Origin: an uncultured Clostridia bacterium
GTDB lineage: Bacteria; Bacillota; Clostridia; Christensenellales; Borkfalkiaceae
NCBI GenBank assembly: GCA_947631465.1
Contig: CANRLK010000003.1
Location: forward strand, 701 to 64,700
Direction of reading: 5' to 3'
DNA: 64,000 nucleotides
The position numbers and the translations under genes were made by a program. Of this stretch, positions 1 to 64,000 are shown one piece after another; positions within the stretch are counted from its first letter, which is position 1; each line of letters starts with the position of its first letter. The notes under the pieces were generated by a model. That model worked only from the letters and a program-made list of their open reading frames with translations. It was not told the origin of the DNA and searched no databases.

Positions 1-720
1 TTAGAATTGACACCCCCTCAGTCTCGCTTCGCTCGACAGCTCCCCCTGACAGGGGGAGCCAAGATGGGGGCGCGTTCACACTTTTGCCTTGCTGTCCCCT
101 TGGAGGGGTGGCGCAATGCGACAGGAGTGAGCGCATTGGAGGCGCGAACGGTGACCGAACACGGGGTTCTACCCGTGTGAGAAAGTGGCGCGCAAATGCG
201 CGCCAAAAGGGGTGTGGCGCAGACGAGCTTAAAAATAAGGAAACACCCCCTCAGTCTCGGCTTCGCCTCGACAGCTCCCCCTATTCCAGAGGGGGCGCCA
301 AGAAAGAGGAGAGGCGCTTCGCGTTGCCTTGCGGCGGTCGCCCCCGCCGTAAGGCCGCCTCGCCACCAGCTCGACTGGCGCATTGCAACTCACAGCCCAC
401 TGGGCTGTTGAGCAGAATTTGCAATGCTCCACCCCTATTTCAGAGGGGGAGTCAAGAAGGGGGCAGGGGATGCTTCTCCACCTTTGACAGGGGCAGCCAA
501 GTTGGGGGCGTTCACACTCTTGCCTTGCTGTCCCTTTCAGGGGAAAGTACCCGAGCAAAGCGAGGGGGAAAGGGGTACTTCGTAGACGAGCCTTGCACAT
601 AAGGAGACACCCCCTCAGTCACGCATAAATGCGTGACAGCGCCCCCTATTTCAGAGGGGGAGCCAAGTTGGGGGTGAGTACGCGCGCCACAGAAGGAATA
701 GCCAAGGACGTGCTCACCCA
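1..720. repeat. Array A of the nested-hairpin intergenic repeat family (continues off the left window edge)
   Basis: Core units lie at 9-70, 241-310 and 601-708. Each has the form AAGGAGACACCCCCTCAG / short GC hairpin / AGCTCCCCCT-N4-5-AGGGGGAGCCAAG-TGGGGG. Perfect palindromes occur at 186-205 (TGGCGCGCAaaTGCGCGCCA) and 618-637 (GTCACGCAtaaaTGCGTGAC). Degenerate 45-50 bp sub-units lie at 418-520. Every tracked ORF here (18-721) overlaps others on both strands, is G/P/R/A-rich and has no RBS. Confidence 0.8.
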
Positions 721-814
721 ATTTGCCGCTTGCGGCTTAATGCAAGAAAGGTTTTGCTTTTCTAAAAGTATAAAAGTTTCATGCAAGTTCTTTTGCTTTT
801 CATGCTTGAAAAGA

Positions 815-853
815 TGCAAAAAAGGTTCGGGATACTTGCGATGTGTTCCGAAC
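815..853 (-). terminator. Possible intrinsic terminator of the XRE gene
   Basis: On the minus strand the sequence reads GTTCGG...CCGAAC followed by CTTTTTTG. The stem is only 6 bp and the loop is large. Confidence 0.3.
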
Positions 854-923
854 TCAACAGCGATTTCTTTCGAGCGCTTGTGCCTTTATTTTTCTTCAAA
901 ATCCTCCCCATTTCGTGATCTTT

Positions 924-1139
924 TCAAGTCTCGTCTACCCCGAAGAGTTCGTTCGGCGTGATCTCATAGAGTTCGCAAAGCCGCATGATCTGCGCATAAT
1001 TCAATTCAAACACGCCGTTTTCAAACCGACTGTATTGCTGCTGCGTCATCATGAGCGTCGTCGCAACCTCTTTTTGCGTCAATTTCATTTCTTTTCTTGC
1101 ACGCTTTAAATTCTGCCCAACCACTTTTGCAAAATTCAT
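924..1139 (-). CDS. XRE-family helix-turn-helix transcriptional regulator (71 aa)
   Basis: The sequence LKRARKEMKLTQKEVATTLMMTQQQYSRFENG is a typical Cro/C1 HTH. The gene is divergent from the Cys-rich/JAB operon. TGGTATAAA lies 5 nt before the ATG, with no SD, so the mRNA is probably leaderless. Confidence 0.9.
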   Translation of the reverse strand: MNFAKVVGQNLKRARKEMKLTQKEVATTLMMTQQQYSRFENGVFELNYAQIMRLCELYEITPNELFGVDET

Positions 1140-1159
1140 AAAAAATTTATACCATAAAC

Positions 1160-1201
1160 TGATGTAAAATCGTTGACATACATCACATTATGATGTATAA
1201 T
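1160..1201. promoter_or_regulatory. Divergent promoter/operator region
   Basis: The + strand carries TTGACA (1173-1178), a 17-nt spacer and TATAAT (1196-1201). The spacer is filled by the palindrome TACATCA-cat ta-TGATGTA (1179-1197). A third half-site, TGATGTA, lies at 1160-1166 next to the xre start. Confidence 0.7.
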
Positions 1202-1248
1202 AAGATCGAATTTCGATCGAAATATAAAAAACAAAAGGAGAAACAATT

Positions 1249-1434
1249 ATGAAAAAACAAAACAACGAAAAGCAAGTAATCAAATTGCCCGAAGGGAAGT
1301 GCTGCACCTCTTATTGCGGCGACTGCTCTTATTTCAATCCCAGAAAGACATCGTATGGGAAATGCTATTGCGGATATTATAATAGTTATACGCGTACGGC
1401 GAGCGATAGCGCTTGCAGTCATTTTTCAAGGTAA
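1249..1434 (+). CDS. Small Cys/Tyr-rich protein (61 aa), unknown family
   Basis: The SD AAAAGGAGA lies 8 nt upstream of the ATG. The protein has 8 Cys, with the pattern CCTSYCGDCSYF..GKCYCGYY..ACSHF. Its stop codon abuts the start of the JAB gene directly. Confidence 0.6.
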   Translation: MKKQNNEKQVIKLPEGKCCTSYCGDCSYFNPRKTSYGKCYCGYYNSYTRTASDSACSHFSR

Positions 1435-1860
1435 GTGAAGATCTTATCGGGTGTTTATCGGGAAATGATCGACTTCTTTTCCCGCTCGCCCATTGAATCG
1501 GGCGGGATCTTCGGCGCTCAGAAAGGCGTGGTCTGTCGTTTTTGTTCCGACCGCCATGCCGTTCTTTCGGACGAGTATCGACCCAACGTCGAATTTCTCA
1601 ACCGAAAGATCGCCGAATGGGAAAAAGAAAAAATCTTGTTCATCGGAATGGCTCACAGTCATCCGAACGGGCTGCTGCGCCTGTCTTTGGAGGATATGCG
1701 TTACGCGAGAGAGATTATTTCCCGAAATCCGCACTTGAAAGAGCTGAAATTTGCGGTAGCGGCGTCCCGAAAGAACGCATTCCGACTCGCATTCTACGAC
1801 TGTATGCGGGAAGATAAGCGCGGGGAATTTCGGGCGTTGCGCCTCTATAAAATCTCTTGA
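1435..1860 (+). CDS. JAB/MPN (JAMM) metalloprotease domain protein (141 aa)
   Basis: The full JAMM signature is present: E in PIESGGIFG, then HSHPNG....SLEDM (HxH-x7-S-xx-D). The GTG start comes immediately after the TAA of the upstream ORF. Confidence 0.8.
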   Translation: MKILSGVYREMIDFFSRSPIESGGIFGAQKGVVCRFCSDRHAVLSDEYRPNVEFLNRKIAEWEKEKILFIGMAHSHPNGLLRLSLEDMRYAREIISRNPHLKELKFAVAASRKNAFRLAFYDCMREDKRGEFRALRLYKIS

Positions 1861-1887
1861 TTTCGGACTTATCAATATCACTTAATG

Positions 1888-1923
1888 GTTTGAGGCACGA
1901 TCGCTGTGTCTCAAACTTTTTTT
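1888..1923 (+). terminator. Intrinsic terminator of the Cys-rich/JAB operon
   Basis: GTTTGAGGCAC-loop-GTGTCTCAAAC forms an 11-bp stem with one G-U pair. It is followed by TTTTTTT. Confidence 0.8.
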
Positions 1924-1934
1924 GTCTATTCGCA

Positions 1935-2210
1935 TTTTAATAAGGAGACACCCCCTCAGGCGCTACGCGCCAGCTCCCCCTATTTCAGAGGGGGAGCCAA
2001 GAAGAAAGGAAGCGCTTTCGCGTTGCAATGCTCCACCCCTATTCCAGAGGGGGAGCCAAGTTGGGGGGCGCGCTGCAATGCTTCCCCTTTGAGGGGGCGC
2101 CAAGATTGGGGGCTGGGTATTTCGCTCTCCCCCAAGGGGCAGCCAAGATGGGGGGCGCGTTGCAATGCTTTACCTCTCAAAGGGGAGAGATGGGACTTCG
2201 CGCTCACTTC
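1935..2210. repeat. Array B of the hairpin repeat family
   Basis: A full core lies at 1942-2010. Four tandem degenerate units follow at 2026-2195, each of the form GCAATGCT / CCCCT-N-AGGGG / GCCAAG-TGGGGG. The overlapping ORFs 1906-2259, 1980-2207 and 2028-2213 are repeat artefacts. Confidence 0.8.
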
Positions 2211-2358
2211 TAACAGAAAAATTTCGCAATTTGCGACATTTTCAATGATTTTTGCGTAGACGCTCCCTCAAATCGCAAAAAATGTGTTATCATAAATTCG
2301 GATCAAGGGAGATCCATGGGACGCACTTCACAGATCAAACGGAGAAGGAGATTTTGCG

Positions 2359-2811
2359 TTGATGAAAGTCCGATTGCAATGTAACAAGGAAAAGCGGGAA
2401 GAGCTCGAACGCATGCTGCGCGCGGGCGGGTTCGAAGTCTCTTCCTCGGGCGAGCTCGTCCTCTATGAGGAAAACTTCGTTCTAAGCCGTATCCTTCTCA
2501 AAGACGAAAACGGCGGCTTCGAATGGGTCGATATGAACGAGATCGAAATGGTCGAAAGTTTCGATCATATCCTCCTCTTCTACGTCGGGTCGGAACGCTA
2601 TTCCCTGCGCGATCGGCTCTATGCCGTCGAGGAAAAACTCCCAAAGGATAAATTCGTCCGCATCAGCCAATCCTGTATCGTCAACCGCTTGGAGATCGTC
2701 AAGATCGTCCCCACCTTCGGCAGCCGCTATGACGTCACCATGCGCTGCGGCGTCAAAACTTGCGTCACCAAAAGCTATTTCTTGGATTTCAAAAAACGCT
2801 TCGGACTTTGA
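2359..2811 (+). CDS. LytTR-domain DNA-binding regulator (about 150 aa; ATG at 2362 is the likelier start)
   Basis: The C-terminal sequence KFVRISQSCIVNRLEIVKIVPTFGSRYDVTM is a LytTR signature. The SD GGAGAAGGAG lies at 2341-2350. The N-terminal region is short, with no obvious receiver Asp pocket. Confidence 0.8.
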   Translation: MMKVRLQCNKEKREELERMLRAGGFEVSSSGELVLYEENFVLSRILLKDENGGFEWVDMNEIEMVESFDHILLFYVGSERYSLRDRLYAVEEKLPKDKFVRISQSCIVNRLEIVKIVPTFGSRYDVTMRCGVKTCVTKSYFLDFKKRFGL

Positions 2812-2839
2812 GTCTTATCAAAAAATAGGAGGTATTTTT

Positions 2840-3820
2840 ATGGAATTGTTAATCTCTGAGATTTTATGGATCGTCTTGTCGGCATTCATCGTGGTCGGCG
2901 TCACGGTGCTCGTCTTATATCGAAAACTCCTGCCCTCGCTCTTGCTCTCGCGCGTCAAACAGAAAAAACGCCGCCTGCATCTTCCCGACTTTTCTACCGT
3001 CGTCACCGTCTTTGTCTTTCTCTTGATCGTGCTGGTGCTCCTTACCGCGCTGCAAATGAGCTACGAACGGTCGTATACCGTCGGCTGGTATGTTCCGACC
3101 GATTTCTTCCTGTTCAAGCGCAGACTTTACAGCATCGATACGCTCGCCTCACTTTTGATCATCAATTTCTTGGAAGCGGGTCTCTTTTACGTTTATGACT
3201 GTATCCTGTATAAGAGTTTCAAAAGAGTCGGATTCAGCTTTTTGCCGCTCAGTCTCTTTACGCTATTCGCCTACCTTATTTTTCAACAGATGAATGAGAT
3301 TTACATGTATTTATATGTGATCATGATCATCCTGCTTTTGCTCGCCAATATGATCGTGCCGCTTCTGAAAATCGTCACGGTCAAGCGGAGCAAGTGGGAG
3401 ACCGTGTTTCTTCTTTTCCGCGGGGTCTGGCGCACGGCGGCAATGTTCATGCTGGCATACTTTGCAGAGTCGATTTTCAATATGATCGATGATCAGCTTC
3501 TCCTGTATATGAGCTATTTCGCAGTCGTCTATATGATCGCCCTCATTTTCTCCTTGACGGACGCCGTCGTCAAGACCTTGAAGTTCTTCTCGGAGTTTGC
3601 AAGCGCGGAGCGCACGATCAAACGCCTCAATGACGTGCAAGAAGATCGAGTCGGATTGGAAGCGGTCTTTGAACTCGACGAGGAAGAGAGGATGGAACGG
3701 GCGGCGTTGGACGAGTCCATCATCGCGTTGAAGGACTATCCCCCGCGCTTCTTTATCCTGTACGATTGGATCTTGGCTTGGAGATTTCCCAAGACATTTG
3801 AGCTTTGGAAAAATCATTAA
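2840..3820 (+). CDS. Polytopic membrane protein (326 aa) with an acidic cytoplasmic tail, partner of the LytTR regulator
   Basis: AGGAGG at 2828-2833 precedes the ATG at 2840. There are about 7 hydrophobic segments, then an EDR-rich tail. The tracked ORF 2621-3820 is an upstream extension that overlaps the LytTR gene. Confidence 0.7.
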   Translation: MELLISEILWIVLSAFIVVGVTVLVLYRKLLPSLLLSRVKQKKRRLHLPDFSTVVTVFVFLLIVLVLLTALQMSYERSYTVGWYVPTDFFLFKRRLYSIDTLASLLIINFLEAGLFYVYDCILYKSFKRVGFSFLPLSLFTLFAYLIFQQMNEIYMYLYVIMIILLLLANMIVPLLKIVTVKRSKWETVFLLFRGVWRTAAMFMLAYFAESIFNMIDDQLLLYMSYFAVVYMIALIFSLTDAVVKTLKFFSEFASAERTIKRLNDVQEDRVGLEAVFELDEEERMERAALDESIIALKDYPPRFFILYDWILAWRFPKTFELWKNH

Positions 3821-3826
3821 AAAATC

Positions 3827-3855
3827 ACGGCGGACAATTCGTCCGCCGTATTTTA
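3827..3855 (+). terminator. Intrinsic terminator
   Basis: ACGGCGGAC-aattc-GTCCGCCGT is followed by ATTTTAC. Confidence 0.7.
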
Positions 3856-3894
3856 CAATATAAAAATTATGTCAAGGCTCGTTTGCGGCACACC

Positions 3895-4003
3895 CCTTGG
3901 CTATTCCTTCTGTGGCGCGCGCCGCGCCCTTACTCTTGGCTCCCCCTCTGGAATAGGGGGAGCTGGCACGCATTTATGCGTGACTGAGGGGGTGTCTCCT
4001 TTT
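3895..4003 (-). repeat. Single inverted copy of the hairpin repeat
   Basis: The reverse complement aligns with 601-708. The first 35 nt are identical and a 26-nt block (GCGCGCCACAGAAGGAATAGCCAAGG) is identical. A 14-nt centre is divergent. Confidence 0.85.
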
Positions 4004-4007
4004 GGTT

Positions 4008-4478
4008 TCAGTCGCCCGACTTCAAGGGGTTTTGGGCGGTAATCTTTTCGGCGATCTCGACAAAGTTCTTTGCGTCCGCCTCGCCGATGATGTCCACGAT
4101 CTGCCTTGCGATTTTGAGGGACTGGTCGTGCACCGTAAGGTATTCGGGCAAATTTTCTTTGACGATGCGCACAAAGGTCATGCGCTTGTCCGTGCCGCTG
4201 CAACGCTCCAAAAAGCCCTTCGCGGTGAGGGAATCGATCGTGCGGTTGACGAGAGATTTGAGCATTTTCGTCTCCCGTGTGATCTCTTTGAAGGAGATGA
4301 GCCCCTCTTCGTCCGAAAGATAGCGGCGATAGGCGAGCAGCATGACGGTCGCCTCGTTATAGTTCATGCCCTGCGTCATGCGCGTGTTTTTGAGCGTGCT
4401 CGTGAGTTTCACCCATGCCAAAATGAGTGCCTCGTCCAGCCCTTCCTTTAAGCCGCCGTTTTTGTCTTTTTCTTCCAT
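4008..4478 (-). CDS. MarR-family transcriptional regulator
   Basis: The winged-helix region is ISFKEITRETKMLKSLVNRTIDSLTAKGFLER. The SD GGGGGAGAAG lies upstream. Confidence 0.85.
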   Translation of the reverse strand: MEEKDKNGGLKEGLDEALILAWVKLTSTLKNTRMTQGMNYNEATVMLLAYRRYLSDEEGLISFKEITRETKMLKSLVNRTIDSLTAKGFLERCSGTDKRMTFVRIVKENLPEYLTVHDQSLKIARQIVDIIGEADAKNFVEIAEKITAQNPLKSGD

Positions 4479-4498
4479 GACTTCTCCCCCGATCGTGA

Positions 4499-4515
4499 TT
4501 ACAAAAGGATTGTAA
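4499..4515. promoter_or_regulatory. Candidate MarR operator palindrome
   Basis: TTACAA-aagga-TTGTAA lies in the marR upstream region. Confidence 0.35.
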
Positions 4516-4545
4516 CAAATTTTTTCCGTTCTGTCAAGAGTTCGA

Positions 4546-4574
4546 TTGCTTTTCCGCAGAAAACGCTGTATAAT
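4546..4574 (+). promoter_or_regulatory. Sigma-A-type promoter
   Basis: TTGCTT (4546-4551), a 17-nt spacer and TATAAT (4569-4574). Confidence 0.6.
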
Positions 4575-4605
4575 AGAGGAGTTCTCAACTTATCAACCTT
4601 TTTGC

Positions 4606-4624
4606 TGTGGATAACTGTGGATAA
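4606..4624. promoter_or_regulatory. Two tandem perfect DnaA boxes
   Basis: TGTGGATAA occurs at 4606-4614 and 4616-4624. It is the reverse complement of the consensus TTATCCACA. A weaker TTATCAACC lies at 4590-4598. Confidence 0.7.
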
Positions 4625-4646
4625 ACCCCCGAAGGAGTGGACAACC

Positions 4647-4853
4647 ATGTCGCAATATGACTTGATGAAGCTGTTCGAGCAGTTCGACGGCGAGATCTCG
4701 GAGTGCGATTTTACGGCAGAGGAGATGGAAGAGTATCTCCGATATTCAGACAGCCAAAAGGCGGGCGCGGAAGTTCCGCTTTCGCCCGCCCAATGGAAAA
4801 AACAATATTTCTCCTATTATGATGATGTGAAGGATAAATCCCTTAAAAACTAG
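4647..4853 (+). CDS. Small acidic hypothetical protein (68 aa)
   Basis: The SD GAAGGAG at 4631-4637 precedes the ATG at 4647. The tracked ORF 4602-4853 starts inside the DnaA boxes, so I prefer the shorter form. Confidence 0.55.
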   Translation: MSQYDLMKLFEQFDGEISECDFTAEEMEEYLRYSDSQKAGAEVPLSPAQWKKQYFSYYDDVKDKSLKN

Positions 4854-4864
4854 GATTGGTAACT

Positions 4865-5452
4865 TTACCGATCGGTTAGCAGTTGTTTCTTCCCGTCGAG
4901 GAAGGGGCTTGCGCCGCGCTTTCTCATGCGATATACGAAGAAGTAGAGGGGCGCGCCGAGCGCGTAGATCCAGATGGACTGCGAGACGAGGAGGGAGACG
5001 AAATTCCAGGTATAGGCGATGAGCGCGGTCTCGAATCCTTCCGTGAAGCCGCCGATGTAGACGATGACGACGGGGATGATGAGCGCGTTCAAAAGGACGG
5101 GAAAGAGCCCGCCGAGGGCAACGCGGAGGATATGGGCGAACTTGTTTTTCGAAGTTTCGCGGAGGAGCTTTCCGATGAGGAAGGTCAAGAAAGCGGCGAC
5201 GAGGGTGACGAGAGAGCCCAAAAAGATGTCTGCGACGCCGTACTGCGAGATGACGTTCGAGAGCATGCAGCCGACAAAAAGCGCGGGGATCGCTTCGACA
5301 TAGAACAGGGGGAGAATGCAGAGCGCTTCTGCGGGACGGAATTGGAAGAGCCCGACGAAGCTCATCATTCCGAAAGAACAAGTAAGCGCAACATACAGCG
5401 CGGCAATGATGCCCGCGCGGCAGATGCGCCTGACGGAAAACAGTTGTTTCAT
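4865..5452 (-). CDS. queT: Queuosine-precursor transporter QueT (ECF S-component-like)
   Basis: It is a 195-aa polytopic protein with a QueT-like N-terminus (AALYVALT...FQFRPAEAL..LP). A preQ1-type leader lies upstream. Confidence 0.75.
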   Translation of the reverse strand: MKQLFSVRRICRAGIIAALYVALTCSFGMMSFVGLFQFRPAEALCILPLFYVEAIPALFVGCMLSNVISQYGVADIFLGSLVTLVAAFLTFLIGKLLRETSKNKFAHILRVALGGLFPVLLNALIIPVVIVYIGGFTEGFETALIAYTWNFVSLLVSQSIWIYALGAPLYFFVYRMRKRGASPFLDGKKQLLTDR

Positions 5453-5461
5453 AAAGTTGTA

Positions 5462-5504
5462 CCTCGGTTTTTTTAATCGGAAGTGTTTGCCGAAAACCTT
5501 CCGT
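5462..5504 (-). ncRNA. Candidate preQ1-I riboswitch
   Basis: The minus strand reads CGGAAG-GUUUUCGGCAAACA-CUUCCG-AUUAAAAAAA-CCGAGG. This gives a 5-6 bp P1. Loop UCGG can pair with tail CCGA, forming an H-type pseudoknot. The tail is A-rich and the pseudoknot would occlude the SD GAGG. The promoter is TTGACG-17-TAGAAT at 5530-5512. Confidence 0.6.
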
Positions 5505-5549
5505 GCATTTTATTCTATCACGATTTTGTTGCCCCGTCAAGCGTTTTTC

Positions 5550-5759
5550 TCAGGAAAGGGGGTCGGTCGGACGAAATGCGGCGAGCCAGAAGGCGAGCCA
5601 TGCCGCCGCAACGCCCGTGAGCGACAGCAGTGCGCGATAGACCGCTTGATTATAAAAGCAGAGAAAGAGCAATAAATCGAACCCCGAAAAGGCAAAGACG
5701 GTCAAAAAAACGCCCGTCAAGATCAGATACGCCGAGCATAGGATCGTTGTGAGTTTCAT
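5550..5759 (-). CDS. Small hydrophobic membrane protein (69 aa)
   Basis: It has two or three predicted TM segments and no recognisable family. Confidence 0.4.
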   Translation of the reverse strand: MKLTTILCSAYLILTGVFLTVFAFSGFDLLLFLCFYNQAVYRALLSLTGVAAAWLAFWLAAFRPTDPLS

Positions 5760-5804
5760 GCGATTAGTATTTGATACGGGCGGGTTTTTATAAGCAGGAT
5801 AAGA

Positions 5805-6062
5805 CTAATCGATCTTTTCCAGAACGAGCTTTGAAAAGTCGATATGTTCCATAAAATCGGACGGGCGAAAGACGACGTGGCGGAATTTCGCATAGTTGAA
5901 AATATGCGTTTTCAGAAGGACGGGCGTGGGGATGTCGAGCTTTTCGCAGATCCTTGTGAGGTATGAGAAAAACTCGGCGTAGGAGAAGGTCTCCTCGCAC
6001 GCGAAGGTGAACTGTTTTGCGATGTGTTCTCCGTGATAGACTTTTGCCCAAATGCGAAACAT
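5805..6062 (-). CDS. Hypothetical protein (85 aa)
   Basis: The start MFRIWAKVYHGEH is preferred because TGCTATAAT lies 6 nt upstream of it on the minus strand, indicating a leaderless mRNA. Confidence 0.5.
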   Translation of the reverse strand: MFRIWAKVYHGEHIAKQFTFACEETFSYAEFFSYLTRICEKLDIPTPVLLKTHIFNYAKFRHVVFRPSDFMEHIDFSKLVLEKID

Positions 6063-6156
6063 ACGGAAATTATAGCACACGACCCGATTTTTTGTAAAGC
6101 GTTTTGATAAAATGACGAAAATTTTCGGGCAAGCGGAATTTCGGTTGCAAAGGTAG

Positions 6157-6185
6157 TTGACAAAACCGCGGAAAAAGCATATAAT
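6157..6185 (+). promoter_or_regulatory. greA promoter
   Basis: TTGACA (6157-6162), a 17-nt spacer and TATAAT (6180-6185). Confidence 0.7.
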
Positions 6186-6290
6186 AGAGGCAAAAGCAGA
6201 GCAAAAAACCGTGATTTCGTTGAGAGATCACGGTCGTTTGTATAAATCAAAGGCGCAAAAGGTCAAGATCCGCGCCGAAAGGGGTTTTTT

Positions 6291-6758
6291 ATGGCAGATA
6301 AATTTGAAATGACACAGGAAGGCTACGAGGCGGCAAAACAGCAACTCGAATATCTTCAAACCGTGAAACGCAAGGAGATCGTGGAGCGCATCGCGGAGGC
6401 GAGAAGCCACGGCGACCTCTCCGAAAACGCCGAGTACGACGCGGCGCGCAACGAACAGGCGGCAAACGAGGGCGAGATCGCAGAACTCGAATACAAGGTC
6501 AAAAATGCCGTCATCATCGAAAAGACCGAGGACAATTCCATCGTCCATATCGGCTCGAAGGTCACGGTCAAGGACCTCGAATTCAACGAAGAGGAGATCT
6601 ACACCATCAAGGGGACGACGGAAGTCGATCCGATGAACAACGTCATCTCCAACGAATCGCCCGTGGGCGCGGCGCTTCTCGGGCACAAAAAGGGCGACAC
6701 GGTCACGATCAAAGCGCCCAACGGGGAGTATCAGCTCAAAATTTTGAAAATCAATTGA
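6291..6758 (+). CDS. greA: Transcription elongation factor GreA
   Basis: The N-terminal coiled coil contains DLSENAEYDAAR. The C-terminal region is an FKBP-like domain. Confidence 0.95.
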   Translation: MADKFEMTQEGYEAAKQQLEYLQTVKRKEIVERIAEARSHGDLSENAEYDAARNEQAANEGEIAELEYKVKNAVIIEKTEDNSIVHIGSKVTVKDLEFNEEEIYTIKGTTEVDPMNNVISNESPVGAALLGHKKGDTVTIKAPNGEYQLKILKIN

Positions 6759-6765
6759 GGATATC

Positions 6766-8262
6766 ATGGAAGAGAACAAGCAAACTCCCGAAAGCGAGGG
6801 CGAAAGCCTCGCGGAGCAAGCGCGCATCCGCCGCGAAAAACTTGCAAAACTCACAAATGAGGGGCATAATCCCTATGAGATCACCAAATTTCCCGTCAAT
6901 GCCCGTTCCAAGGAGATCAAGGACGGCTTCGAAGCGCTCGAAGGTAAGGAAGTCTTTGTCGCGGGCAGGCTCATGTCGCGGCGCGTCATGGGCAAAGCGT
7001 CCTTTTCGCACATCTCCGACCGCGACGGACAGCTCCAGATCTATGTCACGCGGCAGGACGTCGGCGAGGACGTCTACACCGCCTATAAAAAGGACTTCGA
7101 CATTGGCGACATTGTCGGCGTAAAGGGGTTCGTGTTCAAGACGCAGACGGGCGAAGTGACCATCCATGCGACGAGCCTTGAAATGCTCTCCAAGTCCCTG
7201 CTTCCCCTGCCCGAAAAGTATAACGGGCTTCAAAATGTCGATATGAAGTACCGCCTTCGCCACGTCGATCTCATCATGAACCAAGACGTGCGCGAGACGT
7301 TTTTCCGCCGCGCGAAGATCGTCAAGGCGATCCGCGACTTCTTGGACGAGCGCGGCTTTCTCGAAGCGGAGACGCCAATCCTGCTCCCGCTCGAAATCGG
7401 CGCGGATGCGCGTCCGTTCCGCACCCATCACAATGCGCTCGATCTCGACATGTACCTTCGCATCGAGACCGAACTGTATTTGAAGCGGCTCATCGTCGGC
7501 GGCTTCGAAAAAGTGTACGAGATGGGCAGGATCTTCCGCAACGAGGGCATGGACGCCAAGCACAATCCCGAGTTCACGACGGTCGAGATCTATCAAGCCT
7601 ATAAAGATTACCGCGAAGTCATGGATTTCGTCGAGGAAATGTACCGCTATATCGCCGAAAAGGCGTGCGGCACTTTGAAAGTGACCTACCAGGGCGTGGA
7701 GCTCGACTTCGGGCATTGGGAACGGCTGACGATGGTCGAGGCGGTCAAAAAATATTCGGGCGTCGACTTCGACCTCATCAAGACCGACGAAGAGGCGCAG
7801 GCGATCGCAAGGGAAAAGGGCGTGGAGATCGAGAAGGACAAGACGACCCGCGGGCACATCCTTGCGGAGTTCTTCGACGCGTTTGTCGAGGACAAGCTCA
7901 TCCAGCCCACTTTCATCTATGATTATCCCGTGGAGATCTCTCCGCTCGCCAAGCGCAAGCCGAGCGACCCCACGATGACCGAACGCTTTGAGTACTTCAT
8001 GATGGGCATGGAGATGGGCAACGCGTTCTCCGAGCTCAACGATCCGATCGATCAAAGGAAGCGCATGGAGGCGCAGGCGGCGAAGAAGCGGGCGCAGGGC
8101 GCGCACGCCGAAGTGGACGAGGATTTCCTCGACGCATTGGAACACGGCATGCCCCCGACGGGCGGGCTCGGGCTCGGCGTCGATCGGCTCGTCATGCTCT
8201 TGACCGACAGTTCTTCCATTCGGGACGTGTTGCTCTTCCCGACCATGAAGCCCAAAAAATAA
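6766..8262 (+). CDS. lysS: Lysine--tRNA ligase, class II
   Basis: It has an OB-fold N-terminus and the class II motifs (FRNEG, ERFEYFMMGMEMGNAFSELNDP, GLGLGVDRL). Confidence 0.97.
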   Translation: MEENKQTPESEGESLAEQARIRREKLAKLTNEGHNPYEITKFPVNARSKEIKDGFEALEGKEVFVAGRLMSRRVMGKASFSHISDRDGQLQIYVTRQDVGEDVYTAYKKDFDIGDIVGVKGFVFKTQTGEVTIHATSLEMLSKSLLPLPEKYNGLQNVDMKYRLRHVDLIMNQDVRETFFRRAKIVKAIRDFLDERGFLEAETPILLPLEIGADARPFRTHHNALDLDMYLRIETELYLKRLIVGGFEKVYEMGRIFRNEGMDAKHNPEFTTVEIYQAYKDYREVMDFVEEMYRYIAEKACGTLKVTYQGVELDFGHWERLTMVEAVKKYSGVDFDLIKTDEEAQAIAREKGVEIEKDKTTRGHILAEFFDAFVEDKLIQPTFIYDYPVEISPLAKRKPSDPTMTERFEYFMMGMEMGNAFSELNDPIDQRKRMEAQAAKKRAQGAHAEVDEDFLDALEHGMPPTGGLGLGVDRLVMLLTDSSSIRDVLLFPTMKPKK

Positions 8263-8343
8263 GGAAAAAGCGGACACGGGTCGCGTTTTTTGCGCGCGAA
8301 GAGGAATTTTTTGCGGCAAAACGCGCAAAAGGGCAAGGGAGAT

Positions 8344-9387
8344 ATGGAAAACCGCATTGCCGAAATGCTGAAAGCGCAAAAGAGGAGACATATCTCCTTT
8401 CATACGCCCGGGCACAAGCGTCCGGGTGCGGACATCACCGAGCTCTCGTATTCGGACAATCTCGCCTCGCCCAAGGGGGTTCTTTCTCTCGCGGAGCGGG
8501 AGGTTGCCGAGATCTTGGGCGCGGATAAAAGCTTTCTTCTGACGGACGGGAGCACGTCGGGCGTGCTCTCCATGATCTATGCGTTCCGCCTTGCGGGCGG
8601 GAAAAAGCTCGCCCTGCCCGTCTTTTCGCACGGGAGCGCCCTGCACGCCTGCAAAGCGCTCGGCGTATCGCCCGTTTGGATCTTTTCAAAGACCTCGTTC
8701 GGCATTCCCGAACAGCCGTCGGAGAAAGAGATCGAAAAAGCCTTGCAGCAGGCGGACGGGCTCTTTTTGACTTCGCCCGACTATTACGGATTCTTAGCGC
8801 CGCTTTCCTTTGCCAAGGAGCTTTGCAAAGAAGCGGGAAAGCCGCTGCTCGTGGACGGCGCGCACGGGGGACACCTGCATTTTACAAACGATCATGCGGG
8901 GAAATTCGCCGACCTTTGGGTGGACGGCGTGCATAAGTCCCTGCCCGCGCTCACGCAGGGCGCGGTCGTCTCGGCAAAGGGGGAATGGGTGCAACGGCTT
9001 CAAACCGCCGTCAAGACCTTCCGCACGACCTCGCCGTCCTATCCCATCCTTGCAAGCGTCGAAGCCGCGGTCAAATTCCCGCGGAATTTGAAGATCGAGA
9101 CGCTGGCGAACGAGTTCAAAAAACAATACGGGTGCGTAAAAAACGACGATTGGACGAAGGTTCTCGTTCCGTTCGGCGCTTGCGCGCGCGACGCTTCCGA
9201 AATGCTCGAAAAGAAGGGCATTTATGCGGAATTTTGCGACGGGAATTATCTTCTCTTCTATTTATCCCCCTGCACGAAGCCGAAGGAGCTCAAAATTTTG
9301 GGGAGAGAACTTTGCCGCTTGCCGCGGGGGAAGGTCGAAAGGGACGCGCCCTGCGGGGAGATCCCCATGTATGACGAGGGAACATGA
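8344..9387 (+). CDS. Orn/Lys/Arg decarboxylase-family PLP enzyme (short form, major domain only)
   Basis: It carries FHTPGHK and HKSLPALTQG (the PLP lysine). It sits upstream of holB, as yaaO does in Bacillus. The ATG at 8344 follows the SD AAGGGAG. Confidence 0.8.
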   Translation: MENRIAEMLKAQKRRHISFHTPGHKRPGADITELSYSDNLASPKGVLSLAEREVAEILGADKSFLLTDGSTSGVLSMIYAFRLAGGKKLALPVFSHGSALHACKALGVSPVWIFSKTSFGIPEQPSEKEIEKALQQADGLFLTSPDYYGFLAPLSFAKELCKEAGKPLLVDGAHGGHLHFTNDHAGKFADLWVDGVHKSLPALTQGAVVSAKGEWVQRLQTAVKTFRTTSPSYPILASVEAAVKFPRNLKIETLANEFKKQYGCVKNDDWTKVLVPFGACARDASEMLEKKGIYAEFCDGNYLLFYLSPCTKPKELKILGRELCRLPRGKVERDAPCGEIPMYDEGT

Positions 9388-10334
9388 AACAGCTATTTTC
9401 CAAAACGACGCTATGCCGCGCGATCGCAGCCGACCCCGGGGGGACGTTCTCGCAGACGGTGCTCGTCCTGTTTTCGGACAAGCAAAATCTGCGCCCGCTT
9501 CTCAAAGAGTGTGCGAGGCTGTTTTTCGGCGCGAAAGAGGGTTCGCGCACGGGCGATCTCGTCGAGAAAGAGTGGTATCCCGACCTTTTGATCTTTCCCG
9601 AGCCCGAGAAAAAGCTCTCCGCGGAGCACTGCGAAAAGATCGTGGAAGAGAGCCTGCTCCATCCCGTCGAGGGGGAGAAGAAGCTGTTCGTGCTCGACAA
9701 CTTCGATGACGCGACCCCGCTCCTTCAAAATAAACTGTTAAAACTCTTGGAAGAGCCGCCCGAGAACGTGTATTTTCTCTTGGGCGCGGAGAGCGAATAT
9801 GCGGTGCTGCCCACCGTGCTTTCGCGGGTGAAGAAGTTCTCCGTCCCGCCCTTTGCGGAAGAGGAGATCGAAGGCGCGCTCAAACGAAAATATCAAGGGA
9901 CTGAATATTCGAAGGAAGAATTTTCGCTTGCGGCGTCGGCGAGCGGGGGAGTTTTCTCGATCGCGGAGAAATTGCTGCTCGGCGGCGGGGAAGAACATCG
10001 GCTCGCGCAGACGTTCCTGCTCGGGGAGAACATCGAAAGTTTTTGCCGCGGCATGGACAAATATCAAAACAAGAGCGAATTTTTCGCGGCATTGAAGTCC
10101 CTGCTCCGCGACGTGATCTTTGTGCGGGCGGGAGAGGGTAAATTTGCCGACCGAAGGGAAGCGGAGCTTTCCGCGCTTTCGCGGGAGTTCGAAGCGGGAG
10201 CTGCGATCGCTTGCATGGAGCGCGTGTTCGAAGCGGAGAAGCAGGTGCGGTTCAATGCCAATTTTTCAAGCTGCCTGTACGCGCTCGCGCTCGGCATCAA
10301 GGAGGAAAAGGAAACATGGAAAAGGTTGTCGTGA
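9384..10334 (+). CDS. holB: DNA polymerase III delta-prime subunit (degenerate P-loop)
   Basis: The clamp-loader box LLKLLEEPPENVYFLL and LSRV are present. An ATGA overlap links it to the upstream gene. Confidence 0.8.
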   Translation: MKQLFSKTTLCRAIAADPGGTFSQTVLVLFSDKQNLRPLLKECARLFFGAKEGSRTGDLVEKEWYPDLLIFPEPEKKLSAEHCEKIVEESLLHPVEGEKKLFVLDNFDDATPLLQNKLLKLLEEPPENVYFLLGAESEYAVLPTVLSRVKKFSVPPFAEEEIEGALKRKYQGTEYSKEEFSLAASASGGVFSIAEKLLLGGGEEHRLAQTFLLGENIESFCRGMDKYQNKSEFFAALKSLLRDVIFVRAGEGKFADRREAELSALSREFEAGAAIACMERVFEAEKQVRFNANFSSCLYALALGIKEEKETWKRLS

Positions 10335-11170
10335 TCAAATTCCGCAACAACTGTAAGCCCTATTATTTCAGCAAGGGAAACCTTGACTTAAAGCGCGGGC
10401 AGGGGGTGGTCGTGGAGACGTCGCGCGGGCTCGAATACGGGACGGTCTTAGATCCCGAACGCGAGGTCGAGACCCCCGCCCAGCCGCTCAAACCCGTCCT
10501 TCGCATCGCGACCGAAAAGGACGAGGAGACGGTGAAAACCAATCTTGCAAAGCGCGGGGACGCGATGAAGATCTTCAAGGAGAAGGCGGCGGCGCGCGGG
10601 CTCGAAATGAAGCTCATCGACTGCGAATTTACCTTCGACGGGAGCAAGGTCATCTTTTATTTCTCCGCAGAGGGGAGAGTGGACTTCCGCGAGCTTGTCA
10701 AGGACCTTGCGTCGGTGTTCCGCATTCGGATCGAACTGAGGCAGGTCGGTATCCGCGACGAGACGAGGATCTTGGGCGGCATCGCCCCCTGCGGCAGGGA
10801 GTGCTGCTGTTCGGGCTGTATGCCCGAGTTCAAAAAGGTCGGCATCAAAATGGCAAAGACGCAGGGGCTTTCGCTCAATCCAGGCAAGATCAGCGGACTT
10901 TGCGGAAGATTGATGTGCTGCCTCGCCTATGAGAACGACTACTACGCGCAGGTCTATAAGAAGATGCCCAAGATCGGCGGCAGCGTCACGACCCCCGAGG
11001 GGCACGGCACGGTCGTGACGACGAACATGCTCAATATGACCGTCCGCGTCAAGATCGAAAAGGACGGAAGCCTGTTCTACCGCGATTTTCCCGTGGGCGA
11101 GCTGACCTTCCGCCGCGGGCAGGACAAGCCCGAAAAGGACGACGACAGCGACAAACTCCCCGAGGAGTGA
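10316..11170 (+). CDS. ricT: PSP1-domain protein RicT/YaaT
   Basis: It contains KFRNNCKPYYF...GLEYG and the Cys cluster CGRECCCSGC/LCGRLMCCL. The SD GGAGGAAAAGG lies upstream. The tracked ORF 10211-11170 is an in-frame upstream extension. Confidence 0.9.
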   Translation: MEKVVVIKFRNNCKPYYFSKGNLDLKRGQGVVVETSRGLEYGTVLDPEREVETPAQPLKPVLRIATEKDEETVKTNLAKRGDAMKIFKEKAAARGLEMKLIDCEFTFDGSKVIFYFSAEGRVDFRELVKDLASVFRIRIELRQVGIRDETRILGGIAPCGRECCCSGCMPEFKKVGIKMAKTQGLSLNPGKISGLCGRLMCCLAYENDYYAQVYKKMPKIGGSVTTPEGHGTVVTTNMLNMTVRVKIEKDGSLFYRDFPVGELTFRRGQDKPEKDDDSDKLPEE

Positions 11171-11252
11171 AAAAACTTTTCGAAAATCCCTTTACGAAAC
11201 AATAAAGTTGTGATATAATACGGTTCAAGAAGAATTTATTGGAGGTGTCACA

Positions 11253-11423
11253 ATGGCTCACAAGATCTCGGACGCCTGCGTATCCTGCGGCGCGTGTGCG
11301 GATACTTGCCCCGTCGGTGCGATCTCTGCGGGAGATACGACGTATGTCGTAGACCCCGACGTCTGCATCGACTGCGGCGCTTGCGAGGACGGCTGCCCCA
11401 CGGGCGCGATCAAAGCGGAATAA
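11253..11423 (+). CDS. 2x[4Fe-4S] ferredoxin (56 aa; not in the ORF track)
   Basis: It translates as MAHKISDACVSCGACADTCPVGAISAGDTTYVVDPDVCIDCGACEDGCPTGAIKAE, with two CxxCxxCxxxCP motifs. The SD GGAGGTG is present. Its own promoter is TTTACG-17-TATAAT. Confidence 0.9.
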   Translation: MAHKISDACVSCGACADTCPVGAISAGDTTYVVDPDVCIDCGACEDGCPTGAIKAE

Positions 11424-11436
11424 CGGTAACAGCGAG

Positions 11437-11467
11437 AAAGGCGCGGAGTAGTTCCGCGCCTTTTTCC
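11437..11467 (+). terminator. Intrinsic terminator after the ferredoxin gene
   Basis: AAAGGCGCGGA-gtagt-TCCGCGCCTTT is followed by a T run. Confidence 0.85.
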
Positions 11468-11481
11468 GAAAGTGAGGGGTT

Positions 11482-12147
11482 ATGGAAGTCAAAGAGAGCC
11501 TGCTCATCGGCGGCTATCAAATCATACAGGACACCGAAAAATACCGCTTTACGTCCGACTCCGTTTTGCTTGCGCGCTTTCTCTCCGCAAAGAAGGGGGA
11601 GCGCGTCGCCGACTTTTGCGCGGGGAGCGGGATCGTCGGACTGCATTTCTTTGCGGAGAACAAAGGGGTCGAAAAGGTCGTCTTTTTCGAAATGCAGGAA
11701 GAGCTCGCAAGCATGAGCGCGCGCACGGTCGCGCTCAACGGGCTCGAAGGGAAGATCTTCGTCGAAAACGTCCGCCTTCAAGAGATCCCCGCATGCTATA
11801 CCGAATATTTTTCGCTCATTCTTTGCAATCCCCCCTACGAACGGGACGGATTCCAAAACGCGGATGAGGACAAGGCAGTCTGCAAGAAGGAGCTCTCGCT
11901 GACCCTCGAAGAGACGGTCGCCGCCGCAAAGCGGTGTCTTAAATACGGCGGGCGGTTCGCCCTCGTCCAGCGCGCGGACAGAACGGCGGAGACGATCTTT
12001 GCCCTGAAAAATGCGGGGCTCGAACCCAAGAAACTGCAATTTGTCGCGGGCAAGGCGGGCGCAAAGCCCTATGCCGTGCTCCTTGCCGCCGTCAAGGGCG
12101 GGAAGGTCGGGCTCGACGTGCTGCCGACGCTCGTCAATGCAAAATAA
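11482..12147 (+). CDS. Class I SAM-dependent N6-adenine methyltransferase (YabB/TrmN6-like)
   Basis: It has the motif I sequence DFCAGSGIVG and the catalytic NPPY (CNPPYE). Its position matches Bacillus yabB. Confidence 0.8.
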   Translation: MEVKESLLIGGYQIIQDTEKYRFTSDSVLLARFLSAKKGERVADFCAGSGIVGLHFFAENKGVEKVVFFEMQEELASMSARTVALNGLEGKIFVENVRLQEIPACYTEYFSLILCNPPYERDGFQNADEDKAVCKKELSLTLEETVAAAKRCLKYGGRFALVQRADRTAETIFALKNAGLEPKKLQFVAGKAGAKPYAVLLAAVKGGKVGLDVLPTLVNAK

Positions 12148-12156
12148 AGGAGAGTT

Positions 12157-12975
12157 ATGGTCTATTTCGTCGCAACGCCGATCGGGAATTTGAAGGACAT
12201 CACCCTTCGCGCCTTGGAAACGCTGAAAAACGCGGACGTCATCTTTTGCGAGGACACCCGCCATACCCTCAAACTGCTTTCCGCCTACGGGATCAAAAAG
12301 CCCCTCCGCGCCTGCCATAAGTTCAACGAACGCGAGGCGGCGGAAAAGATCGCGGCTTGTTCCAAAGAGGGCAAGACCGTCGCCGTCGTCTCGGACGCGG
12401 GCATGCCCGCGATCTCCGACCCGGGACAGCTCGTCGCAAAGTATTTGAAAGAGGCAGGCGAGCCGTTTACCGTCCTTCCAGGCGCATGCGCCTTTGTCAG
12501 CGCGCTCGTCCTCTCCGCAATGCCCTCGGACGGCTTCCTGTTCGCGGGATTTCTGCCCGACAAACAAAAGGAGCGCAAAGAGCTCCTCGAAAGTTTGAAG
12601 GGGTATCCCAAGACCCTCATCTTCTATTCCGCGCCGCAGGACGTGGACAAGGACATTGCCGATCTTTACGGGATTTTCGGGGAGCGCCGTGCCTGCGCCG
12701 TCCGCGAGATCACGAAGATCTATGAGGAGAGCATTCCGTTTTCGCTCTCCGAAGGACTCAAAGGAGAAAAGCGCGGGGAGTACGTCTTGCTCGTCGAAGG
12801 AGATGAAAAGACCAGCCCGCTCAATGCGCTTTCGCCCAAAGAACATGTACAAAAGTATTTGGATGAGGGACTGAGCAAGATGGACGCGCTTAAACGCGCC
12901 GCAAAAGACAGGGGCGTGTCAAAGAGTTCGCTCTATCATGAGCTGCTCGATACGGCAGATCCCGAGGAAAAATAG
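12157..12975 (+). CDS. rsmI: 16S rRNA (cytidine1402-2'-O)-methyltransferase
   Basis: The sequence YFVATPIGNLKDITLRALETLKNADVIFCEDTRHT is diagnostic. Confidence 0.95.
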   Translation: MVYFVATPIGNLKDITLRALETLKNADVIFCEDTRHTLKLLSAYGIKKPLRACHKFNEREAAEKIAACSKEGKTVAVVSDAGMPAISDPGQLVAKYLKEAGEPFTVLPGACAFVSALVLSAMPSDGFLFAGFLPDKQKERKELLESLKGYPKTLIFYSAPQDVDKDIADLYGIFGERRACAVREITKIYEESIPFSLSEGLKGEKRGEYVLLVEGDEKTSPLNALSPKEHVQKYLDEGLSKMDALKRAAKDRGVSKSSLYHELLDTADPEEK

Positions 12976-13069
12976 GACAAGATGTCAAAACGCGTCGTTA
13001 TTTCACAATTTTGCGAAAAATGTGCGTTGTCCCCTTGTCAACCCCAAAAATTTGTAGTATAATAGGCAT

Positions 13070-14536
13070 ATGTTATCGGAGTACAGTGAAAAGATCGGAG
13101 CGAGCCGCACGGCGATGTTGATCGGCAAGTTCCTACATTCGGTCTATTTCATCGCCCTGATCGTCGGGCTCATGGTCTGTTCCAACCTCTTCGGCTGGGA
13201 GCTGCCCGTCTTTTACCTGTACCTTTTGCTCGGCATTTTGATCGTCCTCTTCGACAACGATTTGAAGGGTCTCATTCCCATCGTCCTCTGCTGCTATATG
13301 ACGATCTCTTATGAGAACAACCCCGCCATGAACGTCGGGACGTCCCGTTTTTACGACCCCGCCTTTCTGACGCAGATCATCGTCATCGCCTCGGCGGCGG
13401 TCGTTCTGATCGTCGCGCGGCTTGTGACGGTCATAAGGCGCAGCGAAAAGAAACCTCTTCCAAAACTCGTGTTCGGGTTCGGCGCGCTCGGGCTTGCCAT
13501 GGTCCTCGGCGGGCTGTTCAGTCCCTATTACAGCTTGAAAACCGTCTGCTTCGGCTTGGTCGTGTTCGCTTCGCTTTGCGCGCTCTACTTTATCTTCTAC
13601 TACGGCGTAAACTACCGCAGTTTGGACAAGCGGTATTGGGCGATCGTGTTCACGGCGATCGGCTGCGGGCTCTTGTTCGAATTGCTCGGCATGTATATTA
13701 AGTCGGGCATGCTCTTCTCGGGCGGCGAGGTCATCGACCGCGGCGTGCTACAAACGGGTTGGGGCATGTACAACAACGTCGGATGTATCATCGCCATGAG
13801 CTTGGCGGGTGCCGTCTACCTTGCCTATACCGAAAAGTTCGGCTGGGTCTTTACCATTCTCTCGGTCGTGCTGTTTGCGGGGCTCGTCATGACCCAGAGC
13901 CGCAGCTCCATTTTGTTCGGCGCGGCGGTCTATTTGGCGGCGCTCGTCATCCTGCTCGTCAAGTGCAAAAAGTCCGAACGCTTAAAGCACGGGCTCGTGC
14001 TGTGCGTCTCGCTTTTAGTTGCGCTCATTCTCGTCATGTCGCTTTGGGAGAAGTTCTACATTCTCTTTTACAGCCTGCTTGCGCGCACCTTCGACGGAGA
14101 AGTCGTCAACGGCAGGACGGAGATCTACAAACAGGCGATCGAGCACTTCAAACTCAACCCGTTCTTCGGCGTGGGATTTTACCAATGCACCGCGTTCCGC
14201 TGGGGGGAACTGCCCAAGGACGCATTCCTGCCGCCCCGCTATCACAACACGATCTTGCAGATGCTCGCCTCGTGCGGGATCTTCGGACTCGTTTGTTATG
14301 CGTTGCACCGTTTTGAAACGGTCGTGCTGTTCTTGCGCCGCCCGTCCATGACCAAAACGTTCATTGCGCTGAGTATTCTTCCTTTCCTGCTCACGAGCCT
14401 GTTCGAATGCCACTTTTTCAGTTTCGGACCTGCGCTGTTCTATGCCGTTCTCCTCGCGCTTGCCGAGGGCTCGGAAGCGCGCATTGCCAAGCCGCCGAAA
14501 AAGACGGAAGCCGTAAAAGTGATAACGGGCGAATAA
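13070..14536 (+). CDS. O-antigen ligase/Wzy-like polytopic membrane protein
   Basis: It has about 12 TM segments and a Wzy_C-like loop (MTQSRSSILFGAAVYL). TTGTCA-17-TATAAT ends 6 nt before the ATG, with no SD. Confidence 0.7.
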   Translation: MLSEYSEKIGASRTAMLIGKFLHSVYFIALIVGLMVCSNLFGWELPVFYLYLLLGILIVLFDNDLKGLIPIVLCCYMTISYENNPAMNVGTSRFYDPAFLTQIIVIASAAVVLIVARLVTVIRRSEKKPLPKLVFGFGALGLAMVLGGLFSPYYSLKTVCFGLVVFASLCALYFIFYYGVNYRSLDKRYWAIVFTAIGCGLLFELLGMYIKSGMLFSGGEVIDRGVLQTGWGMYNNVGCIIAMSLAGAVYLAYTEKFGWVFTILSVVLFAGLVMTQSRSSILFGAAVYLAALVILLVKCKKSERLKHGLVLCVSLLVALILVMSLWEKFYILFYSLLARTFDGEVVNGRTEIYKQAIEHFKLNPFFGVGFYQCTAFRWGELPKDAFLPPRYHNTILQMLASCGIFGLVCYALHRFETVVLFLRRPSMTKTFIALSILPFLLTSLFECHFFSFGPALFYAVLLALAEGSEARIAKPPKKTEAVKVITGE

Positions 14537-14559
14537 TTACGACCTTTGATCGAAAAGCA

Positions 14560-14596
14560 GAAAGCTCCTTTGAAAGATTCAAAGGAGCTTTCTTTA
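14560..14596 (+). terminator. Intrinsic terminator
   Basis: GAAAGCTCCTTTGA-loop-TCAAAGGAGCTTTC forms a 14-bp stem. It is followed by TTT. Confidence 0.85.
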
Positions 14597-14784
14597 TGAT
14601 AAGGGGGAAAATTATGAGCACATTTCAAACCATATCTCTCGCGTTTCCGTCCCATATTATAAGAAATTTTTTCGCGATTGTAAACAACATTTTGAAATGT
14701 TTTTGAAAAAATTTTTTTCATATATATTTTTACAAAAAATGACACAAATTTTCACATTTTTTCAATCGATTGGTGAATAAAAGA

Positions 14785-15306
14785 TCAAAGCACGCGGCAA
14801 AGCAGGCAGCCGAGGACGACGGCGAGGAAGTTGGAGAGCAGGGAGATCGCGGCGGGCAGGAAGAGGCGTTTTTTCTTGGCGGACGAAAAATAGACGGCGG
14901 AAATGTAGAACACCGTCTCGCTCGAACCGTAGGCGACGCAGGCGCAGCGGGCGATGTAGCTGTCCGCGCCATAGGCGGAGAGCAGTTCGCTAAGAAGCGC
15001 GGTCGAGCCGCTGCCCGAGAAGGGCTTCAATAAGACCAGCTTGGTGATCTCCGCGGGAATGCCAAGCGCGGAAAAGACGGGCGCAAGCATGCGAGTGAGC
15101 GCGCTCGAAAGTCCGCTTTGTTCGAAGAGCTCGGAGAGCATCAAAATCGCGGCGAGATAGGGGAAGAGGGACACGGCGAGGGGGATCGCCTCTTTCACGC
15201 CCGCCGTGAAACTGTCGTAGAGTTTGACCTTTTTGCAAAGCGCATAGACAAAGACCGCGACGAAGAGCAGGGGAACGAGCAGGGCGGCGATGCGGGAGAG
15301 GGTCAT
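14785..15306 (-). CDS. spmB: Spore maturation protein B
   Basis: MTLSRIAALLVPLL... is a nucleoside-recognition/Gate-type membrane protein. It overlaps spmA by 4 nt. The tracked ORF 14785-15735 is an upstream extension through spmA. Confidence 0.85.
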   Translation of the reverse strand: MTLSRIAALLVPLLFVAVFVYALCKKVKLYDSFTAGVKEAIPLAVSLFPYLAAILMLSELFEQSGLSSALTRMLAPVFSALGIPAEITKLVLLKPFSGSGSTALLSELLSAYGADSYIARCACVAYGSSETVFYISAVYFSSAKKKRLFLPAAISLLSNFLAVVLGCLLCRVL

Positions 15307-15872
15307 CTTTTTTGCCCCGCGCGAAGTTTTTTCAGATAGCAAAGGCGAAGAAGGACCGCGCCGAGGAGGGTCGAAAAGAGGGTGCAAATCAGGGTGGGAA
15401 GGAGGATGTCCGCGGGCGAAGCAGACCCCGCCGAAAGGCGCAGGGAAAGCACAGTCGTGGGCAAAAGTTGCAGGCTTGTGGCGTTCAGGACGAAGAGCAT
15501 GTCCGCGGCGTAGTCGTTTTTCTCGGCGCAGAAGCGTTCGGCGGCGCGGATCCCGAGCGGCGTGGGCGCGCCTGGAAGCCCTAAGAGATTGGCGGAGAGG
15601 TTTTCGCTCGCATAGAGAAGCGCTTCGCGGTCGTTCGAGCGGAACAGCTTTTTGGAGAGCGGAAAGAGGCGGGAAGAGAGTTTTTTGGAAAGCCCGCTGT
15701 TCTCCATGACCTTGAAAAACCCGAGCCAAACGCAATAGACGAAGAGCAAAGAGACGGACAGGACCGCGGCTTTTTCCGCGCCCGAGAGAAGGGCGGACAG
15801 AAAGCCGTTTGCATCGAAGAAGAGAAAGAGGAGCGAGGAGAGCAGAAAGATGACGGCAAAGATGACGTTCAT
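15303..15872 (-). CDS. spmA: Spore maturation protein A
   Basis: The sequence MNVIFAVIFLL...NLLGLPGAPTPLG is SpmA-like. Confidence 0.85.
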   Translation of the reverse strand: MNVIFAVIFLLSSLLFLFFDANGFLSALLSGAEKAAVLSVSLLFVYCVWLGFFKVMENSGLSKKLSSRLFPLSKKLFRSNDREALLYASENLSANLLGLPGAPTPLGIRAAERFCAEKNDYAADMLFVLNATSLQLLPTTVLSLRLSAGSASPADILLPTLICTLFSTLLGAVLLRLCYLKKLRAGQKR

Positions 15873-16047
15873 GCCAAATTTTATGCTTGTCCGCGCGCGG
15901 TTATGCGGGAAAAGCGGGGCAAGAAGGGCGCGGCAAGACAAAAAGACGGCGCTAAGGTCTTGTTTTTTGCAAAAAACGTTTTACTTTTTAAGGAGATTGA
16001 TTTATAATGAACATAACGCTTATTCTCATGCGAAATAAGAGGTGGAT

Positions 16048-18021
16048 ATGAAACGCGAACCCTATTACATTACGACCCCGATCTATTACCCGAGCGGGAA
16101 TTGGCACATCGGGCACTGCTACACGACGGTCATATGCGACGCGCTCGCCCGGTTTCATCGGATGCTCGGCGAGGACGTGTTCTTTTTGACGGGCACGGAC
16201 GAGCACGGACAGAAGGTGGAGAAAGAGGCGAAGGAGCGCGGCGTGACCCCCCTTCAATTCATCGACCCCCTCGTCGACGAACTCAAAAGCATGTGGAGCT
16301 TGCTCGACGTCTCTTACAGCCGCTTCATCCGCACGACGGACGAGGACCATATCGCTTGCGTGCAGAAGATCTATCAAAAGCTCTATGAGAGCGGAGACAT
16401 CTATAAATCGGAGTACAGCGGATACTACTGTACCCCCTGCGAGAGCATGTGGACGGAAGCGCAGCTCAAAGACGGCAAATGCCCCGACTGCGGGAGAGAG
16501 GTGACTCTTCAAAAGGAAGAGAGCTATTTCTTCCGTCTTTCCAAGTACGCGCCGCGCATTCTGAAACTGTATGAGGACAACCCCGAATTTTTACAGCCCA
16601 AATCGCGCGTCAACGAAATGGTCAACAATTTCTTGAAGGCGGGGCTTCAAGATCTCTGCGTCTCGCGCACGACGGTCAAGTGGGGGGTGCAGCTGCCCTT
16701 CGACAAAAACCACTATTCCTATGTCTGGATCGACGCGCTCTCCAATTATCTGAGCGCGCTCGGATACCTTTCCAGCGACGATTCTCTCTTCAAAAAATAT
16801 TGGCCCGCAAATCTGCACATGGTCGGGAAGGAGATCGTGCGCTTCCATGCCGTCATCTGGCCCGCGATTTTGATGGCGCTCGGGCTCGAACCCCCCAAAC
16901 AGGTCTACGGGCACGGATGGCTGCTCATCGGCGGGGACAAGCTCTCCAAGAGCAAGCAGGACGCGATCAAATACGAACTCACCGACCCCTATGAGCTCGT
17001 CAAACGCTACGGCTCGGACGCGGTGCGGTACTTCCTGCTCCGCGAGATCCCCTTCGGCAGCGACGGGGAATACACCAACGAGCGGCTGCTCCTCCGAATC
17101 AACGCCGATCTTGCAAACGACCTCGGCAACCTCGTTTCAAGGACGTGCGCGATGATCGGGCAGAGCTTTTCGGGCACGCTTCCCGCATGCGGAAAGAGCG
17201 AAGAGGTCGATCTCGCGCTCGAAGAGGCGGCAAACGGACTGTTTGAAAAGGTCAAGGGGGCGATGGACCGTCTCAACGCGCCCGACGCGCTCGGCGAGAT
17301 CTTTTCGGTCGTCTCCAAGGCGAATAAATATATCGACGAGACCGCGCCTTGGCTGCTTGCCAAGGACGAGTCCAAGCGCGATCGGCTTGCGACCGTCCTC
17401 TATCATCTTGCCGAAGTTTGCAGGATCTGCGCCGTCATGTTAAAGCCGTTTTTGACCAAGGCGTCCTGCCTTATTCTCAGAAGCTTTTCATGCGACGAAA
17501 ATGAGGGCTTCGAACACGTCTCTTTCGGCGCGCTCAAAGCGGGCGCGAAGGTCGAGAAACTTCCGCCCATCTTCCCGCGCATCGACGTCAAAAAGGAGCT
17601 TGCGGAAGTGGAAAAGCTCGTCAAAGAGCGCAAGGCGAAGGAGAAAAAACAGGCAACGCCCGCAAAACAAGCGCCTGCGCAAGCGGAGGCGAAGGGGGAG
17701 ATCTCGATCGACGATTTTGCAAAGATCGAACTCAAAGTCGGGACGGTCATTGCCTGCGAAAAGGTCGCAAAGTCCGAAAAACTGCTGCATGAGACGGTGA
17801 AGATCGGGGACGAGACCCGCTCGGTCGTCTCGGGCATTGCAAAATACTATACGCCCGAAGAGATGGTGGGAAAGAACGTCGTGCTCGTGACAAACTTAAA
17901 GCCCGTCAAGCTCTGCGGGGTGCTCTCCGAGGGCATGATCTTGTGCGCCGAGGACGAAAACGGCGTTTTGAGCCTGCTCACCCCCGAAAAGGAGATGGGG
18001 AGCGGGGCAAACATCCGATGA
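16048..18021 (+). CDS. metG: Methionine--tRNA ligase with a C-terminal tRNA-binding (EMAP/Trbp111) domain
   Basis: It has a HIGH-type motif (WHIGH), KLSKS, a Zn knuckle (CTPCE..CPDCG) and a C-terminal LKVGTV...VVSGI sequence. Confidence 0.97.
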   Translation: MKREPYYITTPIYYPSGNWHIGHCYTTVICDALARFHRMLGEDVFFLTGTDEHGQKVEKEAKERGVTPLQFIDPLVDELKSMWSLLDVSYSRFIRTTDEDHIACVQKIYQKLYESGDIYKSEYSGYYCTPCESMWTEAQLKDGKCPDCGREVTLQKEESYFFRLSKYAPRILKLYEDNPEFLQPKSRVNEMVNNFLKAGLQDLCVSRTTVKWGVQLPFDKNHYSYVWIDALSNYLSALGYLSSDDSLFKKYWPANLHMVGKEIVRFHAVIWPAILMALGLEPPKQVYGHGWLLIGGDKLSKSKQDAIKYELTDPYELVKRYGSDAVRYFLLREIPFGSDGEYTNERLLLRINADLANDLGNLVSRTCAMIGQSFSGTLPACGKSEEVDLALEEAANGLFEKVKGAMDRLNAPDALGEIFSVVSKANKYIDETAPWLLAKDESKRDRLATVLYHLAEVCRICAVMLKPFLTKASCLILRSFSCDENEGFEHVSFGALKAGAKVEKLPPIFPRIDVKKELAEVEKLVKERKAKEKKQATPAKQAPAQAEAKGEISIDDFAKIELKVGTVIACEKVAKSEKLLHETVKIGDETRSVVSGIAKYYTPEEMVGKNVVLVTNLKPVKLCGVLSEGMILCAEDENGVLSLLTPEKEMGSGANIR

Positions 18022-18779
18022 TCGACGTCCACGCCCACTTTGCGGACGAGGGCTACTCGTTCCCCGAAGAATGGGAGAAGATCCAAGAGGCGGGCGTTTC
18101 GAGGGTCATTCTCGCAAGCGATACCATAGCCCATGCAAAGTGGCACGAAAATTTCGCAAGGACGCACGAGGGCTGTTATTTTACGGTCGGGGTGCATCCC
18201 GAGTTCGCGGAAACGCCGCTTTCGGAAGGCGACATCGAAGAGATCAAGGCGCTCGCCGCGTCGGAAAAATGCGTTGCGATCGGAGAGATCGGGCTCGACT
18301 ATCACTATGAGGGCTGCCAAGCGGAAAGACAGCGGGAATTGTTCGTGACCCAGCTTCGCATCGCAAATGAGCTTGGGCTTCCCGTGGAGATCCATTCTCG
18401 CGACGCGCTTTGCGATACGCTTGCGATCTTGAATGAGTGCAGGGAATTTTTGAAGCACGGCTTTCTCATGCACTGCTACGGGTACGGAAAAGAGGAACTC
18501 GGCAAATTTTTATCGCTCGGCGGGTACTTTTCGTTCGGCGGGGTCACCTGCTTCAAGAATGCGCGAAGGGTGCAGGAGAGCGTCATCGCCTGCCCCATGG
18601 ATAAGATCTTGTCCGAGACGGACAGCCCCTACCTTTCTCCCTTCCGCGGGGAGAAAAACAGTCCCGCGAACATCCCCGTCATCGTCGAAAAGATCGCGAT
18701 GCTGAAAGGGATGGATGTGCGCGAGGCGGAATCGGCGATTTGGAAGAACGCCCAAAAACTCTTCCCCAAGTTATCATGA
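18018..18779 (+). CDS. tatD: TatD-family metal-dependent hydrolase/DNase
   Basis: It starts MIDVHAHF and contains EIGLDYHY and EIHSRDA. An ATGA overlap links it to metG. Confidence 0.93.
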   Translation: MIDVHAHFADEGYSFPEEWEKIQEAGVSRVILASDTIAHAKWHENFARTHEGCYFTVGVHPEFAETPLSEGDIEEIKALAASEKCVAIGEIGLDYHYEGCQAERQRELFVTQLRIANELGLPVEIHSRDALCDTLAILNECREFLKHGFLMHCYGYGKEELGKFLSLGGYFSFGGVTCFKNARRVQESVIACPMDKILSETDSPYLSPFRGEKNSPANIPVIVEKIAMLKGMDVREAESAIWKNAQKLFPKLS

Positions 18780-19369
18780 AGGATACTTACGTCTATCAGA
18801 TCGGAGACAATCTCTATCTCAACCTCACCAACCGCTGTTCGAATTTCTGCACATTCTGCGTGCGGAACGATAAGGAGAGCTATGAAGGCTATCCGCTCTG
18901 GCTCAAAAACGGCGAGCCGACCATAGAGCAGGTCATTGAAGAGATCGGCGACCCCAAGCGGTACAAGGAGGTCGTCTTTTGCGGGTTCGGCGAGCCGACC
19001 TTTCGCATCGACGCGATCGTCGAGATCGCGGAATACGTCCACCGCAAGGGCGGAAAGACCCGTCTCAACACCAACGGGCTCGGAAGCTATCTCAACGGGA
19101 CGGACATCGTGCCGCTCTTGAAAGGGCGGATCGACGCCGTGAACGTCTCCCTCAACGCGCCGACCAAGAAGGAATACGACAAAGTTTGCCGCCCGCGTAT
19201 CGACGAGAGCTTCGGCTGCATGGTCTCCTTTGCGCAGCATTGCCATGAGGCGGGACTGAACACCTGGTTCTCGGTCGTGGATTGTATCGGCGAAGAGGCG
19301 ATCGCAGGTTGCCGCAGGATCGCCGAAGCGATTGGTATCCCGTTAAGAGTTAGAAAGACGATAAAATAA
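18776..19369 (+). CDS. Radical SAM protein of the TatD-associated type
   Basis: The CxxxCxxC motif is NRCSNFCTFC, close to the N-terminus. An ATGA overlap links it to tatD. Confidence 0.8.
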   Translation: MKDTYVYQIGDNLYLNLTNRCSNFCTFCVRNDKESYEGYPLWLKNGEPTIEQVIEEIGDPKRYKEVVFCGFGEPTFRIDAIVEIAEYVHRKGGKTRLNTNGLGSYLNGTDIVPLLKGRIDAVNVSLNAPTKKEYDKVCRPRIDESFGCMVSFAQHCHEAGLNTWFSVVDCIGEEAIAGCRRIAEAIGIPLRVRKTIK

Positions 19370-19408
19370 ATCAAAGAGCCGTGCTTTTCTGGCGCGGCTC
19401 TCATCATC

Positions 19409-20305
19409 ATGAGTGAGGAGAGAGTTCTCTCTGAAAAACAGTATGGGCGCGATTTTGCGGGGTTTGCAAGGGAAGTTATGGAAAAAGATCTTTTGAGCCG
19501 AAACGGGTTCAAATTCAAAAAGCAATACGGGCAGAATTTTCTCTCGGACAAAAACCTGCTGGGCGCGATCGCGCGCGATTCGGGGGCGGCGGGCGAGACG
19601 GTGCTCGAAATCGGCGCGGGGGCGGGCGCGCTCACCCTTGCGCTTTGCGAGATCGCGGCGCGCGTTGTCTCCTTCGAGATCGACCGCTCCCTTCAAGACG
19701 TGCTCAAAGAGACCTTGAACGGGCGGGAAAACGTTCAAATCGTCTTTCGTGATTTCATGAAGGAAGATCTCTCGTCCCTCGAAGAAAAACTCGGTAAGTA
19801 TCTCGTCTGCGCCAATCTTCCCTATTATGTGACGACGCCCGTCGTCATGAAGTTCGTCGAAGAGAGCAAAAACTGCCGTTCGCTGACGCTCATGGTGCAG
19901 GAAGAGGTCGCGCGGCGTTTTTGCGCGAAGGCGGGCACGCCCGACTACGGCGCGGTCACGGCGGCGATCGCTCGGCGGGGCGAGGCGAAGCTGCTCCGCA
20001 AGGTCTCGAAGGACATGTTCACCCCCCGTCCGAAGGTGGATTCGGCTGTCGTCAGGCTCGATTTTCAAAGGGGCGGCTTTGAGGTCAAGAGCGCGGAGTG
20101 CTTCAAAAAGACCCTTCGCATCGCCTTTTCAAGCCGCAGAAAGACCCTCGAAAACAACCTGATGGCGGGGCTCTCCCTCTCGCGCGGCGAGGCAAAGGAG
20201 CTTTTGGGAGAGGCGGGGATCGAAGAAGGGGTTCGGGGCGAGACGCTCCCGCCCGAGGAACTCGGCGCGCTCTCCGACCATATTTTCGACGCTTTCGGAG
20301 AATAA
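19409..20305 (+). CDS. rsmA: 16S rRNA (adenine1518/1519-N6)-dimethyltransferase
   Basis: It carries KKQYGQNFL, EIGAGAGALT and NLPYY. Confidence 0.95.
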   Translation: MSEERVLSEKQYGRDFAGFAREVMEKDLLSRNGFKFKKQYGQNFLSDKNLLGAIARDSGAAGETVLEIGAGAGALTLALCEIAARVVSFEIDRSLQDVLKETLNGRENVQIVFRDFMKEDLSSLEEKLGKYLVCANLPYYVTTPVVMKFVEESKNCRSLTLMVQEEVARRFCAKAGTPDYGAVTAAIARRGEAKLLRKVSKDMFTPRPKVDSAVVRLDFQRGGFEVKSAECFKKTLRIAFSSRRKTLENNLMAGLSLSRGEAKELLGEAGIEEGVRGETLPPEELGALSDHIFDAFGE

Positions 20306-20434
20306 ATGCGAAAAAAGGGCGTCATTTCACGAAAAATTTGCTTTTGTCACAATAAAATATGATACATGCACGCTTGAAAATCGCATTCAAGCGTGTTATA
20401 CTATATTCCGAAAAAAAGTGCGAGGAAAGAGAAG

Positions 20435-21130
20435 ATGGGTGGGATCGCCGTAAGCAATTTGACCAAGATCTACGGGAGCGGGCAGCGCGAAGTGCGCGCG
20501 CTCGACCATGCGAGCTTTACCATTTCGGAAGGGGAGTTCACGGTAATTTTAGGACCGAGCGGCTCGGGCAAAAGCACCCTTTTGAACATTCTCGGCGGCA
20601 TGGACAAGGCGAGCGAGGGCTCGGTCGAAGTATTCGGCAAGGAGATCACCCGCTTTTCCGCCAAAGAGCTCGTGAGCTATCGCAGGCGGGACATCGGGTT
20701 TGTCTTTCAGTTTTACAATCTCATGCCCAATCTGACGGCGCGGGAGAACGTCGCGATCGCGCGCTGCGAGGGCAGCATGGACGAGAAGGACGCGCTCGAA
20801 AAGGTGGGGCTCAAAGATCGCGGCAACAACTTTCCGTCCCAGCTCTCGGGCGGGGAACAGCAGCGGGTGAGCATTGCCCGTGCGATCGTCAAAAAGCCGC
20901 CCTTGCTCCTTTGCGACGAGCCGACGGGCGCGCTCGATTCCAAGACGGGACGCATGATCCTCGTCCTTTTGAAACAGCTCAAAGAGGAGTACGGCACGAC
21001 GGTCGTGCTCGTCACCCACAATGCGAAACTTGCGGACGTTGCGGACCGCGTCATTCGGCTCTCGGACGGAAAGATCGCCGAGAACGTCTGCAACCTCTCG
21101 CCCAAAGAGGCAGGTGAGGTCGAGTGGTAA
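20435..21130 (+). CDS. ABC transporter ATP-binding protein (MacB/LolD type)
   Basis: It has Walker A GPSGSGKST, the signature LSGGEQQR and Walker B LLLCDEPT. The SD GAGGAAAGAG is present. Confidence 0.95.
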   Translation: MGGIAVSNLTKIYGSGQREVRALDHASFTISEGEFTVILGPSGSGKSTLLNILGGMDKASEGSVEVFGKEITRFSAKELVSYRRRDIGFVFQFYNLMPNLTARENVAIARCEGSMDEKDALEKVGLKDRGNNFPSQLSGGEQQRVSIARAIVKKPPLLLCDEPTGALDSKTGRMILVLLKQLKEEYGTTVVLVTHNAKLADVADRVIRLSDGKIAENVCNLSPKEAGEVEW

Positions 21131-23466
21131 ACAAATTCCTCTTCAAACTCACGGCACGGGAATTATTTCGCAATTGGTTTCAATACCTTTCGATGTTCGT
21201 CATCACCGCGCTCTCCGCGACCCTGTTTTTGGGCTTCATCTCAAATACAATTACGTTAAGAAAGCGCGCGGATCTCTACCTCGACGCTTCGGAGCTGTCC
21301 GATCTCATCGTGCAGGTCAGCTCTTTCGAGACCGCCGACAAGGACTTTTTGTCCCGTTTTTCCCCCGAATACCGCATTTACTCGGACGGCGAGTTCAAAA
21401 AGGCGGGTGAAGCGGGACAGTCCAATATCGCGAAGATCTTCGTCTCGGATACCGAGCGCAACAAGCCGTACATCGTCGAGGGCGAGGCGGGGGTCTTGAT
21501 CGACAAGACCGTCGCGGGCTTGGGCAGAAACGGCAGCGAATATAAGGTCGGCGATGAGATCGAGATCGAATTTACGGCGTTCAAGCCTCTTTTCGAGCAA
21601 TTCAACGTCCCTTCGAGCTATACCTTTACGATCACGGGACTCATGCACTCGGTCGAGGGCGTGAACATCTATTCCAATTCCCCCGTCTTTTTGAGCGAGG
21701 AAGTCGTCCTCGAAGCCATCAAAAGCGCCTTGCCCATGCCGTCGCTTGCAAACGGCGTGATCGGATACCTCTATAACCAGGCGCTCATCGAAAGCGACAA
21801 CTATGCCGAAGAAAAAGAGGAGATCAGAGAGTATTTCTCAGAGAAAGCGGAGAGCAATCTGCTCTTTGTGTACGACCGCGACACGATGGAGTCGGTCGTC
21901 ATCCTCGACAACGAGGTGGAGCAGTCCAAGAACATGCTCTACATCTTTCCCGTCATCTTCTTTCTTGTCTCCGTGCTGGTCATTATGACGAGCATCTCCC
22001 GCCTCATCTTGCGCGAGCGCATCAACATCGGCACGTTCAAGGCGCTCGGGATGGGGAACGGAAGGATCATGTTCCACTATGCGTTTATGGGGGCTGCGGT
22101 CACCTTTTTGGGTTGTCTTGCGGGCGCGGTGTTGGGACCGCTCATCGTCCCCGCCGTCATGACGGTCAAATACGGCTTGATCTTCTCGATGCCCAAGATG
22201 ACGGCGACCGTCTTTTCCGTCCCTTGGACGGCGGGCTTTACCCTCGCCTTTTCGCTCCTGTCCCTTGCGATCGGCTTTTGGGCGGCGCGCTCGGTGATCA
22301 AGGAAAACCCTGCGGAGTGCATGCGTCCCAAACAGATCGCCTATACCCCCAAGGTCATGCGCGGCACGGGTCGGAGCAAAAACAGCAGGCATTTGCTGTT
22401 ATCCTGCCGCATGGCGCTCCGCAACATCCGCATCAACAGCGGGCGATCGCTCATGACGGTCATCGGCGTGGCGGGCTGCGCCGCACTGCTTTTAACGAGC
22501 TTCGGCATCGGCGACACCATGCAGGCGTCCGTCGAAAACGATTACGGCTATTTGAGCGATTTCGACGTCACAAGCCCCTATGCCGCCGCGCAGGAAGAGA
22601 GCTTCTTTGAAACACTCGAACAGCTCAAAGCGGACGGCAAGATCGAGTTTTACGAGCGCGTGAGAACGTATGTCGCGACCGCCCATACCGCAAAGCAGAG
22701 CAAGGACATCTCCGTCTATGTGTTCGAAAAGGGGTCGAAAATGAACCGCGTCACCGAGGGCGGGAATACCCTTTCGCGCATCACGGCGGACGTTTTGGGG
22801 GTCAAAAAGGGGGAACGGTTTACCTTCACGCTCGGGGCGTGCTCCGCTGAGTATGAGATCGAGGACGTCGTCCCCACGTCCACCTGGAATGGATTCTTCA
22901 CGAGCGAGAACTATTTCTCGGACGATTGCTATTTTCAGGAGAACGTCTGGGTGCGCACGGCATATCAGGACGAGGTGCGCGACGCACTCAATGAAGTGAA
23001 CGGCACGGGCACTGCCAAGACCATGGCGGACCGCCGCGGCGAGATCGAGTCCCTCATCTCCTCGACGAACGCCATGAAGTATACCCTCATGGTCTTTGCC
23101 GTTCTTCTTTCCGTCGTCGTGTTGTATAATCTCTCCCTTCTCAATGTCAAGGAGAGAACGCGCGACATGGCGACGATGAAGGTCCTGGGCTTTGACAACT
23201 TTCAAGTCTCCTTTGCGCTCATCATGGAGATCTTGATCCTGACCCTCGTCGGGACGTTGATCGGGAGCTGTTTCGGCTATCCGCTCATGTACCTCGTGAT
23301 GAAGCTCAACGAGATGGCGACGATGGCGTTCATCTATGCCTTGAAGCCGCTCTCCTATCTATTGACGGTCTTTGGGTCTCTTCTCACCGCCGCCGCGATC
23401 AACGGCGTGTTCGGTCTGCTCATCTCGAAGATCAGCATGACCGAATCGCTCAAAAGCGTGGAATGA
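21124..23466 (+). CDS. FtsX-family ABC permease (780 aa, two FtsX modules)
   Basis: Two blocks of 4 TM segments are separated by large extracytoplasmic domains. The start overlaps the end of the ATPase gene. Confidence 0.9.
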   Translation: MVNKFLFKLTARELFRNWFQYLSMFVITALSATLFLGFISNTITLRKRADLYLDASELSDLIVQVSSFETADKDFLSRFSPEYRIYSDGEFKKAGEAGQSNIAKIFVSDTERNKPYIVEGEAGVLIDKTVAGLGRNGSEYKVGDEIEIEFTAFKPLFEQFNVPSSYTFTITGLMHSVEGVNIYSNSPVFLSEEVVLEAIKSALPMPSLANGVIGYLYNQALIESDNYAEEKEEIREYFSEKAESNLLFVYDRDTMESVVILDNEVEQSKNMLYIFPVIFFLVSVLVIMTSISRLILRERINIGTFKALGMGNGRIMFHYAFMGAAVTFLGCLAGAVLGPLIVPAVMTVKYGLIFSMPKMTATVFSVPWTAGFTLAFSLLSLAIGFWAARSVIKENPAECMRPKQIAYTPKVMRGTGRSKNSRHLLLSCRMALRNIRINSGRSLMTVIGVAGCAALLLTSFGIGDTMQASVENDYGYLSDFDVTSPYAAAQEESFFETLEQLKADGKIEFYERVRTYVATAHTAKQSKDISVYVFEKGSKMNRVTEGGNTLSRITADVLGVKKGERFTFTLGACSAEYEIEDVVPTSTWNGFFTSENYFSDDCYFQENVWVRTAYQDEVRDALNEVNGTGTAKTMADRRGEIESLISSTNAMKYTLMVFAVLLSVVVLYNLSLLNVKERTRDMATMKVLGFDNFQVSFALIMEILILTLVGTLIGSCFGYPLMYLVMKLNEMATMAFIYALKPLSYLLTVFGSLLTAAAINGVFGLLISKISMTESLKSVE

Positions 23467-23545
23467 CCTTAAAGATAAATGAAATTTTTCGTTCATTGTC
23501 GGAAAACGCTTTTCAAAAGCGCAAAATATATGGTATAATTCGGTT

Positions 23546-23812
23546 ATGAAGAAGAAAACGACGGTCTATGAGGACGAAGAAGCCAAACGGCAAAAATATG
23601 CCGAAGAGCACATCGTGGAATGCCCCCACTGCGGAGAGGGGGTGTTCGATCACATGAAAACCTGCCCCCACTGCGGGGGAAAGCTCGACCCGAAAGGGTA
23701 TAACCCGCTGACGGACAAACAGATCAAAAAGATCAAGACCGTCACTTGGATCGTCGGCATGGTGATCGCCGTGACCGTCGTCATCCTGTATTTTGCCCTA
23801 TGGAAGAAATAA
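23546..23812 (+). CDS. Zinc-ribbon protein with a C-terminal TM anchor (88 aa)
   Basis: It contains CPHCGEG...CPHCGG and then a TM helix. TGGTATAAT ends 6 nt before the ATG, with no SD. Confidence 0.7.
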   Translation: MKKKTTVYEDEEAKRQKYAEEHIVECPHCGEGVFDHMKTCPHCGGKLDPKGYNPLTDKQIKKIKTVTWIVGMVIAVTVVILYFALWKK

Positions 23813-24009
23813 TTTATTGAGCCTATCGCCGCTCTACCCGTGGTAGAGTGGTATTTTTATGCCGTAGAGCGGGGAAATTCTGCGGTAGAAGGGCGAAAAA
23901 AAAGAGGAGAGCGCAAAATACGCGCTTTCGCCCGAAAAGGACGAAGAAATGCTTTCTTCTTTTCGGAAAATTGCTTATACTGCAAAGGAACAGCGAAAGG
24001 AGGACAAGG

Positions 24010-24762
24010 ATGGAACGGTCTGCGGAGATCATGTTACGGGACGAGGAAAAGCCGAAGGAGACGCGCGCAGAGCGGCGGCGGAGACGGCGCGAGGAGATCT
24101 TATCGGGCAAGCGGCGGGGATTTTGCTCGTTTTACACGCACGGCGAGGAGATCTTCAACGCCGTCTCGCACATCGCGGGCGGGGGGATCGGGCTTATCTT
24201 TACGATCGTCTGCCTCGTGTTCGCCTATCCGTCGGCGGCGGCGATGGTTTCGGTCGCGGTGTTCGGCGGCTGCGCCGTCATTTTATACACGATGAGCGCG
24301 CTCTACCACTTTTTGCCCGACGGCAGGGCGAAGGGCGTGTTCCGCATCTTCGACCACTGCACGATCTTTCTGCTCATCGCGGGGACTTATACGCCGTTTT
24401 GCGTGATCATGCTCGGAAATACCCCGCTCTCGATCTCGGTCTTGGTGCTCGAATGGGCTTGCGCCGTGCTCGGCGTGACGGGCAACGCCATCGCAATGAA
24501 CAGCAAGACGATCAAAATTTTGTCGATGGTGTTCTATCTTTGCATGGGCTGGGCGGCGGCGCTCGTCTTGCCGCGGCTCATCGGGAGCGCGCCCGCCGTC
24601 TCGCTGCTTCTGCTCCTTGCGGGCGGCATTGCCTACACGGGCGGGATCTTGTTCTTTGCCCTCGGGAAGAAAGTGCGCTACTTCCACTCCGTCTGGCATC
24701 TTTTCGACATTGCGGGCACGGTATTGCAGTTTTTGAGCATTTTATTCCTGTTGATAAGTTGA
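24010..24762 (+). CDS. Hemolysin III/PAQR-family membrane protein
   Basis: EEIFNAVSHIAGGGIG is followed by 7 TM segments and HLFDIAG. AGGAGG lies 7 nt upstream of the ATG at 24010. Confidence 0.9.
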   Translation: MERSAEIMLRDEEKPKETRAERRRRRREEILSGKRRGFCSFYTHGEEIFNAVSHIAGGGIGLIFTIVCLVFAYPSAAAMVSVAVFGGCAVILYTMSALYHFLPDGRAKGVFRIFDHCTIFLLIAGTYTPFCVIMLGNTPLSISVLVLEWACAVLGVTGNAIAMNSKTIKILSMVFYLCMGWAAALVLPRLIGSAPAVSLLLLLAGGIAYTGGILFFALGKKVRYFHSVWHLFDIAGTVLQFLSILFLLIS

Positions 24763-24798
24763 TAACTATTGTGGATAACGTTCTTGATAAGTGGATAG
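24750..24798. promoter_or_regulatory. DnaA-box cluster
   Basis: One perfect TGTGGATAA lies at 24770-24778. Three 2-mismatch boxes (GTTGATAAG, GTTGATAAC, AGTGGATAG) lie within 50 bp. The cluster straddles the hlyIII stop codon in a convergent gap. Confidence 0.5.
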
Positions 24799-24867
24799 AG
24801 GTGGAAAATCAAAAGGCGCGCCGCCCGTTTGTCGGGCGGCGCGCCGTATTTTCTCTTGGGAGAATGC

Positions 24868-25803
24868 TCATGCCTTGTTTGCCGAGCCGAGCACATCGCA
24901 GATCTTGTGCTTGACCATTTCCTTCATCGAGGCGCGGGCGTCGGTCAGGTATTGGCGCGGGTCGAAGTGGGAGGGATTTTCCGCGAGGTGCTTGCGGACG
25001 GCTGCGGTGAAGGCGACGCGGAGGTCGGAGTCGATGTTGACCTTGCAGACGGCGAGCTTCACGGCTTTTTTGAGTTCGCTCTCGGGAATGCCGATTGCGT
25101 TGGGCATATCGCCGCCGAATTGGTTGACGATGGCGACTTTGTCCTGCGGCACCGAGGACGCGCCGTGCAAGACGATGGGAAAGCCGGGAAGGCGGCGACC
25201 GATCTCTTCGAGAATGTCGATGCGGAGTTTGGGGTCCTGTCCCGGCTTGAACTTATAGGCGCCGTGCGACGTGCCGATCGCGATCGCGAGGGAGTCGATC
25301 CCCGTGCGCTCGGTAAATTCCTGAACTTCGTCGGGCGAGGTGAAGAGCGCGTCTTTCGAGGCGACCTTGACGTCGTCCTCAATGCCTGCGAGCTTTCCGA
25401 GTTCCGCTTCGACGACGACCCCGCGCGCGTGCGCGTACTCGACGACTTCGCGCGTCGTCTTGATATTTTCTTCCCAAGGCTTGGACGAGGCGTCGATCAT
25501 GACGGACGTGAAGCCGTTTTCGATGGAATCCTTGCAGATCTCGAAATCCGCGCCGTGGTCGAGGTGCATGGCGACGGGGATATGGGTGGTTTCGACGGCA
25601 GCCGCCACGAGGTGGCGAAGATAGACGGGGTTCGCGTATTTGCGCGCGCCCGCGGAGACCTGTAAGATGACGGGCGAGCTGCATTCTTCCGCCGCTTCGA
25701 CGATCGCCTGGATCGTCTCCATGTTGTTGACGTTGAATGCGCCGATCGCATATCCGCCTTCATAGGCTTTTTTGAACATTTCCGTGGTTGTGACTAAGGG
25801 CAT
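24868..25803 (-). CDS. fba: Class II fructose-1,6-bisphosphate aldolase
   Basis: It starts MPLVTTTEMFKKAYEGGYAIGAFNVNN and contains HLDHG. The tracked ORF runs 18 codons further upstream. Confidence 0.97.
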   Translation of the reverse strand: MPLVTTTEMFKKAYEGGYAIGAFNVNNMETIQAIVEAAEECSSPVILQVSAGARKYANPVYLRHLVAAAVETTHIPVAMHLDHGADFEICKDSIENGFTSVMIDASSKPWEENIKTTREVVEYAHARGVVVEAELGKLAGIEDDVKVASKDALFTSPDEVQEFTERTGIDSLAIAIGTSHGAYKFKPGQDPKLRIDILEEIGRRLPGFPIVLHGASSVPQDKVAIVNQFGGDMPNAIGIPESELKKAVKLAVCKVNIDSDLRVAFTAAVRKHLAENPSHFDPRQYLTDARASMKEMVKHKICDVLGSANKA

Positions 25804-26039
25804 GGTATCCTCCGATGGGTTTTTCTTCATTATAGCGCATTTCGAGAAAAAATACAAGAAAAGCGCGATAGATTTTTCAAAAGAACAAATCGGGAAAGAA
25901 AGCGAAAATTCGCCGCAAACATCGTTGTTTCGCGGGGCGGAGATGATAAAATACAGGATACTTTCCCCGCGGCACGCAAATAAAAAACGCTATTGGACAG
26001 GCGTGCCGCAAACGGGGGAGAGGAAAGGAGATCAATTTT

Positions 26040-29000
26040 ATGAAAGTCATCAAAAGAACATTTTTGACGGCGGCTGTCACCCTGCTTGCGGCGGTATTGT
26101 GCCTGTTCGTGACGGGCATCGTGCTTGCGGCGTGCAGCGACAAGGTGACGCTGCGCTTCGTGACCAACGGCGGCACGGAGCTCGAATCGGTGGAGGGCGC
26201 GGTCGGCACTGCCTATCGCGTGCCGCAAGACCCCGAAAAAGAGGGCTACTTCTTCGACGGGTGGTACTTGCAGAGCGATTTCTCGGGTGAGCGGCAGGAA
26301 CTCCCCGACAAAATGCCAGACAAAAGCATTACATACTATGCAAAATATGTGCCTTATGCCTATCTCACCCTCGACCCTTCGGGCGGGACGCTGAGCGTCA
26401 CAGAGCATAAGATCAAGCCCGACACCTGCCTTTCGGAATACCTTCAAGATTTTGTTCCCCAAAAAGAGGGGCTCATCTTCGGCGGCTGGCTCAAAGACGG
26501 GACGCTGCTATCAAGCGATGCGCGCATGCCCGAGGGAAGCCTCACTTTGAAGGCAAAATACAAGGCGAACTTCGAGGTCAACGTCTATGTGCAAGACCCC
26601 GACAGCCCCGAAGAATTCCGAAAGAGCGAGAAATGGAGCAAGGCGGGCGAAGAATGGGAGGGGACGACCCTTCAAGCGGAGCTTCCGACGGACGAACATC
26701 TCTTCCTCGACCCCGAAAAGCAGGCGGTCTATCAAAAGACCCTTTCGGCGGGCGAGAATGTGTTGGAGTTCTATTATCTGCGCGAAGCGGCGAGCATCGG
26801 CTTTTCCGTCCGCATGCGGGACGGGACGGTCAAGACTAAACAGGTGCAGACGCTCTTCGGCGCGCATGTCGATCTTTGGGAAGGACCTGAGGCGGACGCG
26901 GGGTATCTTCTCTACGGCTGGGCGGAAAGCGAGGACGGGAGCGCGAAGTTTTTGCCGCTCGAACAGCTCACGGTCGGGCAAAAGGAGATCAGTCTCTTCG
27001 GAACTTGGGCGAGAAAGTACGAAGACCCCAAGCGCGGCGGGTATTTTGCCGTCGAGGAACTGAAAAAGGACGGAAAGCAAAGTGCGAGATATGTCTCAAA
27101 AGACGGCGGGTATGAAGCGGGCGTGTTCGATGAGACGAGCGGCGTGTTCTCCGCGAAAGAGCATGGGGGCAAGCTCGACGGGCACGGATATTTCTTGGCG
27201 GACGATTCGGGCGTTTACCGCGGATTCGACCTTGCCGCCAACGAGGCGAGCGCGGAAAAGTACGGCGAGCTTTCGCTTGATTTTGCAAACGGCACGGCGG
27301 TCCTTTCCCAAAACGGGGAAAAGACCGAGGGCAGTTATGACTTCTTGTGGGACGATTCCTTAAATCGCTATCTCGGGGTGTATCGGTTTGCGTCGCCAAG
27401 CGGCGAGAGATTCGACTTCGCCCTCAATGAGGAAAAGACGACCTTCTGCCGCGAGGGGAAGGAAAAGGGAGAATATTTCCGCTATGAAAACGGCGGGCGT
27501 TCGGCGTTTGATTCCCTCATGCTCGACGGCTACGGAAACGCGGTGTTCGCCGATCGGGGCGAGAGAATCGAGGGCAGTTATTTCGGCGCGGGAAAGGAGA
27601 GCGAGTGGCAGTTCGTCTCCGAACAGACGTCGTTCCGCTTCCTTGCGGGCACAAGGACGTATGCGGCAGGCGGCGAGATCGTCGCAAGCGAAAAAGGATA
27701 CCTTGTGTACAGCGGAGAACTTGCGGGGACGTATTCGGGCGCGGGAACGCTTTCCCTCGACGGCTATGGGCTTTGCGGCGAGTATACCGATCAAAACGGG
27801 CAAAAAACCGTCGGCAGTTTTTCCCGCGAGGGCGCGGTCATTTGCTTCGAAGAGAGCGGGCTGTGCTTCACGTTGAAGGGCAACGCGTTCTTTGTCACGG
27901 GAAAAGAGGCGGGAAGCTATGTCGGCGAGCGCGGGATGCTCACCCTCGACGGCTGCGGACAGGCGAGCTTGAAGAGCGGGGACAAGCTCCTCTCGGGCGA
28001 GTATTTGCGCGGCGCAGAGGGCGGCTTCACCCTGCGCATCTTCCAAGGGGAAGAGCTCAGATTCAAGCTCTTCGGGGATACATATCGGGTTTTCAACGCG
28101 GCGATCTTCGGAACTTTCGAGGGACGGTACAGCGAACGGCTCAGTCTCGACGGCTTCGGCGAGGGTGTGTATACGACGGCGGAAGAGATGACGCTGCCCG
28201 TCACGGTCGGGTATTTCGCCGACGGATTCTTGGAACTCACTTCGCCCAATTGGAACATGCCGCACTATTTCAAGCTGCTCTCGGTCAATAAGATGAAACA
28301 GCCCTCCGACTTCTATGTCGGCGTATACCGCGTCCTGGGCGAGGACGGCGGGGAAACGGCGGTGCTCGTCCTCGACGAGGGCAAGACCGCGCGCCGCTAT
28401 GATGGCGTTTCTTCCAAGACGGGGTCATATCTCGAAGGAACGGACGGCACGGTCAAGTGCTTCTTCGAGGGCGAGGAGACGGGGTATCTCCTCACCCAAA
28501 AGAACGGCAGGGCGGTCGCGATCGAGTCCAAGGGCACGGGAACTTACCAGAGCGGCGCAAACACCCTCACCCTCGACGGCTATGAGCGGGCAACCTATCG
28601 CTTTTCAAATCAAAAGATCGAGGGAAATTATCTGTTCGTCGGCGGGGCGTTGGAGCTGTATACGGAAAGCGGACTTTGGCGGTTTGTGTTAAGCGGAAAT
28701 TCGATCGAGCGCGTCTCGTACTTCGAAGGATATGACGGCGAGCGCGGGAAATTATATCTCGAACAAAACGGGACAACGGCTCTTTTCAAGGGCGAAAAAC
28801 AAGAGACGGGGAGCTATCAAGCGGTCGAGAACGGCGGGAAGAGCTACTTCGTCTATGCGGGCGGGGAGGAGTTCCCCTTCAAGGTCAAGGACGGGAAGTT
28901 CCGCGTCTATGATGAGAGCAAGGAAGCGGTGTTAAAGACCGCGGAAGGGGGGACGCTCACCCTCGACGGCTGCGGCGGCGCGGTGTTTGCGTACAGCGGC

Positions 29001-29543
29001 ATCCGCGCGGAGGGAGAAGTCTCCTTCGGCGACGACGGGCTCATCCTCTTCGAGTCGGAGAACCTCGAATCGCTCAGCGGCGTTCGGGCGTTCCGCGTCC
29101 TTTCGAGCGGCATGATCGCCCTTCTCGGGTCGGAGTACGGGACATATCATGCGGGCAGAGAGACCCTCTTTTTGGACGGAGAGGGCGGCGCGGTCTTTGA
29201 AGGCGTTCACGGCAGCTACCGATCGGCGGGCGAACGGGAGTTCGTATTCACGGGCGGCGGCAAGGACATTCGTATTCGTGTCAATGCGGGGACGTTTGAA
29301 AAATATTCGGAAGCGCTCGAACGGTTCTCGGGCAGCTATGAGACGGACTTGGGACAGATCGCGATCGACGGCTTTGGCGTAAAACTTCAAAGAGAGGGCA
29401 AGACGGTGCGCCTCGAAACCGTCTGCGTTTGTGACGGGCTGGTCGTCATAAGAGACGATCTCGGCGCGCTTTGGGGGATCGAGATCGGAGCGCGCGCGGA
29501 GGCGTTCCGCGTCGAAAGCGGATTTTTCAGGAGCGCGAAGTAA
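26040..29543 (+). CDS. Large lipoprotein (1167 aa): flg_new repeats plus about 11 copies of an uncharacterised module
   Basis: It has a signal peptide and the lipobox VLAAC. Listeria-Bacteroides-type repeats are present (VTLRFVTNGG...GYFFDGWY). The motif L-x-LDG-x-G...G-x-Y then recurs. Confidence 0.9.
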   Translation: MKVIKRTFLTAAVTLLAAVLCLFVTGIVLAACSDKVTLRFVTNGGTELESVEGAVGTAYRVPQDPEKEGYFFDGWYLQSDFSGERQELPDKMPDKSITYYAKYVPYAYLTLDPSGGTLSVTEHKIKPDTCLSEYLQDFVPQKEGLIFGGWLKDGTLLSSDARMPEGSLTLKAKYKANFEVNVYVQDPDSPEEFRKSEKWSKAGEEWEGTTLQAELPTDEHLFLDPEKQAVYQKTLSAGENVLEFYYLREAASIGFSVRMRDGTVKTKQVQTLFGAHVDLWEGPEADAGYLLYGWAESEDGSAKFLPLEQLTVGQKEISLFGTWARKYEDPKRGGYFAVEELKKDGKQSARYVSKDGGYEAGVFDETSGVFSAKEHGGKLDGHGYFLADDSGVYRGFDLAANEASAEKYGELSLDFANGTAVLSQNGEKTEGSYDFLWDDSLNRYLGVYRFASPSGERFDFALNEEKTTFCREGKEKGEYFRYENGGRSAFDSLMLDGYGNAVFADRGERIEGSYFGAGKESEWQFVSEQTSFRFLAGTRTYAAGGEIVASEKGYLVYSGELAGTYSGAGTLSLDGYGLCGEYTDQNGQKTVGSFSREGAVICFEESGLCFTLKGNAFFVTGKEAGSYVGERGMLTLDGCGQASLKSGDKLLSGEYLRGAEGGFTLRIFQGEELRFKLFGDTYRVFNAAIFGTFEGRYSERLSLDGFGEGVYTTAEEMTLPVTVGYFADGFLELTSPNWNMPHYFKLLSVNKMKQPSDFYVGVYRVLGEDGGETAVLVLDEGKTARRYDGVSSKTGSYLEGTDGTVKCFFEGEETGYLLTQKNGRAVAIESKGTGTYQSGANTLTLDGYERATYRFSNQKIEGNYLFVGGALELYTESGLWRFVLSGNSIERVSYFEGYDGERGKLYLEQNGTTALFKGEKQETGSYQAVENGGKSYFVYAGGEEFPFKVKDGKFRVYDESKEAVLKTAEGGTLTLDGCGGAVFAYSGIRAEGEVSFGDDGLILFESENLESLSGVRAFRVLSSGMIALLGSEYGTYHAGRETLFLDGEGGAVFEGVHGSYRSAGEREFVFTGGGKDIRIRVNAGTFEKYSEALERFSGSYETDLGQIAIDGFGVKLQREGKTVRLETVCVCDGLVVIRDDLGALWGIEIGARAEAFRVESGFFRSAK

Positions 29544-29568
29544 GGGGAGATCGCCCGAAAAGGTTTTT

Positions 29569-29609
29569 GCGCCGCCGCCCGAAGCGGGCGGCGGCGCATG
29601 ATTTTTTCC
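29569..29609 (+). terminator. Intrinsic terminator
   Basis: GCGCCGCCGCCC-gaagc-GGGCGGCGGCGC is followed by ATGATTTTTTCC. Confidence 0.85.
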
Positions 29610-29721
29610 ATCTTTTGCGATCGGACGCAAATTTTCACCGTGGAAAGCGTAATCTCTCTTGCTTTTTTTCGCAGATTGGTTTATAATGGAAACGATTTCA
29701 CCCAAAGAGTTGGAAAGAGAA

Positions 29722-30717
29722 ATGGAACGAAACGTCGTCTACTCGGCGGTACAGCCGAGCGGCATCCCGACGATCGGGAATTATATCGGGTCGGTGCGCA
29801 ATTGGCTCGCTTTGCAGGAGGAATACGCCTGCTATTTTGCGATGGCGAACATGCACGCGATCACCGTCCGCCACGACCCCGCCCTGCTTCGCCGCCGCAC
29901 GTTGGAGCTTTGCGCGCTCTACATCGCCTGCGGCATCGACCCCGAAAAATGCACCCTCTATGTGCAGTCGCAAGTCCCCCAGCATGCGGAACTTTGCTGG
30001 ACGCTCAATTCCGTCGCCTATGTCGGCGAGATGGAGCGCATGACGCAGTTCAAGGACAAGTCGAGAAAGCACGAGGACAACATCAACATGGGGCTTATGG
30101 ACTATCCCGTACTCATGGCGGCGGACATTCTGCTCTATCAGACCGATCTCGTCCCCGTGGGACAGGACCAGACCCAGCACGTCGAGATCGCGCGGGACAT
30201 CGCGATCCGCTTCAATAACCGCTACGGGGAGACTTTTCGCGTTCCGAAAACGCTCGTTTATAAGCAGGGCGCGAAGATCTGTTCCCTGCAAGACCCGACA
30301 AAAAAGATGAGCAAGTCCGACGAAAACCCCAACGCCTGCGTGTTCATGACGGACGACCGCGATACGATCATCCGAAAATTCAAGCGCGCCGTCACCGACA
30401 GCGGCAGTGAGATCAACTTTTCGGAGGACAAGCCCGGGATTTCCAATCTTCTTTCGATTTACTGCGCGTTCAAAAACCGCACGGCGGAGGAAGCGGAGCG
30501 GGAATTTGAAGGCATGGGGTATGGAGATTTCAAGCTCTGCGTCGGCGAAACGGTCGCGGACGCGCTTGCCCCCGTGCAGGCGGAGCAAACGCGCATCCTT
30601 GCGGACAAGGAATATTTGAGCGGGGTCTTGGCCCGCGGGGCGGAACAGGCATTCCGCGCCGCGAGAAAGACGCTCGACAAGGTCTACCGCAAGATCGGCT
30701 TTTATCGGGGAGAATAA
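29722..30717 (+). CDS. trpS: Tryptophan--tRNA ligase
   Basis: It carries QPSGIPTIGNYIG and KMSKSD. I prefer the start at 29722 because TATAAT (29682-29687) overlaps the alternative ATG at 29686. Confidence 0.93.
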   Translation: MERNVVYSAVQPSGIPTIGNYIGSVRNWLALQEEYACYFAMANMHAITVRHDPALLRRRTLELCALYIACGIDPEKCTLYVQSQVPQHAELCWTLNSVAYVGEMERMTQFKDKSRKHEDNINMGLMDYPVLMAADILLYQTDLVPVGQDQTQHVEIARDIAIRFNNRYGETFRVPKTLVYKQGAKICSLQDPTKKMSKSDENPNACVFMTDDRDTIIRKFKRAVTDSGSEINFSEDKPGISNLLSIYCAFKNRTAEEAEREFEGMGYGDFKLCVGETVADALAPVQAEQTRILADKEYLSGVLARGAEQAFRAARKTLDKVYRKIGFYRGE

Positions 30718-31583
30718 TGTTCGGCTACGTTCGCTATGACATCCCCAATCTCTTTGTGAAGGACCTCATGCTCTACAAAGCGCTCTACTGCGGACTTTGC
30801 AAGGGCATCGGAAAGAGCTGCGGACAGGTGGCGCGCATCGGGCTTTCCTATGACGTCACCTTTCTCTCCGCGCTCCTTCACAACATGACGGGCACGGACG
30901 TCGTCATTGAAAAGCAGAACTGTTTCGAGCATGCGATCAGAAAGCGTCCGATTGCGAAGGCGGACGAGCTGACGATGGAGCTCGGCGCGCTCAATACCCT
31001 GCTTGTGTATTTCAAGCTCACGGACGATCTTCTCGACGGCGAGAGAAAGCGGGGCAAGCGGCTGTGGTTCAAGACGGGGTTCAAGCGGGTCAAGAAGAAG
31101 TATCCGAAGCTTTTGGAGCTCGTCGAAGGGTATATGAAGGAGCAGGCGGCGGTCGAAAAGAGCGCGCCCCCCTCGCCCGACAGGGCGGCAGAGCCGAGCG
31201 CGTGCATGATGCAAGCGCTGTCCCGTCATTTTTTGAAGGAAAAGGCGTGCGAAGGAAGCGACAAGCTGTTCTATTCCGTGGGAAAGTGGGTATATTTGAT
31301 TGACGCCCTCGACGACTTCGACAAGGACAAAAAGAAGGGAAATTATAACCCGTTTGTCGCATCCTATCGGGAGGAGAGCCGCGAGGCGCTCATGAAGGCG
31401 CACGGGGAAGAGATCGCGTTTTTGTTCGATACCCTGTTCTTTGCGATGAGAGAGGGACTTTCGGACGTGAAGTTTTATTTCAACCGCGACCTTACGGACA
31501 ACGTCATCTTGCGGGGGATCCCGATCGAGACGCGGCGGGTCATGCGGGGCGACCCGCCCGAGAAGATGACCGTCCGCATATAG
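30717..31583 (+). CDS. DUF5685-like protein (family recalled from memory, unverified) with two Asp-rich motifs
   Basis: It starts MFGYVRYD...YCGLCK. It contains LTDDLLDGERKRG and IDALDDFDKD. The start shares one nucleotide with the trpS stop (TAATG). Confidence 0.75.
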   Translation: MFGYVRYDIPNLFVKDLMLYKALYCGLCKGIGKSCGQVARIGLSYDVTFLSALLHNMTGTDVVIEKQNCFEHAIRKRPIAKADELTMELGALNTLLVYFKLTDDLLDGERKRGKRLWFKTGFKRVKKKYPKLLELVEGYMKEQAAVEKSAPPSPDRAAEPSACMMQALSRHFLKEKACEGSDKLFYSVGKWVYLIDALDDFDKDKKKGNYNPFVASYREESREALMKAHGEEIAFLFDTLFFAMREGLSDVKFYFNRDLTDNVILRGIPIETRRVMRGDPPEKMTVRI

Positions 31584-31605
31584 AAAGCGAAAAAAAGAGG
31601 AAGAT

Positions 31606-32214
31606 ATGAATCACGAAAACTATGAAATTCTGAATTTGCCCGAGAGCGCGACGGACGAAGAGATCAAGACGCGCTACGAGGAGCTCAAAAAGAAGTACGG
31701 GGAAGAGCGCTGGCTGGAAGGCGAAGCGGGCAACAAGGCGGCGCGGATGCTCGAAAAGCTCGACGCGGCGTACGAGGAGATCATGCGCGAGCGCAAGGAG
31801 TCCCGCCGCAACACCGAGGGCGCGAATGCGTTCGAGGAAGTGTCCGAGCTCATCAAGAAGGGGGACATTTCGGGCGCGCAGGAAAAGCTCGATTCCTTCA
31901 ACGAGCGCAGTGCGGAATGGCATTATTTGCAGTCCGTCGTCTTTTTCCGCAAGAATTGGATCAGCGAGAGCAAGAAGCAGCTCGAAATCGCCATGCAGAT
32001 GGACGGCGGCAACGCCAAATACCGCGAGGCATATGAAAAGCTCAGATCCCGCGCCGAATATACGCAGCAGACGGGCGGCGCGCCCAACACCAATCCCAAC
32101 CCCGCTTCGAGCGACGAGCAGATGGGCGGCAATTTCTGTGCCAATTGCGCAAGTTTTTGCTATACCTTCCTTTGCGTGAATTGCCTCTTCAATCTCTGCT
32201 GCAATTGTAGGTAA
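31606..32214 (+). CDS. J-domain-like protein lacking HPD, with a C-terminal cysteine string
   Basis: NYEILNLPESATDEEIKTRYEELKKKY is J-helix-like, but GEE replaces HPD. The last 26 residues, FCANCASFCYTFLCVNCLFNLCCNCR, hold 8 Cys. Confidence 0.8.
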   Translation: MNHENYEILNLPESATDEEIKTRYEELKKKYGEERWLEGEAGNKAARMLEKLDAAYEEIMRERKESRRNTEGANAFEEVSELIKKGDISGAQEKLDSFNERSAEWHYLQSVVFFRKNWISESKKQLEIAMQMDGGNAKYREAYEKLRSRAEYTQQTGGAPNTNPNPASSDEQMGGNFCANCASFCYTFLCVNCLFNLCCNCR

Positions 32215-32215
32215 G

Positions 32216-32746
32216 ATGAAAAAGCCGACAAAATCATTTGAGATCGCGCTCTCTGCGATCGCCTGCGCCTTTGCGGCGGGATTTTTGATGCTCGGCACCG
32301 TCAATCCGTTTTTACTTGCGACGGGGTATCTTGTGGCGTCCTTTTCGGTCATGATCCCCCTCTCGCAGGGTTTTTTGTTCGGGAGTCTGCTCTGCTATGC
32401 GGCGGCGGGGCTCTTGGCGCTTCCGTTGGGACTTTGGAAGATCGTCCCTTACGCGGTCTTTTTCGGACTGCACCCGATCGTCAACTATTTGCAGAAAAAA
32501 CACGTCAAAAAACTCATCTGGAACGGCGCGGTCGAGGTCTTTAAGACGGTCTGGTTCGTGCTTGCGATGTGGCTTTCCTACTTTATTTTGAAGTCGTTCG
32601 CGGGCTTTACGTTTCCCGAGCGCTTGGAGCAGTACCTCTATCTCGTCCTCTTTCTCGGCGGGACGGTGTTCTTTGCCGCATACGACTTTATGATCTTCCG
32701 CTGCCAGCGTTCCGCGGACATTGTCATCAAACGCATCAGGAGATAG
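32216..32746 (+). CDS. Polytopic membrane protein (176 aa), unknown family
   Basis: It has 5-6 hydrophobic segments. It starts 1 nt after the upstream stop codon. Confidence 0.65.
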   Translation: MKKPTKSFEIALSAIACAFAAGFLMLGTVNPFLLATGYLVASFSVMIPLSQGFLFGSLLCYAAAGLLALPLGLWKIVPYAVFFGLHPIVNYLQKKHVKKLIWNGAVEVFKTVWFVLAMWLSYFILKSFAGFTFPERLEQYLYLVLFLGGTVFFAAYDFMIFRCQRSADIVIKRIRR

Positions 32747-32749
32747 AGC

Positions 32750-34165
32750 ATGGACAAAAACGAGATCATCATCGGCTGTGCCGAGGCGCTCGGCACGAGC
32801 GGAGAGGGGATCGTGAAACAGGACGGCATGACCGTGTTCGTCCCCTATCTTCTTCCGGGGGAGCGCGCCAAGATCAAGATCCTTCAAGTGAAGGGCAGCA
32901 TCGCCTACGGACGGGCATTGGAGATCTTCACGCCTGCCGAGGAGCGCGTCCGTCCCGTCTGTCCCGTGTTCGGACGGTGCGGGGGATGCCAATTGCAGCA
33001 TTTGCGCTATGTCGACCAGCTCCGCTTCAAGACGGCGGTCGTCCGCGAAGCGCTCAGAAAGATCGGCGGGATCGTGACGGACGTCAGCCCTTGCGAAAAG
33101 AGCGAGAAGGAATTTTCTTACCGCAATAAATTGCAGCTTCCCATCGGCAAGGTCGGCGGGGAGAACGTGCTCGGCTTTTATGCCGCGCGCTCGCACAGGA
33201 TCGTCCCCGTCAAAAACTGTCCCATCCACCCGAAATGGACGGAAAAACTCATTGCGGCGGTCGAGGCGTTCATGAAGAATAACCGCGTCGACGGCTTCGA
33301 CGAAATGACGCTCGAAGGGACGCTTCGGCATATCGTCGTTCGGGAGATCAAGAAAAAATACATCGTCACCCTCGTTTCGGCGAAGAAAACCGTTCCGCAC
33401 ATCGAAGAGTTCGCCAAACTGCTCGACAAGGTCTTTCCCGAGTACAGCCTGTATGTGAATTTTCATCCCGAGAACAACAACGTCATCTTCGGCGAGGAAT
33501 TTACGCTCGTCAAGGGCGCGGGCAGCTATGAGGGCGAGGAATGCGGCATACGCTACGAGGCGGGCGCGAACACCTTCTTGCAGGTCAACGAATGGGTGCG
33601 GAAAAAACTGTATGAAGAGGCAGTCTCGCTCACCTCGGAAGAGGATACCGTCATCGACTGCTATGCGGGCGGCGGACTCTTGACTGCCATGTTCGCAAAA
33701 AAATGCAAAAAGGCATACGGGATCGAGATCGTCCCCGAGGCAAGCGCCTGCGCCGACGCGCTCAAAGAGAAGAACGGCTTGGACGGGAAGATGGAGAATC
33801 TTTGCGGCGCGGTGGAAGAATTGTTGCCGCCGCTTTTGGAACGGGAGAAGGACGCCGTCGTCCTGCTCGACCCGCCGCGCGCGGGGCTCGGAAAGGGGGT
33901 CGTCGAGGCGGTCAAGGCGGCAAACGCCGAGCGGGTGATCCTCATTTCTTGCAATCCCGCGACCCTCGCGCGCGATCTCGGGCTGTTTACGGGAAGCCTC
34001 AAAAAGAACGAAAAGGGGGAACTTCTCAAAGCCGAAGGGGGAGATTACGAGATCGAGCTCGTCCGCCCCTTCGATATGTTCCCGCAGACTAAGCACGTCG
34101 AAACGCTCGTCGCATTGAAAAAACGGCGCGCGGGCGGCGATGATCAAATTGACAAAAATTTTTAA
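32750..34165 (+). CDS. rlmD: 23S rRNA (uracil-5)-methyltransferase, RlmD/RumA family
   Basis: It has a TRAM domain, the Fe-S cluster motif CPVFGRCGGCQLQH and a SAM fold (DCYAGGG, LDPPRAG). Confidence 0.92.
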   Translation: MDKNEIIIGCAEALGTSGEGIVKQDGMTVFVPYLLPGERAKIKILQVKGSIAYGRALEIFTPAEERVRPVCPVFGRCGGCQLQHLRYVDQLRFKTAVVREALRKIGGIVTDVSPCEKSEKEFSYRNKLQLPIGKVGGENVLGFYAARSHRIVPVKNCPIHPKWTEKLIAAVEAFMKNNRVDGFDEMTLEGTLRHIVVREIKKKYIVTLVSAKKTVPHIEEFAKLLDKVFPEYSLYVNFHPENNNVIFGEEFTLVKGAGSYEGEECGIRYEAGANTFLQVNEWVRKKLYEEAVSLTSEEDTVIDCYAGGGLLTAMFAKKCKKAYGIEIVPEASACADALKEKNGLDGKMENLCGAVEELLPPLLEREKDAVVLLDPPRAGLGKGVVEAVKAANAERVILISCNPATLARDLGLFTGSLKKNEKGELLKAEGGDYEIELVRPFDMFPQTKHVETLVALKKRRAGGDDQIDKNF

Positions 34166-34182
34166 CATAAGGAGATAAAAAT

Positions 34183-34701
34183 ATGTTGGACAAAAAAATT
34201 GCGGAAATGCTCAACGAGCAGATCAACAAAGAGCTGTACTCTGCGTACCTCTACCTCGACTTCGCGAACTACTACGCGGACGAGGGATTGGACGGTTTTG
34301 CGCATTGGTACGAAGTTCAGGCGCAGGAAGAGCGCGACCATGCGCTCATGTTCCGCCGTTATCTCTTGAATAACGGGCACAGGGTCACGTTCGGCGCGAT
34401 CGACCGTCCCGACAAGGTCTTTAAGGTTCATCTCGACCCCTTAAAGGCGGGCGCGGAGCACGAACGGTATGTGACGAAGCTCATCACCGAGATCTATCAC
34501 GAAGCCGCGGGACAGAAGGACTATCGCACCATGCAGTTCCTCGATTGGTTTATCAAGGAACAGGGCGAAGAGGAGACAAACGCCGACGACATGATCAAGA
34601 AATACACCCTCTTTGCGGGCGACGCGAAGGGGCTCTATGCGTTGAACCAAGAGTTGCTTGGGCGAGTTTACGCGCCTTCTACGACAGGACCGTCTGTATA
34701 A
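34183..34701 (+). CDS. ftnA: Non-haem ferritin
   Basis: It contains NEQINKELYSAYLYLDFANYY and the ferroxidase residues EERDHA. Confidence 0.92.
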   Translation: MLDKKIAEMLNEQINKELYSAYLYLDFANYYADEGLDGFAHWYEVQAQEERDHALMFRRYLLNNGHRVTFGAIDRPDKVFKVHLDPLKAGAEHERYVTKLITEIYHEAAGQKDYRTMQFLDWFIKEQGEEETNADDMIKKYTLFAGDAKGLYALNQELLGRVYAPSTTGPSV

Positions 34702-34784
34702 GCGAATCCATCTTGTAATAAAACTTTTTTGATGGCTTTGATGGCGACGCAGCAGATTGCTACGTCGCCTCATAATAATGAAAT

Positions 34785-35894
34785 ATGAAAAAGGAAACGG
34801 GACAATTTCATCGCGGCATTTTAGTCTCGCTTGCGGGGCTTTGCTGCAATGCCTTGCTTGCGGGGGCGAAGCTGTGCGCGGGGTTTTTGTCGGGGCTCGT
34901 CTCGGTCGTTGCCGACGGCTTCAACAACCTCTCCGACTGCGGCAGTTGTCTCATTTCTTTGGTCTCTTTCCGCATAGCGGAAAAGCCCGCCGATGAAAAG
35001 CATCCGTTCGGGCATCAGCGCGCGGAGTATATCGCCGCGCTCCTCATCGCCTTTCTCGTACTCGCGCTGTCCTTGGCGCTGCTGCGCGAATCGATTTCCC
35101 GTATTGCGTTAAAGAGCGAGGCGGTCGCGGAGCTGTATCTCTTTCCCGTGCTCGGCGTATCGCTCTTTGTCAAGGCGGGCATGGGCGGATTTTATGCGTA
35201 TCATGCGAAGAAAATGAAGTCGGAAGCCCTTCGTGCGGCGGCGATCGATTCCGCCTGCGACTGTCTTTCGACGGGGGCAGCGCTTCTCGGCGCGCTTTTG
35301 TCCCGCTTTTCCCTGCCCTATGCGGACGCAATCATCGGACTTTTGGTCGCGCTCTTCATTTTGTACCAAGGGGGGAAGATCTTGGCGGACGCAAGTTCCA
35401 AACTGCTCGGGCAAGCGCCCGACCGGGAGCTTGTGTCGGAGATCAAGGCGCGCATTTTGCAAGAGGACGGGGTTTTGGGGCTGCACGATCTCAAAATCTA
35501 TCCCCTGGGCGCGTACAAGAAGGTCGGGACGGTGCACATCGAATGCGATGCGAAAGAGGACGCGCTGGTCTCGCATGAGCGGCTCGACAAGATCGAGCGG
35601 GCGGTCAAGGAGGAGTTCGGCGTGGAGCTCACGGCGCATTTAGACCCCGTCGCGCTCGACGACGAGGAGAAGAGCGAACTCGAACAGCGCGTCCGAGCGG
35701 CGGTGGAGGGCATGGCGGACGATATGGACATCCATGATTTCCGCATTGTGCGGGGCGCGCGGGTCAAGCTCGTGTTCGAAGTGGGCATTCCGTTTTCGAG
35801 CAAGCTCGACGAGGGGGAGCTCAAAAGCGACATTTGCCGCGTCGTGAAGGTTTTGGGCGATTTTGAGCCCGTCGTCACGGTGGAAAGGGAATAA
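34785..35894 (+). CDS. Cation diffusion facilitator family transporter
   Basis: It has 6 TM segments, the sequence ADGFNNLSDC and a C-terminal dimerisation domain. No SD is present. CATAAT lies 8 nt upstream of the ATG. Confidence 0.88.
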   Translation: MKKETGQFHRGILVSLAGLCCNALLAGAKLCAGFLSGLVSVVADGFNNLSDCGSCLISLVSFRIAEKPADEKHPFGHQRAEYIAALLIAFLVLALSLALLRESISRIALKSEAVAELYLFPVLGVSLFVKAGMGGFYAYHAKKMKSEALRAAAIDSACDCLSTGAALLGALLSRFSLPYADAIIGLLVALFILYQGGKILADASSKLLGQAPDRELVSEIKARILQEDGVLGLHDLKIYPLGAYKKVGTVHIECDAKEDALVSHERLDKIERAVKEEFGVELTAHLDPVALDDEEKSELEQRVRAAVEGMADDMDIHDFRIVRGARVKLVFEVGIPFSSKLDEGELKSDICRVVKVLGDFEPVVTVERE

Positions 35895-35955
35895 ACGGAC
35901 AACTTTTTTCGCGCAAGAGTTTGCTTTTCTTGCGCGTTTATGCTATAATTTGACC

Positions 35956-36651
35956 ATGAAAGTGTTTGCCGTCAGCGATCTTCATCTTTCGGGCAAGGCG
36001 GATAAGCCGATGAACGTGTTCGGGCCCGATTGGGAAGGACATTTCGAGAAAATCAAGGCCGATTGGCGCAAAAAAGTGACGGACGACGACGTCGTACTGC
36101 TTTCGGGCGACACCTCTTGGGGAATGTATCTCGACGAGGGCATGTACGATGTTCAAAGCCTTGCCCCGCTTCCCGGGAAAAAGGTATTCATCCGCGGCAA
36201 CCACGACTTTTGGTGGAACGGCATCACGCGGGTCCGCGCCGCCGCGCCCGATCCCTCGTTCGTGTTTTTGCAGAACGACTGCGTCAAGATCGAAAATCTC
36301 GTCATTGTGGGTTCGCGCGGCTGGTCCTGCCCTGGGTCAACGGGCTTTACCGAGCACGATATGACGCTGTATCTTCGCGAGGGCGAGCGCTTTCGGCTGT
36401 GTTTCCGCGAAGTGCAGAAGGTCAAAAAAGAGGGAGATCTTTTGATCGCGCTCATTCACTTCCCGCCCTTTTCCGTCAAGCTCGAAGACACCGTGTTTAC
36501 CGAACTGTTCGAGGAAAACGGCGTCAACAAGGTCGTGTTCGGGCATTTGCACGGCGCGGGGTATTTCCCGCTCAAAAGCGAGAAAGGGGGCATTGAATAC
36601 TATCTCACATCCTGCGACAAGACCAACTTTTCGCTCGTCAGGATCGTTTAG
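35956..36651 (+). CDS. Metallophosphoesterase
   Basis: It carries VSDLHL, GDTSW and GNHDFWW. TTGCTT-17-TATAAT ends 6 nt before the ATG, with no SD. Confidence 0.88.
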   Translation: MKVFAVSDLHLSGKADKPMNVFGPDWEGHFEKIKADWRKKVTDDDVVLLSGDTSWGMYLDEGMYDVQSLAPLPGKKVFIRGNHDFWWNGITRVRAAAPDPSFVFLQNDCVKIENLVIVGSRGWSCPGSTGFTEHDMTLYLREGERFRLCFREVQKVKKEGDLLIALIHFPPFSVKLEDTVFTELFEENGVNKVVFGHLHGAGYFPLKSEKGGIEYYLTSCDKTNFSLVRIV

Positions 36652-36668
36652 ATACCAAAGGAGAAACC

Positions 36669-37592
36669 ATGAAAGAAAAAGACTTGTTGGGACTTTTGGA
36701 GCTGCCCGCGGAGGAGATCGACGAACTTCTCACCCTCGGCATGAAGATGAAAGAGCGATTGCGGCGGGGGGACAAGTCCTTGACGACGCTTGCGGGGAAG
36801 TCGGTCGTGACCCTCTTTTACGAGAACAGCACCCGCACCCGCACGTCGTTTGAACTCGCCGCCAAATTCATGGGGGCGCAGGTCGTCAACATCTCGGCCT
36901 CGTCCTCGTCCGTGCAAAAGGGGGAGACCCTCGTCGATACGGGCAAGACCCTCGACGCGATGAAAAACGACGTCATCGTCATCCGTCATCCGATGGGCGG
37001 CGCACCGCATTTGCTCGCAAAGACGGTCAAGGCGCACGTCGTCAACGCGGGCGACGGCATGAACGAGCACCCCTCGCAGGCGCTGCTCGATATGCTCACC
37101 ATGCGCGAAAACTTCGGAAAGATCGAGGGCTTGAAGGTCGCGATCTTGGGCGACATCCGCCATTCGCGCGTTGCAAAGAGCAATTTATTCGGGCTGAAAA
37201 AGCTCGGCGCGGAAGTTTCGATGTACGCGCCAAAGACCTTGATCCCCGAAGGACTCGACAAGATGGGCGCAAAGATTTGCTCGTCGCGGGAAGAGGCGGT
37301 CGAGGGCGCGGACGTCGTGATGGGGCTGAGGATCCAGCTCGAACGGCAAAAGGGCGGCAATTTCCCCTCGCTCGGGGAGTACGCCAAATATTACGGCGCA
37401 AACGAAGAACTCATGAAATACGCAAAGAAGGGCGCGCTCGTCATGCACCCGGGACCTGTCAACCGCGGCGTGGAGCTCACCTGCGGGCTCATCGACGGCG
37501 AAACCAGCCGCATCGAGGATCAAGTTCTCTCGGGCGTTGCCGTCCGCATGGCGATCTTGACTCTTCTCACGGAGGAAAAGAGAGTATGCTGA
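36669..37592 (+). CDS. pyrB: Aspartate carbamoyltransferase catalytic subunit
   Basis: It carries FYENSTRTR, HPSQ and HPGP. Confidence 0.97.
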   Translation: MKEKDLLGLLELPAEEIDELLTLGMKMKERLRRGDKSLTTLAGKSVVTLFYENSTRTRTSFELAAKFMGAQVVNISASSSSVQKGETLVDTGKTLDAMKNDVIVIRHPMGGAPHLLAKTVKAHVVNAGDGMNEHPSQALLDMLTMRENFGKIEGLKVAILGDIRHSRVAKSNLFGLKKLGAEVSMYAPKTLIPEGLDKMGAKICSSREEAVEGADVVMGLRIQLERQKGGNFPSLGEYAKYYGANEELMKYAKKGALVMHPGPVNRGVELTCGLIDGETSRIEDQVLSGVAVRMAILTLLTEEKRVC

Positions 37593-38857
37593 TCAAAAAC
37601 GCGCAAGTTGTCTTGAAAAATACCGTAAAAGTCACCGATCTTCGCATCGAGGCGGGCAAGATCCAAAGGATCAAAAAGGACCTCATCCCGAAAAAGGGCG
37701 AGACGGTTCTAAACTGTGAAGGTTTCACGGTCTTTCCCGGGCTCGTCGATATGCACGTCCATCTCCGCGAACCGGGATTTGAGCGCAAAGAGGACATTGC
37801 AAGCGGCTGCCGCGCCGCCGTCAAGGGGGGATTTACCCAGATCTGCTGCATGCCCAATACCGAGCCCGTCGCGGACAACAAGGTCGTTGTCTCCTACATC
37901 AAACATCGCGGCGAAGAGGTGGGACTTTGCAAAGTTCGCCCGATCGGCGCGATCACCAAGGGGCAAAAGGGCGAAGATCTCGCGCCCATCGGCGGTATGA
38001 AGGCGGCGGGGGCGGTCGCGATCTCCGAGGACGGAAAGAGCGTTGCAAACTCCAAGCTCATGGCAAACGCCATGCAGTATGCCTCGGATTTCGGCATCAA
38101 ATGCCTCTGCCACTGCGAGGACGCAACGCTCTCGGACGGCGGGGTCGTCAACGAAGGGTTTTATTCGACCCTCACGGGCTTGAAGGGCATTCTCCGCGCC
38201 GCCGAGGACGTGATGATCGCCCGTGACATTTGTCTTGCGGAAAATTTGTCTTTGCCCGTCCATATTTGTCATGTTTCGACGAAGAGCGGCGTACAGCTCA
38301 TCCGCGAGGCGAAGGCGCGCGGCGTCCAGGTGACGGCGGAGACCTGTCCGCACTATTTCGCGCTCAACGATTCCGTCATCGCCTCGTATGATACGAACAC
38401 CAAGGTCAATCCGCCTCTCCGCGCGGAAGAGGACAGGCTCGCGGTCATCGAAGGGCTGAGGGACGGCACGCTCGATGCGATCGTGACCGACCATGCGCCC
38501 CACCACGAGGACGACAAAAACGTCGAGTACAACCTGGCGGCGTTCGGGATCAGCGGGCTCGAAACGAGTTTTGCGCTCGCCTATACCCTGCTTGTAAGGT
38601 CTGGCGTGCTCGGGCTGAACGCGCTTGCGAAAAAGATGAGCGAAAATCCCTGCAAGATCTTGTCGATCGAGGGCGGCGCGATCGAAGAGGGCGCGCCCGC
38701 CGATCTTACGATCGCGGACTTGAACGAGGAATGGAAGGTGGACAAAAATAAATTCGTCTCGAAGGGCAAGAACACCCCGTTCGACGGGTGGAAGCTGTTC
38801 GGGAAGATCAAATATACGCTCGTGGACGGCACGATCAAATACGAGGAGCAAAAATGA
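37586..38857 (+). CDS. pyrC: Dihydroorotase
   Basis: It carries DMHVHLREPG and DHAPH. The start overlaps the pyrB stop. The tracked ORF 37277-38857 is an upstream extension. Confidence 0.95.
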   Translation: MLIKNAQVVLKNTVKVTDLRIEAGKIQRIKKDLIPKKGETVLNCEGFTVFPGLVDMHVHLREPGFERKEDIASGCRAAVKGGFTQICCMPNTEPVADNKVVVSYIKHRGEEVGLCKVRPIGAITKGQKGEDLAPIGGMKAAGAVAISEDGKSVANSKLMANAMQYASDFGIKCLCHCEDATLSDGGVVNEGFYSTLTGLKGILRAAEDVMIARDICLAENLSLPVHICHVSTKSGVQLIREAKARGVQVTAETCPHYFALNDSVIASYDTNTKVNPPLRAEEDRLAVIEGLRDGTLDAIVTDHAPHHEDDKNVEYNLAAFGISGLETSFALAYTLLVRSGVLGLNALAKKMSENPCKILSIEGGAIEEGAPADLTIADLNEEWKVDKNKFVSKGKNTPFDGWKLFGKIKYTLVDGTIKYEEQK

Positions 38858-39753
38858 TATTCGACAAATTGATCGATAAGATCGTATCGATGCAAAACCC
38901 GACCTGTGTGGGACTTGACACGTCCTTCGACTACTTGCCCGAATCGATGCGGGCAGGGGTCAAGGACTTTGAAAGCGCGTCCAAGGCGGTATTTGCCTTC
39001 AACAAGGGCATTGTGGACTGCGTGTGCGACATCGTGCCCGCGGTCAAGGTCCAGATCGCCTATTATGAGGCGCTCGGCGCAAGCGGCATGGACTGTTTTG
39101 AAAAGACTTGCGCGTATGCAAAGGAGAAGGGGTTATTCGTCATTGCGGACGCCAAGCGGAACGACATCGGCGCGACGGCTTCCCGCTATGCCGAGGCATT
39201 CCTGGGCGAAGGAGGATTCGGACGGGCGTTTGCGGCGGACATGCTCACCGTCAACGCCTATTTGGGTTCGGACGGCGTCCTGCCCTTCCTCGAAGAGTGC
39301 AAGGCGCGCGACAAGGGCATTTTCGTGCTTGTCAAGACGAGCAATCCCTCGTCGGGGGAACTGCAAAACCTGAAACTTTCGGACGGACGCACCGTCTATG
39401 AATGTATGGGCGACATGACAAAGACCTGGGGGGAAGGAACGCAAGGGGAATACGGGTTCACCCGCGTCGGCGCGGTCGTCGGGGCGACCTATCCCGAAGA
39501 GGCAAAAATTTTGCGCGAGCGGCTTCCCGATACCTTTTTCTTAATTCCGGGTTATGGAGCGCAGGGAGCGGGCGCGGACATGCTCAAAAATTGTTTCAAA
39601 AAAGGCGGGCGCGGCGGCATCGTCAACAATTCGCGCGGCATTCTCTGCGCCTATAAAAAGCGCGGGGGAGATCATTTCGAAGCGGCGCGCGCGGCGGCGA
39701 TCGACATGCAAAAAGACCTTTTGTCGACCTTGGGGGAACTATGCGCGAGGTAA
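38854..39753 (+). CDS. pyrF: Orotidine-5'-phosphate decarboxylase (type 2)
   Basis: It contains VGLD and DAKRNDIGAT. An ATGA overlap links it to pyrC. Confidence 0.92.
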   Translation: MIFDKLIDKIVSMQNPTCVGLDTSFDYLPESMRAGVKDFESASKAVFAFNKGIVDCVCDIVPAVKVQIAYYEALGASGMDCFEKTCAYAKEKGLFVIADAKRNDIGATASRYAEAFLGEGGFGRAFAADMLTVNAYLGSDGVLPFLEECKARDKGIFVLVKTSNPSSGELQNLKLSDGRTVYECMGDMTKTWGEGTQGEYGFTRVGAVVGATYPEEAKILRERLPDTFFLIPGYGAQGAGADMLKNCFKKGGRGGIVNNSRGILCAYKKRGGDHFEAARAAAIDMQKDLLSTLGELCAR

Positions 39754-40493
39754 TTGCAAGCGTCCTCGAAAATGTCCGTCTCACGAGGGATGTGTATTCG
39801 CTCACCTTCGCCTGTGACGAAAAGATCAAGGCGCGCCCCGGGCAGTTCGCAATGATCGGCGTGTCGGGATTCCCGCTTCGAAGGCCTCTTGCGATCTGCA
39901 AGTCGGAAGGGGAGCGGTTCACCGTCTGCTACCGCTTAAAGGGCGAGGGGACGAGACGGCTCGCTTTTGACTATAAAATCGGCGAAAAGCTCTCGGTGCT
40001 TCTTCCGCTCGGGAACGGATTTTTCGTCGGGGAAGAGGAGAAAAAGGTCGCCGTGGTCGGCGGGGGCGCGGGCGTCTTTCCGCTCATCTCCGCCATCCGT
40101 GAGTACGCGCAGAGCAAGGAAATCTACGCCTATATGGGCTTTGCGTCCGCGGACGCCGTCTGCATGGAGTACGAAATGCGGCGGGCGAAGTCGCTCTCGG
40201 TCGCGACGGACGACGGCTCGATGGGCTTTCACGGCACGGCGGTGCAGGCGCTGCTCTCGGAGATCGGCGAGGTAAAACCCGACGTGATTTTGAGCTGCGG
40301 ACCGCTTCCGATGCTCCGCGCGCTGAAAGAAGCCGTTGCGGGAAAGAACATTCCGACTTATGTTTCTTTGGAAGAGCGGATGGGCTGCGGCATCGGGGCT
40401 TGTCTTGTGTGCGTCTGCGACAAGACGGACGGCAAACATGCGCGGGTCTGCAAGGACGGACCTGTATTCGAGATCTCGGAGATCTCGTTATAA
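39741..40493 (+). CDS. pyrK: Dihydroorotate dehydrogenase electron-transfer subunit
   Basis: It has an FAD/NAD-binding fold and the C-terminal [2Fe-2S] motif CGIGACLVCVC. Confidence 0.9.
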   Translation: MREVIASVLENVRLTRDVYSLTFACDEKIKARPGQFAMIGVSGFPLRRPLAICKSEGERFTVCYRLKGEGTRRLAFDYKIGEKLSVLLPLGNGFFVGEEEKKVAVVGGGAGVFPLISAIREYAQSKEIYAYMGFASADAVCMEYEMRRAKSLSVATDDGSMGFHGTAVQALLSEIGEVKPDVILSCGPLPMLRALKEAVAGKNIPTYVSLEERMGCGIGACLVCVCDKTDGKHARVCKDGPVFEISEISL

Positions 40494-41417
40494 TTGAAAA
40501 AAGAAGTTATGGTCGATTTAAGCGTAAAAATTTGCGGCGTGGAATTCAAAAATCCCGTCATTCCCGCGTCGGGGACGTTTGGATTCGGCAGGGAATTTGC
40601 CGAGATCTACGACATCTCCTGTTTGGGCGCGGTGGCGACGAAGGGGCTCACCCTCGAAGAGCGGCTGGGCAATCCCGTCCCCCGTATTGCGGAGAGCCGC
40701 GGCGTGATCCTCAACGCCGTGGGACTGCAAAACCCCGGGGTCGAGCACTTTATCAAAGAGGACCTCGCCTTTTTGAAGGCGCGGACGCGCGTCATCGCCA
40801 ATGTCGCGGGCAGCAGTTTGAGCGACTATGAGAAGATCTGCGCGCGGCTCGACGGGCTCGTCGATTTCATCGAGCTCAACATCTCCTGTCCCAACGTCAA
40901 ATGCGGCGGCATGGCGTTCGGGATCAAGCCCGAGAGCGTCAAAGAGGTCACCCGTATCGCAAAAAGCGCGCTCAAAACGACGCCGCTCATCGTCAAACTC
41001 TCGCCCAACGTCGAGAGCATTTCCAAAAACGCGCAGGCGGCGGAAGAAGGCGGCGCGGATTGTCTGTCCCTCATCAATACTTTGACGGGCATGGCGATCG
41101 ACGTGGAGACGCGGCGGCCCGTCCTCTTCAACAACACGGGCGGGGTCTCGGGCGCGGGGGTCAAGCCCATCGCCCTCCGCATGGTCTATGAGGCGAGCCA
41201 TGCGACGAGCCTTCCCGTCATCGGCATGGGCGGGATCTGCTGCGGCAGAGACGTCGTCGAGTTCCTGCTCGCGGGCGCGGCCGCCGTCCAGGTCGGAACG
41301 CACAACTTTTCGGATACCCTCGCCTGCCCCAAGATCATCGAGCAGCTCCGCCGATTCATGGAGACGCACGGCGTGGAGCATGTCACGGAGCTCACGGGCG
41401 CGCTCAAACTCAATTAA
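40494..41417 (+). CDS. pyrD: Dihydroorotate dehydrogenase B catalytic subunit (start is TTG at 40494 or ATG at 40509)
   Basis: It carries NPVIPASGTFGFG, ELNISCPN and GGVSG. Confidence 0.95.
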   Translation: MKKEVMVDLSVKICGVEFKNPVIPASGTFGFGREFAEIYDISCLGAVATKGLTLEERLGNPVPRIAESRGVILNAVGLQNPGVEHFIKEDLAFLKARTRVIANVAGSSLSDYEKICARLDGLVDFIELNISCPNVKCGGMAFGIKPESVKEVTRIAKSALKTTPLIVKLSPNVESISKNAQAAEEGGADCLSLINTLTGMAIDVETRRPVLFNNTGGVSGAGVKPIALRMVYEASHATSLPVIGMGGICCGRDVVEFLLAGAAAVQVGTHNFSDTLACPKIIEQLRRFMETHGVEHVTELTGALKLN

Positions 41418-41441
41418 AAACCTTTTTCGAAGGAGAGACCA

Positions 41442-42095
41442 ATGCAGGAATACAAGAGAAGTTTTATCAAATTCATGGTGGAAAACGAAGTGCTGCTCTT
41501 CGGGGATTTTACCCTCAAAAGCGGCAGGAAAGCGCCCTATTTCATCAATGCGGGCAAATATCGCACGGGCGCGCAGATCGCAAGGCTCGGCGAGTACTAC
41601 GCCAATTGCTATCTCGATCACGGCGTGAAGGCAAAGACCCTCGTAGGCCCTGCCTATAAGGGCATTCCGCTCGCCGTCGCGACCGCCTACGCCCTCTCCC
41701 AAAACCACGGCGTGGACGTCGGGTTCTGCTTCGACCGCAAGGAGGTCAAGGACCACGGCGAAGGCGGCATGTTCGTGGGACAGACCCTTCAAGAGGGGGA
41801 CGAAGTCTGTATCATCGAGGACGTGATGACCTCGGGCAAGGCGCTCCGCGAGATCTTGCCCAAGATCAGACAGGAGGCAAACGTCCATGTCGGGTCGATG
41901 ATCATCTCGGTCGACCGCCAGGAAAAGGGCACGGGCGAAAAGTCCGCGGTCAAAGAGGCGTTCGACGAGTTCGGCGTCTCGGTCTATCCCATCGTCACGA
42001 TGGAAGAGATCCTGGAAGCCATCGAAAACGGCGACATCGGCGGCGCGGAATACCTCGGCGCGCTCAAAGAGTACAGAAAACAATACGGCGCATAA
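41442..42095 (+). CDS. pyrE: Orotate phosphoribosyltransferase
   Basis: The PRPP-binding loop is VCIIEDVMTSG. Confidence 0.95.
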   Translation: MQEYKRSFIKFMVENEVLLFGDFTLKSGRKAPYFINAGKYRTGAQIARLGEYYANCYLDHGVKAKTLVGPAYKGIPLAVATAYALSQNHGVDVGFCFDRKEVKDHGEGGMFVGQTLQEGDEVCIIEDVMTSGKALREILPKIRQEANVHVGSMIISVDRQEKGTGEKSAVKEAFDEFGVSVYPIVTMEEILEAIENGDIGGAEYLGALKEYRKQYGA

Positions 42096-42111
42096 ACGGC
42101 GCATTGAAAAG

Positions 42112-42140
42112 AAAGGGCTTGCAAGGCAAGCCCTTTTTCG
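42112..42140. terminator. Intrinsic terminator in a convergent gap
   Basis: AAAGGGCTTGC-aag-GCAAGCCCTTT is followed by TTCGCGTTTC. Confidence 0.85.
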
Positions 42141-42179
42141 CGTTTCGGAATTTGTTGCGGTCGTACGGCTGCGCTGTTT

Positions 42180-42836
42180 TTAAGCCTCGGTCAAGACGGC
42201 GGAGGCGAGTTCCAAGAGACGGTTGTTCTCATGAGCGCGGCGAAGGGTTTCCGCGGTGACGCGCTCTCCCGCGGACAAGAGCCCGCCGATCTCCCGCTGC
42301 GCCTGCTTGCCGAGAAGGTCGGTTCGGTATTTGACCGTGTTTTGGGGGCGGTCGTCCTGCAAAGAGGGAAGGGGCGCGGGGGCGCGGTCGTCCTTGGAGA
42401 CGGGACGGGGCTTTGAGGGGGATTTTTTGACCTTTTGGGGGCGGCTTCCGCGGACGATGACGCACTCGCCCGCGGAGATCTTCTTTGCGGGGTACTGTTT
42501 TTCGCCGAATGCGCCGACGACGGTCAAAACGCCGCAAGGACCGTCGGTCAAGGCGCTTGCCGCGCCGAGAAATGCGCCGTCTTCGTCATAGACCGCCTTT
42601 CCGACGGGACAGGGCACGCCCGAGGGGGATTGCTTTTTGAAGGCTTCGACGACGATCGCGTCGCCGATGCGTTTGATTGCGGTCGCGGGCAGATAAAATT
42701 CCTCTTCTTCCGCGTCCGCGCAGGCGAGAAAGAGCAGAGAGGAGAGGTCCTCGCTCAAAAGCAGTCCCCTCACATAGCCTTGCACCGCGCCGCTCTCGCT
42801 TAAAAGCGGCTTTGAAATGAGCATTGAATATTCCAT
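42180..42836 (-). CDS. PRC-barrel-like protein (YlmC/YmxH-related) with a Pro/Lys-rich linker
   Basis: It has two PRC-barrel-like segments and the SD AGAGG. The tracked ORF extends 78 codons upstream, through the gap promoter. Confidence 0.6.
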   Translation of the reverse strand: MEYSMLISKPLLSESGAVQGYVRGLLLSEDLSSLLFLACADAEEEEFYLPATAIKRIGDAIVVEAFKKQSPSGVPCPVGKAVYDEDGAFLGAASALTDGPCGVLTVVGAFGEKQYPAKKISAGECVIVRGSRPQKVKKSPSKPRPVSKDDRAPAPLPSLQDDRPQNTVKYRTDLLGKQAQREIGGLLSAGERVTAETLRRAHENNRLLELASAVLTEA

Positions 42837-43063
42837 GATCGTTACCTCTTGCCCTACTTTACGCGCCGAGGCGTAAAAACTTTTTTGGGAAAAACGGGGA
42901 ACGGCGGCGCATTTTGTCGGAGAAAAAATTTCATCGAAGGAAAACGGTCGGAAACGAAGAAAAGGAAGGCAAAAACATTGACTTGTTTTCCGAAATGTGC
43001 TAAAATGGCAAAAGACAGAAAAGGCGCAAAGAGAATGCACCAAAATCGGAGGTTTATGGAAAC

Positions 43064-44086
43064 ATGGCAAACGTAAGAGTAGCGATCAACGGCTTCGGCA
43101 GGATCGGACGGCTCGCCTTCCGCCAGATGTTCGGCGCAGAGGGGTATGAGATCGTCGCGATCAACGACTTGACAAGTCCGAGTATGCTCGCCCATCTACT
43201 CAAATACGATTCGGCGCAGGGAAGATACGAACACGCCGACAGCGTCACGAGCGACGATGAGGCGGGAACGATCACCGTCCTCAACAAGACCATCACGATC
43301 TACAAGGAAAAGGAAGCGCAGAATCTTCCTTGGGGAGAGATCGGGGTGGACGTCGTACTCGAATGCACGGGATTCTACTGCTCCAAGGAAAAAGCGCAGG
43401 CGCACATTGCGGCGGGCGCGAAGAAAGTCGTCATCTCCGCTCCCGCGGGGAAAGATCTCCCCACGATCGTGTTCGGGGTCAACGAAAACACGCTCAAAAA
43501 GACGGATACGGTCATCTCGGCAGCCTCTTGCACGACCAACTGCCTTGCGCCGATGGCGAACGCCCTTCATAAGACCTTCCCCATCCAATCGGGCATCATG
43601 ACGACCGTTCACGCCTACACGGGCGATCAAATGATCCTCGACGGACCTCACCGCAAGGCAGACCTTCGCAGGGCGCGCGCCGCTGCGATCAACATCGTTC
43701 CCAACTCGACGGGCGCGGCAAAGGCGATCGGGCTCGTCATTCCCGAGCTCGACGGCAAGCTCATCGGCTCTGCGCAGCGCGTTCCCGTCGCGACGGGCTC
43801 GACGACCATTCTCGTCGCCGTCGTCAAGGGCAAGGACGTCACCGTCGCCGCCGTCAATGACGCGATGAAAAACGCCGCTTCCGCTTCCTTCGGCTATACC
43901 GAGGAACTGCTCGTCTCTTCGGACGTGATCGGCATGAGGTACGGCTCGCTCTTCGACGCCACCCAGACGATGGTCGCCAAGATCGACGAGGAGACCTATC
44001 AAGTTCAGGTCGTCGCTTGGTACGACAACGAAAATTCTTACACCAGCCAAATGGTCCGCACGATCAAATACTTCGCGGAACTTTAA
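43064..44086 (+). CDS. gap: Glyceraldehyde-3-phosphate dehydrogenase
   Basis: It carries INGFGRIGR and SCTTNCLAP. The promoter TTGACT...TGCTAAAAT lies upstream. Confidence 0.97.
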
Positions 44087-44103
44087 GCGCAAAGAGAAAA
44101 TTT

Positions 44104-44140
44104 CGCCGCTCCCGAAAAACGGGAGCGGCGTTTTGCGTTT
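44104..44140 (+). terminator. Intrinsic terminator
   Basis: CGCCGCTCCCG-aaaaa-CGGGAGCGGCG is followed by TTTTGCGTTT. Confidence 0.9.
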
Positions 44141-44188
44141 GCCGAACTTTTTTATTTTTTCCCGCGCCCGCGCATACAATAGAGGGAT

Positions 44189-44437
44189 ATGGAACTTTTC
44201 AAAGAAATTTCGAGATCGCTCAAAGCGGAGACGGGCGCGGGCGTCTCTTTTACCGTCCTCGAAGGGGGCGGATATTTTCAAAACGTCAAGCGCATCGAGG
44301 AGTTTTCGAGCGAAACCATCCTGCTGCGCGGGAAAAAGGGGAAGGTGCGGCTCATCGGCAGAGATCTGTCCCTTTCCAAATATTATGCGGGCGACGTTGC
44401 GGTGCTCGGCGAGATCTTGAAAGTGGAGAGGGAATGA
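44189..44437 (+). CDS. yqfC: Sporulation protein YqfC (YabP/YqfC family)
   Basis: It is 82 aa and its sequence (..FTVLEGGGYFQNVKRIEEFSSETILL..) is YabP-like. It lies directly upstream of yqfD. Confidence 0.85.
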   Translation: MELFKEISRSLKAETGAGVSFTVLEGGGYFQNVKRIEEFSSETILLRGKKGKVRLIGRDLSLSKYYAGDVAVLGEILKVERE

Positions 44438-45303
44438 AGATGAATTTTGGAAAAGTTGCCTTCACCGTGACGTCTTTGAGCTGCGGACGGGTGATGGATA
44501 AGCTCGCAAAAGAGGGAATTGCGGTATTTTCCGTCCGAAAACGCGGAAAAAATACAATAAGTTTTTGCGTTGCCGCAAAAGACCGTGAAAAAGTTTTTGC
44601 AATTTTGCGCGGTTCATGCTATAATATCGATAAGGTGCGCGGGCGCGGGCTTAATTTGTTCTATGAAAAATGCAAAAACGCTATGGGGCTTTTGCTCGGC
44701 GCACTGCTCTTTTGCCTGATCGTCTTATATAGCGAGACGCGGGTCCTTAAAATCGACGTTGTCGGCAGCGGCGCGTATTTCGAGCCGCGCATTTTGGAGC
44801 TTTTGGAAGAGAGCGGGGTGAAGCGGTTCTCGCGCGTTCCCGCGGACTGTGCCGCGATCTCTTCGAGCATCCTCGCGCTCCCGCGGGTGAGCTATTGCTC
44901 GATCGGCGCAAAGGGCGGGGTCCTCACCGTGGAAGTAAGGGTGAGCGAAGAGTCGGAAACGGCGCTGAGCGGTCCGCTGCGTTCGCCCGCGACGGGAACG
45001 GTCGAGGAGATCTTCGTCCTTCGCGGCACGGCGGCAGTTAAGGTCGGCGACGAAGTGGAAGAGGGACAGGTCCTCGTCGAAAACTTTTCTCTGTTCGGGG
45101 AAGAAAAGCGGGAAGTGCTCGTCATTGCGCGGGTGACGGTCTCGTTCCCCGTCAGCGAGACGTTCGAGGGGAGCGAAGAACAGGCAAAACTTTCCGCATA
45201 TCTCAAATACGGAACGATCGAAGGGATCAAAACGGAGGCGGCGGAAGGGGGATTTCTCGTAACGGGGAAAGCCTATCAAAGGGCAGCCGTCAATTTAAGC
45301 TGA
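44434..45303 (+). CDS. yqfD: Sporulation protein YqfD
   Basis: It has a single TM segment (LLLGALLFCLIVLY) and the YqfD architecture. An ATGA overlap links it to yqfC. Confidence 0.85.
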   Translation: MKMNFGKVAFTVTSLSCGRVMDKLAKEGIAVFSVRKRGKNTISFCVAAKDREKVFAILRGSCYNIDKVRGRGLNLFYEKCKNAMGLLLGALLFCLIVLYSETRVLKIDVVGSGAYFEPRILELLEESGVKRFSRVPADCAAISSSILALPRVSYCSIGAKGGVLTVEVRVSEESETALSGPLRSPATGTVEEIFVLRGTAAVKVGDEVEEGQVLVENFSLFGEEKREVLVIARVTVSFPVSETFEGSEEQAKLSAYLKYGTIEGIKTEAAEGGFLVTGKAYQRAAVNLS

Positions 45304-45318
45304 AAAACGGAGGGAAAC

Positions 45319-46308
45319 ATGGTCAAAACGGTCGCGGCGGAGACGGGAAGCGCGGACAGCTTACAGCGCGTTCTCGGGATCTTCGACGAAAATCTCAGCG
45401 TCATCTCGCGCGAGCTGGCGCTCACCGCGCGGGTCGACGGCACGAAGATCGTCTTTGAGGGGGAAAACGCCGAGCTCGGCGCGGAGACCGTCAAGGGACT
45501 TCTGTCCATCGTCGAGGCGGGGGAGACGATCGACCGAGGAAATTTGCTCTACTGTATCGAACTTGCAAGAGAGGGCAGGGCGGAGGACGTGAAGGACATG
45601 CTGTCGAACGTCATCGCGGTCACTTCGCGCGGAAAGCCCGTCAAATGCAAGACGGTCGGGCAAAAGGACTATGTCAACGGCATCAAAAAGAATACGATCA
45701 CCTTCGGCGTCGGACCTGCGGGCACGGGAAAGACCTACCTTGCGGTCTGTCTCGCCGTGGCGGCCTATAAGAATAAGGAGACGGAGAAGATCATTTTGAC
45801 CCGTCCCGCGGTGGAGGCGGGCGAAAAGCTCGGGTTTCTTCCGGGGGACTTGCAGACCAAGGTCGATCCCTATCTCCGCCCCCTGTACGACGCTTTGCAG
45901 GAGATGTTCGGTTTGGAGACGTATGCAAAGCTCATGGAGAAGGGGGCGATCGAAGTCGCGCCGCTTGCGTATATGCGGGGCAGGACGCTTTCGAACGCGT
46001 TCGTCATCTTAGACGAGGCGCAGAACGCGACCCGCGAGCAAATGAAGATGTTTTTGACCCGTCTCGGCGACGGCAGCAAGATGGTCGTCACGGGCGATCT
46101 CACTCAGACCGATCTCCCCGACGGAAAGACGAGCGGGCTCAAACATGCCGTCACCGTTTTGAGAGGAGTCGAGGACATTGCGATCTGCACGCTCACCGAA
46201 AAGGACGTCGTGCGCCATCCGCTCGTCATGCGCATCGTGCGCGCGTATGAGCGGAGCGAACGCGAGGCAATGTCGAACGCCAGAAAAAGCAGAGGAGAAA
46301 GAAAATGA
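45319..46308 (+). CDS. phoH: PhoH-family ATPase
   Basis: It has Walker A GPAGTGKTYLA and the sequence ILDEAQN. Confidence 0.95.
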   Translation: MVKTVAAETGSADSLQRVLGIFDENLSVISRELALTARVDGTKIVFEGENAELGAETVKGLLSIVEAGETIDRGNLLYCIELAREGRAEDVKDMLSNVIAVTSRGKPVKCKTVGQKDYVNGIKKNTITFGVGPAGTGKTYLAVCLAVAAYKNKETEKIILTRPAVEAGEKLGFLPGDLQTKVDPYLRPLYDALQEMFGLETYAKLMEKGAIEVAPLAYMRGRTLSNAFVILDEAQNATREQMKMFLTRLGDGSKMVVTGDLTQTDLPDGKTSGLKHAVTVLRGVEDIAICTLTEKDVVRHPLVMRIVRAYERSEREAMSNARKSRGERK

Positions 46309-47852
46309 AATACAGCGAAGAAGTGAAGAATAAGCGGATGAAACTCTTGAAGAGTGCGCTCTATTTTGCTCTCTGTTATGTCATCTTTTTGATCTTTATC
46401 TGCTTCATGATCTTCATCAACGATCCGCACAGTTGGGTGGGGTATTTCAAAAACGACTACACCCGCTTTTTGTCGCTCTGCATTTGCGTGCTGCTACTCT
46501 TTGCGGTGGTCTATTTTTACTTCTATTTCGAGAGCCGAGACTTCCTCACGAGCCCCAAGAACATCTTTCTCATCTTTTCGCTCATGATGCTCTCGCTGCT
46601 CATCTGCTATCTTTTCGGCAGATTCATCAGCGTCTTTTCCCGCCCCATGGCGCTTTTGGCGCTGCTTGCGCTCTTTCTCTTCAACCGCAGACAGGCGATC
46701 CTGCTCAATTTTGTCTTTTCGCTTTTGATCTTCGTCACCGACACCTATACGGGGAATTTTACGGCGACGGACGGGGGCTTTGCGACCCTTCCCGCAATGG
46801 CGGACGTCGTGGGCGCGAGCGACGTGTATTTTTCGCTCATGCTCGGCTTTGTCAGCGGCACGTTTGCGGTCCTCACGGCGGGGAACACCAAGACGCGCGG
46901 CTCGCTGCTTCTGCTCGGGACGTTCTTATCCGTCCCGACCATTCTCATCATTTTGCTCTTGGAACTGCCCGTTTTGAGTTCGACGGGCAATTGGATCGCA
47001 TACAGCGCGTCCGCGGGCTTCGGCGTGATGGGGTGCTTTTTGTCGACGGCGCTCGCGCTCTGCTTCATGCCGCTCTTCGAGACGGTATTCGGACGGCTCA
47101 CCGTCTTTCGTTTGAGAGAGCTCACGAGCCCGAACATGCCGCTCATCCAGCAGCTTCGCACCGAAGCGCCCGGGACGTTCAACCATTCCCTGATCGTGGC
47201 GCAGCTTGCGGAGACCTGCGCGATCGCGATCGGCGAAAATGCCGAACTCGCCCGTGCGGCGGCGTATTATCACGACGTCGGGAAGTTGAAAGAGCCCGAC
47301 TGCTTCACCGAAAACCAGCAGGGATACAACTTGCACGACGAGCTCACGCCTGAGCTCTCCGCGGACATCATCCGTTCGCATGCCAAGGACGGCTATGAGC
47401 TCTTGATGAACGCGCGGCTTCCCAAGGAGATCGCGGACGTTGCGCTCGAACACCACGGGACGCTGCCCATCAAGTATTTCTATGACAAGGCGATGCGCCT
47501 TTCGGGCGGCGACTCGCGCATCGAGGACTATTCGTATTTAGGACCTACCCCGCGGAGCAAGATCTCTGCGATCATCATGATCGCGGACGCTTCCGAGGCG
47601 GCGGCGCGGAGCTTGAAAGACCGTTCGCCCGAGAACGTCGAGCGGGTCGTCCGCACCATCATCGAGGAGAGAATGGACCTCGACCAATTCTCCGACTGCG
47701 ACGTGACCATGCGCGATCTTTCGGTCATCAAGGGCAGTCTTGTGGACGCGCTTTCGGGCGTGCACCATCACAGGGTGAAATATCCGTCCATCCGCTTCAA
47801 CCGCGCGCGGCAGGCGGTCAAGGACGAGGAGGAGAGCCATGCCGAAAGCTGA
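46305..47852 (+). CDS. 7TM-HD (YqfF/PgpH-type) membrane phosphohydrolase, short N-terminus
   Basis: It has 7 TM segments and an HD domain (HSLIVAQL, YYHDVGK, EHHGT). Confidence 0.9.
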   Translation: MKYSEEVKNKRMKLLKSALYFALCYVIFLIFICFMIFINDPHSWVGYFKNDYTRFLSLCICVLLLFAVVYFYFYFESRDFLTSPKNIFLIFSLMMLSLLICYLFGRFISVFSRPMALLALLALFLFNRRQAILLNFVFSLLIFVTDTYTGNFTATDGGFATLPAMADVVGASDVYFSLMLGFVSGTFAVLTAGNTKTRGSLLLLGTFLSVPTILIILLLELPVLSSTGNWIAYSASAGFGVMGCFLSTALALCFMPLFETVFGRLTVFRLRELTSPNMPLIQQLRTEAPGTFNHSLIVAQLAETCAIAIGENAELARAAAYYHDVGKLKEPDCFTENQQGYNLHDELTPELSADIIRSHAKDGYELLMNARLPKEIADVALEHHGTLPIKYFYDKAMRLSGGDSRIEDYSYLGPTPRSKISAIIMIADASEAAARSLKDRSPENVERVVRTIIEERMDLDQFSDCDVTMRDLSVIKGSLVDALSGVHHHRVKYPSIRFNRARQAVKDEEESHAES

Positions 47853-48330
47853 GTTTTTCGCCGACTGCGAGGGGCTCTCGGAAGAGGAGACGGGGCGGCT
47901 TTGCGGCGCGCTGTCGGGCATTTGCGAGGCGGACGCCCCCCTTTTGTTCGAGCTCGTCTTTGTCGGGGGCGAGGAGATCCGCGCCCTCAATCAAGCGCAG
48001 CGCGGCGTCGATCAAGTGACGGACGTATTGAGTTTTCCCACCATGGACGGGATCTTCAATCAGCCGATCAAGGCAGCCGAGCACGGCGAAGAGATCGACG
48101 AAGAGGGCAGAATTTTGATCGGCAGTATCGTCATCAACAAGGAGCGCGCAAGGGAGCAGGCGGAACTTTTCGGGCACTCCTTTGAACGGGAGCTTTACTA
48201 TCTCGCCGTGCACGGGGTCTTGCACTGTTTGGGGTACGACCACGAGACGGACGCGGACAAGAAGGTCATGCGCGAAAAAGAGGAAGAGGTCATGGCAAAA
48301 CTGCACCTTTCAAGGGGGGAAGAGGCATGA
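47839..48330 (+). CDS. ybeY: rRNA maturation endoribonuclease YbeY
   Basis: The zinc motif HGVLHCLGYDHE is present. Confidence 0.95.
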   Translation: MPKAEFFADCEGLSEEETGRLCGALSGICEADAPLLFELVFVGGEEIRALNQAQRGVDQVTDVLSFPTMDGIFNQPIKAAEHGEEIDEEGRILIGSIVINKERAREQAELFGHSFERELYYLAVHGVLHCLGYDHETDADKKVMREKEEEVMAKLHLSRGEEA

Positions 48331-49217
48331 AGAGCGGAACGGTCGCCGTCATCGGCAAGGCGAACGCGGGCAAGAGCACCCTCGTCAACGTGCTTGTCGG
48401 GGAGAAGGTCGCCATCGTCTCGCCCAAGCCGCAGACGACGCGGGACAGGATCCTCGGGATCGTCAACAAAGAGGCGGGGCAGATCGTCTTTGCCGACACC
48501 CCGGGCATTTATCTGAGCCGCAACGAGCTCACGAGCCGCATGATGAAAACCACCGAGAACACGGGCAAAGAGGCGGACGCCATTTTATATGTTCTCGACG
48601 GGCACAACCCCTTGGACGAGAGCGATATAAAGCTCATCAAAAAATACCGTTCGATCGGGCTGCCCATGCTCATCGCCTATACCAAGATCGACATTTTGCC
48701 CGTCGAAAAGATCCCCGCGGACGTCAAGACGCTGTATGAGGCGGGGATCGACGCGGACGTCTGTCCCGTATCGGCGAGGAAGGGGAAGAATCTGAAAAAG
48801 CTCGAAGAGGCGATCTTCGACATGCTGCCCGAGGGCGAGCCGCTCTTTCCCGAGGACGTCGTGTCCGACAAGAGCGAAAAATTCATGATCGGCGAGATCA
48901 TGCGAGAAAAGATCCTCTTAAAATACGAAAAGGAGATCCCGCACGGGGCGGCGATCGTCGTCAACACGTTTGAAACGCAGGAGAATGGGGTCGTCAAGAT
49001 CGATCTCGACATTGTGTGCGAAAAGCGCAACCATAAGGCGATCCTGATCGGAAAACAGGGCGCGGCGCTCAAAGAGACCGCCTCGCTCGCAAGGCGGGAC
49101 ATGGAAAAATTCTTGGGAAAGAAGGTTTTTTTGACGGTCTATGTCAAAGTGCGCGAGGATTGGCGCGACCAAGGTCGGCTTCTGAGCGAACTCGGCTATT
49201 CCTTCGAGGGCGAATAA
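48327..49217 (+). CDS. era: GTPase Era
   Basis: It carries GKANAGKSTL, DTPG and TKID, and has a KH domain. Confidence 0.97.
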   Translation: MKSGTVAVIGKANAGKSTLVNVLVGEKVAIVSPKPQTTRDRILGIVNKEAGQIVFADTPGIYLSRNELTSRMMKTTENTGKEADAILYVLDGHNPLDESDIKLIKKYRSIGLPMLIAYTKIDILPVEKIPADVKTLYEAGIDADVCPVSARKGKNLKKLEEAIFDMLPEGEPLFPEDVVSDKSEKFMIGEIMREKILLKYEKEIPHGAAIVVNTFETQENGVVKIDLDIVCEKRNHKAILIGKQGAALKETASLARRDMEKFLGKKVFLTVYVKVREDWRDQGRLLSELGYSFEGE

Positions 49218-49288
49218 GGGAAGGAGCTCTCATAAAAAGCCCGCATAGAACGGGGCGGCTTCCTCATAATATAGAGTGAGGGGGGAAC

Positions 49289-49396
49289 ATGCGCGAGGAG
49301 ATCAAGGAGAAAAAGGCGAAAGAAATCGCTTGGGAGATGTTCGAAAAGACGGGAAACGTCACCTATTACATGTTATACAATAAGTTAAAGGATTGA
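49289..49396 (+). CDS. yqzL: YqzL-like small protein (35 aa; not in the ORF track)
   Basis: It translates as MREEIKEKKAKEIAWEMFEKTGNVTYYMLYNKLKD. It sits between era and recO, as in Bacillus. The SD GAGGGGGG is present. Confidence 0.7.
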   Translation: MREEIKEKKAKEIAWEMFEKTGNVTYYMLYNKLKD

Positions 49397-49397
49397 G

Positions 49398-50105
49398 ATG
49401 GAGATCAAGACGGACGCGCTCGTTTTGCGGTGCGCGGACAGCGGCGAAAACGACAAAATGGTGACCCTTCTTACAGCGGAGCTTGGCAAGGTCGGCGCGA
49501 TGATGAAGGGCGTGAAAAAGGTTGGGGCGAAACTGCGCGTTTTTGCCCAGCCTTTTTGTTTTGCCGAAGTCGTTCTCTTCGAAAAGGAAGGGCGGCGCAG
49601 GGTGATCTCCGCGTCCCTCCATGACGGGTTCTTTTCGCTCCTCGAAGATCTCGCCTCGTTCTATGGCGCGGCGGTCGTTGCAAGGGTGTGCGATACCCTC
49701 TCGTTCGAGGGCATGGAGAGCCGCCCGCTCCTCGTTTCCGCGGTCAAGGCATTGGAAGGGCTTTGCGCGGACAAAGAGCCGCTCTTTTCGCTCGTGCCGT
49801 TTTTTGTGGACGCGCTCGCCTTTGCGGGCTATCAAGTCTCGGCGGGGGCTTGCCCCTTCTGCGGGAAGGAACTGAAAGGGCGCATGCGCTTTGATTTGTC
49901 GTTTGGGGCGTTTGCCTGCCGAGATTGCGGGCAGGGCGTCGAAGCGAGCGAGACGACCTATCGGGCGGTGAAAGCGGCGGTCGCGGGGGAAAAGATCGGG
50001 GACAGAGACGGCGCGCTCCGCGCGTTTCGCCTGCTTTGCGCTTACTTTTTTGAAAAGACGGGCACGCAGCTTCGCGAAGCCGAGGAATTTCTCCGCGTCA
50101 TTTGA
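49398..50105 (+). CDS. recO: DNA repair protein RecO
   Basis: It has an OB-fold N-terminus and the Zn motif CPFCG...CRDCG. Confidence 0.92.
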   Translation: MEIKTDALVLRCADSGENDKMVTLLTAELGKVGAMMKGVKKVGAKLRVFAQPFCFAEVVLFEKEGRRRVISASLHDGFFSLLEDLASFYGAAVVARVCDTLSFEGMESRPLLVSAVKALEGLCADKEPLFSLVPFFVDALAFAGYQVSAGACPFCGKELKGRMRFDLSFGAFACRDCGQGVEASETTYRAVKAAVAGEKIGDRDGALRAFRLLCAYFFEKTGTQLREAEEFLRVI

Positions 50106-50284
50106 ACCGTTTTTCCAAATTTTGTGCATTCCCCGCAAAATTTCACACAGCTTCCGCACTTTTTCCGAAAAAAACACTTGCAAAATTTTTATCGATATGA
50201 TATGATAAATATATATCATAGTCTGCACCTTTATAAAGCCCAAAGAAAAGGTGCGGAAATAGACGATAACAGGAGGAAACAGCA

Positions 50285-52078
50285 ATGAAAGCGAAAAGAT
50301 TCTGGCTTGTTCTGCTTGCGATTCTTTCCGTGCTTTGCATGTCGCTTGCGATCGCAGGCTGCGGAGAAGAAGCGGAAGTTACGCCCAATCTCGACGATTT
50401 TACGAGACCCAAGCATGAGCATACCTTCTCCGAATGGGAGATCGTAACGCCCGTTCAACAGTGCAGCGAGGAAGACGGCCTGAGAAGACGTCGTTGCACC
50501 GACCCCGAGTGCACCACCGAGGGCGGTTTTGTCGAAGAGGAAGTGATTCCCGCGATCGGACACGACAAGGAGATCGTTAACAGAAAAGAGCCCACTTGCA
50601 TCGATGGCGGTTGGAACGAATATTGGAAATGCAAAAAGTGCGGCGCGTCCGACTATGAGGACCAGAAGATCGGTCCGCTCGGTCACGATTGGAGAACGAT
50701 CGAGGCGCAAGAGGCGACCTGCTATCAAGAGGGCTGGGAGGAGCACGAAGAGTGCTACCGTTGCCATAAGACGCAGGGCAACTTCACCATTCATCCCATC
50801 ACAGCTCATGATTATTCGATCGAGAGAGACGGTTTCCACTACTGCTCGATGTGCGGTCAGCCTCAACTCGACGAGACCCCGAACCTCACTTATCGTGTCG
50901 CGGAGGACGGAAAGTCTTACATCGTCACGGGTTATCAGAAGAAGGACGGAAAGATCCTCGACGAGACTGGCAAAGTCTATGAATATCAAGATGCCACGCT
51001 CGAAGCGGACGAGAATTGCAATCTCTATGTGGTAAACGGCGATCAAAGGGAGCAGATCGATTATCACAGGATGATGTCGCTCGTCATTCCCGACAAGCAT
51101 AAAGAAGGCAATTTGGAGCTTCCCGTCTCGGCGATCGATGGGGAAGCATTCAAGGAATGCAAATTCATCACCCGCGTTGTGACGGGCACCAATGTCACGA
51201 CGATCGGCAGAGAGGCGTTCACGCAGTGCAACAACCTCACCGAGATCACGCTCGGACCGAACACCACGACGATCGATTCGTCCGCATTCAGCTATTCGAA
51301 TGTGGAATCGATTAACTTCCCGAGAAAAGTCAACTCGATCGGGATGATGCCGTTTGCATACTGCCCGAGGTTTACGAAGATCACGGTCGATTCCAAGAAC
51401 AACACCTACATCTGCGAAGGCAACTGCGTCATCAGCAGAGCATCCGATACGATCGTCCTCGGCTGCGGCGGAAGCGTCATTCCCGAGAGTGCGAAATACA
51501 TCGGTACTTGGGCGTTCGGCATGTGCCCGAGCCTGAAAAAGATCGATACAAAGAACGTCGAGCAAATTTATCCTCAGGCATTCATGCTCGATTCGAATCT
51601 TGAAGAGGTCGTCATCTCCGACAAATGCGAATTTATCGACGCGAATGCATTCTACGGTTGTGCAAGTCTTTTCAATCTCGAACTCGGGGCCGGGCTTACG
51701 AGAATCGGCAACGCCGCATTTGCAAACTGCAAAAAGCTGAAAGTGGTCAAATACAACGGCACGCAAACGCAGTTCCTCGACGGAACGCATTTCATGCGCG
51801 GCGAGCACTGGGACTTCGACGACGGACTTGTCGATGAGGACGGCAATTACAATGAAGACGGGCAGGCGAAGTGGACGCGCCGTACCTATCTCGTCCAATT
51901 GAAAAACGCGCAGTACTTGATGGCGAGCGCAGACGGATACGAGTCTTGCACCAAGGAACAGGCGGAAGCGTTCCTGGCGCAGATCGAGAGCAAAGATCCC
52001 GAGCAGTCTGAGGATACGGGTTCTGAAAACGAAGGCGGCGGGGAACAAGGATCGGAAGATACGGGTTCCGAGGCATAA
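50285..52078 (+). CDS. Lipoprotein with Cys-rich GH..W/..TC..G..C..C repeats and BspA-type LRRs (597 aa)
   Basis: It has the lipobox LAIAGC. About 3 Cys-rich repeats follow, then LRR_5-like units (IGREAFTQCNNLTEITL, IGNAAFANCKKLKVV). The tail is acidic. Confidence 0.9.
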   Translation: MKAKRFWLVLLAILSVLCMSLAIAGCGEEAEVTPNLDDFTRPKHEHTFSEWEIVTPVQQCSEEDGLRRRRCTDPECTTEGGFVEEEVIPAIGHDKEIVNRKEPTCIDGGWNEYWKCKKCGASDYEDQKIGPLGHDWRTIEAQEATCYQEGWEEHEECYRCHKTQGNFTIHPITAHDYSIERDGFHYCSMCGQPQLDETPNLTYRVAEDGKSYIVTGYQKKDGKILDETGKVYEYQDATLEADENCNLYVVNGDQREQIDYHRMMSLVIPDKHKEGNLELPVSAIDGEAFKECKFITRVVTGTNVTTIGREAFTQCNNLTEITLGPNTTTIDSSAFSYSNVESINFPRKVNSIGMMPFAYCPRFTKITVDSKNNTYICEGNCVISRASDTIVLGCGGSVIPESAKYIGTWAFGMCPSLKKIDTKNVEQIYPQAFMLDSNLEEVVISDKCEFIDANAFYGCASLFNLELGAGLTRIGNAAFANCKKLKVVKYNGTQTQFLDGTHFMRGEHWDFDDGLVDEDGNYNEDGQAKWTRRTYLVQLKNAQYLMASADGYESCTKEQAEAFLAQIESKDPEQSEDTGSENEGGGEQGSEDTGSEA

Positions 52079-52110
52079 AAGATTGCCGCTGAAAGGATAG
52101 CGGTGGATTC

Positions 52111-52146
52111 GCCGCCGACGGCTGAGCCGTCGGCGGCGTTGTTTCA
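52111..52146 (+). terminator. Intrinsic terminator
   Basis: GCCGCCGACGGC-tga-GCCGTCGGCGGC is followed by GTTGTTTC. Confidence 0.85.
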
Positions 52147-52170
52147 AATATAAAAAACGGAGAGGAAAAG

Positions 52171-53289
52171 ATGGTTTTTGAAAAAGTAAAGAAAAATTTC
52201 GGGTTCGGCTGCATGCGGCTGCCGATGAAGGACGGCGAGGTGGACAAAGCGGAGTTCTGCCGCATGACGGACGCCTTTTTGGAAGCGGGGTTCAACTATT
52301 TTGACACGGCGCACGGGTATCTCGACGGCAAGAGCGAGAAAGCGATCCGAAAGTGCGTGACTTCCCGCTACCCGCGCGAGAGCTACACGCTCACGAACAA
52401 GCTCACGTCCATGTTCTTCCATACGCAAGAGGACATCCGTCCGCTCTTTTTCGATCAACTCAAAATTTGCGGCGTGGAGTATTTCGATTTCTATCTCATG
52501 CACGCGCAAAATTCTGTGTTCTTCGAAAAATACAAGTGCCAAAAGGCATACGAGACGGCGTTCCGTCTCAAAGAAGAGGGCTATATCGGACACGTCGGCA
52601 TTTCCTTCCACGACAAAGCGGAAGTGCTCGACAAGATCTTGACCGAATACCCCGAGATCGAGCTCGTCCAGATTCAATTCAACTACATCGACCTTGAAAA
52701 CCCGAGCGTCGAATCGCGGCTTTGCTATGAAGTATGCCGAAAGCACCAAAAGCCCATTGTCGTGATGGAGCCCGTCAAAGGCGGCATGCTCGTGGGGCTT
52801 CCCCCCGCCGCGGACAAGATCTTGAAGGATTTGGGCGGCGGCTCGAACGCGAGCTATGCGCTCCGTTTCGGCGCGGGCTTCGAAGGCGTGTTCATGACCC
52901 TCTCGGGCATGAGCAATTTGGCGCAAATGCAGGATAATTTGCAGACCATGTCCAATTTTACCCCGCTTTCAAGCGCGGAACGCGAAGCGATCGAGCAGGT
53001 GCGAAGGATACTTCTCAGCGGCGACGAGATCGCCTGCACGGGCTGCCGCTATTGCGTGAGCGGATGCCCCAAGCACATCCCGATCCCCGAGCTCTTCTCG
53101 TGCATGAACCAAAATAAACGGTATTTTGGTCGCGATTGGAACAGCACGGTCTATTATAATACCTATACCAAGACGCGCGGCAAGGCGGGGGATTGCGTTG
53201 AATGCGGCAAGTGCGAGTCGGTTTGCCCGCAGCATTTGCCCATCCGAAAGCTCCTCAAAGACGTCGCCGCCCACTTCGAGACCAAATAA
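52171..53289 (+). CDS. Aldo/keto reductase fused to a C-terminal 4Fe-4S ferredoxin domain
   Basis: The N-terminal region is AKR-like (GFGCMRLP, DTAHGY). The C-terminal region carries CTGCRYCVSGCP and CVECGKCESVCP. Confidence 0.88.
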   Translation: MVFEKVKKNFGFGCMRLPMKDGEVDKAEFCRMTDAFLEAGFNYFDTAHGYLDGKSEKAIRKCVTSRYPRESYTLTNKLTSMFFHTQEDIRPLFFDQLKICGVEYFDFYLMHAQNSVFFEKYKCQKAYETAFRLKEEGYIGHVGISFHDKAEVLDKILTEYPEIELVQIQFNYIDLENPSVESRLCYEVCRKHQKPIVVMEPVKGGMLVGLPPAADKILKDLGGGSNASYALRFGAGFEGVFMTLSGMSNLAQMQDNLQTMSNFTPLSSAEREAIEQVRRILLSGDEIACTGCRYCVSGCPKHIPIPELFSCMNQNKRYFGRDWNSTVYYNTYTKTRGKAGDCVECGKCESVCPQHLPIRKLLKDVAAHFETK

Positions 53290-53310
53290 TATTATTTAAA
53301 GGAGAACATT

Positions 53311-53898
53311 ATGGAAAAAACCATTCAAAAGACGATCGTCTGCAAGACTTGGAAAACCAAGACCGTGGCGGGATTGATCGCGCTGTGTGCCGCGGTCGCT
53401 CTGCCGCAGGTCTTTCACCTGTTGGGCATGGCGTTTCATGCGGGCTCGGCGCTCGGCGAGATGTTTTTGCCCATGCACCTTGCGATCTTTTTCGTCGGGT
53501 ATCTCGCGGGCGCGTTCGCAGGCGGGTTTGCGGGGGTATTCGCGCCGCTTGTCAGTTACCTTTTGACGGGACTTTGGGGCTCGCCCATGCCCGCCCTGCC
53601 CATGTTGCCGTACATGATGATCGAGCTGTGCGTCTACGGGCTCGTCACGGGACTGTTCGCGCAAAAGGCGAGCAAAGTGCCCGTCATTTTGAGCCTGCTC
53701 ATCGCCCAGATCGCGGGCAGAGCCGTCCGCGCGCTTGCGATCGTCATCGGTTTTTACGCCTTTTCGTCGGCAGTGCCCGTCTCGGCGATCTGGACGAGCA
53801 TTTCCGCGGGGATTGCGGGACTTGTTTTGCAATGGGTCTTGATCCCCTTGACGATGTTCCTCATCGGAAGAAAACAACGCCGTGACGAAAATGAATGA
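53311..53898 (+). CDS. ECF-transporter S-component-like membrane protein
   Basis: It is 195 aa with about 6 TM segments. The substrate is unknown. Confidence 0.55.
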   Translation: MEKTIQKTIVCKTWKTKTVAGLIALCAAVALPQVFHLLGMAFHAGSALGEMFLPMHLAIFFVGYLAGAFAGGFAGVFAPLVSYLLTGLWGSPMPALPMLPYMMIELCVYGLVTGLFAQKASKVPVILSLLIAQIAGRAVRALAIVIGFYAFSSAVPVSAIWTSISAGIAGLVLQWVLIPLTMFLIGRKQRRDENE

Positions 53899-54304
53899 CT
53901 TGGACCGCGCGAAAGCGCTTTTGAAGGCAGACCAAACGCGCACCTGCGCTTTTGTCTGCGGGAAGGAAGAACTGACGGATACCCGCCGCGGGGTCGCTCC
54001 GCTTCTCGATCTGATCGACTCGGGCAAGGATTTTTCCGCCTTTTCCGCTGCCGATAAGGTCGTCGGACGCGGCGCTGCGCTCCTGTACGCCTATCTCAAA
54101 ATCAAGTGCCTTTACGCGTCGGTTTTGAGCAAGAGCGCCCTCGAAGTTCTCAGTTATCACAAGATTTCTTGTGAATATGATACTTTGGCGGAGGGGATCA
54201 TGAATCGGGCGCATGACGGGCCTTGTCCGATGGAGCGGGCTACTGAGGGGGTGTTTGACCCCCGCGAGGCTTTGAAGTTGATACGACGGGCGCTCTTTTC
54301 ATAA
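53882..54304 (+). CDS. DUF1893 (TM1506-like) protein
   Basis: The pattern TCAFV...RGVAPLLDL...ADKVVGRGAALL...GPCPME was recognised from memory. Confidence 0.7.
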   Translation: MTKMNDLDRAKALLKADQTRTCAFVCGKEELTDTRRGVAPLLDLIDSGKDFSAFSAADKVVGRGAALLYAYLKIKCLYASVLSKSALEVLSYHKISCEYDTLAEGIMNRAHDGPCPMERATEGVFDPREALKLIRRALFS

Positions 54305-54529
54305 ACTTCGCAGGTGGTCGGTCTTATAGCCGTCGAAATACTGTGTCGCGTTGCGGCAACCCTCAGTCATTTACGTCTTTGTAAACTCCCTCGGGTTTTC
54401 CTCACGCTCCTTGTCTTTCTCGGCTCTAAAACGACCACCTTCGGGGAATTCTTCTTGATTGTATTCCCTTCAAGTTTTCCGCGCGCTCCTCGATCTGCTC
54501 GTTTCTGAAAAGAGTAACGGTTGCGAGCT

Positions 54530-54830
54530 TGAAATAAGGTGGGCGCAATGCGCTTTTTATGCCACCCCTTTCGGCGCAAAGCAACGCGCCACTTTCCCCT
54601 CAAAGGGGACAGCAAGGAGAGCCGTAATGCTCATCCCACCCCCCTTGGCTCCCCCTTTGAGGGGGAGCTGGCGCGAAGCGCCTGAGGGGGTGTCATTACA
54701 AATCAACGGCGCGAAGCAGAATCGCCATTCTGCATTGCGCTTGCAGCGGGGGCGACCGCCGCAAGGCTAAGCGAAACGCCTGAGGAGGTGTTGCCTTATC
54801 ATCTTGGCTTCCCCTCGGACGCTGTGGAAG
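54530..54830. repeat. Array D of the hairpin repeat family (inverted orientation)
   Basis: At 54639-54694 the reverse complement matches the core, including the hairpin GGCGCgaaGCGCC. At 54540-54620 the reverse complement matches the CCTTGCTGTCCCCT..AGGGG..TGGCGCG module seen at 87-205. A degenerate core lies at 54770-54800. Confidence 0.8.
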
Positions 54831-54926
54831 GCGTGTTCAGTCACAACAATAACCGCATTTTTGCACTCATTTTCAATAAAATAAACAAAATCTCAAATCT
54901 TTCCATTTAAGGAAAAATATTTCTCA

Positions 54927-54958
54927 CGATCGAAATTTCACAATTTCGGTCGTTTTTT
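54927..54958 (+). terminator. Intrinsic terminator 620 nt downstream of the nearest + strand stop codon
   Basis: CGATCGAAAT-ttcaca-ATTTCGGTCG pairs at 9 of 10 positions. It is followed by TTTTTT. Confidence 0.7.
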
Positions 54959-55098
54959 GTCTTTTCTGCCACGAAATATGGGGTCGAATTATGATAAATA
55001 CCCCAATATTATGAGTTTCGTGACGATTTTGTGAAAAGTATAAGGATTTTTTATGAAGCGTTTAAGAAAAAGTTATGATATTTTCTTTTGAAGAAGTA

Positions 55099-55128
55099 TT
55101 GACAGAAAGGCCCGAAATGACTTATAAT
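55099..55128 (+). promoter_or_regulatory. Promoter of the giant lipoprotein gene
   Basis: TTGACA (55099-55104), an 18-nt spacer and TATAAT (55123-55128). The surrounding sequence is AT-rich. Confidence 0.65.
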
Positions 55129-55158
55129 AAAGAAAATATTAAAGTGAAGGAGTGTAAT

Positions 55159-58100
55159 ATGAAACGGAAAGTATGGATTACATTGCTACTTGTCCTTACA
55201 GCCGCTCTCGGCTTGGTAGCATTTACTTCATGCAAACCCAAAGACAACCCCGTCAATGTCACTGACATTGAAGGTGCAGAGTCCGGGACTTATTACTTCG
55301 ATGTTTCGAGCGAAGAAGAGTATGATCTATCGCTCAGCAACGGGAATAAGTTCACTTTGCTCATGCGGGATGTCACCCGAGCTGGCGAATACACGCTGGA
55401 CGGGGAAAAGCTCACGCTCAATTTCAGCGAGCCGTACACCCAAACGGTGGAAGCGACTTACCGAAATGGCGAGATCACGCTTACATATAACAATCTCACG
55501 ATGAGATTCATCAAGAAGATCTACTTCACCGTCAGCTTCGATACGCATGGCGGCAGTAGCGTCTCTTCGATAAGTGTGGTCAACGGCAGATCGATCGGCA
55601 AGGTCACCGATCCCGAAAGAGAAGGATACACGTTCCTCGGCTGGTACACGGACGAGGCTTATTCGACGTCTTTCGCATTCGATTCGCAGCCTGTCACGGG
55701 GGACATCACCCTGCATGCGCGTTGGCAGGCAGCGGCTGCGGGCGCGGGCTTCAAGGTCAGCTTCGACTTGAACTACGACAATGCTCCCACCCTTGACCCT
55801 GTCACGACGGTCGGCGGCAAGATCCTCGATCTTCAAGACCCGAGACGCGAGGGCTTCCTCTTCGCGGGCTGGTATGTCAGCCAATACGGCAGCAAGGATC
55901 AGCTCTCCTATGCGGTCGATTCGAACACGGTGATCAAGGAAAACGTCACGCTCTATGCGACATGGGAAGAGCCCGGCAACAGCGGCAAGCTTCAAATGCC
56001 GCGCGTCGGCGTGACCGAGCAGGGACTTTCCTGGAACGCGGTCGGTGCGAACACCTACGTTATCACGGTGAAAGGTCCTGCGGGCTTTGTTGAAGTCAAC
56101 GAATCGACGACTTCGACGAGCTTCCCGATCGAGTTTGCGACCGCACCCGCGGGCGAGTATACCATTACCGTCCAAGGCACGGCGTCGAACACGGCGAACA
56201 ATTCGAACGTTGTCACGCTCCGCTACAAGAACAAGGCGCTTGCGCGCGTTTCCCTCTTCGAGGTCGTTTCGCCCGCAACCTTGCTCTTCAATGCCGTCGA
56301 TCATGCACGGGAATATCTCATTTCCATCGATTGCGGCAACAAGAAGCATGTACATACCGCAGTCAGCAACGGCAATTCCACCTATTATAACTTTGCGAAT
56401 TGCTCCATGCAGAAGGGCGGCATCAAGTTCCGCGTCACGGCGCGGGCAAACGGCTATGTCGAATCCGTCTCCGAGGAATTTGCCTATGAGCGGAATCTTG
56501 ACGCCGTAACGAACGTTCGCGTTGACGACAACCAGCTCCTTTCGTGGGATGCGGTCCAAGGCGCGACAAACTACATCTTGTCCATTACCTGCTCGAACGG
56601 CGCGCACGAACACAGCCGCGTCGACGTCGGCAATGCGACGAGTTACAGCCTCAAAGAATGCGGCAAGGGCGAAGTCAAAGTCACCATCACGGCGACGACG
56701 AAGGGCTACAATGCCGCAGATCCCGTCGAGTACAGCTACAATAAGGCGACGATCGCGTCTCCTTCGCACTTCCTTTTGAAGGGCACGACCCTTTCTTGGG
56801 ACGCCGTCGAGGGTGCATCGACCTATACGCTCCGCATTGCGGGCAAGACCTACACGACCGATAAGAATAGCTTTGATTTTGCTACGATTAAGGACATCTC
56901 GTGGTCGAGCGAGGAGGATTATCAAGCGAGCGTACAGGCGCTCACGGGCAACGATCCTTCGTCCAACTCGCTGTTCAGCGAGGGCGTTGACATGCGCTAT
57001 TACGCATTGTATTCGTCCCTTGACTACAACCGCAGCACGCTTTCTTGGCGGCACGTTATCGGCGTGACGAAATACGAAGTCAGCCTCAACGGCACTACGC
57101 TCGGCACTGTCGAAAACGGCGAAAACTTCTACAACATCAAGTTCACCAAAGCGGGCGAGAACACCCTTTCCGTTCGTTTCTTCGACGATGAATCGAACCT
57201 CGAAGGCTCCGATTGGGTCTCGATCGACGTGTTCGCCTACACCATCGAATTCGATACGCGCGGCGGCGGGGAAGTCGATTCGATCTATGTCGCATACGGC
57301 GACAAGCTCGAACTTCCGACGACCGAACGCCTCGGCTATGTGTTCGACGCTTGGTACAATGTTCCAGGCGGCGCAGAGAAGAACGGCGCGCCGTTTGACA
57401 GCGAGTACTATCTCGAAGCGACGGACATCCGTCTCTATGCAAGCTACGATTCCAAGGAATACACCGTCAAATACGTCTACGGCGACAGCCGCGACGAGGA
57501 ATCGAACCCTGCGAAGAAAGAGGGCAAGGTGCTCTACGGCAAGCAGTACACGCTCGATGTTCCCGCTGCACCCGACCAGACCGTCGTGTTCCTCGGCTGG
57601 TTCAGCAAGGCAGACGGCCGCGGCGTCCGTTATACGGATGAAAAGGGCAACAGCCTCCGCACGTGGGCGATCGCAGACAACGGCACGGAAGTCTTTGCTT
57701 ACTTTGCGAAGACTTTGAGCTACACGCTCGTGAATAACGAGTATTACAGTGTTTCGGCAGGTCCCGGTCTTGTTCTTTTGGACGAGGTCACGATCCCCAA
57801 GGAATATAATGACCTTCCCGTCAAGGCGATCCCCGGTTTTGCATTCCTCAATGCGACGACGTTGAAGAGGATTCACATCCCCGATTGCATCAACAATCTC
57901 AACCTTGACGCATTCAAGGGCTGCACGAAGATCGAAGAATTTGATATTTACGATGCAGGCACGGCGGCCTCGGACGTCATGTTCAGGTCGAACAGCGGCG
58001 TCATTTCCATCAAGGAAAACAATACTTGGACGCTTTACCTCTATCCCGTTGCGAGATCGGGCGATTTCATCATTCCCGATGACATCACCGCAATCGCGCC

Positions 58101-61100
58101 CGGGTTCTTCTCGGGCTCGCGGATCACGAAGCTCACCGTCCCCGCAGGGGTCAACGACGTTTCGTTGGAAACCTTCAAGGATTGCCTCTATTTGAGAGAA
58201 GTCGTCTTTGAAGATTCGTCGGAAGAAGGCGCAGAGCTTTCGATCTACACGGGTGCATTCACAAACTGCCCTGCGCTTCGCACGGTCACGTTCCCGAAGC
58301 AGCTCAAAACGTTCGGCGCAGTCAGCGGCGACGATCAGACGGGCGTCAACACAGGGAAAGCGGGCGTATTTGTCAACTGCAACCGTTTGGAGAATGTCTT
58401 GATGAGCGGCGCGGGCAACTACGGATTCACCGTTGTAGACGGCATGCTCATATATGAGCGCAACCTGATCTTCATCCCTGCGACGAAGGTCAGCGAGACC
58501 TTCACCGTTCCCTCGGGCATTACGGGGCTCGGCGACTACTTGTTCGAAAGAGCAGCGTATCCTTACAATGTAGAGATCCCCGCATGGGTCACCTACATCG
58601 GCAAGGACGCATTCCATGGCAACACAGGGCTTCAAACGGTCATCTTCAAGGCATCGTCGAGCGGTCTTGCGGCAAAGCTTGAAATCGGTGAAGAGGCATT
58701 CTTCAACTGCGCAGCTTTGACGGAGATGACGTTCGAAGACGGCTGCGGCGTTCAGACGCTTGGAAAGCGCGCGCTCTATCAGTGCGACGCGCTCACGGCG
58801 CTCGAACTTCCGAACTCGCTCGAAGTCGTTGAAGACGAGGCATTCGGCTCTTGCAACGCGCTTGCAAGCATTAAGTTCAGAGAAGGCAGCGCGAAGCTCG
58901 AAATCGGCATGAGCATTTTCACCGACTGCACGTCTCTTGCGAAGATCGAACTTCCTTCGAGCATTTCCAAGATCGAATACGGCTCGTTCGAAGGCGCAAA
59001 CACGAATGAGATCGAAATCGCGCCTGGCGGCAAGTACTACGTAAGTGAGAAAAACGTCGTCTACGGCTTGAAAGACGGCGATGGCCACACGAAATACGAC
59101 CTCGTTTACTATCCGAAGAACCTCGATATGAAGGGCATCGATCTTCCCGAGACGCTTGAAAAGATCGGCGCGTTCGTATTCAGAGGCAACACGCAATTGA
59201 CGGAGATCAAGATCCCCAAGAATGTCAATTGGATCGGTTGGGAGGCATTCAGCGGCGCGACCAACCTCAAGAAGGTCACCTTCGATGGCAAGGAAACGGT
59301 CGCAAAGATCGAGTTTGCGGTCGCGGAATATACGGATCGGTCAGGAAATGCCATCGAGATGAGCTATGCGTTCCGCAACTGCACGTCGCTCAGCGAACTT
59401 GCACTTCCCAATAGCTTGGAAGTGATCCCGGGCGGCTTCCTGTACATGGATGTAAAGGGCGCATCGTCGCTCAGCGAGTTCACGATTCCCGAATCGGTGA
59501 AGACGATCGGCAACCAGGCGTTCTATCACTCGAACATCGAGGCCGTTGATATTACGGCGAAGGTTGAAACGATCGGCGATGAGGCGTTCTATGACGGCAA
59601 CATCACGTCGTTGGTGTTCGCAGGCGAGTCCTCGAACGCACCCGGCAGCGGGGAGGAATTTGTTCCCGTGGGCGATGACGGTGTTGCAGGCGCGCTTCAA
59701 AGCATCGGCGACCGCGCATTCTATGCTGCAAAGATCACGGCTTTGGATCTTCCCGACAGCTTGACGAAGATCGGCAGCAGCGCATTCCAGAATACGAGAA
59801 TCAACCGCCTTACCCTCGGCAAGGGCGTTGAAGAGATCGGCGACAGCGCATTCCAGGGCTGCACGGCGCTCTACGCTGTGACGATCAGCTCCGACATCGA
59901 AAAGATGGGTAGCAACGTATTCGGAAGCTGCTCTTCGCTCATTCAAATGAACTTCGGTGACGGCGTGAAAGTCATCCCGTCAGGGCTTATCAGCTATGAA
60001 ATGGCAATCAGCAGAGTCCACATTGCGGCGTCCGTTGAGAGGATCGCGAGGGGCGCTTTGAGTTCGTATCGGATCACGCAGGTTGACATTGACGATAACA
60101 GCAGCTTAACAACGATCGAGGACGGCGCGTTTGGAAGCAAAAGCGAAATGGGTGGTGGTAGCGGCGCTGGCATCAGTACATTGAAAGTACCTGAAAAAGT
60201 CACGACCATCGGCAATTACGCATTCTCGAATTGTTCGAGTCTTAGAACCGTCACGCTCCCGCTGTCCTTGACGAGTATCGGCGACAGCGCATTCGAGAGT
60301 TGCTGGCAGCTTACAACTGTCAACTTCACGGGCGGCACGGAAGCGGCGGATGGTCTTACCCTCGGTTCGTATGTGTTCAAGAGCTGCAGTAGCCTTACTA
60401 CGATCACCCTTCCCAAGACGGTAAATGAGATCGGCGATAACCTTTTCGAGGAATCGGGCGTCACGAGTCTCACGTTCGCGGAAGGCAGCGACGGTCGTTT
60501 CCAAGTGGATAGCGGCATCGTTTATGACAAAGACAAGAAGACGCTCTACTTCGCGCTTCCTCAAACGTCGGGCAGCGTGCAGATCCCTGCCAGCGTCGAG
60601 TACATCAACGACCATGCCTTCACGGGTACGCAGGTCTCGACTGTCACGTTCGACAGCAATGGAAGCAATAGCGTCCTTCACATCGGCAGCAAGGCGACGA
60701 TCGAAGATAACGGTTCGTTCAAGGGCGACAGCGAGCACGGCGCGTTCCAGCAAGCATATAGCCTCAGCTCGGTCACTTTCCCGACGGGCCGCGAAGTTTG
60801 GATCGGCGGCTACGCATTCAGCAACAGCGGCCTTTCGACCGTAACACTTGGCGGGACCAAGCACATCGGTAATAACGCATTCCAGAGCTCGAGTTTGACG
60901 AAAATCGAGCTTCCCGAAGGGTTGGAAGATCTCGGCGACTATGCGCTTGCAAACCTCTCTTCTCTCAGCAGCGACGATGGCAAGCTTGAATTCCCTGCAA
61001 GCCTGAAAAAGCTTGGTAAGAATGTATTCGAATCCGCTAATTTTAAGAGTGTCAAGTTCGCCGAGAATGGCCAGTTGACTGTGATCAACGAGGGGGCATT

Positions 61101-64000
61101 CGCTACCGCATTCGGCAACTTGGGGTCTTCAACTCCAAAGGTCGACGAGATTGTGATCCCCGATTATGTCACGAGAATCGAAAAGGATGCATTCCATGGG
61201 GCAGCAGTCAAAAAGTTCGTGATCGGCAAGAATGTAGATGAGATCGGAGAAAGTGCATTCAATTACTGCCTTGCAACGGAAGAGATCGAGTTCGAGAAAG
61301 ATAACACCGCACTGAAAACGATCGGCGTGAGCGCATTCCGTGAGGCAAAGGGCATCAAGACGATTTCGAATGTTCCCAAGAGCGTGACGAAGATCGGCGA
61401 CAATGCATTCAGAGGCTGCTCTAAACTCGTAACGCTCGAGTTTGAAAAAGACGGCACGGATGCGCTTATCATCGGCGATCCGAATAGCACTGCGCAGAGC
61501 AAGTGGAATGTGTTTGAAGGCTGTACGTCCTTGACGGAAGTCGAGCTTCCTTCGCGCGTTACCACCATCACGCCGTACCTCTTCTCGGGCTGCACAAAGC
61601 TTCAAAAGGTGACTTTGCCCAATGCGCTCACCTTGATCCCCGAGTACACGTTCCTGAATTGCACTTCGCTTAAAGAAGTGGACTTCCCCGAAAACAGCGT
61701 GTTGACCGAGATCGGCGAACAGGCATTCATGAACAACAAGCTCACGAGCTTCAAACTTCCCAAGACCGTTACGAAGATCGGGTATCAGGCGTTCTACGGC
61801 TTCGGCGGTGATGGGCTCGAGTTCGAGATCGAAGTGGACGAAAAGACCAACAAGAGCGACCTTGAGACGATCGAAAAAGAGGCGTTTGCGAGTTCGAAGA
61901 TCCAGGAGTTTGACTTCTCCAAGACGAAGGTCAAGACTTTCGAATCGGGAACGTTTGCGGATTGCGCGCAGTTGAAGACGATCAATCTCGAAGGGCTCAA
62001 CTTTGTCCCGCAACAGGCATTCAGAAACTGCCAGCAGCTTTCCGAAATCACTTGGGGTACGACCATTACCTCCATTGAAAACGGTGCGTTCTGGAACTGC
62101 AAGGCGATCACGGAATTGGATCTTCCCGCACAGATCGAAGCCGTCGGCTCTTTCAGCAGCAGCGCACAGATGGAGAGCTACTACGGCGAGGGAAAGGAGC
62201 ACTATGTCGGCGCGTTCGAAATGACGGGCATCACGAGCGTTGACTTCTCGCATGCCGACGCACTCAAAACCATCGGCAGCGGCGCGTTCTACGGAACGCA
62301 GCTCGAAGGCGAAATCGAACTTTCCGATCACTTGGAGCGTCTTTGCCCCTTCGCGTTCGGGAACACGAAGATCACCAAGCTCGATCTTCCGTCCACGTTG
62401 CAAGCCGTAAGCTATCAGGTGACGAGCGGAACCGCTTATGTCTATATCTCAAACAGCACGTTGAGTATCCCGACCCTTGAAGAGATCAATATCAGAGAAG
62501 GGGAAGGCAGTTACTCCTCGATCGACGGCGTGCTCTATTATAGCAGCGCGAATAGCGATAGCAAAGTCCTTATGGTATGGCCTGTTGCAAAGGATGCGAC
62601 CCTCGACGAGACGGAAGTTAAGAAGTACTTCGATGGCGTCACGCAGGTCTACGACTACGCGTTCTATAAGAATGCGGGCCTTGAAGACAAGGAAGTCGAC
62701 CTTTCGGGTACGGAAGTCACGCGGTTCGGCACGAACTCCATTGCAGAAACGGGCGTGAAGAGCCTCAAGCTTCCCGGGGCGACCCTTAGCGAATATGCGT
62801 TTGCCAATAACACGAAGCTCGAAAAGGTTGAATTTGTCGACGGCGACGGAACGGAGACCTTCGCACAGAGTCCCTTCTCTGCGGACAACAGGAACATCGG
62901 CGGAGCGAGAAATAGCGGCTGCCCTGCATTGACGGAGATCAAACTTCCCGAAGATCTTACGGCGATCCCCGCTTCCTTCCTGAGCGGCACGAAGGTCGAG
63001 TCCATCGACGTTCCCGCAAATGTCACCTCGATCGGCAATTACGCATTTGCGATCGCATCGCTTACAAAAGTCAACTTTGCGAATGAAGAAGACAGACAGG
63101 AAGGCGCGCAGCTCGTATTGGGCAATTACGTCTTCCAGAACTCCTCGATCACGGAGATCACGCTTCCCGAGCGCACGACCTTCGCGATCAACAGCAGCAG
63201 CACCTACCCCTATGAAGGGAACGGCGTGTTCCAGGGCTGCAAGTCACTTACAAAAGTAACGCTCCCTGAGAGCATCCCTTACCTCAACGGCAACTTCTTT
63301 AAGGATTGCGAAAAGCTCACGACGATCGTTGGGCTTGAAAAGTTGGATCTCGATTGGATCGAGAACGGTGTGTTCGAGGGCTGCACTATGCTCGTAACGG
63401 GCAAGGAAAAGGCAGAAGGCGGAGAGAGCACAGAGGACGACGATTGGATGGTCCTCAACGTTGCAGAGTTGAAAGACGGCATTATAATCAGTAAGAACTC
63501 CATGTTCGCGAACTCGGGCATCAAGAAGTTGAAGTTCACTTCGAAGCTCACATTGATCGATTCTTACCAGCTCAGCGTGAATACCGCGCTCGAAGAAGTC
63601 GATATGAGCGCAGCGACCAATGTCCATATCAGCTGTGATATCTTCAACGGCGACTCGAATCTGAAATCCGTCAAATTCCCGAAGGGCGACGTCGAATGGG
63701 TAACGTTCCCGAGTCAGTCGACGATCGGCAGCGCGGCGAACCTCGAAACCGTCGAAATCGGCGCAAACGTCACGACCCTTCCCGACTACTTCACGGACGA
63801 AAACGGCACGCCGAAACTCAAAGAAGTAAAGATTCAAACGGGAGAAGGCGAGACTTCGCAGCTTCGTACCATCGGCGCGTATGCGCTCCAAGGCATGAGA
63901 GCGGAGGAGGGTATCGAAAGCTTCACCCTTCCCGCAACCGTTGAAACGCTCGGCGAAGGCGCGTTCAGCGGAAGCGCTATCAAGAAGATCGAGTTCGAAG
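55159..64000 (+). CDS. Giant surface lipoprotein, at least 2947 aa, 3'-truncated by the window: flg_new repeats, Fn3-like modules and a very long BspA-type LRR (LRR_5) region
   Basis: This ORF is not in the supplied track. The SD GAAGGAG at 55146-55152 precedes the ATG at 55159. I read every frame-1 codon from 55159 to 63999 and found no stop. It has a signal peptide with Cys (LVAFTSC). It contains GYTFLGWYTDEAY and GFLFAGWY, four LSW(D/N)AV.GA..Y modules, and dozens of units of the type IG..AF..C..L..(I/V). Confidence 0.93.
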   Translation, partial: MKRKVWITLLLVLTAALGLVAFTSCKPKDNPVNVTDIEGAESGTYYFDVSSEEEYDLSLSNGNKFTLLMRDVTRAGEYTLDGEKLTLNFSEPYTQTVEATYRNGEITLTYNNLTMRFIKKIYFTVSFDTHGGSSVSSISVVNGRSIGKVTDPEREGYTFLGWYTDEAYSTSFAFDSQPVTGDITLHARWQAAAAGAGFKVSFDLNYDNAPTLDPVTTVGGKILDLQDPRREGFLFAGWYVSQYGSKDQLSYAVDSNTVIKENVTLYATWEEPGNSGKLQMPRVGVTEQGLSWNAVGANTYVITVKGPAGFVEVNESTTSTSFPIEFATAPAGEYTITVQGTASNTANNSNVVTLRYKNKALARVSLFEVVSPATLLFNAVDHAREYLISIDCGNKKHVHTAVSNGNSTYYNFANCSMQKGGIKFRVTARANGYVESVSEEFAYERNLDAVTNVRVDDNQLLSWDAVQGATNYILSITCSNGAHEHSRVDVGNATSYSLKECGKGEVKVTITATTKGYNAADPVEYSYNKATIASPSHFLLKGTTLSWDAVEGASTYTLRIAGKTYTTDKNSFDFATIKDISWSSEEDYQASVQALTGNDPSSNSLFSEGVDMRYYALYSSLDYNRSTLSWRHVIGVTKYEVSLNGTTLGTVENGENFYNIKFTKAGENTLSVRFFDDESNLEGSDWVSIDVFAYTIEFDTRGGGEVDSIYVAYGDKLELPTTERLGYVFDAWYNVPGGAEKNGAPFDSEYYLEATDIRLYASYDSKEYTVKYVYGDSRDEESNPAKKEGKVLYGKQYTLDVPAAPDQTVVFLGWFSKADGRGVRYTDEKGNSLRTWAIADNGTEVFAYFAKTLSYTLVNNEYYSVSAGPGLVLLDEVTIPKEYNDLPVKAIPGFAFLNATTLKRIHIPDCINNLNLDAFKGCTKIEEFDIYDAGTAASDVMFRSNSGVISIKENNTWTLYLYPVARSGDFIIPDDITAIAPGFFSGSRITKLTVPAGVNDVSLETFKDCLYLREVVFEDSSEEGAELSIYTGAFTNCPALRTVTFPKQLKTFGAVSGDDQTGVNTGKAGVFVNCNRLENVLMSGAGNYGFTVVDGMLIYERNLIFIPATKVSETFTVPSGITGLGDYLFERAAYPYNVEIPAWVTYIGKDAFHGNTGLQTVIFKASSSGLAAKLEIGEEAFFNCAALTEMTFEDGCGVQTLGKRALYQCDALTALELPNSLEVVEDEAFGSCNALASIKFREGSAKLEIGMSIFTDCTSLAKIELPSSISKIEYGSFEGANTNEIEIAPGGKYYVSEKNVVYGLKDGDGHTKYDLVYYPKNLDMKGIDLPETLEKIGAFVFRGNTQLTEIKIPKNVNWIGWEAFSGATNLKKVTFDGKETVAKIEFAVAEYTDRSGNAIEMSYAFRNCTSLSELALPNSLEVIPGGFLYMDVKGASSLSEFTIPESVKTIGNQAFYHSNIEAVDITAKVETIGDEAFYDGNITSLVFAGESSNAPGSGEEFVPVGDDGVAGALQSIGDRAFYAAKITALDLPDSLTKIGSSAFQNTRINRLTLGKGVEEIGDSAFQGCTALYAVTISSDIEKMGSNVFGSCSSLIQMNFGDGVKVIPSGLISYEMAISRVHIAASVERIARGALSSYRITQVDIDDNSSLTTIEDGAFGSKSEMGGGSGAGISTLKVPEKVTTIGNYAFSNCSSLRTVTLPLSLTSIGDSAFESCWQLTTVNFTGGTEAADGLTLGSYVFKSCSSLTTITLPKTVNEIGDNLFEESGVTSLTFAEGSDGRFQVDSGIVYDKDKKTLYFALPQTSGSVQIPASVEYINDHAFTGTQVSTVTFDSNGSNSVLHIGSKATIEDNGSFKGDSEHGAFQQAYSLSSVTFPTGREVWIGGYAFSNSGLSTVTLGGTKHIGNNAFQSSSLTKIELPEGLEDLGDYALANLSSLSSDDGKLEFPASLKKLGKNVFESANFKSVKFAENGQLTVINEGAFATAFGNLGSSTPKVDEIVIPDYVTRIEKDAFHGAAVKKFVIGKNVDEIGESAFNYCLATEEIEFEKDNTALKTIGVSAFREAKGIKTISNVPKSVTKIGDNAFRGCSKLVTLEFEKDGTDALIIGDPNSTAQSKWNVFEGCTSLTEVELPSRVTTITPYLFSGCTKLQKVTLPNALTLIPEYTFLNCTSLKEVDFPENSVLTEIGEQAFMNNKLTSFKLPKTVTKIGYQAFYGFGGDGLEFEIEVDEKTNKSDLETIEKEAFASSKIQEFDFSKTKVKTFESGTFADCAQLKTINLEGLNFVPQQAFRNCQQLSEITWGTTITSIENGAFWNCKAITELDLPAQIEAVGSFSSSAQMESYYGEGKEHYVGAFEMTGITSVDFSHADALKTIGSGAFYGTQLEGEIELSDHLERLCPFAFGNTKITKLDLPSTLQAVSYQVTSGTAYVYISNSTLSIPTLEEINIREGEGSYSSIDGVLYYSSANSDSKVLMVWPVAKDATLDETEVKKYFDGVTQVYDYAFYKNAGLEDKEVDLSGTEVTRFGTNSIAETGVKSLKLPGATLSEYAFANNTKLEKVEFVDGDGTETFAQSPFSADNRNIGGARNSGCPALTEIKLPEDLTAIPASFLSGTKVESIDVPANVTSIGNYAFAIASLTKVNFANEEDRQEGAQLVLGNYVFQNSSITEITLPERTTFAINSSSTYPYEGNGVFQGCKSLTKVTLPESIPYLNGNFFKDCEKLTTIVGLEKLDLDWIENGVFEGCTMLVTGKEKAEGGESTEDDDWMVLNVAELKDGIIISKNSMFANSGIKKLKFTSKLTLIDSYQLSVNTALEEVDMSAATNVHISCDIFNGDSNLKSVKFPKGDVEWVTFPSQSTIGSAANLETVEIGANVTTLPDYFTDENGTPKLKEVKIQTGEGETSQLRTIGAYALQGMRAEEGIESFTLPATVETLGEGAFSGSAIKKIEFE

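What the first reader, a model, noticed from the sequence alone, without database searches (positions are those of the whole stretch)
55159..64000. Open reading frame of at least 2947 codons, missing from the ORF track: a giant flg_new / Fn3-like / BspA-LRR lipoprotein
**The gap in the track.** Across 55.3-63.9 kb the supplied track lists only minus-strand ORFs (up to 1289 aa) and short off-frame + ORFs.

**The ORF.** I read frame 1 codon by codon from the ATG at 55159 to 63999 and found no stop. The SD GAAGGAG lies 6 nt upstream. The translation is clearly protein-like.

**Domain order:**
- a signal peptide with a lipobox-like FTSC;
- two Listeria-Bacteroides repeats (GYTFLGWYTDEAY.., GFLFAGWYVSQY..);
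- four modules carrying LSW(N/D)AV-GA-xY (Fn3-like);
- two more flg_new repeats (GYVFDAWY.., VVFLGWFS..);
- from about 57.7 kb to the window end, an uninterrupted run of BspA-type LRR units (..IG..AF..C..L..I.LP..).

**Context.** The gene runs off the window, so its true size is larger. Together with 26040-29543 and 50285-52078, about 14 kb (22%) of this window encodes lipoproteins built from the same domain vocabulary.
Basis: seen in the sequence. Interest (0 to 1): 0.62.

Follow-up and report, generated by a model that had tools for sequence, protein, structure and literature searches.

The report
Giant leucine-rich-repeat surface lipoprotein gene
This is a real, transcribed gene for a very large cell-surface lipoprotein (about 3,800 amino acids, three quarters of it inside the window) of an uncultured rabbit-gut Clostridia bacterium; it belongs to a large, generically annotated and unstudied family, so it is a sound annotation fix rather than a new kind of biology.

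Summary
**Observation confirmed.** Frame 1 from the ATG at 55159 to 63999 has no stop in 2,947 codons. The ORF list omits it only because it runs off the window.

- signal peptide and lipobox Cys25;
- a small lipocalin-like β-domain;
- 2 Flg_new repeats;
- 5 (not 4) Fn3-fold modules, seen by structure prediction only, not by Pfam;
- 2 more Flg_new repeats, the last below Pfam's cutoff;
- about 55 BspA-type LRR units, arranged in blocks.

**Full length.** Syntenic orthologues are complete at 3,782 and 3,987 aa, and a 79%-identical relative is 3,722 aa. About 830 residues therefore lie beyond the window. The relatives have no C-terminal anchor.

**Expression.** The gene has its own perfect, conserved σ70-type promoter. 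It is covered in two metatranscriptomes in which most neighbouring genes are not.

**Family.** At least 134 distinct representatives share the whole 880-aa N-terminal architecture. One Fn3 module carries a near-invariant Cys-His-His-Cys-Met set that no profile library recognises.

**Verdict.** Most likely a lipid-anchored stalk-plus-LRR adhesin. It is a new member of a known kind, of modest interest.

The parts
54926..54953 (+). Terminator-like hairpin followed by a T-run. It closes the upstream transcription unit, so the giant gene is a unit of its own.
   Evidence: 12-pair stem, T-run. RNA contigs show no coverage over 54000-55001.
55099..55128 (+). Sigma-70-type promoter TTGACA-18 nt-TATAAT, matching 12 of 12 consensus positions
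   Evidence: Both hexamers and the SD are conserved in orthologous loci L004 and L007 although the proteins are only about 44% identical.
55146..55152 (+). Shine-Dalgarno GAAGGAG, 6 nt before the ATG
   Evidence: conserved in L004 and L007
55159..64000 (+). Coding sequence of the giant lipoprotein: codons 1-2947 of a predicted ~3,770-3,790. It is truncated by the window end.
   Evidence: no stop. Colinear alignment to P0362 (3,722 aa) and P0363 (3,782 aa) leaves 825-839 residues beyond the window. An X1 contig continues 244 nt past the window end.
55159..55233 (+). Signal peptide MKRKVWITLLLVLTAALGLVAFTS plus lipobox Cys25 (aa 1-25)
   Evidence: The Cys column is conserved in alignment A1. A lipobox-like Cys occurs in 110/134 family representatives. 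This is the only strongly hydrophobic segment.
55273..55521 (+). N-terminal eight-stranded beta domain (aa 39-121), possibly lipocalin-like
   Evidence: AF2 model shows strands 43-119 at pLDDT 82-87. Only sub-threshold Pfam hits: DUF4923 at 0.02, Lipocalin_4 at 0.045.
55522..55974 (+). Flg_new (Listeria-Bacteroides / InlB B-repeat) repeats 1 and 2 (aa 122-272)
   Evidence: Pfam PF09479 at 4.8e-20 and 1e-10; PDB 2y5p InlB B-repeat hit
55975..57234 (+). Five tandem Fn3-fold modules A-E (aa 273-359, 360-446, 447-531, 532-620, 621-692)
   Evidence: AF2 model is all-beta, pLDDT mostly 80-95. Foldseek hits tandem FnIII arrays. Module B alone: pLDDT 89.6, best hits are C. thermocellum Fn3 modules. 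No Pfam hit reaches threshold.
56332..56409 (+). Near-invariant site in Fn3 module B: C392-G393-x3-H397-x-H399 ... C415-x-M417
   Evidence: Invariant in alignment A1. All five residues present in 145/154 family proteins and lost together in three. Module B is the most conserved region, 93% and 80% identical to P0362 and P0363. Unrecognised by Pfam, NCBIfam or PDB sequences.
57235..57732 (+). Flg_new repeats 3 and 4 (aa 693-768 and 769-858). The fourth is divergent.
   Evidence: Pfam PF09479 at 1e-9 for repeat 3; 0.0078 (16.7 bits, below cutoff) for repeat 4. Beta structure in the AF2 model.
57733..63999 (+). BspA/TpLRR-type leucine-rich-repeat region (aa ~860-2947). About 55 recognisable 21-24-aa units with consensus TLPKSVTTIGDYAFSGCTALT, arranged in about 15 blocks.
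   Evidence: Pfam LRR_5 at 5.6e-267, 16 stretches. PDB sequence hits 4fs7, 4gt6, 4h09, 6mlx, 4cp6. Unit count by self-trained HMM. DNA repeats only 60-79% alike.
50285..52078 (+). Conserved syntenic partner: a 597-aa LRR_5 lipoprotein (lipobox IAGC). It is not part of the gene but is found upstream of the giant gene in relatives too.
   Evidence: Pfam LRR_5 at 7.9e-39; lipobox. LRR_5 genes of 615 and 589 aa sit in the same position in L004 and L007. Small RNA contigs cover it in X4 and X7.

Best explanation
**What it is.** The window holds the first ~78% (2,947 of a predicted ~3,780 codons) of one chromosomal gene. It encodes a giant cell-surface lipoprotein of an uncultured, spore-forming gut Clostridia bacterium found in rabbit gut metagenomes.

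**How it most likely works.**
1. The gene is transcribed from its own conserved sigma-70-type promoter. Motif, conservation and in-situ RNA are shown.
2. The protein is exported by its signal peptide. It is lipidated on Cys25 by Lgt, cleaved by Lsp, and held in the outer leaflet of the cytoplasmic membrane by its N-terminus. This step is inferred from the sequence pattern and its conservation.
3. The next ~830 residues form a string of about 12 small beta domains: one lipocalin-like domain, two Flg_new repeats, five Fn3-fold modules and two more Flg_new repeats. The folds are shown by profile matches and by prediction. Its role as a stalk carrying the rest of the protein through and beyond the cell wall is inferred.
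4. The distal ~2,900 residues are BspA/TpLRR-type leucine-rich repeats, about 55 units in the window and 76-80 in full-length relatives. They run to a small C-terminal cap with no second anchor.
5. By analogy with BspA, LrrA, Slr/HupY and PcpA, these LRR solenoids are the ligand-binding part. They would make a multivalent adhesin for host, dietary-particle or other microbial surfaces. This is inferred.

The membrane-proximal part is conserved and the distal LRR part diverges fastest. That fits an exposed binding or antigenic surface.
For: **Gene is real.**
- The frame is open, with an SD and a perfect promoter.
- The promoter and SD are conserved in L004 and L007.
- 28 of 40 listed strain variants are synonymous, 27 of 40 fall at third codon positions, and the strain indels listed in the RNA runs are in frame.

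**Transcribed in situ.**
- RNA contigs start at 55167 and 55185.
- Over window 40-60 kb, besides GAPDH only this gene is covered continuously in two metatranscriptomes.

**Domains.**
- Pfam LRR_5 5.6e-267 and Flg_new 1.9e-35.
- PDB sequence hits to LRR_5 structures and to the InlB B-repeat.
- AF2 model with pLDDT 83.8, with Foldseek hits to FnIII arrays.

**Lipoprotein signal.** The lipobox Cys is conserved.

**Size and completeness.**
- Complete syntenic orthologues of 3,782 and 3,987 aa; a 3,722-aa relative with 79% N-terminal identity.
- 825-839 residues are missing from the window copy.
- The relatives have no LPXTG and no C-terminal hydrophobic segment.

**Family.** 134 representatives share the whole N-terminal architecture, with median length about 2,950 aa.

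**Divergence gradient.** Fn3-B is 93%/80% identical to P0362/P0363, against 44-49%/34% for the distal LRR region.

**Known functions of relatives.** BspA and LrrA bind fibronectin and fibrinogen and mediate co-aggregation (PMC2843621). Slr is an LRR lipoprotein that binds collagen I (PMC3105044), and HupY is an adhesin involved in heme utilisation (PMC6593403; both by title). Flg_new is used as a stalk domain and is enriched in gut-associated microbes (PMC9210967 and PMC9723798).
Against: - No ligand, localisation or lipidation has been tested, and the organism is uncultured.
- The lipobox FTSC is non-canonical at position -3. Close relatives have FASC, and more distant ones have the classic AAC/SAC forms.
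- The 3' end of this particular copy is not seen, so an inactivating mutation beyond the window cannot be excluded.
- Logan contig depth is a poor measure of expression.
- Matches to characterised adhesins (HupY/LrrG 278 bits against a cutoff of 1250) are partial LRR similarity only.
- LRR domains also serve non-adhesive roles.
- The conserved Cys/His/Met site has no place in a simple stalk model.
Confidence: 0.75

Rival explanations
1. The gene and architecture are the same, but the main role is not adhesion. It could capture or sense a small ligand or metal, as heme is captured in HupY. It could also form a protective or spacing coat on the cell surface. In that case the conserved Cys-His-His-Cys-Met site in Fn3 module B would be the functional core, and the LRR array mainly a scaffold.
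For: - Module B is the most conserved part of the protein. Its five residues are kept in 145/154 family members and lost together.
- HupY, an LRR_5 protein, is involved in heme utilisation (PMC6593403, by title).
- The gene appears relatively highly transcribed, as coat proteins often are.
Against: - No similarity to any known metal- or heme-binding domain.
- The Cys pair could simply be a structural disulfide.
- About 75% of the protein is LRR, and it diverges fast. That is more typical of a binding or antigenic surface than of a passive scaffold.
Confidence: 0.15
2. The protein is not lipid-anchored. The signal peptide is cut by signal peptidase I and the protein is released, or held non-covalently on the wall or on partner proteins.
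For: - The lipobox FTSC departs from the classic L-[AS]-[GA]-C.
- 24 of 134 representatives show no lipobox-like Cys in their first 60 residues.
- No other anchor is present.
Against: - The Cys column is conserved in nearly all N-terminally complete homologues, and most have canonical AAC/SAC/VAC boxes.
- Many of the 24 exceptions may be wrongly started or truncated gene calls. P0362, for example, is called 14 codons too early.
- Two other repeat proteins in the window have canonical lipoboxes, LAAC and IAGC.
Confidence: 0.08
3. The long frame is an artefact. It would be a chimeric assembly across similar LRR genes or a decaying pseudogene, or the real genes would be the minus-strand ORFs listed by the track.
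For: - Depth in the DNA runs is low (about 4-6x).
- Two odd joints appear inside the LRR region.
- Repeat-rich giant genes are often misassembled (bioRxiv 10.1101/2023.11.21.568195).
Against: - Independent contigs of two DNA runs tile the gene, many without any difference.
- The whole 2,947-aa frame aligns colinearly with complete proteins from independent assemblies.
- The DNA repeats are too diverged (60-79%) to confuse an assembler.
- The minus-strand ORFs have no Pfam hit. They stay open only because TTA, CTA and TCA make up 9 of 2,947 sense codons.
- The variants are mostly synonymous in the plus frame.
Confidence: 0.02

Closest known systems
BspA of Tannerella forsythia and LrrA of Treponema denticola (BspA/TpLRR-type LRR surface proteins; Pfam LRR_5)
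   Same: Same LRR type (LRR_5 at 870 bits), surface-exposed, and from host-associated anaerobes. These are known to bind fibronectin and fibrinogen, to mediate co-aggregation and to promote epithelial adhesion (PMC2843621).
   Different: - They come from diderm bacteria and are several-fold smaller (own knowledge).
- They have other anchoring and export routes, and no Flg_new/Fn3 stalk of this kind.
- Here the LRR region is about 2,900 aa, and the anchor is an N-terminal lipid.
Slr / LrrG / HupY of streptococci (NCBIfam NF047961) and PcpA of S. pneumoniae (PDB 4cp6)
   Same: Gram-positive surface proteins with LRR_5 units. Slr is a membrane-bound LRR lipoprotein that binds collagen I (PMC3105044), and HupY is an adhesin involved in heme utilisation (PMC6593403). 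Partial profile and PDB matches were found here.
   Different: - The score of 278 bits is far below the equivalog cutoff of 1250, with only partial coverage, so this is not an orthologue.
- Those proteins are several-fold shorter (the NF047961 profile is 978 positions).
- PcpA is held by choline-binding repeats (own knowledge).
Uncharacterised 'leucine-rich repeat protein' / 'InlB B-repeat-containing protein' entries from Clostridia MAGs (for example MCX4312394.1, 3,968 aa)
   Same: - Same family, with the whole 880-aa N-terminal architecture matched in one stretch at 36-79% identity.
- Lengths of 2,300-4,200 aa.
- P0363 is the syntenic orthologue.
   Different: Only sequence divergence separates them: 58.5% overall identity to the closest member (P0362) and 44% to the syntenic orthologue. 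None has been studied. The names are automatic.
Internalin B of Listeria monocytogenes
   Same: Shares the B-repeat (Flg_new) beta-grasp module (PDB 2y5p hit), and the general logic of an LRR binding domain combined with accessory beta domains.
   Different: - The internalin LRR is a different LRR class with its own cap and inter-repeat domain.
- The internalin_H profile scores 41.7 bits against a cutoff of 1050.
- InlB attaches by C-terminal GW modules (own knowledge).
Fibrillar adhesins (Monzon and Bateman, PMC9210967) and giant Clostridia proteins (bioRxiv 10.1101/2023.11.21.568195)
   Same: - The stalk-plus-binding-domain logic, with Flg_new used as a stalk domain.
- Gut Clostridia giant proteins with Listeria-Bacteroides repeats and LRRs are proposed to be adhesive, and are often fragmented in assemblies.
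   Different: - Polarity is inverted relative to the fibrillar adhesins analysed in that paper, whose cell-surface anchor lies distal to the N-terminus. Here the anchor and stalk are N-terminal and the binding region is C-terminal.
- At about 3,800 aa it is well below the 10,000-85,000 aa class of the giant-gene study.

Membership tests
BspA/TpLRR-type LRR proteins (Pfam PF13306 LRR_5) | LRR_5 profile match above the gathering score | tested here: met
   870.3 bits against a cutoff of 27.7, 16 stretches
BspA/TpLRR-type LRR proteins (Pfam PF13306 LRR_5) | Sequence similarity to solved LRR_5 structures | tested here: met
   4fs7 1.1e-35, 4gt6 3.3e-31, 4h09 3.9e-22, 6mlx TpLRR 1.9e-17, 4cp6 PcpA 3.9e-14
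BspA/TpLRR-type LRR proteins (Pfam PF13306 LRR_5) | Binding of host matrix proteins or other cells | not testable with these tools
   Needs protein and binding assays
Listeria-Bacteroides repeat / InlB B-repeat (Pfam PF09479 Flg_new) | Profile match above the gathering score for each proposed repeat | tested here: met
   Repeats 1-3 score 71.9, 42.0 and 38.8 bits against a cutoff of 27. Repeat 4 scores 16.7 bits, so it is not met on its own.
Fibronectin type III (Pfam PF00041) | PF00041 profile match | tested here: not met
   No hit at E<=0.01 for the whole protein, and none at E<=10 for any single module
Fibronectin type III (fold level) | Seven-strand beta-sandwich fold resembling solved FnIII domains | tested here: met
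   AF2 pLDDT 83.8 and 89.6. Foldseek hits to fibronectin, LAR and contactin FnIII arrays at E 5e-11 to 1e-5. Module B gives TM 0.5-0.72 to Fn3 domains. This rests on a predicted structure, not a solved one.
Bacterial lipoproteins (Lgt/Lsp substrates) | Positively charged n-region, hydrophobic h-region, and a lipobox ending in Cys within about 15-35 residues of the start | tested here: met
   MKRK + an uncharged stretch of about 20 residues + FTS-C25. The Cys is conserved in the family, in 110/134 representatives. No SignalP or LipoP was available.
Bacterial lipoproteins (Lgt/Lsp substrates) | Actual diacylglyceryl modification and Lsp cleavage | not testable with these tools
   Biochemical test needed
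HupY/LrrG adhesin (NCBIfam NF047961, equivalog) | Whole-protein score above the curated cutoff | tested here: not met
   278.3 bits against a cutoff of 1250
Gli349 gliding protein (NCBIfam NF045861) | Whole-protein score above the curated cutoff | tested here: not met
   136.1 bits against a cutoff of 1750
Class 1 internalins (NCBIfam NF033188) | Whole-protein score above the curated cutoff | tested here: not met
   41.7 bits against a cutoff of 1050, over the B-repeat region only
Sortase-anchored fibrillar adhesins | C-terminal LPXTG sorting signal with a hydrophobic tail | tested here: not met
   No LPXTG-like motif and no C-terminal hydrophobic segment in the full-length relatives P0362 and P0363. 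The window copy's own C-terminus is not seen.
Giant Flg_new/Fn3/LRR_5 lipoprotein family of gut Clostridia (defined here) | Single colinear match over the whole 880-aa N-terminal architecture, followed by a long LRR_5 tail | tested here: met
   134 representatives at 36-79% identity. The window copy is colinear over all 2,947 aa with P0362 and P0363.
Giant Flg_new/Fn3/LRR_5 lipoprotein family of gut Clostridia (defined here) | C-G-x3-H-x-H ... C-x-M site in the second Fn3 module | tested here: met
   Present at C392/H397/H399/C415/M417, and in 145/154 family proteins

The most novel reading that the evidence does not exclude
The second Fn3 module carries a near-invariant Cys-Gly-x3-His-x-His ... 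Cys-x-Met cluster. By Fn3 topology these residues should lie together at one pole of the domain, in the C-C' hairpin and the E-F loop.

The most novel reading is that this is a previously undescribed metal- or cofactor-binding Fn3 variant. It would then be the defining functional core of a large family (at least 134 clusters at 50% identity) of 2,300-4,200-aa lipoproteins found in uncultured gut Clostridia. In that case these proteins would do more than adhere. They might capture a metal, sense redox state, or lock onto a partner near the membrane.
Probability: 0.2. Interest if true: 0.55.

Novelty: new member of a known kind. Interest (0 to 1): 0.3.

Why it matters
**Annotation.** An 8.8-kb stretch that looked like a gap filled with spurious antisense ORFs is one gene, and about 14% of the window.

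**Biology.** It adds an expressed example to a large but unstudied family of very large surface lipoproteins of uncultured gut Clostridia. Such proteins are probably major determinants of how these bacteria attach within the gut and how they are seen by the host. They are systematically fragmented in short-read assemblies and capped out of some protein databases.

**Handles for experiment.** Three features give concrete starting points:
- the conserved synteny (small LRR lipoprotein, DUF1893, giant gene);
- the conserved promoter;
- the unannotated Cys/His/Met Fn3 module.

It does not change any general concept.

Tried and rejected
**Searches that failed or found nothing.**
- The whole-protein homology search timed out.
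- Scans of genome contigs and metagenome contigs with the last 400 aa found no same-sequence locus. The only hit was a 28%-identical Lachnospiraceae LRR gene.
- Exact look-up of a window protein found nothing on record.
- Rfam, tRNA and tandem-repeat searches of the region were empty.

**A misleading first impression.** The first homology search returned only fragments of 1,470 aa or less, on contigs mostly under 17 kb. That suggested no full-length relative existed. This was an artefact of that database. The exhaustive representative search found many relatives of 2,300-4,200 aa.

**A misleading alignment.** A MAFFT global alignment implied that only about 400 residues were missing. BLAST and a semi-global alignment give 825-839, and I use the latter.

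**Limits of the tools.**
- The sequence could not be extended past the window. An X1 contig runs 244 nt further, but its letters are not shown.

**Readings rejected.**
- The minus-strand ORFs as genes.
- Recent tandem LRR expansion.
- Membership of the HupY/LrrG, Gli349 or internalin families.
Full report
**1.
- Translating window 55159-63999 in frame 1 gives 2,947 codons without a stop. The nearest upstream in-frame stop is at 55063.
- From the window's base composition, the chance of such an open frame is about 3e-54.
- GC at codon positions 1/2/3 is 0.50/0.42/0.70, as expected for a coding frame in a 55% GC genome.
- GAAGGAG lies at 55146-55152, 6 nt before the ATG.
- The mechanical ORF list shows only minus-strand ORFs (up to 1,289 aa) and short off-frame plus-strand ORFs here. 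It does not list ORFs that run off the source.
- The antisense ORFs have no Pfam match. They stay open because TTA, CTA and TCA, the codons that read as stops on the opposite strand, make up only 9 of 2,947 sense codons.

**2. It is a real, constrained, transcribed gene.**
- A perfect sigma-70-type promoter (TTGACA-18-TATAAT, 12/12) sits at 55099-55128. A terminator-like hairpin at 54926-54953 closes the upstream unit.
- The promoter hexamers and the SD are almost unchanged in two orthologous loci whose proteins are only about 44% identical.
- The sequence is held by rabbit-gut metagenome runs: X1-X3 hold 0.6-0.9 of the sampled words. Two metatranscriptomic runs, X4 and X7, hold part of it.
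- DNA contigs of X1 and X2 tile the gene at about 4-6x depth, many without any difference. One contig continues 244 nt beyond the window end.
- RNA contigs begin at 55167 and 55185, with no coverage over 54000-55001.
- Over window 40-60 kb, only GAPDH and this gene are covered continuously in the RNA runs, plus small pieces of the 597-aa LRR paralogue. Genes such as phoH, era and recO are absent. That argues against DNA carry-over and for comparatively strong transcription. The caveat is that assembler depth is a poor expression measure.
- Of the 40 strain differences listed, 28 are synonymous and 27 fall at third codon positions. The strain indels listed in the RNA runs are in frame.

**3. 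Anatomy.** Coordinates are amino-acid positions.

| Region | What it is | Evidence |
|---|---|---|
| aa 1-25 | Signal peptide with a basic n-region, a hydrophobic stretch and FTS-Cys25 | |
| aa 39-121 | Eight-stranded beta domain; only sub-threshold lipocalin-like hits | |
| aa 122-272 | Two Flg_new repeats (4.8e-20, 1e-10) | |
| aa 273-692 | Five ~85-aa Fn3-fold modules A-E | |
| aa 693-858 | Two more Flg_new repeats; third 1e-9, fourth only 16.7 bits against a cutoff of 27 | |
| aa ~860-2947 | BspA/TpLRR-type LRRs | |

- **Fn3 modules.** Pfam does not recognise them. No PF00041 hit appears, and the best is Y_Y_Y at 0.0026 for module A. An AlphaFold2 model of aa 1-880 (17-sequence alignment, pLDDT 83.8) is all-beta. 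It matches tandem FnIII arrays of fibronectin, LAR and contactin at E 5e-11 to 1e-5. Module B modelled alone (pLDDT 89.6) best matches Clostridium thermocellum Fn3 modules. The fifth, module B, has Phe in place of the usual Trp.
- **LRR region.** LRR_5 scores 5.6e-267 over 16 stretches. PDB sequence hits include 4fs7, 4gt6, 4h09, TpLRR 6mlx and PcpA 4cp6.
- **LRR units.** A self-trained unit HMM finds about 55 units with consensus TLPKSVTTIGDYAFSGCTALT. They fall in about 15 blocks separated by 40-120-aa inserts, several of the 'DGVLY...L..YP' kind. The run is therefore long but not uninterrupted.
- **DNA repeats.** At DNA level the units are only 60-79% alike and there are no tandem arrays. 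The repeats are old, and slippage-type copy-number change is not favoured.

**4. What lies beyond the window.**
- The window's own proteins are not on record. The word-indexed protein database returned only fragments of 1,470 aa or less, so I went through neighbouring genes.
- LysRS from the window is 92% identical to one on a 66,065-bp contig of GCA_947630115.1. That contig is syntenic with the window.
- The DUF1893 gene just upstream of the giant ORF led to the same contig (L004). The gene order there is: LRR_5 lipoprotein (615 aa), aldo/keto reductase, ECF-type protein, DUF1893, then a giant Flg_new/LRR_5 gene of 3,782 aa. By coordinates, that gene ends about 415 bp before the contig end.
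- A second locus (L007) has an LRR_5 gene of 589 aa, then DUF1893, then a giant gene of 3,987 aa. It also ends inside its contig.
- The exhaustive representative search returned these and many more. P0362 is 3,722 aa, 79% identical over the N-terminal 880 aa and 58.5% overall. P0363 is 3,782 aa and is identical to the L004 gene.
- The window protein aligns colinearly, residue 1 to 2,947, with P0362 15-2897 and P0363 1-2943. That leaves 825-839 residues. The full gene is therefore predicted at about 3,770-3,790 codons (about 11.3 kb), of which the window holds about 78%.
- In the relatives the remainder is more LRR_5: 24 stretches and 76-80 units in all.
- They end in a short Trp-rich cap. Many family members share the form 'W..W...C.A.[IV].W'.
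- There is no LPXTG motif. The only strongly hydrophobic segment is the signal peptide.

**5. The family.**
- Of the best 150 cluster representatives (50% identity clusters), 134 match the whole 880-aa N-terminal architecture in essentially one stretch at 36-79% identity. Their median length is about 2,950 aa and the maximum is 4,231 aa.
- 110 of the 134 show a lipobox-like Cys within 60 residues of the called start. Some of the rest are probably mis-started calls. P0362, for example, is called 14 codons too early.
- Members sit on contigs up to 350 kb. The one member that carries a name is MCX4312394.1, 'MAG: leucine-rich repeat protein [Clostridia bacterium]', 3,968 aa. Fragments are named 'InlB B-repeat-containing protein', from Candidatus Scatosoma and Clostridiales MAGs.
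- The kind of protein is thus already in public databases under generic automatic names. I found no study of it.

**6.
- The invariant columns of the family alignment cluster in Fn3 module B: C392, G393, H397, H399, C415, M417 and G421.
- In an HMM-based alignment of 154 family proteins, all five of Cys-His-His-Cys-Met are present in 145. The three proteins that lack C392 also lack both His residues and C415.
- Module B is the most conserved region, at 93% and 80% identity to P0362 and P0363. The distal LRRs are at 44-49% and 34%.
- In the model, C392 ends strand C, H397 and H399 open strand C', and C415 and M417 lie in the E-F loop. In an Fn3 fold these elements meet at one pole.
- Neither Pfam, NCBIfam nor any PDB sequence recognises the module. 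Foldseek finds only ordinary Fn3 domains.
- It may be a metal or cofactor site, or a disulfide plus an HxH motif. I cannot tell which.

**7. How it most likely works.**
- Shown: the gene, its promoter, its in-situ RNA, the domain order, the absence of a C-terminal anchor in relatives, and the conservation gradient.
- Inferred step 1: Sec export, then Lgt/Lsp lipidation at Cys25, so that the mature N-terminus is held in the membrane.
- Inferred step 2: the about 12 small beta domains form a stalk through the wall. Flg_new is treated as a stalk domain in fibrillar adhesins (PMC9210967). Flg_new proteins are enriched in gut-associated microbes (PMC9723798).
- Inferred step 3: the distal LRR blocks bind ligands. 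BspA and LrrA bind fibronectin and fibrinogen and mediate co-aggregation and epithelial adhesion (PMC2843621). Slr is an LRR lipoprotein that binds collagen I, and HupY is an adhesin involved in heme utilisation (PMC3105044 and PMC6593403, by title).
- The faster divergence of the distal part fits an exposed binding or antigenic surface.

**8. Rivals.**
- A non-adhesive role centred on the module B site (0.15).
- Release rather than lipid anchoring (0.08).
- Assembly artefact, pseudogene or antisense genes (0.02).

The evidence for and against each is given in its own section.

**9. Comparison and novelty.**
- It is a member of the LRR_5 and Flg_new families by profile score.
- It has the Fn3 fold but fails the PF00041 profile.
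- It is not a member of the HupY/LrrG, Gli349 or internalin families, because all are far below their curated cutoffs.
- It is not a sortase-anchored adhesin.
- At about 3,800 aa it is far below the 10,000-85,000-aa 'giant gene' class. That study already notes gut Clostridia giants carrying Listeria-Bacteroides repeats and LRRs, and their fragmentation in assemblies (bioRxiv 10.1101/2023.11.21.568195).

I rate it a new member of a known kind, with interest 0.3. The value lies in the annotation fix, the expression evidence, the recovered full-length family and synteny, and the unannotated Cys/His/Met Fn3 module.

**10. The context claim.**
- The three genes do total 14,140 nt, or 22% of the window, and all three start with a signal peptide ending in a lipobox-like Cys (LAAC, IAGC, FTSC).
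- The 26040 protein shares only Flg_new repeats with the giant protein. The 50285 protein shares only LRR_5 units, at 24-26% identity.
- The rest of the window is ordinary chromosome: lysS, metG, pyrimidine genes, and the gap-yqfD-phoH-era-recO block.

Noticed in passing
window 54239-54791 (also 10-25, 200-215, 243-258, 607-622, 1948-1963, 3980-3995): A dispersed GC-rich intergenic element. The motif GCGCCTGAGGGGGTGT (up to 3 mismatches) occurs 9 times against 0.59 expected by chance. An imperfect 33-nt palindrome lies at 54585-54617 / 54643-54675. DNA contig depth is 24-30x at 54334-54667 against 4-6x in the flanks, with 'goes back' joints. It looks like a REP- or MITE-like multi-copy element and has no Rfam match.
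   Followed up: partly
window 55327-59196 (-), and 59341-59946, 60106-60864, 61129-62403, 63244-63891 (-): Long antisense ORFs (up to 1,289 aa) lie inside the giant gene. The two longest (1,289 and 424 aa), which were tested, have no Pfam match. They stay open in the codon-aligned antisense frame because TTA, CTA and TCA are almost unused in the sense frame (9 of 2,947 codons). They are by-products of codon bias, not genes.
   Followed up: yes
window 26040-29543 (+): An 1,167-aa lipoprotein (lipobox LAAC) with one clear Flg_new repeat. It then has roughly 800 aa of unannotated repeats of the form 'G.Y....L.LDG.G', which weakly resemble the giant protein's N-terminal domain. No Pfam family covers them.
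   Followed up: partly
window 59845 / 60904 and 61716 / 63741: In DNA runs X1 and X2 a contig joins 59845 to 60904 with 32 extra letters. The net change is -1,026 nt, or 342 codons, which is in frame, at depth about 5. This could be a co-existing shorter LRR allele or a cross-match between similar LRR motifs. A second joint, 61716 to 63741 (2,024 nt, not in frame, only 20 letters on one side), looks like an artefact.
   Followed up: no
window 50285-54304 with loci L004 and L007: Conserved gene neighbourhood. A small LRR_5 lipoprotein (597, 615 and 589 aa) and a DUF1893/TM1506 gene precede the giant gene in the window and in both relatives. L004 also keeps the aldo/keto reductase-ferredoxin gene and an ECF-type gene.
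   Followed up: partly
tool behaviour: The word-indexed protein search returned no protein longer than 1,470 aa. The exhaustive representative library holds many relatives of 2,300-4,200 aa. For giant proteins the first tool therefore shows only fragments and can wrongly suggest that no full-length relative exists.
   Followed up: yes
window 43064-50105: A typical Firmicute block: gap, (yabP), yqfD, phoH, a 7TM-HD hydrolase, (ybeY), era, recO. It includes the sporulation gene yqfD. The order is the same in relative L004, which marks the host as a spore-forming Clostridia lineage.
   Followed up: partly
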